DNA from: Youngiibacter fragilis 232.1
GTDB lineage: Bacteria > Bacillota > Clostridia > Clostridiales > Clostridiaceae
Length of the DNA stretch: 24,000 nt
Reading direction: 5' to 3'
Assembly (NCBI RefSeq): GCF_000495435.3
Contig: NZ_AXUN02000113.1
Location: 2,828-26,827 of the forward strand
The notes under the pieces: model-generated
What the model saw: only the letters and a program-made list of their open reading frames with translations
What the model was told of the DNA's origin: nothing
Databases searched by the model: none
Part shown: positions 1-24,000 of the stretch, piece after piece
How the letters are laid out: each line of letters starts with the position of its first letter
Position numbering within the stretch: position 1 is the stretch's first letter
Position numbers and translations under genes: made by a program

Positions 1-280
1 CGAGGTAAGCACAGGACCGAAGCTTGTTGTGGCATCCCAGCCTACCCGTGGACTTGACATAGGAGCCATACAGTACATCAAGCAGGTCCTCCTGCAGCTT
101 AGAAGCGAAGGCAAGGCAGTCCTTCTCATATCCGCTGACCTTACCGACCTGTTCCAGATCAGCGACAGGATAGCAGTCCTTTATAAGGGAGAAGTCATGG
201 ACGTCAGGCCATCGGAAGAATACACCAATGAATCAATCAGCCTTTTGATGGCGGGAAAGAAGGAGGAAAAGAATGGATAA
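1..280 (+). CDS. ABC transporter ATP-binding protein, C-terminal part (gene starts upstream of the window); BMP/Nup-type nucleoside importer ATPase
   Basis: The frame is open from base 2 (EVSTGPKLVVASQPTRGLDIGAI...). It aligns with the C-terminus of the complete 501-aa double ATPase at 13338-14843, with 44 of 82 positions identical by hand count. The stop overlaps the next start (ATGGATAA at 273-280). Confidence 0.9.
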   Translation, partial: EVSTGPKLVVASQPTRGLDIGAIQYIKQVLLQLRSEGKAVLLISADLTDLFQISDRIAVLYKGEVMDVRPSEEYTNESISLLMAGKKEEKNG

Positions 281-1325
281 GGAATACAGGATAAAGCTGC
301 AGGGCCTTTTGTTCAATCTTGGCATTTCTGCATTTGCGATCCTTTTGTCCCTCGTTTTCTCCGCTCTCATCATGCTTGCTGTCGGGTATGATCCGGTGGC
401 GGCATACTCATCCATGCTTAACGGTTCATTCGGAAGCACCCAAGCCATTGCAAACACATTGAGCAAGAGCATACCGCTCATATTCTGCGGATTGTCATTC
501 TCATTCGCCGCAAAAAGCGGTGTCTTCAACATAGGAGGGGAAGGGCAGCTTAACATGGGAGCCCTTGCCAGTGCTGTTGTGGCACTCTCGATGCAGGGAA
601 TGCCCAGAGTCATTGTGATTGGTGCTTCCATACTTGCCGGATTCCTCGCCGGAGGGCTTCTTGGGGTGCTGCTGGGGCTTGCAAAATCCAAGCTTCACCT
701 AAATGAGGTAATCGTGGCAATAATGATGAATTATCTGGTAGCCCTCTTCTGCTCATACGCAGTCAGCGGACCGCTGAAGTACGAAGGTTCAGTGACTCCC
801 CAGACAGAGGCAATGGATAAGATATACATGTTCAGGAACCTTATTCCGAAATCGCAGCTGACCACTGCCCTGCTGCTGGCCCTGCTGCTGGCTCTGGTAA
901 TCTACCTGTTCTTCGCGAAGACGCGTGCAGGTTTCAACATAAGGGTTGTGGGTCAGAATCCAGATGCTGCTAAAGCCTCAGGAATAAAGGTCGGAGCAAT
1001 GATGGTAATCGCAATGGCAGTTTCCGGAGGAATCGCAGGCCTGGGAGGCATGACTGAGGTATTCGGAAAATACGGAAGGTTCATAGACGGATTTTCTCCA
1101 GGGTTCGGATTCACAGGAATTGCTGTTGCAGTTCTTGCAGCAAACAATCCATTCGGACTGATACTTACAGCCATACTTTTCGGAGCAATGGATGCAGGTG
1201 CCATGAAGATGAGCTATGTTGCGGGAATCTCAGCTACCATGGTACAGGTGATCCAGGGTATGGTAATACTCTTCGTCGCCACCCCGAATATCGCCCGTAA
1301 GATACTGTACAGGAAGGAGGCCTAA
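273..1325 (+). CDS. ABC transporter permease (BMP-family nucleoside/simple-sugar importer, NupP/YufP-like)
   Basis: 350-aa polytopic hydrophobic protein with NIGGEGQ and GFTGIAVA motifs typical of this permease family. It is a paralog of 14840-15898 and is translationally coupled to the upstream ATPase. Confidence 0.9.
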   Translation: MDKEYRIKLQGLLFNLGISAFAILLSLVFSALIMLAVGYDPVAAYSSMLNGSFGSTQAIANTLSKSIPLIFCGLSFSFAAKSGVFNIGGEGQLNMGALASAVVALSMQGMPRVIVIGASILAGFLAGGLLGVLLGLAKSKLHLNEVIVAIMMNYLVALFCSYAVSGPLKYEGSVTPQTEAMDKIYMFRNLIPKSQLTTALLLALLLALVIYLFFAKTRAGFNIRVVGQNPDAAKASGIKVGAMMVIAMAVSGGIAGLGGMTEVFGKYGRFIDGFSPGFGFTGIAVAVLAANNPFGLILTAILFGAMDAGAMKMSYVAGISATMVQVIQGMVILFVATPNIARKILYRKEA

Positions 1326-1329
1326 CAGA

Positions 1330-2241
1330 ATGGAGAACCTTACATATTTGTTTTCCTCGGATATGTTCCTTGCCACTCTCAGGCTGTCCATTCCACTGAC
1401 GCTGGCTGCGGTCGGTGCTACGATCTGCCAGAGAAGCGGCGTCATCAATCTTGGAGTCGAGGGAATGATGCTCCTTGGGGCATTCAGCGGAGTTCTTGGA
1501 GTTCATCTTACAGGAAGCCCGTACCTTGGTATAATGCTGTCGCTTGCGGTTGGAGCCCTCATTGGCTGGATATACGCGGTGCTCGTGCTGCATTACGATG
1601 CCAACCAAAGCGTCAGCGGCATAGGCCTGAACGTATTCGCATCCGGACTTACCATAGTCCTGACAAGGGCTGTATGGAAGAGTGACGGATTAAGCGGCAG
1701 CGTCAAGCAGGTCCCAAGCATAACAGTACCTGTACTGTCGGAGATTCCATTTCTCGGCTTGCTTTTCAAGAACCAGTCACCGTATCTTTATTTCACTGTA
1801 ATGATCGTAATCCTTGCCTGGTGGTTCATGTACAGGACAAAGCAGGGACTCAGGCTAAGGGCCATAGGCGAACATGATGAGGCAGCAGCGACAGTGGGAA
1901 TACCTGTCAAGCTGTACAGGTATAAGGCAATAATCGTCTGCGGAATGCTCTGCGCACTTGGCGGGTCATATCTTTCAATTGTCCAGAACAACAGGTTCGT
2001 GAAGGACATGGTAGCGGGACGAGGCTTCATGGCACTTGCCGCCAATATATTCGGCGGAGCAAATCCTCTGGGATCATGGGGTTCAAGCCTGGTATTCGCA
2101 TTCGCGCAGGCCGTAAGGATCAACCTGGAGGTGGACATACCTGACCAGTTCCTTCAGATGCTGCCCTATGCGCTCACGCTGTTCGTACTTCTTATCATTG
2201 GCCTGAAGAACAGAAAGAAGTACAAGGACAAAATCGCTTAA
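1330..2241 (+). CDS. ABC transporter permease (NupQ/YufQ-like second membrane subunit)
   Basis: 303-aa hydrophobic protein containing INLGVEGMML and GRGFMALAANIFGG. It is a paralog of 15900-16805 and starts 5 nt after the previous stop. Confidence 0.9.
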   Translation: MENLTYLFSSDMFLATLRLSIPLTLAAVGATICQRSGVINLGVEGMMLLGAFSGVLGVHLTGSPYLGIMLSLAVGALIGWIYAVLVLHYDANQSVSGIGLNVFASGLTIVLTRAVWKSDGLSGSVKQVPSITVPVLSEIPFLGLLFKNQSPYLYFTVMIVILAWWFMYRTKQGLRLRAIGEHDEAAATVGIPVKLYRYKAIIVCGMLCALGGSYLSIVQNNRFVKDMVAGRGFMALAANIFGGANPLGSWGSSLVFAFAQAVRINLEVDIPDQFLQMLPYALTLFVLLIIGLKNRKKYKDKIA

Positions 2242-2337
2242 GACCAAAACACGAAGCATCAAATGGATATATTGTAGGTTGAGCATCTGCTGTACCTGAG
2301 GTCATCAGATGCGTGCATGATGATTGGAGGATTTTAA

Positions 2338-3120
2338 ATGTCAATACTTAACAAGCATGAAACAACACTTGGACAAAAACAGTATCATATAGCGCTGGCA
2401 CCTGGAGACATCGGAGAATACGTGCTTCTGCCTGGAGACCCAGCCAGATCTGACCGTGTAGCCAAATATCTCGATAATGGAGTGCTCATGGCGAACAACC
2501 GCGAGCACAGGACCTTCACCGGAACCTACAAGGGAATAAAGATAAGTGTCACATCGACCGGAATGGGATGTCCGTCAGCAGCGATCGCTGCGGAAGAGCT
2601 CATCAACATAGGCGCAAAGACGCTGATAAGGATAGGAAGCTCAGCGGCGCTTGATCCCAGGATCAATATCGGAGACCTGATGATAAGCACTTCATCAATG
2701 AAGAATGAAGGAACCTCGAAATTCTATGTTCCAGATTGCTTCCCAGCGGCACCTGATTTTGAGTTTACACACGAACTTATTATGACAGCCAAGGAAATGA
2801 TGGATGAAAGTGAACAAAAAGTATATATTGGAGTTAGTGCAACTGATGATGCGTTCTATGGCGAAACACCTGAATTCCTAGAGAGCCTGAGAAAGCTCAA
2901 GGTCATGAATATAGAGATGGAAGCATCAGCACTCTATACAATAGGACACCTAAGGGATGTAAGGGTAGCATGCATATGCGGCTGTTCGGGAAATCTCACA
3001 AACAGCGAAGTAATCTACACCAAAAAGAACGAAAGGCTTGCTGAAGCCTGGGATAAGGAAATCCAGGTAGTACTGGAAACAATAGCAAGGTTCGAGGAAG
3101 CAAAAAAAGCTAAAAAATAA
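2338..3120 (+). CDS. Nucleoside phosphorylase, PNP_UDP_1 / uridine phosphorylase family (non-canonical base pocket)
   Basis: LPGDPARSDRVA...NREH...STGMGCPSAAIAAEELINIG...LIRIGS...NIEMEASAL aligns by eye along the length of E. coli Udp. A GGAGG RBS lies upstream. The Udp FYPGQER segment is FYGETPE here (2854-2874). Confidence 0.85.
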   Translation: MSILNKHETTLGQKQYHIALAPGDIGEYVLLPGDPARSDRVAKYLDNGVLMANNREHRTFTGTYKGIKISVTSTGMGCPSAAIAAEELINIGAKTLIRIGSSAALDPRINIGDLMISTSSMKNEGTSKFYVPDCFPAAPDFEFTHELIMTAKEMMDESEQKVYIGVSATDDAFYGETPEFLESLRKLKVMNIEMEASALYTIGHLRDVRVACICGCSGNLTNSEVIYTKKNERLAEAWDKEIQVVLETIARFEEAKKAKK

Positions 3121-3155
3121 CATCGGAATTCGATTGATCAATTAAGGAGAGTCAC

Positions 3156-3899
3156 ATGGGAGAAAGAATAGGACAGGAAGATAGAGGAAAGACGCCGGTT
3201 TTTGTAGCAGTCTACGACCGGTTATATGAAATGGTGACTAATGGAACCTATCCTGCTGGGAAAGCACTCCCGCCGGAGCCGAAGCTTGCTGCCCTGCTTG
3301 ACGTAAGCCGTGAAACACTCCGTAAAGCCATGAGGCTCCTTGAAGAGGACGGACTTCTGGAGAAAGTGAAGGGTAAAGGGAATTTTGTTGTGGACCTTAA
3401 CAAACCAGGGGTTTCAAGTCTGGAAAAGCTCGGGAACCCCGTCCGCAAATGCATACAGGTGCCAATTGACGAGGATGTTGAAGTGGAAGTGCGCCTGCAG
3501 TCATCAAGCGATTACGAGCAAAAGCTTTTCAATCGTGAGACGAAGACTGCACTTGCGATTGACAGGTGGTATAGGAGCAACGGAAAGATAGTCGCCTATT
3601 CGCTGACACTTGCACCGATAGAATCAGTTCTGACTCTTGGACTTGACCTTTCAAACAAGTCCGAGGTGCTTGATTTCCTGGAGAACACGGCTTACGAGAT
3701 TGCTAGCCGTGCCCATATCAAGGTGAAGACAACCTGGGTAGGAAAGTTCATAAGCGACCGTTATGTACTTAGCGAGGATGAAGAACTGAGCCTCATACAG
3801 GAGAACCTCTATACTGAAGATGAATTTACACTTCTGATCCACAACAAGCACTACATATTGCCTGAAGTCTGTTCGATCGAGATCAATGCGACGCATTGA
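3156..3899 (+). CDS. GntR-family transcriptional regulator (HutC-like, C-terminal UTRA-type effector domain)
   Basis: N-terminal winged HTH (LPPEPKLAALLDVSRETLRKAMRLLEEDGLLEKVKGKGNFV). 247 aa. AAGGAGA RBS. Paralogous in position and sequence to 17658-18461. Confidence 0.85.
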   Translation: MGERIGQEDRGKTPVFVAVYDRLYEMVTNGTYPAGKALPPEPKLAALLDVSRETLRKAMRLLEEDGLLEKVKGKGNFVVDLNKPGVSSLEKLGNPVRKCIQVPIDEDVEVEVRLQSSSDYEQKLFNRETKTALAIDRWYRSNGKIVAYSLTLAPIESVLTLGLDLSNKSEVLDFLENTAYEIASRAHIKVKTTWVGKFISDRYVLSEDEELSLIQENLYTEDEFTLLIHNKHYILPEVCSIEINATH

Positions 3900-3946
3900 C
3901 CAAAGCGATGATCTGAACATTCTGGCGGAATTGGAGAGAGGTAAGG

Positions 3947-5299
3947 ATGGATAATACACTACTGATAAAAAATATAAGGCATCTCGTGACCTGCGATGAC
4001 AAGGATCGCATCCTTGAGGATACCAACCTTTTTGTAAGGGATGGAGTCATCGTATCTATAGGGGACTCACAGCCTGAGGCATCCAGAGTCATAGACGGCT
4101 CGGACCTTGCGGTATATCCGGGACTAGTGAACACGCATCACCACCTGTACCAGATACTGACGAGAAATCTGCCTCAGGTACAGAACCTTGAACTGTTCGA
4201 CTGGCTGACAAAGCTCTACCAGATATGGAAGAACCTGACAACTGACGCCATCTATGACAGCTCAATGGCAGGCATGGGTGAACTTGCGAAATTCGGATGC
4301 AGCACTGTGTTCGACCACCATTATGTTTTCCCGAAGGAAAGCAATGATTTCCTGTCAGCTCAGTTTGAAGCGGCAGGAAAACTCGGAGTCAGGATGGCAG
4401 TATCCAGAGGAAGCATGGACCTGAGCGAAAAGGATGGCGGCCTTCCACCTGATTCGGTTGTTCAGACTATCGATGAAATACTCAGAAGTTCAGAGAGAGC
4501 CGTAAACCAGTTCCATGACCCGAAGGAATACTCAATGAAACAGATTGTGCTTGCACCATGCTCACCCTTCAGCGTAACAGGAGACCTCATGAAGGAGTCA
4601 GCGAAGCTTGCAAGGGACCTTAAGGTAAGGCTCCATACCCATCTGGCGGAGACAATGGATGAAGAGGTCTATCTGAAGGAGAAGCTTGGCATAAGGCCGC
4701 TTGAATATATGGAGAGACTTGGCTGGATCGGTTCCGATGTGTGGTTTGCTCATGGCATCCACTTCAATACCGATGAACTGAAGCATCTTGCTGAGACAGG
4801 TACCGGAGTAGCTCATTGTCCCGCATCAAACATGAAGCTTTCATCAGGAGTAGCAAGGATACCTGAGATGCTGGCATTAGGGGTTCCGGTAGGCCTGGCA
4901 GTAGATGGCAGTGCCAGCAATGATGGTTCAAGCCTCATGGAGGAAATGAGGATAGCATACCTTCTTCACAGGCTAACCTCAGGAGACAAGGCTCCAAGCG
5001 GATACGAAATACTGAAGATAGCTACCAAAGGAAGTGCCAGGTTACTTGGACGACCTGAGCTGGGACATCTTGCCCCAGGTATGGCAGCTGATTTCTTTGC
5101 AGTAAAGGAAAGCCGGCTTGAATTTGCAGGAGCTGCCTTTGATGTCAGTAGCATGCTGTCAACAGTCGGAATCAAGGCTCCTGTGGACTATACGGTAGTT
5201 GCAGGAAAAGTCATAGTCGACAAAGGGATACTTGTGGGTGTGGATGAAGAGGCCCTTACAAGGCGGATCGCTAAGCACTCAAAAGGGATGATGCAGTAG
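3947..5299 (+). CDS. Amidohydrolase-superfamily aminohydrolase, 8-oxoguanine deaminase / chlorohydrolase-like (COG0402 group)
   Basis: Metal-binding NTHHHLYQ near the N-terminus. RGSMDLSEKDGGLPPDSVVQ, HTHLAET, HGIH and the DGSASND aspartate are in the canonical order for this deaminase subgroup. 450 aa. Confidence 0.8.
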   Translation: MDNTLLIKNIRHLVTCDDKDRILEDTNLFVRDGVIVSIGDSQPEASRVIDGSDLAVYPGLVNTHHHLYQILTRNLPQVQNLELFDWLTKLYQIWKNLTTDAIYDSSMAGMGELAKFGCSTVFDHHYVFPKESNDFLSAQFEAAGKLGVRMAVSRGSMDLSEKDGGLPPDSVVQTIDEILRSSERAVNQFHDPKEYSMKQIVLAPCSPFSVTGDLMKESAKLARDLKVRLHTHLAETMDEEVYLKEKLGIRPLEYMERLGWIGSDVWFAHGIHFNTDELKHLAETGTGVAHCPASNMKLSSGVARIPEMLALGVPVGLAVDGSASNDGSSLMEEMRIAYLLHRLTSGDKAPSGYEILKIATKGSARLLGRPELGHLAPGMAADFFAVKESRLEFAGAAFDVSSMLSTVGIKAPVDYTVVAGKVIVDKGILVGVDEEALTRRIAKHSKGMMQ

Positions 5300-5330
5300 A
5301 AACATGCATATGAATACAAAGACTGAACAG

Positions 5331-5354
5331 GAAGCGTGGTCTTGGCCACGCTTC
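5331..5354 (+). other. 9-bp perfect RNA hairpin between the amidohydrolase and the first hydrolase gene (possible weak terminator or mRNA stabiliser)
   Basis: GAAGCGTGG-tcttgg-CCACGCTTC followed by ttcttct. It lies inside the 5' extension of the ORF-track model 5336-6400, which argues for the 5378 start. Confidence 0.4.
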
Positions 5355-5377
5355 TTCTATCAGAGCTGGAGGAAACG

Positions 5378-6400
5378 ATGTACGAAAGAAATAGAAAAAA
5401 AGTGATCCTTGATGTAGATACGGGTTCGGATGATGCTATAGCCATAATGGTGGCACTGAAGTCAGAAAAGCTGAAGGTCGAAGGGATCTGCACAGTCTGG
5501 GGTAACCTTGGAGTAGAGCAGACCACGTTCAATACGCTTGCGGTATGCGAAGTACTGAACATGGATGTGCCTGTCTATGCCGGGTGTCCGCATAGCATGG
5601 TGAAGGACCTGACACCTGGACGTGTTCCTGAAAGTGACATAAAACCTATAATAATAGATGGCAGGGAGCTTAGCCTTCATAGTGAGAGGTTAAGCGGATT
5701 GCCTGATACAAATAAGACCAGGGAAGCACTCCACGCGGTTGAGTTCTATCATAAGTACCTGAAGGAAACCACCGAACCTGTGACAATAGTCGCGGTAGGT
5801 CCCCTCACAAATCTTGGATTCCTGTTCAGGATGGCTCCTGAGCTTGCTGATAAGGTAGATGAACTGATAATAATGGGTGGAGGGGTTGAAGTGTCCAATG
5901 TCAGCGAAGGCGGTGAAGCCAATGTCTGGCATGATCCCGAGGCTCTCCAGATCATCCTTGAAGCCGGACTGAATCCGCTTCTTGTGACCCTTGATGCAAC
6001 ATTCTCCGTTCCGCTTACAGACTCGGATTGCGATGTGCTTGAATCGCTGAATACCTTCGAAGGAAGGTTCGCAGCCAGCGTGGTTCGCCAGAGGATAGAA
6101 TATGAGTCCGTGAAGCATGCGACAAGGGGAGCCTGGTCTCCTATCCACGATGCCCTCGCAGCATGCGCTTGCATCGACAGATCCGTCCTTACAGAGGTAT
6201 TGACTGAGAACTGCAGGGTGGAGTGCACCGGCATATGTGACGGTGAACTGCTCCTTGACAGGAGGGCAAAGCCTGCGTCTGCCAATGCAACGATTGCTGT
6301 AAAAGCTGACAAGGATAAGTTTTTTGGGATGCTTTGCAGCCTGTTTTCAGGTAATGGAAGGGAATCCCTGAAATCTCACGAGGAGGAAATCACGGCTTAG
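5378..6400 (+). CDS. Nucleoside hydrolase (IU-NH family, ribonucleoside N-ribohydrolase)
   Basis: N-terminal DVDTGSDDAIAI (DxDxxxDD Ca-binding fingerprint). Also GNL...NTL, GPLTN, a conserved NVWHDPEA and a later HD. I prefer the ATG at 5378 (GGAGGA 6 nt upstream) over the GTG at 5336. Confidence 0.85.
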   Translation: MYERNRKKVILDVDTGSDDAIAIMVALKSEKLKVEGICTVWGNLGVEQTTFNTLAVCEVLNMDVPVYAGCPHSMVKDLTPGRVPESDIKPIIIDGRELSLHSERLSGLPDTNKTREALHAVEFYHKYLKETTEPVTIVAVGPLTNLGFLFRMAPELADKVDELIIMGGGVEVSNVSEGGEANVWHDPEALQIILEAGLNPLLVTLDATFSVPLTDSDCDVLESLNTFEGRFAASVVRQRIEYESVKHATRGAWSPIHDALAACACIDRSVLTEVLTENCRVECTGICDGELLLDRRAKPASANATIAVKADKDKFFGMLCSLFSGNGRESLKSHEEEITA

Positions 6401-6417
6401 TCCATGAATCAATACAT

Positions 6418-7392
6418 ATGAAAAAGAAAGTGATCCTAGACGTTGATACAGGTTCGGATGATGCGATCGCCATCATGCTTGCAATGCTATCACCGGAAAT
6501 CGAGGTCCAGGCCATATGCACCTGCAGCGGCAATGTGGACATAGGACATACCACTGACAACACTTTAAGGCTTCTCTCGAGAATGGGAAGGAACATTCCG
6601 GTATATCGGGGGCTCCCTGAACCTCTGGTCAAAAAGCTCCATAATGAGAGAAGTGTTACGAAGAAGCTTGAGGCTGTCATAGACGGTAAGGTTGCCAGGA
6701 TGCATGACGACCAGCTGAATCTCCCTGATTCAATATACAGGGAGCAGGAGATACCTGCTGTCTTCTATTACAAGGAAGCGCTGACAAATGCGGAGGACCC
6801 GCTTAATATAATAACAACCGGACCGTTGTCGAATCTCGCCACAGTGCTTTCACTCTGGCCGGATCTCGCAGGCAGGATAGGCAGCCTGACCATTATGGGC
6901 GGAGGACACAAGATATACAACAATAACTATGCCGAAGGAAACTTCTGGCATGACCCGGAAGCGGCCCAGATAGTTCTGAATTCAGGTATAGTGCCAACAC
7001 TGGTGCCGCTTGATGCAACCCACCAGGCAATAATAACAAGTGATGAAATCGAAGTGCTGAGGAGCCAGGGCAATTTCTGCAGCGAATTTGCGGCAGGACT
7101 TCTGAAACAGCGCATGAAGCTCCATACGGCAAACCAGCCGCTGCATCTTCCTGATTCAGCAACCATGCATGATGTTGTAGCTGTTGCAGCCTTCCTTGAT
7201 CCAGAGGTGTTGATGGATGTCAGGGATGTACGCTGCGCTATTGGATTTACAGGCTCTGCCGAAGGACACTGTGCCATAGACAGGAGGGAATCCAGGGAAA
7301 AGCCAAATTGCCGTTTCGCAATGTCAGCTGACAGGGAAAGGTTCGTGAAGAGATTCCTTGAAACCTTCGCCAAAGCAAAGGACATACAGTAG
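6418..7392 (+). CDS. Nucleoside hydrolase (IU-NH family), tandem paralog of the preceding gene
   Basis: Has the same KKVILDVDTGSDDAIAIM N-terminus, plus GNV...NTL, GPLSN, NFWHDPEA and MHD. 324 aa. Confidence 0.85.
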   Translation: MKKKVILDVDTGSDDAIAIMLAMLSPEIEVQAICTCSGNVDIGHTTDNTLRLLSRMGRNIPVYRGLPEPLVKKLHNERSVTKKLEAVIDGKVARMHDDQLNLPDSIYREQEIPAVFYYKEALTNAEDPLNIITTGPLSNLATVLSLWPDLAGRIGSLTIMGGGHKIYNNNYAEGNFWHDPEAAQIVLNSGIVPTLVPLDATHQAIITSDEIEVLRSQGNFCSEFAAGLLKQRMKLHTANQPLHLPDSATMHDVVAVAAFLDPEVLMDVRDVRCAIGFTGSAEGHCAIDRRESREKPNCRFAMSADRERFVKRFLETFAKAKDIQ

Positions 7393-7439
7393 GAGATATT
7401 CCAACAAGAACTGACAAATTTGTAATTAAGGAGGTACCC

Positions 7440-8330
7440 ATGAAGATAGTAGTTGTAGGGAGCCTGAACATGGACTACATTTTGCAGGTTCCGCATATCC
7501 CGAAAGAAGGCGAGACCATCCTTTCAACAGAAACAGATACATCTCTGGGAGGCAAGGGCCTGAATCAGGCTGTTGCAGCTGCCCGTTCGGGCGCCGAGGT
7601 AGCGATTATAGGAGCCATCGGTGAGGATGAAGATGGCAAAATCATGAAGGAACTCCTGGTGAAGGAAGGGATTGACCATGAAGGGCTTGATGAACAGCCA
7701 GGGCCTTCAGGCAAGGCATACATATCCATAGATGCAAAGGGTCAGAACACCATCATAGTATCTCCGGGAGCGAATTTCAGGCTTACAGAAGGATGGGTCG
7801 ACGAGCATAGGAAAGTTTTAGAGGATGCTGAGTACTGCATCATGCAGATGGAGGTACAGCTTCCCGTAATCTATTCGACGCTTAGGCTGTGCAGGGAAAT
7901 GGGAGTTAAGGTAATATTCAATCCCGCGCCTGTGAATGCCGCATTCGACAGAAGCTATCTTGGGTTTGTCGACTATCTTGTCGTCAACGAGACAGAACTC
8001 ATACTTCTGAGCGGAGGCGAGGAGGATCCTGAGAAGGCCATATCGAAGCTGCTGGCTGAGGGCGTAAGGAACATAATCTACACCATGGGGTCAGACGGGT
8101 CCAGATTCTGCAGCAGGGAGCTTGACATCAGGATACCTGTTTACAAGGTGAAGGCTGTGGATACGACTGCCGCAGGCGATACATTCATCGGTGCTTTTGC
8201 CAGCCAGTTCGATGGCAGCAACCATACCGAAGCGATGACCTACGCCTCAAGGGCAGCGGCACTTGCTGTCACCAGGGAAGGCGCCATAGGCTCGATACCG
8301 AGGAAGGAAGAGGTTGACCGGATGGCCTGA
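7440..8330 (+). CDS. rbsK: Ribokinase (PfkB family)
   Basis: MKIVVVGSLNMDY, GGKGLNQAVAAAR and the C-terminal DTTAAGDTFIGAF signature with a following TREGA anion-hole region. AAGGAGG RBS. Confidence 0.9.
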   Translation: MKIVVVGSLNMDYILQVPHIPKEGETILSTETDTSLGGKGLNQAVAAARSGAEVAIIGAIGEDEDGKIMKELLVKEGIDHEGLDEQPGPSGKAYISIDAKGQNTIIVSPGANFRLTEGWVDEHRKVLEDAEYCIMQMEVQLPVIYSTLRLCREMGVKVIFNPAPVNAAFDRSYLGFVDYLVVNETELILLSGGEEDPEKAISKLLAEGVRNIIYTMGSDGSRFCSRELDIRIPVYKVKAVDTTAAGDTFIGAFASQFDGSNHTEAMTYASRAAALAVTREGAIGSIPRKEEVDRMA

Positions 8331-8503
8331 GCCCAGTAGAAATGCCGGAATTGTGCAACTATGGAAAAAGGACTTGTTTTCGCAAAAAAAGCTGAAAATA
8401 AGTCCTTTTTTGTGCCATGTGGCATATTCTTATACCGTCTGCAATTGTTATCATATAGTCAATACAACGGGGAATTGATAATATAACCATTATGGAGGGA
8501 AAC

Positions 8504-10024
8504 ATGAAAAAAGACCTTGAAACACTGATCCAGCAGGCACAGCAGATTGCTGCAAATTCCGCACTTACCCACGAGCAGGCTACAAACAGCCTTGCTTCAC
8601 TTCCTGGACAGTTTGCGAACGTGTTCGATTTTCCTGAAGGATTCGAGGAAATGCTCGAAGAGGGACTGCTCTGCAACCTTAGTGAAGGATTTTTGCCATA
8701 TGCCCCGAGATACATACTGCCTGATTACCAGAAGCTGATGGATGAAGGCTGCCAGTTCCTTAGGCTGAAGCCGCCGACGACACTTTCTGAAGCCATACTG
8801 ACACTTGAGATATTCTACAGGCATGTGCCGTCAGTGACCCATTATCCGGTTTACCTTGGCAGGGTTGACAAGATGCTTGAGCCCTTCATAGACGGTGTAA
8901 GCGAAGAAGAGGCTAGGCGTGAGATAAAGAACTTCCTGTTCTTCCTTTCAAGGAGCATTCCTGATTCGTACTGCCACATGAACATAGGGCCTGAAGAGAC
9001 AAAGGCCGGCAACTACATACTGGATGCCGAGATGGAGCTTCAGGAAGCCATCCCTTCGATCACCATGCTTTACGATGAAAAGGTAACCTCCGATGATTTC
9101 TCAGAGAAGGCACTGAGCTGCGCGCAGCTTTGCGCAAAGCCAAGCTTTGCCAACTACAACGATTATCAGGAAGCCAATCCTTTCCCGATAGGAATCGCAA
9201 GCTGCTACAACGCACTGCCTCTTGCTGGAGGAGCGTTTACGCTCTCAAGGGTTATGATCAGCAGGATTGCTGACAAGGTCAATAACAGCGATGAATTCTT
9301 CGAGTTCCTTCCAAAGGCTGTGAACACTCTTTGCACATTTATGGACGAGAAGATCAGGTACCTTGTGGAGGACAGCCATTTCTTCACCACGAACTTCCTC
9401 GTGAAGGAAGGCTTCATAAAGCTTGAGAACTTCACAGGCATGGTTGGAATAGTTGGCCTGAACGAGTGCGTGAATACGCTCCTTGCAAAGGATGGAATTG
9501 ATGGAAGGTATGCCCAGTGCAAGGAAGCAGATGATCTGTCGCACAGGATACTTGCTGCAATGAACCAGCATTTGAATTCATATGAATCAAAATACTGCGA
9601 TGTTACAGGGAACCACTTCCTTCTTCATGCTCAGGTAGGGATAGCGGAGGACATCGGCATCACCCCGGGAATCCGCATAGCAATCGGCGAGGAGCCGGAC
9701 CTCTATACTCACCTCAAGCATGAAAACAAGTTCCAGAAGTACTTTCCGAGCGGAGTCGGTGACATATTCCCCTTTGATGAGACTGCAAAGAACAACGTGG
9801 GAGCCATACTTGACATAGTAAAGGGAAGCTTTTCACAAGGAATGCGTTATTTCTCAACCTACTCCGATACCTGCGACGTTGTAAGGGTAACAGGCTACCT
9901 TGTAAAGAAGTCTGACATAGAGAAGCTTTCAAGGGGCGAGGCAGTAGGACAGGCCAATGCCACATGGGGATACCTGGCATCGAAGAACCAGCATGCCCTT
10001 GAGCGCAAGGTAGAGTCCCTATGA
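8504..10024 (+). CDS. yjjI: YjjI-family glycyl radical enzyme (function unknown)
   Basis: About 506 aa, short for a glycyl radical enzyme (GRE). C-terminal glycyl-radical fingerprint VVRVTGYLV, with the Gly codon at 9893-9895. Candidate Cys loop GIASCYNALPLAGG, with the Cys codon at 9203-9205. ATGA overlap with a dedicated activase. The ATG at 8504 has a GGAGG 5 nt upstream; the ORF-track start at 8492 has none. Confidence 0.75.
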   Translation: MKKDLETLIQQAQQIAANSALTHEQATNSLASLPGQFANVFDFPEGFEEMLEEGLLCNLSEGFLPYAPRYILPDYQKLMDEGCQFLRLKPPTTLSEAILTLEIFYRHVPSVTHYPVYLGRVDKMLEPFIDGVSEEEARREIKNFLFFLSRSIPDSYCHMNIGPEETKAGNYILDAEMELQEAIPSITMLYDEKVTSDDFSEKALSCAQLCAKPSFANYNDYQEANPFPIGIASCYNALPLAGGAFTLSRVMISRIADKVNNSDEFFEFLPKAVNTLCTFMDEKIRYLVEDSHFFTTNFLVKEGFIKLENFTGMVGIVGLNECVNTLLAKDGIDGRYAQCKEADDLSHRILAAMNQHLNSYESKYCDVTGNHFLLHAQVGIAEDIGITPGIRIAIGEEPDLYTHLKHENKFQKYFPSGVGDIFPFDETAKNNVGAILDIVKGSFSQGMRYFSTYSDTCDVVRVTGYLVKKSDIEKLSRGEAVGQANATWGYLASKNQHALERKVESL

Positions 10025-10860
10025 AAGCCCCTGTCAACCACATCATAGACTCAAGCTTCATAGACGGTCCTGGAAACAGGACGGTGATATTCTTCCAGGG
10101 CTGCAACTTCAACTGCAAGTATTGCCACAATCCGGAGACAATAAACCTATGCATCAATTGCGGCCTTTGCGTACCGGGATGCCCTTCGGGAGCACTTGAG
10201 ATGGTTGAAGGCAAGGTTGAATGGGATGAAAAAAGGTGCACTGATTGCGGGGCATGCTACAAGAACTGCCCTTACTCGGCGACACCCAGAGTGAAGGAAA
10301 TGACGGTTGAAGGTGTAATGGAGAGGGTGAAGGCAAATATGCCATTCATCAGGGGGATCACAGTTTCCGGAGGTGAGTGCTCCCTTCAAAGGGATTTTGT
10401 TGTGGAACTCTTCAGGCAGGCTAAGGCGATTGGCTTGGGCACACTCATGGACAGCAACGGGGGACTTCCAATAGCCTTCGATGAGGAACTAATGTCTGTG
10501 ACAGACGGTGTGATGCTGGATATAAAGGGGACTGACCAACTCTTCCATATGGAGCTTACCGGCCGAAGCAATGACATGGTACTTAACAATGCCGTGGAAC
10601 TGGCAAGGCTGGGGAAGCTCACAGAGATAAGGACAGTGGTGCTGCCGGACAATCCGTTCAGCCGTCTCACAGTTGTAAATGCAGGAAATATCCTGGAACC
10701 ATTCCTCAGATGCAGCAAGGTTACCTACAGGCTCATAAAGTTCAGACCAATCGGTGTCAGGGGAGAGGCTCTGACCTGGAAAATGCCGGGACAGGCCCAG
10801 ATGGAGGAGCTCAAGTCACTTGTGGAGGACAAGGGATTCCACAGGGTCATCATAACCTGA
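10021..10860 (+). CDS. yjjW: YjjW-type glycyl radical enzyme activase (radical SAM with two extra ferredoxin-like 4Fe-4S motifs)
   Basis: CNFNCKYC (CX3CX2C, 10102-10125), then CINCGLCVPGC and CTDCGACYKNC, then GITVSGGEC (SAM-binding GGE). 279 aa. The start overlaps the yjjI stop. Confidence 0.85.
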   Translation: MKAPVNHIIDSSFIDGPGNRTVIFFQGCNFNCKYCHNPETINLCINCGLCVPGCPSGALEMVEGKVEWDEKRCTDCGACYKNCPYSATPRVKEMTVEGVMERVKANMPFIRGITVSGGECSLQRDFVVELFRQAKAIGLGTLMDSNGGLPIAFDEELMSVTDGVMLDIKGTDQLFHMELTGRSNDMVLNNAVELARLGKLTEIRTVVLPDNPFSRLTVVNAGNILEPFLRCSKVTYRLIKFRPIGVRGEALTWKMPGQAQMEELKSLVEDKGFHRVIIT

Positions 10861-10904
10861 CCCCATGTTGAATCTAGGGTAGCAAGACTTATAAAAAATA
10901 AATG

Positions 10905-10950
10905 GCACTGTCACAGAAGGCTCATGACCTCTGGACAGTGCTTTTCTTTT
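10905..10950. terminator. Rho-independent terminator between the convergent yjjW and crp-like genes (probably bidirectional)
   Basis: GCACTGTC...GACAGTGC outer stem (10905-10912 / 10934-10941) with an inner CAGA-GG/CC-TCTG extension. CTTTTCTTTT follows it and an A-run (ATAAAAAATAAA) precedes it. Confidence 0.7.
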
Positions 10951-10963
10951 CCTTGATGAAAAA

Positions 10964-11686
10964 TCAGCCAAATCCATGCTCTTTAGTGTAAGAATCATAC
11001 CTGTCCCTGAGCCTCTGGAATGCGGAGCCTGTGACGACTATCTTGCCATGGCTTCTCTTAATAAGGCCTTCTTCCTCAAGCTGTTCGAGTTGGCGGTAAA
11101 GGGTGCGGCTGCTTATGTTCATAAGCTCTGCGATTTCAGCCTTGTTTGCCTCGATCACATGAGGAAGTAGCTTTCCGGAGCAATTCTCGAACAGGAAGAT
11201 TATCAGGTTCTCATATGGTGTGTTAAGGGTAAGCTGGTCGGTCCTATCAAGCATCCTGGCTGTGAACCTTGCAAGAAATGACAAGGCTGCCAGTGCGATC
11301 TCATGGTTGTTCCTGATTGCACGGAGAAAGAAGGCTGGGCGGATCACCGCGCAATGTGCGCGGGTTTCTGCCTGGAGTGTTACTCCATGCCCCTTTGTTC
11401 CTGTAAGGGACTCATAAAGGCCATAGATCTGGGGAGCCTCTGATATGCCGCTCCTTATGCTCATGCCGCCTGAGCTGTATTTGAAGACCGAAACCTGACC
11501 TTCGATAAGTACCATGAGTCTCTCAACCGGGGCGCCGATATAGGAGAGATATTCACCCTTCTCGAACCATATAAACTGAATGTCCTCATAGGCAACAGTA
11601 TTCAGGAAGGTTTTATCGAGTTTGACTTTGATGTCTCTGGACATTACGGCTTCAAGGAGCCTGGCCAGCTTCTCCTCATTTGTCAC
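10964..11686 (-). CDS. Crp/Fnr-family transcriptional regulator (cNMP-binding-like domain plus C-terminal HTH)
   Basis: 240 aa. C-terminal HTH KAEIAELMNISSRTLYRQLEQLEEEGLI. GTG start with an AGGAGG 8 nt upstream. Only two Cys (AHCAV, ENCSG), so there is no FNR-type Fe-S ligand set. Confidence 0.8.
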   Translation of the reverse strand: MTNEEKLARLLEAVMSRDIKVKLDKTFLNTVAYEDIQFIWFEKGEYLSYIGAPVERLMVLIEGQVSVFKYSSGGMSIRSGISEAPQIYGLYESLTGTKGHGVTLQAETRAHCAVIRPAFFLRAIRNNHEIALAALSFLARFTARMLDRTDQLTLNTPYENLIIFLFENCSGKLLPHVIEANKAEIAELMNISSRTLYRQLEQLEEEGLIKRSHGKIVVTGSAFQRLRDRYDSYTKEHGFG

Positions 11687-12016
11687 AGCTTACACCTCCT
11701 TCTGGATATGGAGCTTCAGCACCTGTTATAACCAGAGTATCATAAACCTAGTAAATTGACCACAGAGGTGATTTCCAGGGAAATTACATGCTCTCCTGAA
11801 GAGATGCACTGCCTGAACAGGGCTCTATAAAATCAGTAAAAGCTGGATGGCCAGAATTATAATGTAATATTATGATATCGGTTTAATTTCAATTCGAATA
11901 ATTATTTTGAAATATTCTTAAATATAAGGCCCAGCAAATGCATGAGTGTGTGTTTATCTATGGTACTGAAGGAATATCATAGGAATCTGAAGCAAAGAAA
12001 ATTTTAGGTTTTATCA

Positions 12017-12098
12017 TTGTTAATGTTTACATGTACAACAACGTGTGGTATATTTAACGCAAGTTGTTAAACAAGTTACTAAACATGTACAACAAACG
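12017..12098 (+). repeat. Imperfect direct repeat block: TTGTTAA...ACATGTACAACAA(A)CG occurs twice, overlapping the promoter and the 5' UTR (candidate operator pair)
   Basis: The exact 13-mer ACATGTACAACAA is at 12029-12041 and 12083-12095, 54 bp apart. TTGTTAA is at 12017 and 12064. An 11-bp palindrome TTGTTAAACAA is at 12064-12074. Confidence 0.55.
12026..12054 (+). promoter_or_regulatory. Sigma-A type promoter for the second nucleoside ABC operon (extended -10)
   Basis: TTTACA (12026-12031), a 17-bp spacer, then TGgTATATT (TG at 12046-12047, -10 at 12049-12054). It lies about 60 bp upstream of the lipoprotein start, in an AT-rich intergenic region. Confidence 0.6.
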
Positions 12099-12115
12099 AC
12101 AGGGGGAAAATAAAC

Positions 12116-13210
12116 ATGAAGAAAACGATTGCCATCCTTGGTACATTGCTGCTGTCCGCCTCAATTTTAGCAGGCTGCGGAAGCTCAGCGCCAACAACTC
12201 CTACCGCAGGCCCCACCACACCGTCCCAGTCACAGACTGCAGCTCCAAAGGACTTCAAGGCAGGCATAATATTCACTGAAGCTGGCCTTGGAGGACAATC
12301 CTTCAATGACCTTGCATTCGAAGGAGTCAAGAAGGCTGCCGCTGACCTTGGCATCAAATATGACTATGTTGAGCCGAAGTCAGTTTCTGACGAGGCGATC
12401 GTACAGGAAGACATGGCCTCATCAGGTGAGTATGACATAATCATATGCGTGGGCGCTGAACAGATCGATGCACTTAAGATGGTGGCTGCAAACTATCCTG
12501 AGCAGAAGTTTGCACTTATAGACGCCAATCTTGAACTGCCGAACGTCGCATGCTATACGAGCAAAGAGCAGGAAGGTTCTTTCATGGCTGGAGCACTCGC
12601 TGCACTCATAAAGCAGGAGAAGGCAACAGACAAGGTTGGAGATGGAAAGACAGTCGGTGTCATGGTTGGAGTGAATAATCCGCTTCTTAACAGATTTGTT
12701 GCAGGCTATACTGCAGGTGCCAAGTACATCAACCCTGAGCTTGAAGTGCTTGTTGACTATGTCGGAGGCTTCGGAGACCCAACTACTGCAAAGAACATAG
12801 CCACTACCTTCAATTCGAAGGGTGCTGATGTAATATTCCATGCTGCAGGAGCTTCAGGAATGGGACTCTTCCAGGCAGCACAGGAAAAGGGGTTCGTTGC
12901 TATCGGTGTCAACCTCAACCAGAATGGTGTCGCTCCTGACAACATAGTTGCCAGCATGATGAAGAGGGTAGACTCCAGTGCATATAATGCAATTGAAACC
13001 ACTCTGAACGGGGAATTCAAGGCCGGGCTCAAGGTTATGGGACTTGCTGATGAAGGCGTAGGCCTCAATATGGAAGGAAGCAACATAAAGCTGCCTGAAA
13101 GCGTGACAAAGAAGCTTGATGAGATCAAAGAGCTTGTGGTTTCAGGGAAACTGGTTATACCAGCTGCGATCGAAGAGGTCAATCCATTCCTGGAAGCGAA
13201 CAAGAAATAA
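12116..13210 (+). CDS. BMP-family ABC transporter substrate-binding lipoprotein (PnrA/NupN/Med-like, nucleoside-binding)
   Basis: Signal peptide with lipobox ILAGC (Cys codon 12176-12178) and a Thr/Pro-rich linker. BMP-family body (AGIIFTEAGLGGQSFND, GVNNPLLNRFVAGY). GGGGG RBS. Confidence 0.9.
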   Translation: MKKTIAILGTLLLSASILAGCGSSAPTTPTAGPTTPSQSQTAAPKDFKAGIIFTEAGLGGQSFNDLAFEGVKKAAADLGIKYDYVEPKSVSDEAIVQEDMASSGEYDIIICVGAEQIDALKMVAANYPEQKFALIDANLELPNVACYTSKEQEGSFMAGALAALIKQEKATDKVGDGKTVGVMVGVNNPLLNRFVAGYTAGAKYINPELEVLVDYVGGFGDPTTAKNIATTFNSKGADVIFHAAGASGMGLFQAAQEKGFVAIGVNLNQNGVAPDNIVASMMKRVDSSAYNAIETTLNGEFKAGLKVMGLADEGVGLNMEGSNIKLPESVTKKLDEIKELVVSGKLVIPAAIEEVNPFLEANKK

Positions 13211-13337
13211 TCTGACAATACTGATGGGCGGTTTGGGCTCCGGAGTGTTCTGCTGGCTGCAGGATAATTGAGGATATCCCGTACCGCCTGTTTCTGAATT
13301 AAGGCAGCCATACTATACCAAGAACGGAGGGAAACTG

Positions 13338-14843
13338 ATGCCGATAATTGACATGAGGCAGATAACGAAGCGTTTTCCGGGTGTTGTCGCAAACGACAAG
13401 GTGGATTTTCAGGTAGAAAAGCAGGAGATACATTGCCTTCTGGGTGAGAACGGATCCGGAAAGACTACGCTTATGAATGTGCTCTTTGGCCTGTACCATC
13501 CGGAAGAGGGAGAAATATACGTAAAGGGAGAGAAGGTGCGCATAAGCAATCCCAATGATGCCTACAAGCTGGGCATAGGAATGGTGCACCAGCACTTCAT
13601 GCTGGTAAACCAGATGACTGTGCTTGAAAACATCATTCTGGGCAATGAGTGCGGGAGCTTCTTCCTGGACAGGAAAGAGAGCGAAGCTGCGGTCAGGGAC
13701 CTGATTACGAGGTTCAACTTCAAGCTTGACCTCAACCAGAAGATAGCTGACCTTTCAGTCGGAATGAAGCAGAGGGTTGAAATCGTGAAGACCCTTTATC
13801 GCGGGGCCGATATAATCATCCTTGATGAGCCCACTGCGGTCCTTACTCCTCAGGAGGTGGCAGACCTTTTTGTCATTCTCCATCAGCTGCGCAGAGATGG
13901 TAAAACTATCATATTCATAACCCACAAGCTTAATGAGACCATGGAGATGTCTGACAGCGTGACAGTCCTCAGGAAGGGTGTCAAGGTTGCCGACCTGAAG
14001 ACCAGGGATGTGAATCAGAACGACCTTGCGGCACACATGGTGGGCAGACAGGTTGAGCATATTGTGAGTGACAGTGTGGAAAGCTATGGTGAGGTTGTGC
14101 TTTCGATAAAGGACCTGGTCTTGAATGACAAGACAAGGATTCCTGTGAACCTTTCTGTCCGCGCAGGAGAGATCCTTGGCATAGCAGGGGTAGAAGGCAA
14201 CGGACAGCAGGAGCTTGAGGAGCTTATCATTGGAACCATGCCGGTGCGTTCCGGTAAAATCGAGATCAACGGGCAGGACATTACCAGCAAGCCTGTAAAG
14301 GACAGGAAGGACCTTGGTATAGGCTACATTCCAGCGGACAGGCACAAGAACGCCATCCTCAGCAACTTCTCAATAATTGAGAATTACCTGCTCGGTTACC
14401 ACAAGGACAAGGACTATATAAAGAATGGATTCATAGACTTCAGGAAGCTGGAGAGCGACGCTGACAGGTTCGTCACGGAATTCAATGCGAAGGTTGCCGA
14501 CATCGGAGACCCCATTTCTTCACTCTCCGGAGGAAACCAGCAGAAGATTGTCTTAAGTCGTGAGGTAAGCCATGATCCTATACTGGTTATTGCTGCACAA
14601 CCTGTGAGAGGGCTTGACATAGGCGCCATCGAGTTCATACATAAGACGCTTCTGAGACTGAGGCATGAGAAGAAGGCAATCCTGCTCATATCTGCAGAGC
14701 TTTCGGAGGTAATGAACCTTTCTGACAGGATAGCGGTACTTTATGAAGGCCAGGTAAGCGCAGAATTCCCAAGAGGCAAGTACAACCAGGAGCAGATCGG
14801 ACTGTTCATGGCAGGAAGAACAGAGAAGGAGGTTGAAGTATGA
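13338..14843 (+). CDS. ABC transporter ATP-binding protein with two fused ATPase domains
   Basis: Walker A GENGSGKTT, signature LSVGMKQR, Walker B IIILDEPT, and a second-domain signature LSGGNQQK. 501 aa. GGAGGG RBS. Confidence 0.92.
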   Translation: MPIIDMRQITKRFPGVVANDKVDFQVEKQEIHCLLGENGSGKTTLMNVLFGLYHPEEGEIYVKGEKVRISNPNDAYKLGIGMVHQHFMLVNQMTVLENIILGNECGSFFLDRKESEAAVRDLITRFNFKLDLNQKIADLSVGMKQRVEIVKTLYRGADIIILDEPTAVLTPQEVADLFVILHQLRRDGKTIIFITHKLNETMEMSDSVTVLRKGVKVADLKTRDVNQNDLAAHMVGRQVEHIVSDSVESYGEVVLSIKDLVLNDKTRIPVNLSVRAGEILGIAGVEGNGQQELEELIIGTMPVRSGKIEINGQDITSKPVKDRKDLGIGYIPADRHKNAILSNFSIIENYLLGYHKDKDYIKNGFIDFRKLESDADRFVTEFNAKVADIGDPISSLSGGNQQKIVLSREVSHDPILVIAAQPVRGLDIGAIEFIHKTLLRLRHEKKAILLISAELSEVMNLSDRIAVLYEGQVSAEFPRGKYNQEQIGLFMAGRTEKEVEV

Positions 14844-15898
14844 GCGAAACAGCAAAAAAACGGTCTAAACTGAAGGCACTGTCAGCACTTGGAGATTTCG
14901 GAAGCTCACTGCTCAGCGTCTCCATAGCGCTGGTACTTGGAGCCGTTATCATTCTGGTAATCGGGGAGGATCCCATAGAGGCATATACCGCACTACTTCA
15001 GGGTGCGCTCGGTAACGCAAGGAGCATAGCAAACACCTTCAGCAAGAGCATACCTCTTGCATTCACCGGCCTGGCTGTGGCAATGGCCAACAGGGGAGGT
15101 ATGCTGAACATCGGAGCTGAAGGTCAGCTTCACGCAGGTGCCATGGCATCAGTGCTGGTTGCACTGGCTCTGCCAGGACTACCTGTGGCTGTCCTTCTGC
15201 CTCTCTGCATAATTACAGGAGTTGCTGCTGGAATGCTTGTCGGATTTATCCCGGGATACTTCAAGGCAAAGAAGCAGACAAGCGAGGTAATAGTGGCAAT
15301 AATGCTGAACTATATCGTGACTCTCTTCATGTCATTCCTCGTCAATGGACCGTTCAAGGCTGAGGGTTCCGTATCGCAGACAAATGCGATATCCGAGGGC
15401 CTGATGCTTACGAAGCTTGTCGGGAATTCACAGTTAACCACTGCCCTGTTCATACTCCTTGCGGTTGCGGCAGCCCAATATATCTTCCTTTGGAAGAGCG
15501 CTGCGGGCTTCCAGCTTAGGGCTGTGGGAAGCAATCCTTCGGCATCAGTATCTGCGGGAATGAATGCAAAGAAACTGATGATATTCGCAATGGCACTGAG
15601 CGGAGGCATAGCTTCACTTGCAGGAGTGACCGAGGTCATGGGTAAGTACGGGAGATACATCGAAGGGTTTTCACCCTCCTTCGGATTCACTGGTATAGCC
15701 GTGGCTATACTCGGAAGGAATCATCCCGGTGGTGTGCTCCTGACATCACTGCTTTTCGGAATACTTGATACCGGAGCGCTCAGGATGGGAAGGGTCACCA
15801 ATGTCTCTGCCAACATAATTGTAGTGATGCAGAGCCTTGTAATACTTCTTGTTTCAGCACCTGAAATCGCGAAACTGATAAGAAGGAGGAGTCGATGA
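14840..15898 (+). CDS. ABC transporter permease (NupP/YufP-like)
   Basis: 352-aa hydrophobic protein with NIGAEGQ and GFTGIAVA. ATGA overlap with the ATPase stop. Paralog of 273-1325. Confidence 0.9.
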   Translation: MSETAKKRSKLKALSALGDFGSSLLSVSIALVLGAVIILVIGEDPIEAYTALLQGALGNARSIANTFSKSIPLAFTGLAVAMANRGGMLNIGAEGQLHAGAMASVLVALALPGLPVAVLLPLCIITGVAAGMLVGFIPGYFKAKKQTSEVIVAIMLNYIVTLFMSFLVNGPFKAEGSVSQTNAISEGLMLTKLVGNSQLTTALFILLAVAAAQYIFLWKSAAGFQLRAVGSNPSASVSAGMNAKKLMIFAMALSGGIASLAGVTEVMGKYGRYIEGFSPSFGFTGIAVAILGRNHPGGVLLTSLLFGILDTGALRMGRVTNVSANIIVVMQSLVILLVSAPEIAKLIRRRSR

Positions 15899-15899
15899 A

Positions 15900-16805
15900 A
15901 TGGAACTTTTCTCTAGGATGATAACATTGACACTGCAGCTTTCAGTTCCGCTTGTACTCGGCGCCATGTGCGGCACCATTGCGGAAAGGGGAGGAATAAT
16001 ACTTCTCGGTGTCGAAGGCCTCATGCTTCTCGGTGCATTTACAGGAGTCCTTGGTTCGCACCTTTCCGGAAACGCATATGTCGGACTCCTGTTTTCAATA
16101 GTTGGCGGCGGAATATTCGGATACCTGTACACCCTGTTCTGCCTTAAGCTCAAGGCACACCAGTCTGTTGTAGGTGTTGGAGTCAATATGTTCGCCAGCG
16201 GAATAACCGCCGTGCTGCTGAAGGTTTTCTGGAACAGGGAAGGCATGAGCGATCCTGTTGCCTCCATACCGAATGTGACGGTCCCAGTGATTTCGGAGAT
16301 ACCGGTTATTGGCATGCTGTTCAAGGATCAGTCCCCTTACCTGTACCTCATGATACTTATAGTCGCGACTGTATGGGTGGTATTTTACCGAACCAAGGTC
16401 GGCCTGAGATATAGGGCCATCGGAGAGCAGCCGTTCGCAGTGCAGACATCAGGAATCAATGTAAATAAGTACAGGTATGTAGCCATGGTCTTTGCAGGTG
16501 TAGTAGCCGGAGTAGGCGGTTCATTCCTGTCGCTTTCCCAGAACAACCTGTTCGTAATGGACATGACTGCAGGCAGGGGCTTCATGGGACTAGCGGCAAA
16601 TATTTTCGGAGGATGGAATCCAATAGGGTCTTTCCTTGCAGGCATGGTATTCGCTGTGGCGCAGACAATCAGGTTCTACGCCTCTGATATCAAGATCCCT
16701 ATCCAGTTCATTCAGATGATGCCATATCTCCTGACTCTCTTCATATTGCTGTTTGTCGGCAAGAAGGCAAAGGGTCCGGAAGCTCTGGGCAAGCTGGTAA
16801 AGTGA
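15900..16805 (+). CDS. ABC transporter permease (NupQ/YufQ-like)
   Basis: 301-aa hydrophobic protein with GRGFMGLAANIFGG. It starts 2 nt after the previous stop. Paralog of 1330-2241. Confidence 0.9.
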   Translation: MELFSRMITLTLQLSVPLVLGAMCGTIAERGGIILLGVEGLMLLGAFTGVLGSHLSGNAYVGLLFSIVGGGIFGYLYTLFCLKLKAHQSVVGVGVNMFASGITAVLLKVFWNREGMSDPVASIPNVTVPVISEIPVIGMLFKDQSPYLYLMILIVATVWVVFYRTKVGLRYRAIGEQPFAVQTSGINVNKYRYVAMVFAGVVAGVGGSFLSLSQNNLFVMDMTAGRGFMGLAANIFGGWNPIGSFLAGMVFAVAQTIRFYASDIKIPIQFIQMMPYLLTLFILLFVGKKAKGPEALGKLVK

Positions 16806-16810
16806 TGATA

Positions 16811-16839
16811 TTGACAACTGAACATGGTCATATAATAAT
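16811..16839 (+). promoter_or_regulatory. Candidate internal promoter upstream of the second nucleoside phosphorylase
   Basis: A perfect TTGACA (16811-16816) and a perfect TATAAT (16831-16836) are only 14 bp apart. The alternative is TTGACA-N17-AATAAT. The spacing is suboptimal in either reading. Confidence 0.35.
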
Positions 16840-16857
16840 GTGTAATGGAGGATAACA

Positions 16858-17631
16858 ATGCAGGATAATCAGAAGATGATGCATATAGCCCTTTCAAAGG
16901 ACCAGGTAGGCAAGTACGCCTTCCTGCCGGGGAGTCCTGAAAGGGTTCCAAGAATTGCCGCTTTCCTGAGAGATTCAGAAAAGGTCGCGCAGAACAGGGA
17001 GCATACCAGTTACAGGGGTTATATCGGTGATACCCCTGTTATGGTGGTCTCCACAGGAATGGGAGGTCCTTCAACCGCGATATGCCTTGAGGAGCTCGTC
17101 AAGCTCGGAGTGACTACCTTCATAAGGATAGGCACCTGCGCCTCCACATCTGCACTCGTCGAGCGCGGTGACATAGTGATACCAACAGGTGCGGTCAGGA
17201 TGGAAGGGACCTCTTCGCACTACCTTCCCCTTGAATACCCATCTGTACCTGACTATTCCCTTGTTAAGAAGATAGAGGAGGCGGCAATCGCGCAGGGTTT
17301 CAGGTACAACACGGGAGTAACGATAACAAAGGATTCCTTCTATACGCAGACTGAACCTGAGACAAGGCCTATCGGCTATGAGCTCATTAACAAATGGACT
17401 GCATATGAAAAGGGCGGGGCCACCAGCACAAGCATGGAGGAAGCACTGCTGTTCATAGCAGCCACAAGCCTTGGAGTCAGGGCTGCCTCGGCACTCATTT
17501 CAGCTACGAACTACAAGAGCTACGACCAGGACAATATACTGTCACCCCTGGAAATTGAGAAGAGGGTGATAATTACAGGTGTGGAAGCCATGAGATTGGT
17601 AATAGAGGAAGACAAGAGAAAATCCAGGTAG
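16858..17631 (+). CDS. Nucleoside phosphorylase, PNP_UDP_1 / uridine phosphorylase family (second paralog)
   Basis: LPGSPERVPRIA...NREH...STGMGGPSTAICLEELVKLG...FIRIGT is Udp-like. The FYPGQER segment is FYTQTEP here (from 17338). GGAGGA RBS. Confidence 0.85.
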   Translation: MQDNQKMMHIALSKDQVGKYAFLPGSPERVPRIAAFLRDSEKVAQNREHTSYRGYIGDTPVMVVSTGMGGPSTAICLEELVKLGVTTFIRIGTCASTSALVERGDIVIPTGAVRMEGTSSHYLPLEYPSVPDYSLVKKIEEAAIAQGFRYNTGVTITKDSFYTQTEPETRPIGYELINKWTAYEKGGATSTSMEEALLFIAATSLGVRAASALISATNYKSYDQDNILSPLEIEKRVIITGVEAMRLVIEEDKRKSR

Positions 17632-17657
17632 TGGCATAATCTATAGCAAATAAGGAT

Positions 17658-18461
17658 GTGTTTGAATTGGCACAGGTCACTTCAGTAACGGAAAAAGAAA
17701 GGAAGCTTCCTTTGTTCGTGGCTGCATACGAGACTATGTACAACAGGATAAAGGATGGGACGTATAAGCCCGGGGATAAGCTGCCAAGCGAAAGTGAGTT
17801 GTCTGTCGAGCTTGCGATAAGCAGAGGCACTCTAAGACAGGCTATGCTTCTACTTCAGGAGGACGGCCTTATAATGAACTATAAGGGTAAGGGAAGCTTT
17901 GTACTTGAAACAAACAAGGAACTGAGCACAGGGATAGAGAAGATCGTAAATCCCCTGATAACATGCAGCATCCAGCCCATTGACAAGGTAGTTACCGAGA
18001 TGCACTTCCAGCCGGCTACAGAACCTCATAAGAAGTTGTTTGACCTTCCTCAGTCATCGCTTGTATCCCGGGCTGAGTTCTCATACTTCATAAAGGACAA
18101 GGTAGTTGGATTCGCGCTGGTATTCATGCCTTATGACCTTCTGGTTGAGAACGGGGTGGCAATAGACGACAATGACGAGATTCACAGGTTCTACAACAGC
18201 TTTCTCACAACTGAAAGACTCAGCTGTGAAAGTGTACTGAGGATGGGATTTGCCCGGAAGTTGACAGCTGATAAGATGCATATTAAGGAAAAGGAACCGA
18301 TCCTCATAATGGAGGAGACATTCTATATGGGAAACCGGCCTTCAATGCAGCAGAAGATATTCTTCCTACCCGCGTACTATGAGTTGAAGATTCTAAGGTC
18401 AAATGACAGATATACCTCTAAGCAGGGTACACAGGGTCCGTTGTCATCTGATAAGCTCTAG
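17658..18461 (+). CDS. GntR-family transcriptional regulator (HutC-like)
   Basis: wHTH KLPSESELSVELAISRGTLRQAMLLLQEDGLIMNYKGKGSFV. Same position in the module as 3156-3899. The GTG start is uncertain by a few codons. Confidence 0.8.
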   Translation: MFELAQVTSVTEKERKLPLFVAAYETMYNRIKDGTYKPGDKLPSESELSVELAISRGTLRQAMLLLQEDGLIMNYKGKGSFVLETNKELSTGIEKIVNPLITCSIQPIDKVVTEMHFQPATEPHKKLFDLPQSSLVSRAEFSYFIKDKVVGFALVFMPYDLLVENGVAIDDNDEIHRFYNSFLTTERLSCESVLRMGFARKLTADKMHIKEKEPILIMEETFYMGNRPSMQQKIFFLPAYYELKILRSNDRYTSKQGTQGPLSSDKL

Positions 18462-18504
18462 AATCACACAAGTCAATATTCAGTTTGAAGAAATAATGGA
18501 TTGA

Positions 18505-18804
18505 AGGAGCAATATCTATCCAGGTAAGGAACAGGAAATGCTGATTGCAAGGACTATCGGGAGTTCAAGGTTCGTATACAACCATATCCTGGAACTTTGG
18601 AACAAGGAACATGAGGATACCTTCCACTGTATAAACTGCTCACCTCAACATAAGAACCTTAACCAGAAAACCTGGCTGAACCATGAAGTCTGCATACTAA
18701 GCAATGCAGCGAAGCACAGCATGAAGGTCGACGTGTTCATAGGTCCCGTGTTCTGTTCAGATACATTGAACGATGTATATTTACTGCATATTTATTGCAT
18801 TTAA
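18505..18804 (+). pseudogene. N-terminal remnant of an IS200/IS605-family TnpB (OrfB) gene
   Basis: The in-frame translation from 18505 reads RSNIYPGKEQEMLIARTIGSSRFVYNHILELWNK...KTWLNHEV. This matches the characteristic TnpB N-terminus (YRIYPxxEQxxLIxxxFGxxRFVYN...WLKEV). It lacks the first residues and everything beyond about 90 aa. Confidence 0.6.
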
Positions 18805-18807
18805 TGG

Positions 18808-18837
18808 TTGACAAGCCACATCTACGTGGAATACAAT
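18808..18837 (+). promoter_or_regulatory. Sigma-A promoter of the T-box controlled operon
   Basis: TTGACA (18808-18813), an 18-bp spacer, then TACAAT (18832-18837), directly upstream of the T-box leader. Confidence 0.65.
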
Positions 18838-18861
18838 TAGCGAAAGAATTGAATCAATAGA

Positions 18862-19107
18862 AACCTTTGAGGCAGAGGAAAATCAGAATGCACCTTTTAG
18901 AGAGCGGGAGATGGTGGAAATCTCGCAGGAAGCACTGAACAATATGGACTGCTGAGGTTGGCGTCAAATGCGCCGACGCAAGACTGCGTTATTGGTCGGG
19001 GATATGTATGTATCCTTTTGAGATGGTTCATATGAACCTAAGCAAGGTGGCACCGCGCAAAGTATTCGCCCTTGGTCTGTTTTAGGCAGACCAGGGGCGT
19101 TTTGTTA
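18862..19107 (+). promoter_or_regulatory. T-box riboswitch leader, specifier read as UGG (tRNA-Trp)
   Basis: K-turn at the Stem I base: CC-UUU-GA-GGCAG (18864-18875) pairs with CUGCU-GA-GG (18949-18957). AG bay AGAGAG (18899-18904) and distal loop GGUGGAA (18913-18919). The specifier loop ends ..AAUA-UGG-A, with UGG at 18945-18947. T-box sequence AAGGUGGCACCGCG, with a 7-nt UGGCACC bulge (19048-19054) in an antiterminator that competes with the terminator. Confidence 0.85.
19067..19107 (+). terminator. Intrinsic terminator of the T-box leader
   Basis: 13-bp stem CGCCCTTGGTCTG / CAGACCAGGGGCG (19067-19079 / 19087-19099) with a 7-nt loop, followed by TTTTGTTATT. Its 5' arm is shared with the antiterminator helices. 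Confidence 0.85.
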
Positions 19108-19126
19108 TTCAGGGGGGATGCAGGGT

Positions 19127-20065
19127 ATGAAGTCAGGTGGAAAAATTGTAATTCTGGGAGCGGGTCATGTCGGGTCACATTGTGGTATGGCATTGGCCTG
19201 GCGAGGTATCTGTCAGGAAGTAGTCCTAGTGGACAAGAATGAGAAAAAGGCGGCTGCACAGGCAATGGACATATCTGATGCATTAACCTTTCCGCCAAGC
19301 GCAGCAGTTGTACGGCAGGGTTCATACTCTGATTGTGCTGATGCAGATATAGTGGTAATAGCAATAGGGGAGCCAAGGCTTCCGGGTCAGACAAGACTGG
19401 ATCTTCTTGAAAGCTCTGCAAGGATGCTCAGGGAGCTGACAGAAACCCTTAAGCCTATAGGAATAGGGGGAGTGGTGGTAACCATAACGAATCCTGCAGA
19501 CATCGCCGCATACTATGTGCGTCGTGAACTTGATCTCCCCAGGGAGAGGGTATTCGGTACCGGAACACTGCTTGATACAGCGAGGCTTGTAAAGACCATA
19601 TCAGAGAAGAGTGGAGTCTTCAGGGGAGCCATCAGCGCTTTCTCAATGGGAGAGCATGGCGACTCATCAATGATCCCGTTTTCCCAGGTCAGGATAGGAG
19701 CACTTCCCCTTGACAGTTATCCCGGGCTTGATAAGGAGTATATTCTGGAACGAACCAGGATGACAGGTATGGACATCATAAACGGTAAGGACTCAACAGA
19801 GTTCGGAATCGGACAGGCACTTACAGCACTCTGTGCTTCCATACTGGGTGATGAAAGGCAGGTATTCCCGCTTTCGGTTCTGCTTGAGGGAGAATACGGA
19901 CAAAGGGATGTCAATTGCGGTGTCCCATGTGTTGTTGGACGAAACGGCATCGAATCGATTGTTGAGCTGCCGCTGACCTCTGAGGAGCAGGCTCAGCTTG
20001 ATGCTTCCTGCGATATAATAAGAAGACATATTGAAAAGGCCTGCAACCAGCATAAGGTCATATAA
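19127..20065 (+). CDS. L-lactate/malate dehydrogenase family 2-hydroxyacid dehydrogenase (specificity uncertain; Arg at the LDH Gln102 position)
   Basis: Rossmann KIVILGAGHVGS and VLVD. Active-site loop IGEPRLPGQTRLDLL, plus GTGTLLDTARL and GEHGDS (catalytic His). I prefer the ATG at 19127 (the G-rich RBS at 19112-19117 is 9 nt upstream) over 19118, which abuts the RBS. Confidence 0.8.
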   Translation: MKSGGKIVILGAGHVGSHCGMALAWRGICQEVVLVDKNEKKAAAQAMDISDALTFPPSAAVVRQGSYSDCADADIVVIAIGEPRLPGQTRLDLLESSARMLRELTETLKPIGIGGVVVTITNPADIAAYYVRRELDLPRERVFGTGTLLDTARLVKTISEKSGVFRGAISAFSMGEHGDSSMIPFSQVRIGALPLDSYPGLDKEYILERTRMTGMDIINGKDSTEFGIGQALTALCASILGDERQVFPLSVLLEGEYGQRDVNCGVPCVVGRNGIESIVELPLTSEEQAQLDASCDIIRRHIEKACNQHKVI

Positions 20066-20087
20066 CTGATTTGAAGGAGTGAAGAAA

Positions 20088-21116
20088 ATGAGATTAAATG
20101 GAAAGATTATCAGCTTAACCTTAATGACAGCAATGGTGACCATGCTTTTTGCCGGGTGCGCCGGTAAGAGTTCAACTGAAACCACCGCACCTTCCGCCAA
20201 GACACCCGAAAAGATTCGTGTCGCTATAGTGCAGCCACTTAGCCATACGTCGCTTGACCAGATCAGGGAGACCATAGTCTCTGAGCTGGAAGCCTCAGAT
20301 GTAGAGTTTGAAATCACAACACTGAACGCCAACGGAGACACATCCTCCCTGTCCACGATCCTCACCAACGAGAAGTCCAGGGGAGTTGATATTGTGGTTC
20401 CTATAGCCACTTCAACAGCCCAGAGCGCAAAGGTGGTATTTGACGGTTTAAAGACACCAATAGTATTCGCAGCAGTGTCTGATCCGGTTGCTGCAGGTCT
20501 TACAGGCGATGACAGCAAGAACATAACCGGCGTATCAAACAGCATACCGGCTGCAGAAATAGTTAAGCTTATTTCAAACTTCCAGCCGGACTTCAAGAAA
20601 ATCGGATTCCTGTATACCTCGAGCGAAGCTAACTCTGTGTCTACCATCAACAAAGCTAAGGAATACTGCGATGCAAACGGAATTTCATATGAGGAATCTT
20701 CAATAGCAACACTCAGCGACCTTCAGAGTGCAGTGAACAGTCTCCTTTCAAAGGGAGTGGATGTGCTTTATACAGGCAATGACAACAGTATAGCATCTGC
20801 TATGACAACCTACACTGACGCAGCCTACAGCAAGGGCGTACCAGTATACTGCGGTGCGGATTCAATGGTGGCTGACGGAGGCTTTGCGACGATCGGGGTA
20901 AACTACGTCCAGCTTGGACAGCAGGTTGCAGACATTGTGGTAAGGATCGCTGAAGGTGCAGAGCCTTCTGAGATACCATACGAGACTTTGAGTGAGTACG
21001 CAAAGTTCATCAACATGCAGGCTGCTGACAGATTAAGCTTCGAGCTTACAGATAAGATGCTTGAAGGCTTCAGGGTTTTGGTTGAGCAGGACGGAACCAG
21101 CCACTTCGGAAAGTGA
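20088..21116 (+). CDS. ABC transporter substrate-binding lipoprotein (ABC_sub_bind / COG2984, TrpX-like)
   Basis: Signal peptide with lipobox FAGC (Cys codon 20157-20159). An AGGAG lies 8 nt upstream of the ATG at 20088; the ORF-track GTG at 20079 overlaps the RBS. Family features: IVQPLSHTSLD, PIATSTAQ and FAAVSDPV. Confidence 0.8.
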   Translation: MRLNGKIISLTLMTAMVTMLFAGCAGKSSTETTAPSAKTPEKIRVAIVQPLSHTSLDQIRETIVSELEASDVEFEITTLNANGDTSSLSTILTNEKSRGVDIVVPIATSTAQSAKVVFDGLKTPIVFAAVSDPVAAGLTGDDSKNITGVSNSIPAAEIVKLISNFQPDFKKIGFLYTSSEANSVSTINKAKEYCDANGISYEESSIATLSDLQSAVNSLLSKGVDVLYTGNDNSIASAMTTYTDAAYSKGVPVYCGADSMVADGGFATIGVNYVQLGQQVADIVVRIAEGAEPSEIPYETLSEYAKFINMQAADRLSFELTDKMLEGFRVLVEQDGTSHFGK

Positions 21117-21123
21117 GTGAGGG

Positions 21124-22071
21124 ATGATGTACGCTGACATGCTCATTTCTGCCCTTGGCCAGGGGATAATATATGCCCCTATGGCATTGGGGATTTTCAT
21201 AGCCTTCAGGATCCTCAACACACCGGACCTGACAACAGACGGAAGCTTTGTATTCGGTATGGCGGTCTGCGCCATGGTGACAATTGCGGGACATCCGATC
21301 ATAGGAATCCTTGCAGGAATTGCTGCCGGTATGGGAGCAGGGCTCGTAACCGGATTCCTTCAGACAACATTCAAGATAAATCCAATACTTTCTGGAATAC
21401 TGACCATGACAGGTCTGTATACGGTAAATTATGCTGTTCTTGGAGGTCAGTCCAACAGGTACCTCCAGAGCATGGTAATCAACAAGAGCGGTGTGGAAGC
21501 ACCGGTATCCAGCAGGACAATCTACAAGATGGTTTCATTTTCAGAGAATGGGGCAGTATCGGAACTTATCCTGTCTGTGATCATCGTTGTCATACTGGTC
21601 GTCATACTGGCTGTATTCTTCAAGACCAGGCCAGGACTTGCCCTTCGGGCGACAGGCGACAATGAGGAGATGGTAAGGACCTCCTCCATCAATGCGAACC
21701 TCACGAGGAGAATGGGGATAATGCTGGCCAACGGACTTGTAGCTTTGTCAGGAGCCATGCTCTGCCAGCAGCAGAGATATGCTGACCTTGGCAACGGCAA
21801 TGGAATGCTAGTTGTCGGTTTGGCATCTGTAATCATCGGCCAGGCTATATTCGGGAAGCGTGGTGTGACGCTAAGCGTGATTTCAGCGGTCGTTGGTTCC
21901 GTGCTCTATAGGATAATACTGCAGGCTGCATACCAGATAGACATGCCAAGCTACACTGTAAAGCTGATTTCAGCGCTTATAGTTGCGATATCCCTTACAT
22001 TGCCTTTGGTCAAGGAAAAGATTGATGCCGGTAAGATGAGGAGATCAGGAGAAGGGAGGGTGAACAGATGA
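21124..22071 (+). CDS. ABC transporter permease (COG4120, TrpY-like)
   Basis: 315-aa polytopic membrane protein containing LRATGDNEEMVR, typical of this HAAT-like permease family. Its stop overlaps the ATPase start. Confidence 0.85.
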   Translation: MMYADMLISALGQGIIYAPMALGIFIAFRILNTPDLTTDGSFVFGMAVCAMVTIAGHPIIGILAGIAAGMGAGLVTGFLQTTFKINPILSGILTMTGLYTVNYAVLGGQSNRYLQSMVINKSGVEAPVSSRTIYKMVSFSENGAVSELILSVIIVVILVVILAVFFKTRPGLALRATGDNEEMVRTSSINANLTRRMGIMLANGLVALSGAMLCQQQRYADLGNGNGMLVVGLASVIIGQAIFGKRGVTLSVISAVVGSVLYRIILQAAYQIDMPSYTVKLISALIVAISLTLPLVKEKIDAGKMRRSGEGRVNR

Positions 22072-22889
22072 GCAGGCAGGAGAATACTGAAAGAAGCCAG
22101 CTTTCCATCATCCACCTGTCCAAGACATTCAATGCGGGAACTCCCAATAGGATGGTTGCCCTCGATGACTTTTCACTTGAAGTGCCAAAGGGTGAATTCA
22201 TAACCATTCTTGGATCAAATGGAGCAGGCAAATCAACCCTTTTCAATGCGATCCTGGGGAAATTCCTGCCTGACAGCGGCAGGATAATTCTTGACGGTGA
22301 TGATATAACATTCAAGAAGGACTACAAGCGTGCTGCAAACATCGGATGCCTTTATCAGAATCCATTGCGGGGAACCGCACCCAACATGACGATTGAAGAG
22401 AATCTTGCGCTCGCGTATACGAGGTATGCCTCGCGTTCATTCTTCGCCATACATAAAAAAGACTCGGAATACTTCCGTAAGCTTCTTGCTACTCTCGACC
22501 TTGGACTAGAGGACAGGATGAGGACCAAGATGGGACTGTTATCCGGAGGGCAGCGCCAGGCAGCGTCGCTGCTTATGGCAACTATAGCCAAGCCAAAGCT
22601 TCTGCTCCTTGATGAGCATACTGCAGCCCTTGATCCCGCAACCTCAAAAAAGGTTCTGGAGATCACAAACCGAATAATCATGGAAGACGGGCTGACAGCC
22701 ATGATGATCACCCACGACATGAATCAGGCCCTGTGTTTCGGTACACGTACCATAATGATGGATGCAGGCCGGATTGTCCTGGACATTACCGGGGAAGAAA
22801 GGAGCAGAATGACTCCAAGATCCTTATCTGAACTCTTCTCAAACAAATCCGGGCACCTTCTGTCTGACAGGAGCATGCTTTCGATTTAA
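22068..22889 (+). CDS. ABC transporter ATP-binding protein (COG1101, TrpZ-like)
   Basis: Walker A GSNGAGKST, signature LSGGQRQA, Walker B LLLLDEHTAALD and H-loop ITHD. ATGA overlap with the permease stop. Confidence 0.9.
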   Translation: MSRQENTERSQLSIIHLSKTFNAGTPNRMVALDDFSLEVPKGEFITILGSNGAGKSTLFNAILGKFLPDSGRIILDGDDITFKKDYKRAANIGCLYQNPLRGTAPNMTIEENLALAYTRYASRSFFAIHKKDSEYFRKLLATLDLGLEDRMRTKMGLLSGGQRQAASLLMATIAKPKLLLLDEHTAALDPATSKKVLEITNRIIMEDGLTAMMITHDMNQALCFGTRTIMMDAGRIVLDITGEERSRMTPRSLSELFSNKSGHLLSDRSMLSI

Positions 22890-22938
22890 GTGCCTTATTG
22901 TTTCGCATGGATGGGTTTCCTGCTTGACACATAATATT

Positions 22939-22987
22939 TTATCCAGGCTATGCTGATTAGTTAAATCAGCATAGCCTGGATAATTTC
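22939..22987. terminator. 20-bp perfect hairpin, bidirectional terminator between convergent operons
   Basis: TTATCCAGGCTATGCTGATT (22939-22958), loop agtta, AATCAGCATAGCCTGGATAA (22964-22983), then TTTCGTT. Every position pairs by hand. Confidence 0.8.
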
Positions 22988-23069
22988 GTTGGAAGATCTT
23001 AAAAACCATCGTGCAGAGTCAGCTTAACCAATAATCCTGTATGCTCGGGGAAGATTGAAGCCTTGTTTC

Positions 23070-24000
23070 CTAGATCGCACCGACAATCCTATGAGGTATG
23101 TAAGGCTCTTCAAGGTAAGCTATATCATCAGCGGTCAGCTTGACGTTCAAGGCTCCTGCCGCATCATCGAAATACTTTGCCTTGGTTGCTCCTATTATTG
23201 GGGCAGTAACACCTTTTGCGAGGTGCCAGGCAAGTGATACCTGGGTCATGGTTGCTCCATGCCTTTCAGCAAGCTCATGGACACGCTGTACTATGGCATA
23301 ATCCGTTTCCTGGGTGCTGTCATACTTGGAGACTGCTGTCTTGTCGGTCTGGCTGCGCTTCGTCTCCGCGTTCCATTCAAGGCGTGAGAGCCTGCCGGCA
23401 GCAAGAGGGCTGTAGGGAGTAAGGGCAACGTTCATCTGACGGCAGATTGGGATCATCTCCCTCTCATCCTCACGGTAAAGCAGATTGTAGTGGTTCTGCA
23501 TTGAAGAGAAGGGTGTCCATCCGTTCTTGTCTGCCGCGACCTGCATGTTGTGGAACTGATATCCATACATTGCCGATGCTCCAAGGGCCCTTACCTTGCC
23601 TGCCTTTACAATGCTGTCCAGGGCTTCCATGGTCTCCTCTATGGGAGTTCCATAATCGAACCTGTGTATGATGTAGAGGTCGAGATAATCGGTGCCAAGC
23701 CTTTTTAGGGAAAGGTCGATTTCCCGCTGGATCGCCTGCCTTGACAGCTTGCCTTCATTGAAGTAGACCTTTGTGGCAAGGACAACCTTGTCACGGGCTA
23801 CATTGTTTTTTATCGCACGTCCCAAATACTCCTCGCTGGTGCCTCCAGAATAGGTGTTGGCGGTGTCAAAGAAATTGATCCCTAAATCGAGCGCACGTTT
23901 TACGAGCTCCTCGCTGTCCTCAGCATTAAGGGTCCATGCGTGGAAGTTGGAGCCTGGGTCACCGAAGCTCATGCATCCTACACAAAGGCGAGAAACCATC
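23070..24000 (-). CDS. Aldo/keto reductase (partial; the N-terminus lies beyond the window end)
   Basis: GCMSFG..., DTANTYSGGTSEEYLGRAI, VVLATKV, DLYIIHRFD and a C-terminal IIGATK...L are AKR hallmarks. The reading frame is still open at base 24000, and about 10-15 residues usual in the family are missing. Confidence 0.85.
   Translation of the reverse strand, partial: MVSRLCVGCMSFGDPGSNFHAWTLNAEDSEELVKRALDLGINFFDTANTYSGGTSEEYLGRAIKNNVARDKVVLATKVYFNEGKLSRQAIQREIDLSLKRLGTDYLDLYIIHRFDYGTPIEETMEALDSIVKAGKVRALGASAMYGYQFHNMQVAADKNGWTPFSSMQNHYNLLYREDEREMIPICRQMNVALTPYSPLAAGRLSRLEWNAETKRSQTDKTAVSKYDSTQETDYAIVQRVHELAERHGATMTQVSLAWHLAKGVTAPIIGATKAKYFDDAAGALNVKLTADDIAYLEEPYIPHRIVGAI

Follow-up and report, generated by a model that had tools for sequence, protein, structure and literature searches.

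One described counterpart close to the present locus is the nucleoside catabolism of E. coli (deoCABD, udp, cdd, rihABC and rbsK), with which it shares the logic of glycosidic cleavage by phosphorolysis or hydrolysis, pentose capture and base or nucleoside deamination. Uptake systems of the Bmp/PnrA type (B. subtilis nupNOPQ type, T. pallidum PnrA/TmpC and Borrelia BmpD) likewise have a Bmp lipoprotein, a duplicated-domain ATPase and two BPD_transp_2 permeases. In the literature, deaminases of the 8-oxoguanine/isocytosine/N2,N2-dimethylguanine ('AtzB') cluster are described as favouring analogues of guanine over guanine itself (PMC13054789, PMC6186785). YjjI, an orphan RNR-like GRE, was still termed uncharacterised in a preprint of August 2026, and its nearest solved fold is that of class III RNR (NrdD/NrdG). 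The E. coli GREs PflD and YbiW are former orphans that have now been crystallised with sugar phosphates (YbiW with 1,5-anhydroglucitol/mannitol-6-phosphate, according to the structure descriptions). They resemble YjjI in having ferredoxin-insert activases (YjjW in the case of YjjI), but these enzymes have the PFL fold and about 800 residues, whereas YjjI has 506 residues and is nearer to NrdD.

A 24 kb window of a Youngiibacter-like Clostridium, meaning the whole stretch of DNA analysed, was searched for gene content, operon boundaries and neighbourhood conservation, all of which were read directly from the searches. We consider it fairly probable that the region is a nucleoside-scavenging island of separate units around a yjjI-yjjW radical-enzyme operon, with importer, cleavage enzymes, ribokinase and deaminase in Unit A and with YjjI acting on the pentose part. 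Unlike the E. coli system, the window lacks DeoB and DeoC, its phosphorylase UP1 falls outside the Udp and DeoD equivalogs, and base deamination would be carried out by an 8-oxoG-deaminase-type enzyme and not by canonical GuaD. In comparison with Bmp/PnrA-type importers, the system is present as two paralogues, each accompanied by an NP-I phosphorylase and a GntR regulator of its own, and related genomes have a GRE with its activase inside the transporter operon.

Gene content and operon boundaries

The features identified, in order along the window, were as follows.

2..280, + strand: ABC ATPase of nucleoside importer 1, C-terminal end only (matches NCBIfam sugar/BMP-type ABC ATPase C-termini); gene start upstream of the window
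273-1325 and 1330-2241, + strand: two BPD_transp_2 permeases of importer 1 (Pfam PF02653, E 2e-43 and 2e-41)
2338..3120, + strand: UP1, atypical NP-I family nucleoside phosphorylase (PF01048, PNP_UDP_1)
3156..3899, + strand: GntR1, GntR-type (HutC-like) repressor, probable regulator of the whole upstream operon (PF00392)
3947..5299, + strand: predicted guanine-analogue deaminase of the 8-oxoguanine/isocytosine deaminase cluster, with free bases as likely substrate (NF006055 '8-oxoguanine deaminase', 578 bits, cut-off 532)
5378-6400 (longest ORF from 5336), + strand: NH1, IU-NH family N-ribohydrolase (IU_nuc_hydro PF01156, E 7e-67)
6418-7392, + strand: NH2, IU-NH family N-ribohydrolase (IU_nuc_hydro PF01156, E 2e-68)
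7440..8330, + strand: ribokinase (TIGR02152, 310 bits, cut-off 300)
8365..8410, + strand: intrinsic-terminator-like hairpin followed by a U-run, probably ending the upstream operon (17-nt arms, 94% complementary)
8411..8426, no strand assigned: conserved palindrome TGTGCCA-NN-TGGCATA in the yjjI promoter region, candidate operator (arms invariant and centre variable in three relatives)
8504..10024 (alternative start 8492), + strand: YjjI-family GRE (TIGR04040, 613 bits, cut-off 498; PF11230, 629 bits)
10021..10860, + strand: YjjW, GRE activase of the radical SAM type (TIGR04041, 351 bits, cut-off 250)
10904..10941, no strand assigned: terminator-like hairpin with a U-run between the converging yjjW and regulator genes
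10964..11686, - strand: Crp/Fnr-family regulator (cNMP_binding and HTH_Crp_2)
12116..18461, + strand: module 2, comprising a Bmp lipoprotein, ABC ATPase, two permeases, Udp-like phosphorylase UP2 and GntR2 (profile matches)

The initial annotation had listed an importer, a phosphorylase, GntR, a deaminase, two N-ribohydrolases, ribokinase and the GRE, and all were found on the + strand in that order. Its placing of the cognate Bmp lipoprotein upstream was borne out in contigs with an identical phosphorylase, where the remainder of the ATPase also lies just upstream; contigs L085-L088 have the full 502-aa ATPase gene and a 367-aa Bmp lipoprotein upstream. The reported lack of phosphopentomutase and deoxyriboaldolase also held, with zero tblastn matches for DeoB, DeoC, Cdd and Add representatives against the 24 kb.

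Unit A, which begins before the window, has its first two genes there and extends to 8330, is probably one GntR1-repressed operon. Neither a convincing + strand terminator between 1 and 8360 nor an internal GntR1-type operator inside the unit was found. The putative operator consists of TAGACATGTCTA-type palindromes in the promoter/operator region upstream of BMP1 on the source contig, and the same block directly precedes GntR1-NH-NH-RbsK in Y. multivorans. The gene arrangement is more than chance, since a relative with a 78%-identical YjjI (L160) keeps the array BMP-ATPase-permease-permease-phosphorylase-GntR-deaminase-NH-NH-YjjI-YjjW, without ribokinase, and single pairings recur in unrelated contigs.

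A probable route from uptake to ribose capture

The genes encode a coherent route from uptake through N-glycosidic cleavage to ribose capture, with both hydrolytic (NH1/NH2) and phosphorolytic (UP1) cleavage, as originally proposed; its substrates we infer from family membership and gene context. Importer 1, an ABC importer with a BMP lipoprotein, would take up nucleosides. Among solved binding proteins, Bmp-family lipoproteins (4PEV, 7X0R, TmpC/PnrA 2FQW and BmpD), which bind nucleosides, come nearest. NH1 and NH2 are predicted to cut the N-glycosidic bond to give base and ribose; both have the DVDTG..DD calcium motif and are equidistant from RihA, RihB and IU-NH structures. The ribokinase, which is present in Y. 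multivorans and absent in two other relatives (L083 and L160), would phosphorylate free ribose to ribose-5-phosphate and so feed the pentose-phosphate pathway.

UP1 would cut the same bond to give base and ribose-1-phosphate. Assignment as canonical Udp or DeoD was rejected, with every NCBIfam equivalog under its cut-off (Udp 202 of 280; DeoD 157 of 230). The protein lacks the Udp-specific insertion bearing Gln166/Arg168 and has Gly-Asn at the position of DeoD Asp204-His205. Orthologues (55–88% identity), present at 53 metagenome loci, keep the FYGE and sgN motifs without variation. In unrelated metagenome contigs they lie beside COG0402 deaminases, of the 8-oxoG type in 10 of the 53, and YjjI is present in 8 of the 53; among the 20 loci with full flanks, 15 have BMP importers and nine COG0402 deaminases. 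Importer 1/UP1 and the deaminase are missing together from Y. multivorans, a 94% relative. A purine (guanine-type) branch is plausible from these gene associations, because UP1 recurs beside COG0402 deaminases and the relative with the 78%-identical YjjI keeps the array minus ribokinase. One point against the preferred interpretation is that ribose-1-phosphate from UP1 requires the phosphopentomutase that the window lacks.

In that branch, the amidohydrolase would convert the guanine-type base set free by cleavage into one of the xanthine type, removing the 2-amino group as ammonia. Its PDB matches include 3HPA (425 bits) and 7WW2 (named '8-oxoguanine deaminase', 376 bits); it is about 55% identical to 3HPA, with an identical active-site stretch, and keeps the motifs HHH..Q, APCSPFSV, HTHLAE and DGSASND. 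Metal ligands, catalytic Glu/His/Asp, flanking Trp residues and the APCSPFSV Cys are the same as in the cluster members Pa0142, 3HPA, Vcz/URA3, NdmH and AtzB, whereas the Cys-Gln...Asn signature reported for NdmH (PMC13054789) is Cys-Ser here. Its origin in a strict anaerobe and its place inside a nucleoside operon set this enzyme apart from the cluster, and, unlike that of Paenibacillus (PMC10556655), it is neither a stand-alone gene nor riboswitch-controlled. Cluster membership agrees with the earlier proposal that this subgroup acts on oxidised or substituted purines, but exclusion of canonical bases does not follow, as the family is promiscuous and also converts guanine and isocytosine (PMC6186785).

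The yjjI-yjjW unit

The GRE is probably not co-transcribed with the nucleoside route: a strong terminator-like hairpin and a conserved candidate operator lie between them. The hairpin at 8365-8410 (MFE z-score -5.3) has a counterpart with a T-run at the equivalent position in Y. multivorans and L083. The adjoining palindrome has Crp-family geometry (TGTGC-N6-GCATA) and is the sole exact match in the window; it was not found upstream of yjjI in 73 more distant loci. It is a candidate operator of the adjacent Crp-family regulator. Given these two elements and the terminator-like hairpin after yjjW, Unit B (8504-10860) probably has its own promoter and is controlled by this regulator (Unit C). 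An FNR cysteine cluster was ruled out for the regulator, which has only two Cys, neither N-terminal.

Translation of YjjI likely starts at 8504, after a GGAGGG ribosome-binding site, and yjjW overlaps yjjI by 4 nt. YjjI keeps the radical glycine (Gly464, within RVTGYLVK) and the thiyl cysteine (Cys234, within GIASCYN), and YjjW has CNFNCKYC and two ferredoxin-type Cys clusters, which are additional relative to NrdG. The AF2 model of YjjI (pLDDT 92) best matched class III RNR among solved folds (E 8e-18, TM 0.62–0.74), which has in common with it the glycyl radical site near the C-terminus and the finger-loop cysteine. However, YjjI is only about 13% identical to NrdD, is some 200 residues shorter and has neither ATP-cone nor zinc site. 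In a weak profile alignment (probability 23%), NrdD Cys175 fell in a gap and Ala, not Met, stood two residues before the thiyl Cys, tentatively indicating that the NrdD reducing cysteine and methionine are absent.

Neighbourhoods of yjjI across genomes

YjjI neighbourhoods were compared in the best 80 of 595 matches, which are mostly Clostridia, so that counts are not phylogenetically independent. Among these 80 loci, the neighbours were YjjW (72), ABC ATPase (48), Bmp (34), Udp (25) and Crp (25), with a homologous Crp-family regulator adjoining yjjI in those 25; Cdd (14), DeoB (13), DeoC (12) and Add (8) were rarer. Bmp-(Udp)-YjjI-YjjW-ATPase was consecutive on one strand in 20 of the 80. Nucleoside ABC operons containing yjjI-yjjW also carry udp, cdd, deoB and deoC, and elsewhere the pair brackets udp-cdd-deoB. 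Divergent orientation of yjjI-yjjW and deoCABD is seen in E. coli and Edwardsiella, with nupC following yjjI-yjjW in the latter, and a CRP ChIP peak lies within the E. coli yjjI/deoC intergenic region (PMC4287617). Closer to the present locus, all four close relatives have an NH-NH pair immediately before yjjI. At least five distinct arrangements, from Clostridia, Christensenellales, a spirochaete and Enterobacterales, tie yjjI to nucleoside genes. No recognised nucleoside gene was present within 10 kb of YjjI in 38 of the best 80 of 595 loci (18 of the 41 with full flanks), and no deo adjacency was present in Proteus.

The partners point to pentose or nucleoside, and not urate/xanthine or base disposal, as their common denominator. 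YjjI would perform a redox-neutral radical step, most likely on the pentose side (nucleoside, ribose or pentose phosphate) and not on the purine base. The link of YjjI to nucleosides is the point of interest, as it makes nucleosides and pentoses the obvious test substrates.

Alternative explanations

The initial annotation proposed a locus dedicated to damaged or modified purine nucleosides (8-oxoguanosine-like), with the GRE serving anaerobic disposal of a urate- or xanthine-like base. This is unlikely, even though the deaminase passes the 8-oxoguanine deaminase model and shares its active-site stretch with 3HPA, cluster enzymes favour guanine analogues, UP1 is neither canonical Udp nor PNP and recurs with 8-oxoG-type deaminases, and clusters of NH, ribokinase and GntR are known for 2'-O-methylnucleosides in aerobes (PMC6278475). 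Set against this are the promiscuity of the deaminase family and the lack of any purine or 8-oxoG riboswitch in the window. Moreover, deaminase orthologues (65–70% identity) are widespread among strict anaerobes and adjoin a xanthine/uracil-family (nucleobase) permease in two of three other Clostridia looked up, which would be equally compatible with import of an ordinary guanine-type base. Disposal of the base by the GRE, which is probably a separate transcription unit, is not favoured because of its NrdD-like fold and its partners elsewhere, which are Udp, Cdd, DeoB, DeoC, nucleoside importers and E. coli deoCABD and not purine-ring catabolism genes.

Ordinary broad-specificity scavenging of nucleosides for carbon and nitrogen, with a guanine deaminase and with yjjI-yjjW nearby by chance, would account for every enzyme except the GRE belonging to well-known salvage or catabolism families, for the GRE forming its own unit, and for the YjjI loci, including that of Proteus, that lack nucleoside or deo neighbours. 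It is nevertheless improbable given the insertion of yjjI-yjjW between binding-protein and ATPase genes of a nucleoside ABC operon in 20 genomes, the bracketing of udp-cdd-deoB, the range of arrangements and the NH-NH pair before yjjI. A nucleotide- or nucleoside-level RNR-like reductase making deoxy-sugars for DeoC or DNA-precursor salvage is very unlikely. The nearest fold, a Pfam NRDD match (41 bits) that exceeds its cut-off and the DeoC neighbours in 12 of the best 80 of 595 loci and in E. coli speak for such an activity. However, YjjI has only one invariant cysteine, with no counterpart of the bottom-face Cys175 and Met382 of NrdD in the weak alignment, lacks the ATP-cone and C-terminal zinc-binding cysteines, scores 30 bits against a cut-off of 326 for the NrdD equivalog model TIGR02487, and has an activase of the ferredoxin-insert type that is not NrdG-like.

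The paralogous importer downstream

Module 2 (Unit D) would add a further importer, paralogous to the first, together with a Udp-like phosphorylase and a GntR of its own. Its proteins are 30–55% identical to those of module 1 (48% and 54% for the permeases), and the nearest match of UP2 is S. pyogenes Udp (3QPB). Two copies of ACATGTACAACAA, in direct repeat, lie over the module 2 promoter at 12029-12095.

Gene content of the window

Profile searches over a mechanical ORF listing, in which ORF calling was crude, bore out the gene list and plus-strand order of the initial annotation.

Genes of the nucleoside locus (coordinates, strand, product)
2–280, +, tail of an ABC ATPase
273–1325 and 1330–2241, +, two BPD_transp_2 permeases
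2338–3120, +, UP1, PNP_UDP_1 phosphorylase of module 1
3156–3899, +, GntR1, regulator of module 1
3947–5299, +, amidohydrolase passing the 8-oxoguanine deaminase model NF006055 (578 bits, cut-off 532)
5336/5378–6400 and 6418–7392, +, NH1 and NH2, IU-NH ribohydrolases
7440–8330, +, ribokinase (TIGR02152 equivalog, 310 bits, cut-off 300)
8492/8504–10024, +, YjjI-family glycyl radical enzyme (TIGR04040, 613 bits, cut-off 498)
10021–10860, +, YjjW activase (TIGR04041, 351 bits, cut-off 250)
10964–11686, −, Crp/Fnr-family regulator
12116–18461, module 2: Bmp lipoprotein, ATPase, two permeases, Udp-like phosphorylase UP2 and regulator GntR2

Module 2 proteins share 30–55 % identity with their module 1 counterparts, and the genes past 18461 are unrelated. 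In contigs with an identical UP1, a 367-aa Bmp lipoprotein (BMP1) and the full 502-aa ATPase lie just upstream of the window, with a transposase remnant further upstream. No homologues of DeoB, DeoC, Cdd or Add were detected in the window by tblastn, in agreement with the earlier statement that phosphopentomutase and deoxyriboaldolase are missing; lacking both phosphopentomutase and deoxyribose-phosphate aldolase, the window does not hold a deo-type deoxynucleoside catabolic operon. Two longest-ORF starts are probably too early. The yjjI gene most likely starts at ATG 8504, behind GGAGGG, rather than at 8492, giving 506 aa as in relatives, and NH1 most likely starts at ATG 5378 rather than 5336, since the Youngiibacter multivorans gene encodes 340 aa. 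NH1 and NH2 match PF01156 (227 and 232 bits); the DxDxxxDD calcium motif reads DVDTGSDD in NH2, and the NH1 ORF has DVDTG at the end of its first 30 residues. Both proteins score far below the RihA, RihB, RihC and UriH equivalog cut-offs, and their solved relatives are equidistant.

YjjI and YjjW are associated with nucleoside genes across genomes

Neighbours within 10 kb of YjjI were clustered de novo for the best 80 of 595 loci (47–76 % identity); this set, like that used for UP1 below, was ranked by similarity and clusters phylogenetically.

Families found near YjjI (loci among the best 80 of 595)
YjjW, 72/80
ABC ATPase, 48/80
Bmp lipoprotein, 34/80
permeases, 34/80
Udp passing TIGR01718, 25/80
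Crp-family regulator, 25/80
cytidine deaminase, 14/80
phosphopentomutase, 13/80
DeoC, 12/80
COG0402 deaminases, 10/80
adenosine deaminase, 8/80

The order Bmp-(Udp)-YjjI-YjjW-ATPase-permease-permease occurred in 20 of these best 80 loci, which places the glycyl radical enzyme pair inside a transporter operon. In other loci of the same set, udp-cdd-deoB is bracketed by YjjI and YjjW, and at least one nucleoside gene was present in 23 of the 41 with full flanks. In Escherichia coli K-12, yjjI-yjjW and deoCABD diverge from each other across 258 bp, and a CRP ChIP peak has been reported in the yjjI/deoC spacer (PMC4287617). The pair lies between deoCABD and nupC in Edwardsiella and has no deo link in Proteus.

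YjjI is distinct from class III ribonucleotide reductases

YjjI scored 629 bits against PF11230. Its glycyl radical motif, VVRVTG464YLVK, and the motif GIASC234YN, which holds the one invariant cysteine (Cys234), were invariant in 62 sequences including E. coli, and Gly465 of E. coli YjjI has been tagged in vivo by a radical probe (preprint). No solved protein similar by sequence was found. The AlphaFold model is confident (pLDDT 92), and its best solved matches were class III ribonucleotide reductases (Foldseek E 8e-18 to 1e-12, TM 0.62–0.74), with PFL-type glycyl radical enzymes scoring lower.

YjjI scored 30 bits against the NrdD model TIGR02487 (cut-off 326) and aligned weakly with E. coli NrdD by hhalign (probability 23 %). 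In that weak alignment the reducing Cys175 of NrdD falls in a gap and the position of Met382, −2 from the thiyl cysteine, is Ala. YjjI also differs from NrdD in having no ATP-cone, no zinc cysteines and a single C-terminal Cys. Judged on the model, YjjI is not a class III ribonucleotide reductase and would have the fold alone in common with NrdD. YjjW, whose gene overlaps yjjI by 4 nt, carries CNFNCKYC and two Cys-rich ferredoxin motifs and, unlike the NrdG activase, would hold two ferredoxin-type clusters. These features point to a redox-neutral radical reaction of YjjI rather than an RNR-type reduction. The pairing is a mixed one: YjjI has an NrdD-like fold, yet its activase belongs to the ferredoxin-insert type, as is usual for PFL-like eliminase glycyl radical enzymes.

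The literature on YjjI/YjjW (DUF3029, PF11230) and on glycyl radical enzymes in connection with nucleosides yielded no functional characterization. In a preprint of August 2026 the protein is still described as uncharacterized, and an older paper guessed at nitrogen metabolism from co-expression.

Transcription units and candidate regulatory sites

The BMP1 promoter region bears TAGACATGTCTA-type palindromes, and the same promoter/operator block directly precedes GntR1-NH-NH-RbsK in Y. multivorans. No GntR1-type TAGACATGTCTA site occurs inside the window, a point in favour of one control region located upstream, and no convincing plus-strand terminator was found between 1 and 8360. From these three observations we infer that BMP1 through rbsK forms one GntR1-controlled operon. 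A possible attenuator in the 2242–2337 spacer was dropped as its structure was not significant (z +0.7). No riboswitch or other RNA family was detected across the whole window (Rfam, gathering thresholds), which leaves a purine, 2'-dG, xanthine or 8-oxoG riboswitch as control element unsupported.

Past rbsK, a hairpin with a U-run (8365–8410, 17-bp arms, z −5.3) is followed by the palindrome TGTGCCA-NN-TGGCATA (8411–8426), which occurs once in the window and has invariant arms and a variable centre in three relatives. Its 5-6-5 geometry fits a putative Crp-family site. A search of 73 other loci found no such palindrome ahead of yjjI, which limits the operator assignment to close relatives. Together with a second hairpin with U-run 3' of yjjW, these elements indicate that yjjI-yjjW is its own transcription unit, probably under the neighbouring Crp-family regulator (10964–11686), in which the FNR cysteine cluster is absent. 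The glycyl radical enzyme had been listed at the end of one composite locus with the uptake and cleavage genes; the hairpin and palindrome between them argue that the two are not co-transcribed.

In module 2, two exact copies of the direct repeat ACATGTACAACAA (12029–12041 and 12083–12095, 54 bp apart) span the leader of the second Bmp gene and its predicted promoter, TTTACA-17-TATATT. The repeat is a candidate operator for GntR2, and its ACATGT core is also found in the module 1 TAGACATGTCTA sites.

The UP1 phosphorylase and its partners

UP1 fell below every NCBIfam equivalog cut-off (Udp, 202 bits against 280; DeoD, 157 against 230), and the Udp score of UP2 was also below the cut-off (TIGR01718/PRK11178, 214 bits against 280). 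The Udp adjoining YjjI in Lachnospiraceae passes TIGR01718 with 329 bits; both it and UP2 are closest to Streptococcus pyogenes Udp (3QPB). Hallmarks of Udp are a specific insertion with Gln166/Arg168, plus Arg223 (E. coli numbering). UP2 has kept the insertion and lost Arg223, whereas UP1 has a 13-residue deletion at the insertion and Asn in place of Arg223. Compared with DeoD, UP1 has Gly-Asn aligned to Asp204-His205 (E. coli numbering), where Udp has Asn-Arg223. The FYGE and sgN motifs are invariant in the UP1 family and may be compared with Glu201 and Asn243 in the trimeric phosphorylases of 6-oxopurines. By this analogy UP1 could have a 6-oxopurine substrate, which is a lead.

UP1 orthologues (55–88 % identity) were present at 53 loci in a metagenome scan, 20 of them with full flanks.

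Partners of UP1 (loci with full flanks)
Bmp importer, 15/20
MtaD-like COG0402 deaminase, 8/20
8-oxoG-type deaminase, 4/20 (10/53 overall)
YjjI, 4/20 (8/53 overall)

Recurrent strings were BMP-ATP-prm-prm-MtaD-like-UP1-GntR1-deaminase and YjjI-YjjW-NH-UP1-deaminase. Across phyla UP1 is better conserved than YjjI: where the two adjoin in Blautia, Christensenellaceae and the spirochaete Pleomorphochaeta, UP1 orthologues were 72–77 % identical to UP1, compared with 51–59 % for YjjI in those loci (L002, L011–L014). This hints at either horizontal spread of the UP1 module or very strong constraint. A second COG0402 amidohydrolase type, which is MtaD/DadD-like, reaches no NCBIfam cut-off and shares ~27 % identity with the window deaminase, often lies directly upstream of UP1 in Bmp operons (L011–L014, L098, L099, L105, L106 and others). 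This suggests a pair that deaminates, then phosphorolyses, adenosine-type or 5'-modified nucleosides.

The deaminase probably acts on a guanine-type base

The deaminase is ~55 % identical to 3HPA (425 bits), and 7WW2, a PDB entry with the molecule name 8-oxoguanine deaminase, scored 376 bits. Its NTHHHLYQ, APCSPFSV, HTHLAE, AHGIHF and VDGSASND motifs all align with 3HPA; roles of the metal ligands, the catalytic Gln/Glu/His/Asp and the eta-2 helix Cys have been described (PMC13054789, PMC6186785). The same papers set an 'AtzB cluster', with 8-oxoguanine, isocytosine, guanine (poorly) or N2,N2-dimethylguanine as substrates, apart from true guanine deaminases, and describe the 8-oxoguanine deaminase family as promiscuous. 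The window deaminase has Cys-Ser, like 3HPA, in contrast to the Cys-Gln...Asn signature of dimethylguanine hydrolases. By analogy it would act on free bases, as fits an enzyme that follows glycosidic cleavage.

Orthologues at 65–70 % identity are very common in Clostridia. Of three inspected, two adjoin a xanthine/uracil-family permease and the third, in the purinolytic Clostridium cylindrosporum, is preceded by genes for a GntR regulator and a membrane protein. A guanine-type base as the predicted substrate is well supported by AtzB-cluster membership and these neighbourhoods; the description 'oxidised or damaged' is not.

Conservation of the array in close relatives

The array was compared in four close relatives, with the window and its metagenome twins, which carry the full array, counted as one. 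The relative with a 78 % identical YjjI has BMP-ATPase-permease-permease-UP1-GntR-deaminase-NH-NH-YjjI-YjjW without ribokinase, and the one with an 82 % identical YjjI has NH-NH-YjjI-YjjW-Crp. Y. multivorans, whose 94 % identical YjjI marks the source organism as a Youngiibacter relative, is collinear with 3156–18514 at 75–83 % nucleotide identity, the collinearity ending at 18514; it misses exactly the deaminase gene, and importer 1 and UP1 are not at this locus. In these four relatives the invariant core is the NH-NH pair immediately 5' of yjjI-yjjW. The deaminase is gained or lost together with importer 1/UP1, and the ribokinase is variable. The absence from Y. multivorans might mark the deaminase as an incidental insertion, a reading rejected in view of the UP1–deaminase pair in independent contigs and of the full array in the relative with a 78 % identical YjjI.

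Possible substrate of YjjI

The initial annotation had proposed a complete uptake-to-pentose route, with scavenging of damaged or modified nucleosides whose deaminated base would need anaerobic disposal. The route is coherent, leading from import and glycosidic cleavage to capture of the pentose, and its purine (guanine-type) branch is plausible. Disposal of the base by the glycyl radical enzyme is not favoured, because the bases released in YjjI contexts differ (uracil, hypoxanthine, xanthine) while the pentose is common to all, which instead favours a pentose or nucleoside as YjjI substrate. That YjjI/YjjW is a previously unrecognized radical step of anaerobic nucleoside catabolism, acting on the pentose moiety, is a tentative and on balance doubtful proposal. 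Such a step might, for example, be a redox-neutral, RNR-like C2' elimination on a nucleoside, ribose, 2'-O-methylribose or pentose phosphate, for which the importer, UP1, guanine-analogue deaminase and two hydrolases would supply substrate from non-canonical nucleosides.

If true, this would assign a role to an enzyme that is among the last orphans of its glycyl radical class in E. coli. YjjI is conserved from that species to gut and digester Clostridia. The position of yjjI-yjjW in nucleoside ABC operons (20 genomes), beside deoCABD (E. coli) and behind NH-NH (this clade) yields a short list of candidate substrates: nucleosides, ribose/deoxyribose phosphates and modified pentoses. Two poorly annotated families, the UP1 phosphorylase clade and the clostridial '8-oxoguanine deaminase' clade, are mislabelled by current models, and what these enzymes really act on determines whether modified purines from RNA turnover are salvaged by anaerobes. 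Should the substrates be ordinary guanosine and uridine, the locus would be a routine salvage island in which only the YjjI link keeps its value.

Edges of the nucleoside island

A strong terminator-like hairpin (19067–19099, 15-bp stem and T-run) lies in the gap just before an L-lactate dehydrogenase gene, which is followed by an ABC_sub_bind-type ABC transporter (this stretch spanning 19118–22889); an aldo/keto reductase is encoded on the minus strand at the window end (23070–23999). No link of these four features to the nucleoside genes was shown. An 88-aa ORF at 18538–18804, with an IS605 OrfB-type HTH and a DNA/RNA non-specific endonuclease domain fragment, lies at the right edge of the island and resembles the remnant of a mobile element. 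On the other side, a transposase-like gene with a faint HTH_Tnp_1 match lies directly upstream of BMP1 in a contig with identical UP1 (L085, 1–1103), and three further contigs with the same locus break off ~270–325 bp before BMP1, as would happen at a repeat. Insertion sequences may bound the island on both sides.

Follow-up and report, generated by a model that had tools for sequence, protein, structure and literature searches.

YjjI is among the last glycyl radical enzymes of E. coli without an assigned reaction. No paper in the literature gives it a function, it is not mentioned in the comprehensive June 2026 review of glycyl radical enzymes, and an August 2026 preprint still terms it uncharacterised, although a radical probe applied to living cells labelled Gly465 of the E. 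coli protein, indirect evidence that a glycyl radical forms (bioRxiv 10.64898/2026.08.13.742689). The locus described here raises the question of whether the genes that surround YjjI can indicate what it acts upon. The window, which is the whole stretch of 24,000 nucleotides analysed from Youngiibacter fragilis 232.1 (contig NZ_AXUN02000113.1, positions 2,828 to 26,827 of the forward strand), carries yjjI and the gene of its activase YjjW among genes for nucleoside uptake and cleavage.

Gene content of the window

The plus strand of the window begins with two BPD_transp_2 permeases (273..2241) that belong, according to Pfam, to a BMP-type (nucleoside-type) ABC importer, whose BMP binding protein is encoded on the same contig just left of the window (Bmp marker match at 509-1471). 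They are followed on the same strand by a PNP_UDP_1 nucleoside phosphorylase (2338..3120), uridine-phosphorylase-like with a score below the equivalog cut-off, a GntR-family regulator (3156..3899), an amidohydrolase of the 8-oxoguanine-deaminase type (3947..5299; NCBIfam equivalog passed with 578 bits, cut-off 532), a tandem pair of inosine-uridine-preferring (IU) nucleoside hydrolases (5336-6400 and 6418-7392) and the PfkB-kinase ribokinase gene rbsK (7440..8330; NCBIfam TIGR02152, 309.7 bits, cut-off 299.65). The YjjI-family glycyl radical enzyme (8492..10024, plus strand; PF11230, TIGR04040) and the YjjW-family radical SAM activase (10021..10860, plus strand; TIGR04041) come next, and convergent with yjjW lies a Crp/Fnr-family regulator (10964..11686, minus strand) with a cNMP-binding domain and a helix-turn-helix, in which the N-terminal cysteine cluster of FNR is absent. 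A second nucleoside module, comprising a BMP/PnrA-like binding protein, an ABC ATPase, two permeases, PNP_UDP_1 and GntR, occupies 12116..18461 on the plus strand, and yjjI-yjjW and the ribokinase (7440-10860) are flanked on both sides by modules for nucleoside uptake and cleavage. No deoC occurs within the window, and the sole deoC-like match of the genome is on another contig. The placement of YjjI and YjjW beside rbsK, nucleoside hydrolases and phosphorylases, originally read from the letters alone, is borne out by the profile scores of these genes, and the Firmicutes-like origin then suspected agrees with the 94-95% identity of the window YjjI to Youngiibacter multivorans and Clostridiaceae MAG proteins.

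Family membership, conserved residues and fold of YjjI

The window YjjI matches PF11230 with 628.9 bits (cut-off 23; E 5.9e-189) over profile positions 1-484 of 485 and TIGR04040 with 613.3 bits (curated cut-off 498.3), which makes it a member of the family, and YjjW matches TIGR04041 with 350.8 bits (cut-off 250.2). Across 69 YjjI sequences the radical-site motif R465-V-T467-G468-Y469 (RVTGY, with G468 as the radical glycine) and the S237-C238-Y-N240 (SCYN) stretch are invariant, C238 in the finger loop being the sole invariant cysteine. Five arginines (R73, R253, R395, R465 and R505) are likewise invariant, a feature that a negatively charged substrate, for instance a phosphate ester, would fit. 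YjjW contains a CNFNCKYC cluster (CX3CX2C) and two CxxCxxCxxxCP ferredoxin motifs. The start of yjjW overlaps the stop of yjjI in the sequence ATGA, which suggests translational coupling of the two genes; among 110 loci, the pair is adjacent on the same strand in 100, and overlapping or at most 10 bp apart in 90.

The best Foldseek matches of the AlphaFold2 model of YjjI (pLDDT 94.7) were the class III ribonucleotide reductases 9dau_B, 9dca_A and 1hk8 (E 4.5e-18 to 7e-17, TMq 0.68-0.74), and on this model the catalytic barrel fold is class III ribonucleotide reductase-like. By hhalign (probability 99%), C238 aligns to the thiyl cysteine and G468 to the radical glycine of NrdD, RVTGY and SCYN being paired with NrdD RITGY and YMGC, and YjjI also matches the NrdD family PF13597 partially (41 bits). 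Both enzymes require a radical SAM activase, although YjjW belongs to the PFL-activase type, carrying two additional ferredoxin clusters, and not to the NrdG type. In contrast to NrdD, with which it shares 13-14% identity, YjjI has no ATP cone, since the hhalign match starts near position 130 of the 706-position NrdD profile, and no zinc ribbon, the NrdD CxxC...CPxC segment before RITGY having no counterpart in the alignment; the Met-x-Cys loop and a second conserved cysteine are also missing. The reducing apparatus of NrdD consists of the finger-loop Met-x-Cys together with a second, bottom-face cysteine. In YjjI, NrdD YMGC aligns to IASC, so that Ala236 takes the place of Met, and the bottom-face Cys (TLTC) aligns to PYAP, where Pro72 takes its place in a low-confidence region of the alignment. 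This residue comparison indicates the kind of chemistry to be expected of YjjI.

PflD and YbiW (PDB 8id0, 8id7, 8yjo) have the ten-stranded barrel superfamily in common with YjjI (model TMq 0.68-0.70) and are PFL-type precedents for glycyl radical enzymes acting on a phosphorylated sugar derivative. However, they are about 770-810 residues long and belong to other Pfam families, whereas YjjI has 510 residues, and no sequence-level match to them was found. A sequence search for a solved YjjI structure returned none, its sole match being a weak one to 4-hydroxyphenylacetate decarboxylase.

The rbsK-yjjI gap and the Crp-family regulator

The genes rbsK and yjjI lie on the same strand, separated by 161 bp that contain a terminator-like hairpin and a Crp-type palindrome. 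The hairpin, located immediately 3' of rbsK (8364..8411, plus strand), is strong, ends in a terminal U-run and looks like an intrinsic terminator. The stretch 8355-8430, which includes it and a second small stem, folds at -29.6 kcal/mol (z -5.8, equalled by 0 of 200 shuffles), and the hairpin is conserved in Youngiibacter multivorans, where a G-U pair is replaced by A-U. Given this hairpin and its U-run, yjjI-yjjW is probably a transcription unit of its own, transcribed separately from the rbsK operon of the window.

The 16-bp palindrome TGTGCCATGTGGCATA (8411..8426; core TGCCA-N2-TGGCA), which precedes the YjjI start by 81 bp, is a putative operator for the neighbouring Crp-family regulator. 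Palindromes of similar form (TGCCA-N2-TGGCA or TGACA-N2-TGTCA) were located 81-108 bp upstream of YjjI in lineages 1, 2, 3 and 19 of our sample, all of which have an adjacent Crp-family gene. A strict CRP-like TGTG-N8-CACA was rejected as the shared operator, its matches being confined to the lineage of the window. A genome-wide search of the window's genome found the Crp-type palindrome at 11 sites (3.2 expected), most of which belong to an element repeated ahead of an ORF of 416 residues, and at none of the other nucleoside genes, so that a wider regulon is unsupported.

The E. coli K-12 locus

In E. coli K-12 (NC_000913.3), yjjW (b4379) and yjjI (b4380) are on the minus strand, and deoC (b4381), deoA, deoB and deoD (b4384) are on the plus strand, and these locus numbers are exactly those given in the original prediction. 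Both groups diverge from a spacer of 257 bp, and their opposite strands rule against co-transcription of yjjI-yjjW with deoCABD. The DeoR operator TGTTAGAATTCTAACA is matched perfectly at position 8665 of the E. coli locus (L001); a second copy with one mismatch lies 599 bp off, at 9264, a distance that matches the published promoter spacing (PMC3334521). An OE-like site occurs at 8386, 279 bp from O1. Operators O1 and OE are inside the yjjI coding sequence, and O2 is in the yjjI-deoC spacer.

The E. coli and window pairs share their families (TIGR04040, TIGR04041 and PF11230, all above the curated cut-offs), the glycine motif, the single loop cysteine, the overlap of enzyme and activase genes and the nucleoside-catabolism neighbours, the two YjjI proteins being 39% identical. 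Their arrangements differ: the E. coli pair is divergent from deoCABD and its yjjI holds the DeoR operators OE and O1, whereas the pair of the window lies 3' of a ribokinase and two nucleoside hydrolases, with a Crp-family regulator and no deoC in the window.

Linkage to nucleoside genes across lineages

The sample comprised 110 YjjI loci grouped into 23 lineages, plus one literature case and six records from other classes or phyla, these being chromosome-sized or large replicons from a plasmid collection; Bacillota and gut metagenomes make up most of it, and other phyla are present as single records. BMP-type binding protein, nucleoside phosphorylase, IU-nucleoside hydrolase, DeoA/B/C and NupC were taken as core nucleoside genes. 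Neighbours were called with single-sequence phmmer markers and 70 Pfam scans of immediate neighbours, from which rarer and more distant nucleoside genes could escape.

Core nucleoside genes occur within about 10 kb of YjjI in 10 of 26 assessable lineages. Among the 110 loci alone, they are at most eight genes away in 9 of 19 assessable lineages, whereas none of 20 matched control windows had them (Fisher p = 4e-4). Of 10 assessable GTDB families in an evenly drawn sample of Bacillota genomes, 4 were linked, compared with none of 20 controls (p = 0.008). In the genome of the window itself, sequence no more than 10 kb from a core nucleoside gene amounts to 4.1% of the total. On the YjjI tree, linkage appears in six or more distinct clades, whose partners and gene orders differ; if each of 14 clades were linked with a probability of 0.041, at least six linked clades would arise with a binomial probability of 1e-5, which rises to 1.5e-3 for a probability of 0.10.

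The linkage is nevertheless missing in about 16 of the 26 assessable lineages (~60%). Four of the six gammaproteobacterial lineages sampled (Proteus, Vibrio, Aeromonas and Microbulbifer) are unlinked, the linked ones being E. coli and Haemophilus influenzae, where the neighbour of YjjI is the NupC transporter (PMC5609409). In Proteus, yjjI-yjjW adjoins smp-serB-radA and no deo genes occur up to 9 kb away, and neighbours of unlinked pairs include RuvAB/QueA, GGDEF proteins, MetRS, peptidases and DcuC- or SDF-type carriers. A search of all loci for NupC-type transporters gave a single match (L087, 7 kb from YjjI), indicating that the unlinked calls are not an artefact of a missing NupC marker. 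As the linkage is absent from most lineages, including four gammaproteobacterial ones, the E. coli adjacency and the agreement of two lineages are weak evidence when taken alone. The original prediction, in which the association reflected a shared pathway and not chance, is thus partly supported: counted by lineage and clade, YjjI-nucleoside linkage is enriched over controls and far commoner than chance, yet it is found in only about four of ten lineages, and its absence from the majority counts in part against the prediction.

Gene orders differ among the linked loci. YjjI of lineage 2 heads an entire nucleoside operon behind a Crp-type site (Crp< YjjI-YjjW-IUNH-Bmp-ABC-Perm-Perm-RbsK-PNP, one operon with gaps of at most 58 bp). 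Lineage 18 has YjjI-YjjW after the BMP binding-protein gene or after the whole importer, in an operon that continues with DeoC and at some loci also includes adenosine deaminase, DeoB and PNP; DeoC is a neighbour of YjjI in E. coli and in 14 loci of this lineage. In lineage 11 the order is YjjI-YjjW-MtnA isomerase-class II aldolase, then SorC, Bmp and ABC genes, and in lineage 10 it is PNP, DeoB, Crp, YjjI. Two cleavage routes adjoin YjjI, hydrolase with ribokinase and phosphorylase with DeoB, both of which end at pentose-5-phosphate. The most constant partner is the nucleoside importer, with Bmp in 7 lineages, and other catabolic themes do not recur near YjjI to a similar degree.

Possible role of YjjI

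The chances appear about even that YjjI and YjjW catalyse a radical reaction, sensitive to oxygen, on a compound that nucleoside breakdown yields, the ribosyl part or a pentose phosphate being our best guess. The pair would constitute a self-contained module of glycyl radical enzyme and radical SAM activase, often accompanied by a Crp-family regulator of its own and by a palindromic operator some 85 bp ahead of it. Its neighbours in the window would import nucleosides through BMP-type ABC systems, split the N-glycosidic bond by hydrolysis (IU-nucleoside hydrolases) or phosphorolysis (PNP_UDP_1), deaminate the base and phosphorylate the freed ribose by ribokinase, the next gene being that of YjjI. 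We infer that a pentose phosphate is the likeliest substrate (ribose-5-P or ribose-1-P, or the deoxy counterpart of either), and that the G468 radical would oxidise loop cysteine C238, which would abstract a ring hydrogen; redox-neutral elimination or lyase chemistry would follow, unlike the reductive route of ribonucleotide reductase. Against this reading stand the pairs kept isolated among unrelated genes in some 60% of lineages, the hairpin between rbsK and yjjI, and a palindrome found at no other nucleoside gene. More tentatively, at somewhat under an even chance, YjjI may represent a radical enzyme that has so far gone unrecognised in nucleoside or pentose catabolism, a pared-down relative of the anaerobic ribonucleotide reductase that performs redox-neutral elimination or cleavage on a ribosyl phosphate or a nucleoside.

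YjjI might instead act on a nucleoside that has not been split, perhaps one that is modified or resists hydrolysis (a 5'-deoxynucleoside, for example), as a radical C-N or C-O lyase parallel to the hydrolases and phosphorylases. This would account for the constancy of the importer (Bmp, and NupC in H. influenzae; PMC5609409), for the position of YjjI-YjjW directly 3' of the binding-protein gene in lineage 18, and for the lineage 11 partners MtnA and class II aldolase, which process 5-deoxy- or 5-methylthio-ribose-1-P; moreover, the NrdD-like fold binds a whole nucleotide. We regard it as rather unlikely, however, as YjjI has neither ATP cone nor zinc ribbon and is also without the stretch ahead of the NrdD catalytic core, its invariant arginines suggest a ligand with negative charge, unlike a free nucleoside, and isolated pairs with no importer nearby are common.

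An unlikely reading is that no pathway link exists and that yjjI-yjjW, with or without the Crp gene, is a compact mobile cassette that inserts into accessory catabolic islands and for which nucleoside loci are frequent landing sites or co-inherited neighbours. The tightness of the pair and its unrelated neighbours in most lineages would agree with mobility, as would its presence on plasmid-sized replicons of Haliovirga (298 kb), a Chloroflexota bacterium (180 kb) and Microbulbifer (454 kb), the IS110 transposase adjoining it in Vibrio, and the clustering of E. coli YjjI with Firmicutes sequences on the YjjI tree. Yet at least six clades are linked although nucleoside loci make up about 4% of the window's genome and 0 of 20 controls, no comparable catabolic theme recurs near YjjI, and in lineage 2 it is YjjI that heads the nucleoside operon behind the Crp-type site.

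It is quite improbable that YjjI is a true reductase converting a ribose phosphate or nucleoside to the 2-deoxy form, which would feed DeoC (to glyceraldehyde-3-P and acetaldehyde) or give deoxyribose-1-P for deoxynucleoside synthesis. Its nearest fold and the DeoC neighbours in E. coli and lineage 18 are consistent with such a reaction, but C238 is the only invariant cysteine, the NrdD Met and, in the low-confidence region, the bottom-face Cys are replaced, and most linked loci have no DeoC. Finally, action on the freed nucleobase or in nitrogen metabolism, as suggested for E. coli and Salmonella by a 2011 co-expression study, has very little probability: yjjI grouped with narG-type genes in multi-species biclustering (PMC3228777), both cleavage routes also free the base, and deaminases adjoin YjjI in the window (8-oxoguanine-deaminase type) and in lineage 18 (adenosine deaminase), but genes degrading purine or pyrimidine rings do not recur beside it and co-expression with nar genes may be mere anaerobic induction.

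Implications

Since most lineages are unlinked, YjjI should not be annotated from its neighbourhood alone. The enriched and repeatedly arisen linkage nonetheless shortens the list of substrates to nucleosides, ribose, deoxyribose and their 1- and 5-phosphates. If the proposed role in nucleoside breakdown were true, YjjI would represent a new reaction class in the ribonucleotide-reductase branch and a new step in the anaerobic nucleoside metabolism of gut bacteria, and the deo and rbs pathways would have an oxygen-sensitive branch in gut and sediment anaerobes as well as in E. coli.

Results

Annotation of the window by six-frame ORF prediction together with Pfam and NCBIfam scans revealed a single long plus-strand gene array (273-10860), whose gene content agrees with the description in the original prediction. 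It encodes two BMP-type ABC permeases (273-2241), a PNP_UDP_1 phosphorylase (2338-3120), a GntR regulator (3156-3899), an amidohydrolase passing the 8-oxoguanine deaminase equivalog (3947-5299; NCBIfam 578 bits, cut-off 532), two IU-nucleoside hydrolases (5336-7392), a ribokinase (7440-8330; TIGR02152 above cut-off), the glycyl radical enzyme YjjI (8492-10024; PF11230 E 5.9e-189, TIGR04040 613 bits versus 498) and its radical SAM activase YjjW (10021-10860; TIGR04041 351 bits versus 250). A Crp-family regulator lies on the minus strand 3' of yjjW (10964-11686), and a second complete module follows at 12116-18461, consisting of a BMP binding protein, an ABC ATPase, two permeases, PNP_UDP_1 and GntR. 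The source genome is that of a Youngiibacter-like Clostridiaceae bacterium; its YjjI shares 94-95% identity with the counterparts in Youngiibacter multivorans and in a Clostridiaceae MAG. Paralogous nucleoside modules (Bmp-type importer, PNP_UDP_1 and GntR) flank YjjI-YjjW-Crp on both sides (273-3899 and 12116-18461), and a third cluster of the same genome, with RbsK, Bmp and two IU-NH genes, is found on contig C69. The amidohydrolase at 3947-5299 is an unusual companion of nucleoside hydrolases and may be related to the handling of damaged or modified purines.

YjjI loci were collected from a species-representative genome collection (15 loci), an evenly drawn set of 401 genomes of the window's phylum, with true YjjI in 23 genomes from 13 GTDB families, metagenome contigs (80 loci), and six chromosome-sized or large replicons of a plasmid collection. 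Several entries of that plasmid collection have the size of a chromosome and nearly empty gene tables, among them Proteus mirabilis (4.08 Mb), Aeromonas caviae (4.94 Mb) and E. coli (4.8-4.9 Mb). Proteins of the window itself and the Deo proteins of E. coli served as phmmer markers for labelling ORFs, and immediate neighbours without a label were submitted to a Pfam scan. A complete YjjI ORF was present in 110 loci, which at 65% YjjI identity fell into 23 lineages (the window belonging to lineage 1); a lineage was considered linked when core nucleoside genes (Bmp, PNP_UDP_1, IU-NH or DeoA/B/C) occurred within eight genes of YjjI.

Linkage was observed in 9 of 19 assessable lineages (0, 1, 2, 7, 10, 11, 16, 18 and 22), versus none of 20 control windows of 20 kb, which were drawn at distances of 20-350 kb from yjjI on the yjjI-bearing contigs of ten sampled genomes (Fisher p = 4e-4). 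Likewise, four of the ten assessable families in the unbiased Bacillota sample were linked (p = 0.008); in the window's genome, only 4.1% of positions have a core nucleoside gene within 10 kb. In a maximum-likelihood tree of 59 YjjI sequences, at least six changes were needed to explain the distribution of linkage, compared with a mean of 14.6 and a minimum of 9 for shuffled labels, and linked loci formed six separate groups: E. coli, lineage 11, lineages 10 and 22, lineage 7, lineage 18, and a clade joining lineage 16 with those of the window (1) and 2.

Gene order in these loci varies between lineages. In E. coli, yjjI-yjjW diverges from deoCABD, while lineage 2 exhibits a single tight operon, YjjI-YjjW-IUNH-Bmp-ABC-Perm-Perm-RbsK-PNP, preceded by an opposing Crp gene. 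The fullest locus of lineage 18, which comprises 34 loci including several labelled human-gut contigs, reads PNP-Bmp-[YjjI-YjjW]-ABC-Perm-Perm-DeoC-adenosine deaminase-DeoB-PNP. Lineage 11 carries YjjI-YjjW-MtnA-class II aldolase, then SorC and Bmp-ABC; lineage 10 presents PNP, DeoB, Crp and YjjI, and lineage 7 Bmp-ABC, a glycosyltransferase, an HhH-GPD glycosylase and YjjI. In Haemophilus influenzae the neighbour of YjjI is a NupC transporter (PMC5609409), a further linked lineage whose importer belongs to another family. When NupC-type transporters were sought across all our loci, only one distant match emerged.

In locus L028 of one Bacillota family (5496-10801, minus strand), the operon continues after YjjI-YjjW with methylthioribose-1-phosphate isomerase (MtnA; TIGR00512, 448 bits) and class II aldolase genes, beyond which lie those of a SorC-type regulator and of a BMP-type ABC importer. 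The isomerase and the aldolase are the enzymes of the 5-deoxyribose/methylthioribose 'DHAP shunt', and these partners hint at 5'-deoxynucleosides or ribose-1-P as pathway intermediates. In lineage 7 (L019:10754-12321, minus strand), the genes for a base-excision-type HhH-GPD glycosylase and a family 4 glycosyltransferase separate YjjI from the BMP ABC importer and share their orientation.

In ten more lineages, and likewise in each of the six records representing other classes or phyla, yjjI-yjjW was isolated among unrelated genes. These neighbours include RuvAB/QueA and a GGDEF protein in lineage 4, a DcuC-type carrier and a signal peptidase in Paraclostridium, MetRS and TatD in lineage 21, smp-serB-radA and an autotransporter in Proteus mirabilis, and a LysR regulator, a methyltransferase and IS110 in Vibrio. 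Lineage 6, with a PfkB kinase, LacI and a PTS component, has the look of a sugar locus. Unrelated genes also surround yjjI-yjjW in Microbulbifer, Aeromonas and a Chloroflexota bacterium, and in Haliovirga (Fusobacteriota), where a Crp-type gene is nevertheless present. The deo adjacency of E. coli is not kept in the Proteus, Vibrio, Aeromonas and Microbulbifer records. Since four of the six gammaproteobacterial lineages are unlinked, the E. coli adjacency alone would lack significance; the linkage statistics are carried by Firmicutes clades.

Several individual loci deserve mention. In Aeromonas caviae KAM479 (NZ_AP026896.1, L150:9301-9450) the YjjI frame contains an in-frame stop, together with substitutions at two otherwise conserved positions (PVWLWRLD* versus PVYLG..D in the family), so that this yjjI is probably a pseudogene, or else the record contains sequence errors. 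At L036 (9218-10693) the branch leading to YjjI is very long (1.05 changes per column), and the 3 kb left between this gene and the contig end showed no YjjW-like gene; the copy may be decaying or divergent. Downstream of yjjW in Vibrio sp. THAF190c (L149:12510-15137), at a distance of 1-3 kb, are genes for an IS110-family transposase and a dGTPase-like HD phosphohydrolase, and a YjjG-like nucleotidase is encoded 6.5 kb upstream, in a position similar to that in E. coli. A TatD/YjjV-like hydrolase occurs a few genes from yjjI-yjjW in E. coli (L001:5482-6261) and in two unrelated lineages (L097:4336-5121 and L117:15465-16310). In L117 it comes next after MetRS, with which TatD-type hydrolases form a common housekeeping pair, and hence its proximity to yjjI may be a coincidence.

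The two genes themselves form a cassette with its own candidate control. YjjW of the window displays the radical SAM motif CX3CX2C and two ferredoxin-type CxxCxxCxxxCP motifs, and its start codon shares ATGA with the yjjI stop. Of the 110 loci collected, 100 have YjjW 3' of YjjI on one strand, and in 90 the two genes overlap or are at most 10 bp apart. A Crp-family gene adjoins the pair in seven lineages, and a 16-bp palindrome (core TGCCA-N2-TGGCA or TGACA-N2-TGTCA) is located 81-108 bp 5' of the YjjI start in lineages 1, 2, 3 and 19, being a candidate operator at 8411-8426 of the window. The FNR cysteine cluster was not found in the window's Crp-family regulator, which makes ligand sensing more likely than direct oxygen sensing. 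Between rbsK and the palindrome, a strong hairpin with a terminal U-run was predicted (-29.6 kcal/mol and z -5.8 for the whole folded stretch; none of 200 shuffles folded as well). As this element resembles a terminator, yjjI-yjjW is probably transcribed separately rather than as the tail of the rbsK operon. The 16-mer GATGCCAACTGGCAAT is repeated in six contigs of this genome (C3:5738, C4:739, C9:51855, C24:25676, C57:80963 and C118:6534). Three of these copies precede an ORF of 416 residues by about 60 bp, and the 16-mer probably belongs to an insertion element present in several copies.

The E. coli locus (NC_000913.3) has exactly the locus numbers and gene order given in the original prediction: yjjW (b4379) and yjjI (b4380) on the minus strand, a 257-bp spacer, and deoC, deoA, deoB and deoD (b4381-b4384) on the plus strand. 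A perfect copy of the DeoR operator palindrome TGTTAGAATTCTAACA lies 386 bp inside the yjjI coding sequence, a second copy, differing at one position, in the yjjI-deoC spacer at a distance of 599 bp, and an OE-like site 279 bp further inside yjjI. The 599-bp distance matches the published deoP1-deoP2 spacing with DeoR looping (PMC3334521). The presence of DeoR operators within yjjI is a layout long known, and in this layout the relation between yjjI and deo goes beyond mere adjacency.

An AlphaFold2 model of YjjI built on 69 sequences (pLDDT 94.7, pTM 0.93) found its best solved-structure matches in class III ribonucleotide reductases (E 4.5e-18, TMq 0.74, 13-14% identity), followed by PFL-type enzymes, including the sugar-phosphate enzymes PflD and YbiW; a sequence search found no solved YjjI structure. 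When its profile was aligned to one built from eight NrdD sequences (probability 99%), C238 of YjjI falls on the finger-loop cysteine of NrdD and G468 on its radical glycine. The Met of the NrdD Met-x-Cys loop is replaced by Ala236, the second NrdD cysteine (TLTC) by Pro72, in a region aligned at low confidence, and YjjI lacks both the ATP cone and the zinc ribbon. Invariant residues among the 69 sequences include a single cysteine, C238, and five arginines (R73, R253, R395, R465 and R505). Given the catalytic roles of the compared NrdD residues known from the literature, these features speak against a nucleotide reductase that is under allosteric control and driven by formate or thiols. They would rather argue for a simpler radical elimination or cleavage of an anionic ribosyl compound.

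Discussion

The yjjI-yjjW pair of the window is an ordinary member of a catalogued family without assigned function, and our literature search found no paper giving YjjI one. An August 2026 preprint treats YjjI as an uncharacterised putative glycyl radical enzyme, with Gly465 labelled in vivo (bioRxiv 10.64898/2026.08.13.742689), a June 2026 review of the superfamily does not include it, and a 2011 biclustering study guessed a role in nitrogen metabolism from co-expression with nar genes (PMC3228777).

The original prediction held that a nucleoside association found in both the window and E. coli is of the kind that usually reflects a shared pathway rather than chance, and that absence of linkage from most other YjjI-encoding genomes would refute it. 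The observation itself was confirmed, and this interpretation is partly supported, as an enrichment over controls with six groups on the tree. Overall, about 10 of 26 lineages are linked, so that linkage is indeed missing from the majority (about 16), yet its rate is about ten times that expected by chance. The linkage of YjjI to genes of nucleoside uptake and cleavage is real, recurrent and independently assembled, but it is not universal and by itself is insufficient to establish a pathway. What it provides for this family is a short, testable list of candidate substrates.

Follow-up and report, generated by a model that had tools for sequence, protein, structure and literature searches.

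The product of the conserved Escherichia coli y-gene yjjI is an oxygen-sensitive glycyl radical enzyme (GRE) lacking an assigned reaction. An August 2026 preprint still treats it as an uncharacterized putative GRE, and a radical probe was reported in a 2026 preprint to label its Gly465 in vivo. A June 2026 review of GREs includes neither YjjI nor any nucleoside-acting GRE apart from ribonucleotide reductase (RNR). Its expression links E. coli yjjI with FNR, anaerobiosis and nitrate-regulated genes, not specifically with nucleosides, and the 2011 proposal of a role in nitrogen metabolism was based only on co-expression with FNR/NarP targets. Our literature searches on YjjI, YjjW, DUF3029 and b4380, and on GREs together with nucleosides, found no functional assignment, which agrees with a first-pass annotation of the present DNA that had described the YjjI/YjjW family as having no assigned substrate. 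The family is thus an already known orphan, and the pair described here is an additional member with a testable lead. We analysed a stretch of 24,000 nucleotides from Youngiibacter fragilis 232.1, referred to below as the window, in which the pair and its recognizable motifs are placed as follows.

8504 to 10024, plus strand: yjjI, a YjjI-family glycyl radical enzyme of 506 amino acids (TIGR04040, PF11230)
9203 to 9205, plus strand: codon of Cys234, the presumed thiyl-radical site (sole invariant Cys)
9893 to 9895, plus strand: codon (GGC) of Gly464, the presumed radical glycine (read from the sequence)
10021 to 10860, plus strand: yjjW, a radical-SAM activase of 279 amino acids (TIGR04041)
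10102 to 10125, plus strand: radical-SAM motif CX3CX2C of YjjW (C28-x3-C32-x2-C35; translation)
10150 to 10182, plus strand: first ferredoxin-type motif CX2CX2CX3C of YjjW (C44-x2-C47-x2-C50-x3-C54; translation)
10237 to 10269, plus strand: second ferredoxin-type motif CX2CX2CX3C of YjjW (C73-x2-C76-x2-C79-x3-C83; translation)

The yjjI reading frame could start at ATG 8492 or at ATG 8504. The latter stands 5 nt past a GGAGGG ribosome binding site (8494-8499) and gives 506 amino acids, the length of the closest YjjI homologues, among which the Youngiibacter multivorans protein is 94% identical to that of the window. HMM searches bore out the earlier assignment of this protein to YjjI: it scored 613.4 bits against TIGR04040 (cutoff 498.3), in a match that spans positions 2-496 of the 497 in the profile, and 628.9 bits against PF11230 (‘YjjI-like’). 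The motif R461-V-T-G464-Y465 is coded by 9884-9898, and Gly464, already taken for the radical residue at first reading, aligns with Gly465 of E. coli YjjI (motif VRVTGYM). In alignments of 15 and 59 YjjI sequences R461, T463, G464 and Y465 are invariant, as is the motif S233-C234-Y235-N236, whose Cys234 is the only invariant cysteine; no methionine is invariant in either alignment. An AF2 model of the window protein (pLDDT 94.1) places Cys234 at the tip of a β-hairpin (strands 229-232 and 236-239) and Gly464 at the tip of another (strands 459-462 and 465-468).

The yjjI and yjjW genes overlap by ATGA (10021-10024). YjjW scored 350.8 bits against TIGR04041 (cutoff 250.2) and 148 bits against the general GRE-activase model TIGR02494, and Pfam Radical_SAM, Fer4_12, Fer4 and Fer4_7 match the stretches that carry its cysteine motifs, so that the overlap and the three motifs noted from the letters are all as first described. 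It is almost certain that 8504-10860 encodes a glycyl radical enzyme of the YjjI family, putatively functional, together with its YjjW activase, since both HMM scores exceed the curated cutoffs, the RVTGY glycine aligns with the E. coli residue labelled in vivo according to the preprint, and Gly464 and Cys234 cap two β-hairpins in a high-confidence model. The copy in the window is intact. It belongs to one family with the E. coli pair (b4380/b4379) by full-length HMM matches above cutoff. The two YjjI proteins share 38% identity and the RxTGY and S-C-Y-N motifs, and both pairs have an overlapping downstream activase gene and adjoining nucleoside-catabolic genes. The E. coli pair is oriented divergently to deoCABD and controlled by FNR, whereas that of the window lies between two PnrA-type importer/hydrolase/phosphorylase blocks, beside what is probably a dedicated Crp-family regulator with a candidate palindromic operator. 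The genes of the upstream block (273-8330, plus strand; NCBIfam and Pfam matches) and of the downstream block (12116-18461, plus strand; Pfam matches) are listed below.

273 to 2241, plus strand: two ABC permeases of a PnrA/Bmp-type system (BPD_transp_2, Pfam)
2338 to 3120, plus strand: first PNP_UDP phosphorylase (NCBIfam/Pfam)
3156 to 3899, plus strand: first GntR regulator (NCBIfam/Pfam)
3947 to 5299, plus strand: 8-oxoguanine-deaminase-like amidohydrolase (NCBIfam, 578 bits, cutoff 532)
5336 or 5378 to 6400, plus strand: first IU-type nucleoside hydrolase (NCBIfam/Pfam)
6418 to 7392, plus strand: second IU-type nucleoside hydrolase (NCBIfam/Pfam)
7440 to 8330, plus strand: ribokinase, rbsK (310 bits, cutoff 300)
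12116 to 13210, plus strand: PnrA/Bmp-type binding lipoprotein (PF02608 Bmp, 185 bits)
13338 to 14843, plus strand: ABC ATPase (ABC_tran)
14840 to 16805, plus strand: two permeases (BPD_transp_2)
16858 to 17631, plus strand: second PNP_UDP phosphorylase (PNP_UDP_1)
17658 to 18461, plus strand: second GntR regulator (GntR)

The same-strand importer, phosphorylase, deaminase, two hydrolases and ribokinase that the first-pass annotation had read upstream of the pair are therefore matched by curated families, and the families of this block recur beside YjjI in other genomes. Complete hydrolytic and phosphorolytic routes for canonical nucleosides are encoded next to yjjI-yjjW, which counts against any obvious need for a radical step in their breakdown. 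An Rfam scan of the window revealed no riboswitch and no other RNA family.

We examined the genes around YjjI across genomes by unbiased clustering of neighbours at 82 loci and by a homology recount with TBLASTN at 84 loci. These roughly 80 loci hold the closest relatives of the window protein, mostly from Bacillota, and since they share ancestry the counts are not of independent events. Four neighbour clusters (c17, c23, c24 and c27) proved to be artefacts of antisense ORFs in GC-rich loci and were set aside in favour of the TBLASTN recount. YjjW adjoins YjjI at 71 of 82 loci by clustering and at 79 of 84 by TBLASTN. After YjjW the commonest neighbour is the PnrA-type transporter family (ABC ATPase at 43 of the 82 loci, binding protein at 36, permeases at 34), followed by the Crp-family regulator (28), PNP_UDP (22), the deaminase (15), the IU hydrolase (12), DeoB (10) and DeoC (8). 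A nucleoside uptake or catabolism gene lies within 2.5 kb of yjjI at 52 of 84 loci, and 27 of 84 have none within 10 kb; whole YjjI clades (Clostridium, Peptoniphilaceae) show only Crp-YjjI-YjjW with no nucleoside genes nearby. The PnrA-type binding protein was found within 5 kb at 42 loci and between 5 and 10 kb at only 1. Nucleoside genes thus occur beside YjjI far too often for chance, as judged from this distance decay inside the loci, which was our control in place of matched random-gene anchors. The enrichment proposed as a test of the original idea was, in short, strongly positive.

The arrangement of these genes is varied. In many Lachnospiraceae yjjI-yjjW is inserted into the genes of a PnrA-type nucleoside ABC importer, with the binding-protein gene on one side and the ATPase gene on the other. 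The yjjW gene overlaps or almost abuts the ABC ATPase gene (gaps of -4 to 149) or one for an IU hydrolase (-50 to 85). At three loci yjjI and yjjW are separated by PNP and DeoB, and in one gammaproteobacterium a NupC-family transporter gene is found 70 bp upstream of the pair. In E. coli yjjI is immediately adjacent to deoCABD; in Proteus yjjI and the deo operon are not neighbours. In the YjjI tree the nucleoside link is seen in five clades or more. The family is compact, comprising ∼20 full-length 50% clusters among 1.84 billion representatives, from which we argue for one conserved function and hence that context may be transferred between members.

Sequence elements that may bear on the expression of the pair were found on both of its sides.

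8365 to 8410, plus strand: terminator-like hairpin after ribokinase, with a stem of ∼19 bp and a 3' arm ending in a U-run
8413 to 8424, no strand assigned: 12-bp palindrome TGCCA-TG-TGGCA, a candidate operator (regulator co-occurrence)
10904 to 10942, plus strand: hairpin and T-run between the convergent yjjW and Crp-family genes (fold of 10861-10965)
10964 to 11686, minus strand: Crp/Fnr-family regulator (PF00027, PF13545)

The RNA fold of 8331-8430 has a minimum free energy of -35.1 kcal/mol (z = -5.3), and none of 200 shuffled sequences folded as well. A scan for consensus promoters and terminators gave results not above chance and missed the hairpin at 8365-8410 because its loop is too long. 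The centre of the palindrome is ∼85 nt upstream of the yjjI ATG, and it is the only match at an intergenic promoter position in the window; a second match (7322-7333) has its half-sites reversed and lies inside a gene. Of the 31 loci at which a Crp-family gene is a neighbour, 17 have a perfect TGNCA-NN-TGNCA palindrome 5' of yjjI, compared with 1 of the 50 loci that lack such a gene (Fisher p = 3e-8). Such palindromes are absent from the Lachnospiraceae loci in which yjjIW is embedded in a transporter operon, and the operator model is limited to loci of the divergent or adjacent-regulator type. PrfA-type operators of the Crp family are 14-bp boxes, TTAACA-NN-TGTTAA. Their geometry matches that of TGNCA-NN-TGNCA, both having five-base half-sites and a two-base gap, and they are bound by a Crp/Fnr-family protein, the putative binder here as well; the half-site sequences differ, and orthology of the window regulator to PrfA is not implied. 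The regulator has a cNMP-binding-like domain and an HTH and is without an FNR-type Cys cluster. Its homologues near YjjI (28 of 82 loci) are mostly divergent and immediately upstream, and the window protein is probably a dedicated regulator of yjjI-yjjW. Downstream, the fold of 10861-10965 contains a 17-pair stem followed by UUUUCUUUU, with a z of only -2.0, and this hairpin might possibly serve as a shared terminator of yjjW and the Crp-family gene. Since a hairpin and a regulator-linked candidate operator separate rbsK from yjjI, the pair is probably a transcription unit of its own, and co-transcription with the upstream nucleoside genes, for which the first-pass annotation had proposed a test, is doubtful.

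From the conserved gene neighbourhood it is likely that yjjI-yjjW is coupled to nucleoside uptake and breakdown. That the neighbourhood is instead incidental or only regulatory, YjjI having an unrelated anaerobic function, we consider unlikely. About a third of loci have no nucleoside genes, the minimal conserved module is Crp-YjjI-YjjW, E. coli yjjI is FNR-activated and co-clustered with nitrate-respiration genes, and the terminator-like hairpin stands between yjjI and the nucleoside genes of the window. However, three unrelated sets (the PnrA-type ABC importer, the NupC transporter and deoCABD) recur beside YjjI, the sets are spread over several phyla in varied gene orders, stop and start codons overlap inside transporter operons, and the counts fall off steeply with distance (42 versus 1).

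With coupling to nucleoside metabolism as the preferred reading, the fold of YjjI bears on its chemistry. Because no solved relative emerged when PDB sequences were searched with a profile of YjjI (best E 0.03), comparison had to be made at the level of fold. The best 23 PDB matches of the model by Foldseek were all NrdD (E 4.5e-17 to 6e-14, TMq 0.60-0.74), and PFL-like GREs formed a second tier below them. The ten-stranded GRE barrel is most similar to that of NrdD, a relatedness of fold and not membership: TIGR02487 (NrdD) gave 29.9 bits against a cutoff of 326, and PF13597 (NrdD) matched only residues 191-364 (41 bits). YjjI shares with NrdD an R-x-x-G-Y glycine loop, an aligned finger-loop cysteine and a radical-SAM activating partner, yet identity is just 12-14%. 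The NrdD invariants are C175, M382 and C384 (E. coli numbering) and the zinc-site residues C644, C647, C662 and C665. Alignment by hhalign to E. coli NrdD alone set the cysteine off by three residues and was replaced by an NrdD profile of 8 sequences from phage and E. coli genes. In the corrected register YjjI C234 falls on C384, Y70 on C175 and A232 on M382, still at a low probability of 31%. The ATP-cone, allosteric N-terminus and specificity region of NrdD are lacking in YjjI, as is the C-terminal four-Cys zinc site, residues 440-464 having one non-conserved cysteine. YjjW is a long, PFL-AE/CutD-like activase with a ferredoxin insert, whereas the partner of NrdD is NrdG, of a different type. 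YjjI therefore shares the radical relay of NrdD but stands outside the NrdD family.

PFL-like GREs have G-C-x-E at the Cys loop, where YjjI has S-C-Y-N. The PFL-like eliminases and lyases (choline TMA-lyase, glycerol/propanediol dehydratase, hydroxyproline dehydratase, PflD/YbiW) resemble YjjI in using a single catalytic cysteine with a glycyl radical, and their activases, like YjjW, have two extra ferredoxin-type clusters. PflD and YbiW are orphan GREs of E. coli able to act on sugar phosphates, according to PDB titles. PF02901 and PF01228 (PFL-like, Gly_radical) do not match the window YjjI at E ≤ 1e-3; a precomputed PF02901 match exists for some homologues. At 506 residues YjjI is shorter than the solved GREs matched by fold, as had been noted from its length at the outset: NrdD structures have 534-715 residues and PFL-like ones 764-869, some 250-350 more than YjjI.

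GRE biochemistry suggests that YjjW would use one radical-SAM cluster and two auxiliary ferredoxin-type clusters to cleave SAM and place a stable radical on Gly464, that during turnover the radical would move to Cys234 on the opposing hairpin, and that the resulting thiyl radical would take a hydrogen atom from the substrate. The pair would be expressed from its own unit behind the terminator-like hairpin, under control of the neighbouring ligand-binding Crp-family regulator acting through the 12-bp palindrome. As to the reaction, we tentatively propose that the fold of YjjI derives from that of NrdD and that the enzyme is not a reductase, since the family is without the second redox Cys, Met partner, zinc ribbon and allosteric N-terminus of NrdD. 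It might instead carry out a radical elimination or rearrangement that is redox-neutral and acts at the ribosyl or pentose(-phosphate) moiety of an imported nucleoside, such as loss of the 2'-substituent or C-O/C-N cleavage beside a hydroxyl-bearing carbon. The explanation as a whole, from identity and regulation to nucleoside role and non-reductive radical chemistry, we hold with moderate confidence. That YjjI attacks the sugar of imported nucleosides in a GRE reaction not described before is somewhat unlikely; such a reaction could be an NrdD-style radical elimination at the C2' position of a ribonucleoside or a ribose phosphate, or the radical cleavage of a C-N or C-O bond in a modified nucleoside that resists hydrolysis.

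Reduction of the sugar is a decidedly unlikely alternative, in which YjjI would act as a ribosyl or pentose reductase, performing RNR-like 2'-deoxygenation of a ribonucleoside, ribose-1-phosphate or ribose-5-phosphate with formate or a thiol, after which DeoC would split deoxyribose-5-phosphate into glyceraldehyde-3-phosphate and acetaldehyde. It would suit the nearest fold and the weak NrdD Pfam match, the presence of DeoC and DeoB in the same operon in Lachnospiraceae and next to yjjI in E. coli, and the ribokinase immediately upstream in the window. However, no second Cys or Met is conserved for the reducing half-reaction, the positions aligned (at 31%) with NrdD C175 and M382 are Tyr70 and Ala232, and DeoC is nearby at only 8 of 84 loci.

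The base catabolism that forms part of nucleoside degradation is otherwise dependent on oxygen or molybdenum. An anaerobic radical step on the released purine or pyrimidine would fit this background and the 8-oxoguanine-deaminase-like amidohydrolase, which the TBLASTN recount placed at 16 loci, that of the window included. We nevertheless find action on the heterocycle very doubtful: among the partners, conservation is highest for the importer and for the enzymes of glycosidic cleavage and of the pentose, not for those that degrade bases, xanthine dehydrogenase and dihydropyrimidinase-type genes do not recur beside YjjI, and YjjI has the fold of an enzyme that acts on ribose. To our knowledge, attack of a GRE on a purine or pyrimidine ring is without precedent. 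The June 2026 review lists none. A spare or alternative class III RNR making dNTPs, although compatible with the NrdD-like fold and the weak PF13597 match, is highly improbable and largely refuted by sequence features, namely the TIGR02487 score far below cutoff, the missing ATP-cone/specificity region, zinc ribbon and C175 and M382 equivalents and an activase unlike NrdG, as well as by the catabolic context of hydrolases, phosphorylases, DeoC and importers.

The compactness of the family suggests one function, so the link to nucleoside genes reduces the candidate substrates to a few classes, namely ribonucleosides and deoxyribonucleosides, modified nucleosides, pentose phosphates and bases. 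The Crp-family regulator and its candidate operator offer a second, independent handle, since the effector of the regulator should point to the substrate. Were YjjI to act on a ribosyl substrate by non-reductive radical chemistry, the type of reaction would be new, and the enzyme would be an evolutionary bridge between ribonucleotide reductases and catabolic GREs. If YjjI does act on the sugar, it would open an anaerobic route into DeoC and central metabolism, a pentose counterpart of the recently found PflD/YbiW radical-mediated glycolysis, and would give a function to the E. coli GRE termed uncharacterized in the 2026 preprint. An undescribed anaerobic branch of nucleoside degradation, as the first-pass annotation had envisaged, is a well-motivated hypothesis.

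An association of YjjI with the patatin-like YjjU, TatD-like YjjV and YjjG nucleotidase, suggested by E. coli and two Clostridium loci, was considered and found not to be conserved. We also observed that YjjI is common in gut Lachnospiraceae, Oscillospiraceae and Christensenellaceae.

The window does encode the glycyl radical enzyme (GRE) YjjI with its activase YjjW, an intact and ordinary representative of an orphan family already known, among the following features:

8365-8410, strong hairpin with a U-run at its end, between ribokinase and yjjI (z = -5.3)
8413-8424, palindrome TGCCA-TG-TGGCA, directly 3′ of the hairpin, candidate operator
8504-10024, + strand, yjjI, ORF with a 506-aa product
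10021-10860, + strand, yjjW, ORF overlapping yjjI by ATGA
10964-11686, - strand, Crp/Fnr-family regulator, convergent, 3′ of yjjI-yjjW
12116-18461, second complete nucleoside module (Bmp lipoprotein, ABC ATPase, two permeases, PNP_UDP, GntR)

We preferred the yjjI start at 8504 over an alternative in-frame ATG at 8492, since GGAGGG (8494-8499) is spaced for the former and homologues are 506 amino acids long. YjjI scored 613 bits against TIGR04040, ‘YjjI family glycine radical enzyme’ (cutoff 498, entire profile covered), and 629 bits against PF11230, and also gave a partial, weak match to the NrdD domain PF13597, while YjjW scored 351 bits against TIGR04041, ‘YjjW family activase’ (cutoff 250); family and activase are catalogued under TIGR04040, TIGR04041 and PF11230. 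The first-pass annotation had described a 506-aa GRE with an RVTGY motif and its Gly codon at 9893-9895, overlapping by ATGA an activase with one CX3CX2C and two CX2CX2CX3C motifs, and had assigned both to the YjjI/YjjW family. The ORFs, the profile scores and the motifs bear this out in every detail; YjjW has all three cysteine motifs, and R461-V-T-G464-Y465 of YjjI is encoded by 9884-9898. The best match to YjjI is from Youngiibacter multivorans (94% identical), whose locus (L002) is syntenic with the window. In this close relative the locus lacks, at this position, the permease, PNP and deaminase genes of the upstream part.

In the openly searchable literature we found neither a functional assignment for YjjI nor a description of its association with nucleoside importers. 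YjjI is listed as an uncharacterized putative GRE in a preprint from August 2026, a broad review of GREs from June 2026 names no nucleoside-acting member besides RNR and leaves YjjI out, and the only prior proposal for its role, nitrogen metabolism, was a guess from co-expression made in 2011. The family is unusually compact in sequence: a search of 1.84 billion 50%-identity clusters retrieved 624 representatives at E ≤ 1e-3, only ∼20 of them full length, and clostridial and E. coli YjjI are 38% identical. A single conserved function is therefore likely, and gene context should be transferable across genomes.

For the comparison we took one YjjI locus from each of 80 GTDB species (at least 565 relatives were confirmed among the 599 pattern matches listed), to which E. 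coli K-12 and two more gammaproteobacterial loci were added. Unbiased all-against-all clustering of every flank ORF (82 loci) ranked as neighbours YjjW (71/82 loci), PnrA-type ABC ATPase (43), Bmp binding protein (36), ABC permeases (34), Crp-family regulator (28), PNP_UDP phosphorylase (22), 8-oxoguanine-deaminase-like amidohydrolase (15), IU nucleoside hydrolase (12), GntR (11), DeoB (10), DeoC (8), cytidine deaminase (8) and ribokinase (5). Because some GC-rich loci gave antisense ORF artefacts, neighbours were recounted by TBLASTN. A nucleoside uptake or catabolism gene was found within 2.5 kb of yjjI in 52/84 loci and within 10 kb in 57/84. The functional proposal of the first-pass annotation stands up to the comparative check that accompanied it. 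As an internal control for the count we used the distance decay of the Bmp gene, which was within 5 kb of yjjI in 42 of the 84 loci and at 5-10 kb in only 1.

The link between YjjI and nucleosides is at the operon level. The gene directly 5′ of yjjI is a Bmp gene in 14 loci, and yjjW is followed by an ABC ATPase gene in 14 loci (gaps of -4 to 149 nt) and by an IU hydrolase gene in seven (gaps of -50 to 85 nt). The association recurs with two unrelated gene sets: 70 bp 5′ of yjjI and on its strand, a gammaproteobacterium (L085, GCA_965119465.1) encodes at 6681-7931 a concentrative nucleoside transporter of the NupC family (PF01773, PF07670, PF07662), and deoCABD is divergent from yjjI in E. coli. 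The association is present in at least five clades of the YjjI tree. The association does not extend to all loci: nothing nucleoside-related was found within 10 kb of yjjI in 27/84, the Clostridium and Peptoniphilaceae clades retain Crp-YjjI-YjjW only, and Proteus has lost the deo adjacency. An incidental neighbourhood is a rival, less likely explanation.

Ahead of yjjI in the window, the same strand carries in 5′ to 3′ order two PnrA/Bmp-type ABC permeases, a PNP_UDP phosphorylase and a GntR regulator, then an amidohydrolase whose score exceeds the NCBIfam 8-oxoguanine deaminase cutoff, a pair of IU-type nucleoside hydrolases, and ribokinase. Two paralogous nucleoside modules, at 273-3899 and 12116-18461, flank yjjI-yjjW, and both terminate with two BPD_transp_2 permeases, a PNP_UDP phosphorylase and a GntR regulator.

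A perfect TGNCA-NN-TGNCA palindrome was detected 5′ of yjjI in 17/31 loci with an adjoining Crp-family gene versus 1/50 without (Fisher p = 3e-8), and most of the other regulator-adjacent loci have it with one mismatch. This co-occurrence and the hairpin at 8365-8410 suggest separate control of yjjI-yjjW in the window, so that the pair, first placed at the end of a nucleoside catabolic locus, is probably a regulator-controlled unit of its own and not merely the tail of the ribokinase operon. The window regulator has no FNR-type cysteine cluster, and no second copy of the palindrome is in promoter position in the window. Where a Crp-family gene is divergent from yjjI-yjjW-IU hydrolase-Bmp-ABC, the importer operon is headed by the same candidate operator. 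E. coli yjjI is a direct FNR target, and its intergenic region with deoC contains CRP sites. Within the second IU hydrolase gene of the window, TGTCAGCTGACA (7322-7333) fits a loose operator pattern with half-sites reversed, probably by chance, since two pattern matches arose in 13/100 shuffles.

No solved relative of YjjI was detectable by sequence search. In its AlphaFold2 model (pLDDT 94.1, pTM 0.92), Gly464 and Cys234 each occupy the tip of a β-hairpin, the hallmark GRE arrangement. Class III ribonucleotide reductases took all of the first 23 places among the PDB fold matches (E 4.5e-17 to 6e-14, TMq 0.60-0.74, 12-14% identity), ahead of PFL-like enzymes. YjjI is nonetheless no NrdD: it scored 30 bits with the NrdD HMM (cutoff 326), and whereas C175, M382, C384 and a four-Cys zinc site are all invariant in NrdD, only one Cys and not a single Met is invariant in YjjI. 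In a profile-profile alignment of low probability (31%), C234 fell on NrdD C384, Tyr70 on C175 and Ala232 on M382. YjjW is of the long, ferredoxin-insert activase type, as in PFL-like eliminases, and is not NrdG-like.

By analogy with family biochemistry, the radical would pass from SAM to Gly464, then to Cys234 and on to the substrate, a relay backed by a preprint in which E. coli YjjI Gly465 is reported as labelled in vivo. Taking the NrdD-derived fold and the nucleoside neighbourhood together, we favour, with modest confidence, redox-neutral radical chemistry, either an elimination or a rearrangement, at the ribosyl or pentose(-phosphate) portion of a nucleoside taken up by the cell. In a rival reading, YjjI would act on the base. 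A formate- or thiol-dependent pentose reductase supplying DeoC would be another, but RNR-type reduction is unlikely because the reducing pair is absent from YjjI. The original functional inference should be amended in two respects: the pair is probably a unit apart, under its own regulator, and YjjI is probably not a reductase. The comparative evidence narrows the question of YjjI function to a short, testable substrate list and a regulator-effector assay.

Several loci showed other arrangements. In L047, L076 and L077 (Lachnospiraceae/Clostridia), PNP and DeoB genes part yjjI from yjjW within a Bmp-ABC operon, an arrangement that unusually separates the GRE gene from that of its activase, and in two of the three a Crp-family gene is also interposed; L041 (Gemmiger) has two YjjW-like activase genes in a single locus. 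An OmpR-type response regulator (ORF cluster c13) is near yjjI in the Bacillota loci L039, L047, L020, L065, L050, L052 and L078; in L020, L039, L047 and L065 it is accompanied by a histidine kinase (c18). Pseudouridine kinase-like (HTH + PfkB) and pseudouridine-5′-phosphate glycosidase-like genes, identified by eye and clustering only, are 4-9 kb from yjjI in L035 (15696-17695), L072 and L038, Clostridium loci otherwise devoid of nucleoside genes. Positions 20079-22889 of the window encode an ABC transporter whose binding protein is of the PF04392 type; homologues (c98, c99, ABC2) are also 5′ of the YjjI operon in L071, and related sets (c40, c22, ABC2) are in L004, L009 and L069. Finally, the NCBI protein P0124 (574 aa, from a 2.9-kb contig) matches E. 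coli YjjI with 100% identity across 91% of the query, bears an extra DeoC/LacD aldolase domain (PF01791) and probably reflects a gene-call or assembly artefact spanning the divergent yjjI-deoC region.

Follow-up and report, generated by a model that had tools for sequence, protein, structure and literature searches.

A Trp T-Box Operon of Youngiibacter fragilis Joins a Divergent Member of the L-Lactate Dehydrogenase Family to a TrpXYZ-Like Importer and May Serve Indolelactate Salvage

Operon Structure and Trp-Specific Control

The operon described here occupies positions 18808–22983 of the window, i.e., of the whole stretch of 24,000 nucleotides of Youngiibacter fragilis 232.1 DNA that was analyzed. 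It forms one transcription unit and comprises a promoter, a tryptophan (Trp) T-box with terminator, a dehydrogenase gene and the genes of a TrpXYZ-like ABC importer. The sigma-70-type promoter (18808–18837, + strand; TTGACA, 18 nt, TACAAT; 11/12 hexamer matches) has no rival, as no other strong promoter-like site was found on the + strand ahead of the operon. An equivalent TTGACA/TATAAT pair was found before the leader in most related loci.

The Trp-specific T-box leader (18858–19110, + strand) consists of Stem I, specifier, T-box sequence and a terminator hairpin with U-run. Its match to Rfam RF00230 (18858–19076) is full length (model positions 1–219) and reaches 87.7 bits (E 1.7e-19), which is below the gathering score of 93. 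The Rfam search at the gathering threshold consequently gave no match for this leader, and it was recovered only with E-value thresholds. Of the 23 T-box matches of the genome, 8, this one included, score below that threshold. The specifier UGG (18945–18947) is followed by an A, a 5-nt closing helix and GAGG, a geometry that is identical to that of all other T-boxes read in the genome. Within the T-box sequence GGUGGCACCGCG (19046–19057), the UGGC bulge (19048–19051) pairs with G73-CCA of the genome's tRNA-Trp(CCA), while all three tRNA-Met genes carry A73. An alternative reading of the specifier as AUG (Met) was rejected based on the codon-purine-5nt-GAG geometry of the other T-boxes and on this G73/A73 discriminator match. 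With a folding energy of -27.1 kcal/mol, the terminator hairpin (19067–19099) precedes UUUUGUUAUU. Its 5' arm is at the same time the 3' half of the antiterminator, so that both structures are mutually exclusive.

Three further UGG T-boxes were found in the genome, upstream of trpEGDCFBA, of TrpP and of a TrpB-like gene that probably serves indole salvage. These cover Trp synthesis, Trp uptake and probable indole salvage, and the dehydrogenase operon is a fourth member of this regulon.

The T-run of the terminator lies only about 17 nt before the start codon of the dehydrogenase gene, and a search for + strand promoter-like sites between 18837 and 21406 revealed none. Therefore, the dehydrogenase gene is the first gene read past the T-box switch, just as the first-pass annotation of this DNA had placed an L-LDH-family dehydrogenase at the head of a Trp T-box operon. 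The subsequent genes follow closely, with gaps of 13 nt and 7 nt and finally a 4-nt overlap. Judged from this spacing and the same promoter search, the dehydrogenase gene is probably co-transcribed with the transporter genes, as had also been proposed. The dehydrogenase gene (19127–20065) is followed by the genes of a lipoprotein substrate-binding protein (20079–21116), of a BPD_transp_2 permease (21124–22071; Pfam PF02653, 95 bits), which is kept 3' of the binding-protein gene in related loci, and of an ATPase (22068–22889; Pfam PF00005, 109 bits), whose start overlaps the permease stop. All four are encoded on the + strand. A predicted bidirectional, intrinsic-terminator-like hairpin with a 20-bp stem (22939–22983) closes the operon.

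The Dehydrogenase and Its Relatives

Based on Pfam and NCBIfam matches and on alignments, the first gene encodes an NAD-dependent L-2-hydroxyacid dehydrogenase of 312 aa, which we predict to be an L-indolelactate/indolepyruvate dehydrogenase. The start at 19127 is favored over an alternative ATG at 19118, because the Shine-Dalgarno sequence GGGGGGA sits at 19111–19117. Both domains of the family are recognized (Ldh_1_N, PF00056, 118.5 bits, cut-off 27, E 3e-34; Ldh_1_C, PF02866, 90.2 bits, cut-off 22.6, E 2e-25). On the NCBIfam L-LDH model TIGR01771 the protein scores 304.1 bits, just above the cut-off of 303.55, while canonical clostridial LDHs obtain 345–425 bits on the same model. The malate dehydrogenase (MDH) models stay far under their cut-offs (TIGR01763, 194.7 vs. 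351.85 bits; PRK06223, 246.8 vs. 283 bits), and the MDH motifs GMSRDDL and GGHGD are absent from the protein, which has GQTRLDL and GEHGDS instead. An AlphaFold2 model (pLDDT 92.3) has L-LDHs as its top Foldseek matches (TM about 0.9). The dehydrogenase gene is the genome's sole LDH/MDH-family gene.

Residues were placed by HMMER alignments to the solved LDHs 4LMR, 3WSV and 1LDB together with a multiple alignment, the pocket residues by alignment only. The first-pass annotation had claimed a complete LDH catalytic set, and this set was recovered: R90, D150, R153, H177 and T224 correspond to Arg109, Asp168, Arg171, His195 and Thr246. H177, D150, R153 and R90 are invariant in the clade of this dehydrogenase, as are the loop G11-A-G-H-V-G16 and the NAD-selecting D36. 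The pyruvate pocket of LDHs, which is formed by Gln102 and by Ala236/Thr246-Tyr-Tyr, was not found; these positions are taken by R84, by G214 as the Ala236 equivalent and by T224-E225-F226 (E225 codon, 19799–19801). Among 33 canonical LDHs, Q occurs at position 102 in 32, A at 236 in all 33, and Y at the first and second position after Thr246 in 30 and 31, respectively. In contrast, G214, T224, E225 and F226 show no variation among the members of the dehydrogenase clade.

The Arg at the Gln102 position deserves a closer look, since the exchange of Gln102 by Arg classically turns an LDH into an MDH. Its assignment to R84 (AGG, 19376–19378) is gap-free (IGEPRLPGQTRLDL vs. AGANQKPGETRLDL) and was confirmed on re-reading, with the qualification that Arg is common in the clade rather than invariant. 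Among 200 clade members, position 102 is R in 181, H in 7, W in 7, P in 3, Y in 1 and C in 1, and the members with H, W, Y, P or C still keep the gene cassette. By comparison, Arg is invariant in MDHs (8/8) and in another Arg102 clade of LDHs (20/20). In our tree, Arg102 arose independently in at least three lineages. With 19 cassette-keeping members lacking it, the weight given to Arg102 as the classical LDH-to-MDH switch in the first-pass annotation is not supported. R, H, W and Y are all able to stack on an aromatic ring, while not all of them are able to bind a carboxylate. Judged by the alignment, Arg102 is not the key feature of the clade; its specific invariants are G214, T224, E225 and F226. 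The enzyme shares Arg102 and the catalytic set Arg109/Asp168/Arg171/His195 with LDH-like MDHs, but differs from them in the absence of MDH motifs, in grouping with LDHs, and in that H, W, Y or P can stand in for the Arg within its clade.

In the phylogenetic analysis, the dehydrogenase clade is monophyletic (SH-aLRT 100) and lies outside both the canonical LDHs and the LDH-like MDHs on a stem of about 1.0–1.2 substitutions per site. It branches with LDHs rather than with MDHs, with support of 97–98 for the canonical LDH side. The other Arg102 clade, which is clostridial as well (motif G[IV]ARKPGQ[TS]RL[ED]L), shares Arg102 and the Gly at the Ala236 equivalent with the enzyme studied here. It passes the L-LDH equivalog cut-off. 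In contrast to our enzyme, to which it shows only 31–36% identity, it is nested within canonical clostridial LDHs, retains Trp185 as well as aromatic residues after Thr246 (Phe/Tyr, followed by Tyr), and lacks a T-box or importer in its vicinity. The L-LDH scores of 150 sampled Clostridia showed a second mode, which might have been mistaken for the dehydrogenase clade but turned out to be this separate clade.

Another relevant enzyme is the type 4 LDH (Aldh) of Bifidobacterium longum, whose substrates are indolepyruvate and indolelactate (Laursen et al. 2021, PMC8556157). It is a member of the L-LDH family and, just as our enzyme, has no FBP site of the Arg173/His188 type. It prefers indolepyruvate (kcat/K0.5 194 s-1 mM-1), while pyruvate is hardly used (PMC8556157). 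In the alignment its pocket departs from that of LDH in a similar manner, with G at the Ala236 equivalent and a non-Tyr residue then Phe after Thr246; it has G, N and F at the positions of G214, E225 and F226. Nevertheless, both enzymes share only 38% identity, which is below the 60–70% orthology cut-offs of that paper, and the Aldh loop GRKPPANSNR lacks Arg102. Furthermore, the genomic partner of Aldh is an aminotransferase, while the partner here is an importer, and Aldh works in the direction from Trp to indolelactate and is not controlled by Trp starvation. For the tree, the reference B. longum sequence was obtained via a published primer; the loci L075, L078 and L083, labelled Bifidobacteriaceae, were rejected as representatives of this enzyme. 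The bifidobacterial aromatic LDH appeared as sister clade (SH-aLRT 86–90), yet an AU test rated the alternative equally good (p 0.53), and the placement was dropped. A specific kinship of both enzymes, for which the first-pass annotation had proposed a phylogeny, is thus not sustained, and the pocket residues they have in common may reflect convergence or chance.

The Substrate-Binding Protein

The lipoprotein substrate-binding protein (20079–21116, + strand) belongs to PF04392 (Pfam, 210 bits) and is TrpX-like. The best NCBIfam match is the TrpX equivalog NF041285, where it remains below the cut-off (246.5 vs. 390 bits), and it matches the solved proteins 3LFT, 3LKV and 6HNI with 135, 126 and 121 bits. 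The operon as a whole resembles the T-box-controlled trpXYZ importers (S. suis TrpX; S. pneumoniae SP1069, 3LFT) in its UGG T-box leader with terminator and antiterminator, and in the same order of PF04392 lipoprotein, BPD_transp_2 permease and ABC ATPase. It differs from them in that the dehydrogenase gene separates the leader from the gene of the binding protein.

The ligand positions of the binding protein are T111, A132, S134, N154 (codon 20538–20540), N236, A260, D261 and Y276. The ligand residues of S. suis TrpX, i.e., T108, A127, T129, D152, N233 and Q273 (PMC9382623), map to T111, A132, S134, N154, N236 and Y276. Thus T, A, T/S and N are kept, while Asn replaces D152 and Tyr replaces the indole-contacting Gln (Q273/Q284). 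In addition, position 261 is an invariant Asp, while Thr or Ser occupies it in the three solved binding proteins. The D152-type Asp is the sole acidic residue of the published ligand set and presumably holds the alpha-amino group of the ligand. If so, the dehydrogenase-linked binding protein would have lost the residue that normally holds the amino group of an amino acid. We predict that its ligand is an indole 2-hydroxy (or 2-oxo) acid and not Trp.

This exchange follows the dehydrogenase. Asn was found at the D152 equivalent in 66/66 dehydrogenase-linked binding proteins, while Asp is present in the Trp-, Phe- and Tyr-bound proteins 3LFT, 3LKV and 6HNI and in the paralog of the same genome. 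Four clostridial PF04392 proteins (loci L284, L285, L286, and L290) are of particular value here. They are encoded downstream of UGG T-boxes, show 35–40% identity to the binding protein and share A260, D261, D266 and Y276 with it, but keep Asp154 and Thr134. No member of the dehydrogenase clade was found beside them or across their genomes. As natural counterparts, they single out the Asp-to-Asn change. One additional binding protein (genome G378) also carries Asn, and its gene lies beside that of a clade member in convergent orientation. Taken together, Asn is present in 67/67 binding proteins with the dehydrogenase and in 0/4 without it. Asn is likewise found at the Asp position of the S. 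pyogenes TrpX homolog.

Conservation of the Cassette

To assess the genomic context, 80 species-level loci were selected solely by similarity of the dehydrogenase (54–93% identity). In 70 of the 77 loci with enough downstream DNA, binding protein, permease and ATPase are encoded directly 3' of it, and this four-gene cassette is conserved across two phyla, Clostridia and Spirochaetes. The same operon, with an enzyme of 93% identity, is present in Youngiibacter multivorans DSM 6139. In a survey of homologs behind Trp T-boxes, as proposed in the first-pass annotation, 64 of the 80 loci have a T-box, and across three leader types all 62 readable specifiers are UGG, each in the TGG-N-5nt-GAGG geometry. 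Beyond the four-gene unit, no conserved flanking gene, and especially no aminotransferase gene, was found around the 80 loci, with ORF calling being crude in high-GC contigs. For one homolog (L060), translational coupling to a chorismate-mutase-domain gene was observed.

Random sampling at the class level delivered few further cassettes. In the screen of 150 Clostridia genomes with the L-LDH model, four low-scoring or partial matches other than that of the window itself were left out. With the binding protein as query against 400 genomes, a similar protein (43–45% identity) turned up in G378 alone, the one beside a clade member. Thus the cassette is rare per species, though at least 80 species carry it.

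Discussion

Operon structure and gene content together suggest a function in Trp supply that starts from a hydroxy acid. From the sequence data we propose, at even chances, that the operon serves the import of L-indolelactate, its NAD-dependent oxidation to indolepyruvate and the transamination of the latter to Trp. Under Trp starvation, uncharged tRNA-Trp would stabilize the T-box antiterminator and allow read-through into the four genes. The importer with its Asn-type binding protein would then bring in an indole-bearing 2-hydroxy acid, most likely L-indole-3-lactate, which as a common fermentation end product could be provided by neighboring bacteria. Inside the cell, the NAD-dependent (Asp36) dehydrogenase with its full LDH catalytic set and rebuilt pocket would convert the hydroxy acid to indolepyruvate, and housekeeping aromatic or aspartate aminotransferases would complete the route to Trp. 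The NAD-linked oxidation of 2-hydroxy acids is thermodynamically unfavorable. We argue that this uphill reaction could be pulled by ATP-driven uptake, which accumulates the substrate, and by the consumption of Trp in protein synthesis.

Indolelactate is available, and other gut bacteria consume it (PMC10949743). Our search of the literature yielded no description of a Trp T-box operon that contains an LDH-family gene, nor of indolelactate as a Trp source. The first-pass annotation had considered indolelactate salvage tentatively, and the conservation of the cassette together with the loss of the Asp lends this idea indirect support. Against it stand the lack of an aminotransferase gene in or near the cassette, the classical precedent of Gln102Arg, from which the 90% of members with Arg would be expected to act on oxaloacetate, and the Asn of the S. 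pyogenes TrpX homolog.

Other scenarios could be envisioned. One is that the module salvages other or broader compounds, such as phenyllactate, 4-hydroxyphenyllactate and indolelactate together, or another Trp-related 2-hydroxy or 2-oxo acid. This would fit to the bifidobacterial aromatic LDH, which accepts all three aromatic pyruvates, to the chorismate-mutase coupling of the L060 homolog, and to the binding protein having the 'default' Ala and Tyr of a Phe binder under the two-residue rule (Bradshaw et al., PMC6816091). However, the combination of Ala, Asp261 and Tyr is also present in the Trp-T-box sisters without dehydrogenase and is thus compatible with an indole ligand. Furthermore, all 62 readable leaders are UGG and none is Phe- or Tyr-specific, so that selection acts via the supply of Trp. 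We regard a different or broader substrate range as unlikely.

The importer might also carry Trp itself, as streptococcal TrpXYZ does, with the dehydrogenase being an accessory whose substrate is another than the imported compound and which might serve redox balance or handle an internal aromatic 2-oxo acid during Trp starvation. For TrpXYZ under control of a Trp T-box, import of Trp is established (PMC9382623), the best NCBIfam match of our PF04392 protein is TrpX, and the likely indole-holding residues A260, D261 and Y276 are common to the Trp-regulated sisters without dehydrogenase. The S. pyogenes homolog, too, shows that Asn occurs within TrpX relatives. On the other hand, Trp import leaves unexplained why the Asp-to-Asn change co-occurs with the dehydrogenase and why the enzyme is placed before the importer in 70/77 loci of two phyla. 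In addition, the genome already possesses the TrpP transporter under a Trp T-box, and the TrpX equivalog score is far under its cut-off. Import of Trp itself is therefore rather unlikely in our view.

Even less probable is an oxaloacetate/malate dehydrogenase, whose removal of oxaloacetate could pull the aspartate-dependent transamination of imported indolepyruvate to Trp. Arg at the Gln102 position, here and in most clade members, would be in line with such an activity, as would T210, G214 and S223, which the clade shares with LDH-like MDHs, and the lack of any other MDH or LDH in the genome; moreover, a 2-oxo acid would be a suitable ligand for a binding protein of the Asn type. However, position 102 varies in cassette-keeping members while it is invariant in MDHs and in the other Arg102 clade, the MDH model scores and motifs argue against it, and the invariant E225, which replaces the Tyr beside Thr246, would be expected to disfavor a second carboxylate. 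Free indolepyruvate is, moreover, chemically unstable in the environment. Finally, an ordinary fermentative L-lactate dehydrogenase that came to lie behind a T-box by chance is very improbable: the L-LDH fold, the barely reached TIGR01771 cut-off, the public records that name homologs L-lactate dehydrogenase and its being the single LDH-family gene of the genome are outweighed by the replacement of Gln102, of Ala236 and of both Tyr residues, by the long stem outside canonical LDHs, by the fact that a central fermentation enzyme would not be expected to be expressed solely under Trp starvation, and by the linkage to the importer across about 70 species.

If indolelactate salvage is indeed the function of the operon, it would have several consequences. 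The Asp-to-Asn exchange would be a one-residue signature that separates hydroxy-acid from amino-acid binders within PF04392, and a function could be given to 'L-lactate dehydrogenase' annotations in about 80 or more species. Current annotation rules would then mislabel the clade, since the score of the protein lies just above the cut-off of the L-LDH equivalog. Arg at LDH position 102 is an unreliable predictor of malate specificity.

Indolelactate is among the best-studied host-active Trp metabolites of gut bacteria and is described in the literature as a ligand of the aryl hydrocarbon receptor. It usually counts as an end product or an indolepropionate precursor. With a confidence that falls slightly short of even, we suggest that Clostridia and Spirochaetes under Trp starvation use a widespread, hitherto undescribed pathway in which the first hydroxy-acid-specific member of PF04392, a dedicated LDH-family indolelactate dehydrogenase and a transaminase lead to Trp, and that in gut, rumen and digester communities indolelactate may be exchanged as a currency for Trp. 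Such a sink would return indolelactate to the most expensive amino acid, and models of Trp-metabolite pools and cross-feeding would change accordingly.

Results

The single transcription unit that includes the dehydrogenase gene (19127-20065) is bordered on one side by a GntR gene plus TnpB relic (17658-18804) and on the other by an aldo/keto reductase gene in convergent orientation (23070-23999). A near-consensus promoter (TTGACA-18-TACAAT, 18808-18837) is followed by a T-box leader that matches all 219 positions of the model RF00230 (87.7 bits, E 1.7e-19), a score below the Rfam gathering score, so that an Rfam search at that threshold gave no match. Then comes a terminator with a 15-bp stem (-27.1 kcal/mol) and UUUUGUUAUU (19067-19099). 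The genes of the LDH-family dehydrogenase, a PF04392 binding protein (20079-21116), a permease (21124-22071) and an ATPase (22068-22889) are spaced by 13 nt, 7 nt and a 4-nt overlap, and a bidirectional 20-bp hairpin (22939-22983) stands downstream. Since neither a promoter-like site nor space for one is found between the terminator and the start codon, the dehydrogenase is the first gene of the operon, as the first-pass annotation had claimed. Upstream, an 88-aa ORF (18538-18804, + strand) matches the IS605 OrfB (TnpB) N-terminal helix-turn-helix and, in one fragment, the DNA/RNA non-specific endonuclease family. This apparent relic ends 4 nt before the -35 element of the operon promoter.

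The specifier region reads GAACAAUA-UGG-A-CUGCU-GAGG. Codon, purine, 5-nt helix and GAG are arranged as in every other T-box of this genome with an obvious expected codon, for example those of valS (GUA), ileS (AUC), pheS (UUC), leuS (CUC) and a methionine-synthesis gene (AUG). An overlapping AUG was ruled out as specifier by this geometry, which selects UGG. Independent support for Trp over Met comes from the antiterminator bulge UGGC, which requires a G73 discriminator: the tRNA-Trp(CCA) of this genome ends in G-CCA and its three tRNA-Met genes in A-CCA. Among 23 T-box matches in the genome, four carry UGG and stand before the complete trpEGDCFBA operon, the transporter TrpP, a TrpB-like enzyme, which we take as indole salvage, and the dehydrogenase operon. 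Through the other three, de novo synthesis, Trp transport and a TrpB-like enzyme already answer to this signal in the organism. Outside the window, a UAC (Tyr) T-box (contig C59 of this genome, G000:C59:74780-75032, - strand) precedes a gene of the tryptophanase/tyrosine phenol-lyase family (NF009709, 525.6 bits; tyrosine phenol-lyase equivalog score under cut-off). Its control by a switch for amino-acid starvation suggests that this beta-eliminating lyase works in synthesis, forming Tyr from phenol, pyruvate and ammonia.

The dehydrogenase contains both LDH/MDH domains, the NAD-selecting Asp36 and the complete catalytic set, with R90, D150, R153, H177 and T224 corresponding to Arg109, Asp168, Arg171, His195 and Thr246. 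Its AlphaFold2 model is confident (pLDDT 92.3) and has L-LDHs as best structural neighbours (TM ~0.9). It is the sole LDH/MDH-family gene in the assembly (100% complete), and it is named L-lactate dehydrogenase by annotation pipelines because the NCBI L-LDH equivalog cut-off is barely reached (304.1 vs 303.55 bits). The protein of Youngiibacter multivorans is ~93% identical over the dehydrogenase, and the loop IGEPR[LQK]PGQTRLDL is common to ~120 database proteins of 60-93% identity. The Arg reported by the first-pass annotation at the Gln102 position is indeed present: a gap-free alignment places Arg84 opposite Gln102 of the Bacillus, Geobacillus and Enterococcus LDHs. The weight placed on it as the classical LDH-to-MDH switch is not supported, as the position is variable within the clade (R 181, H 7, W 7, P 3, Y 1 and C 1 in 200 sequences). 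All four non-Arg loci of our set (L045, H; L049, P; L057, Y; L101, W) keep the importer, and L049 and L057 the UGG T-box as well. Trp or Pro would not be tolerated at the site of a carboxylate-binding Arg, and the set R/H/W/Y would be expected of a residue stacking on an aromatic ring. Invariant in 200/200 clade sequences are G214, T224, E225, F226, Q88 and R90. At residues 214/224/225/226 canonical LDHs have Ala, Thr, Tyr, Tyr and MDHs Gly, Ala, Tyr, Tyr. The aromatic LDH of bifidobacteria, an enzyme with a preference for indolepyruvate and hardly any turnover of pyruvate (PMC8556157), has Gly, Thr, Asn, Phe at the equivalent positions.

In the maximum-likelihood tree, 43 sequences of the clade were combined with 33 canonical LDHs (three of them PDB entries, the other 30 from sampled Clostridia), 8 LDH-like MDHs and the Bifidobacterium longum aromatic LDH, whose sequence was taken from gut metagenome contigs and located via a published cloning primer (PMC8556157). 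Trees were obtained by quick search, and SH-aLRT is their only support measure. The dehydrogenase clade was recovered as monophyletic (SH-aLRT 100), with a long stem branch, outside the canonical LDHs and outside the MDHs. An apparent sister relation to the bifidobacterial enzyme was not upheld (AU test, p 0.53), and a common origin is not claimed. A second Arg102 group from an unbiased sample (loci L262-L281 of sampled Clostridia) nests inside the clostridial LDHs, so that these data point to three or more separate origins of Arg at position 102. Its motif G[IV]ARKPGQ[TS]RL[ED]L is found in 19 of the 20 loci, L272 being without a match. Neither T-box nor importer lies near these loci, which score over the L-LDH equivalog cut-off and are probably annotated as LDH; with Arg102, malate/oxaloacetate activity is possible.

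Scanning one genome for each GTDB species, with the dehydrogenase as sole criterion, gave 80 loci (54-93% identity), of which three end within ~320 nt after this gene. Close homologs of binding protein, permease and ATPase follow immediately 3' in 70 of the remaining 77. The hosts are Oscillospiraceae, Lachnospiraceae (including Anaerobutyricum hallii), Anaerovoracaceae, Christensenellales, many rumen and gut MAGs, and Spirochaetes or Treponemataceae. The homolog survey that the first-pass annotation had suggested found Trp T-boxes in other genomes too: a T-box lies upstream at 64 of the 80 loci, and all 62 readable specifier regions show TGG-N-5nt-GAGG, in three leader architectures (AUA-UGG, GAA-UGG, AA[AG]-UGG). 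None was found at the eight spirochaete loci, as expected for this phylum. Most of these have the motif TAGAAACA by the promoter; at L030, L031, L032, L045, L067, L081 and L101, (T)AGAAACA closely follows a TTGAC...TATAGT-like promoter, some 20-60 nt before the start of the dehydrogenase gene, and may be a protein operator replacing the riboswitch. No flanking gene beyond the cassette is conserved across the 80 loci.

Some exceptional loci still point to a link with aromatic metabolism. In Clostridium vitabionis (L060:767-2346), a homolog of 59% identity is translationally coupled, with an overlap of 4 nt, to the start of a 199-aa gene that encodes a chorismate-mutase domain at its N-terminus (TIGR01805, 50.9 bits, under cut-off); this locus has neither importer nor T-box. 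At L075, L078 and L083 (1-6950), divergent homologs of 55-56% identity adjoin a trp gene cluster with trpE, trpG and trpB, and at L083 a distant PF04392 ABC system (28% identity, Asp retained) follows.

Three solved relatives of the binding protein hold Trp (3LFT), Phe (3LKV) and Tyr (6HNI). The ligand residues T108, A127, T129, D152, N233 and Q273 of Streptococcus suis TrpX (PMC9382623) align with T111, A132, S134, N154, N236 and Y276; residue roles were taken from the text of two papers, not from structures. We infer that the Asp at position 154 is the partner of the ligand's alpha-ammonium group, because it is the only acidic residue in the published ligand set. Asp is found here in 3LFT, 3LKV, 6HNI and the genome's second PF04392 protein, and Asn in 66/66 dehydrogenase-linked binding proteins. 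A natural control came from 400 sampled Clostridia searched with the binding protein. Four sister proteins (L284, L285, L286, L290; 35-40% identity) stand directly behind UGG T-boxes, share A260, D261, D266 and Y276 with the binding protein, and retain Asp154; no dehydrogenase adjoins them, and their genomes lack any clade member. Their Ala-Asp...Tyr, in place of Ala-Thr...Gln in streptococcal TrpX, suggests a second mode of indole-ring recognition within the PF04392 family. The sole additional Asn-type protein in this sample again lies beside a clade member, in genome G378. There (L316, G378:C1:572000-586000, 3173-6836), dehydrogenase and importer operon are convergent, not co-directional, the binding-protein frame includes a single in-frame TAG, and a T-box motif was not found.

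Discussion

As the sister proteins show, the Tyr276/Asp261 pocket is compatible with an indole ligand, and the objection that Tyr should exclude Trp-sized side chains falls. What changes along with the dehydrogenase is that the charge expected to bind an alpha-amino group disappears. Both together would be expected if the ligand is a 2-hydroxy (or 2-oxo) analogue of tryptophan. With about an even chance of being right, we propose that the cassette serves L-indolelactate import, NAD-dependent oxidation to indolepyruvate and transamination to Trp. Uncharged tRNA-Trp would stabilise the antiterminator and the operon would be transcribed; the importer would accumulate L-indolelactate, the dehydrogenase would oxidise it, and a general aminotransferase would complete the conversion. 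Indolelactate oxidation is uphill under standard conditions; the small flux required could be pulled by ATP-driven uptake and by drain into tRNA charging.

Four other explanations were considered, all of which account less well for the Asp/Asn split than indolelactate salvage. A broader or different aromatic hydroxy-acid substrate is rather unlikely. Slightly less probable is that the importer carries Trp itself, with the enzyme as an accessory: control of TrpXYZ by a Trp T-box is well documented (PMC9382623), and a Streptococcus pyogenes TrpX homolog also has Asn at the Asp position, which weighs against our argument. An oxaloacetate reductase pulling transamination is improbable, as the invariant pocket Glu would count against a dicarboxylate substrate, Arg102 notwithstanding. 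A plain LDH, as annotated, is very improbable.

L-LDH-family aromatic LDHs are known in bifidobacteria (PMC8556157). Our literature search, including comparative T-box papers, found no paper assigning a gene of the LDH family to a Trp T-box regulon, and none describing indolelactate as a Trp source. Added here are the Asp-to-Asn signature, together with a control group that lacks the dehydrogenase, and the finding that position 102 varies within the dehydrogenase clade. A third, unrelated Arg102 clade and an AU test that did not support kinship with the bifidobacterial enzyme are further additions. Bifidobacteria and lactobacilli produce indolelactate and other gut bacteria consume it (PMC8556157, PMC10949743).
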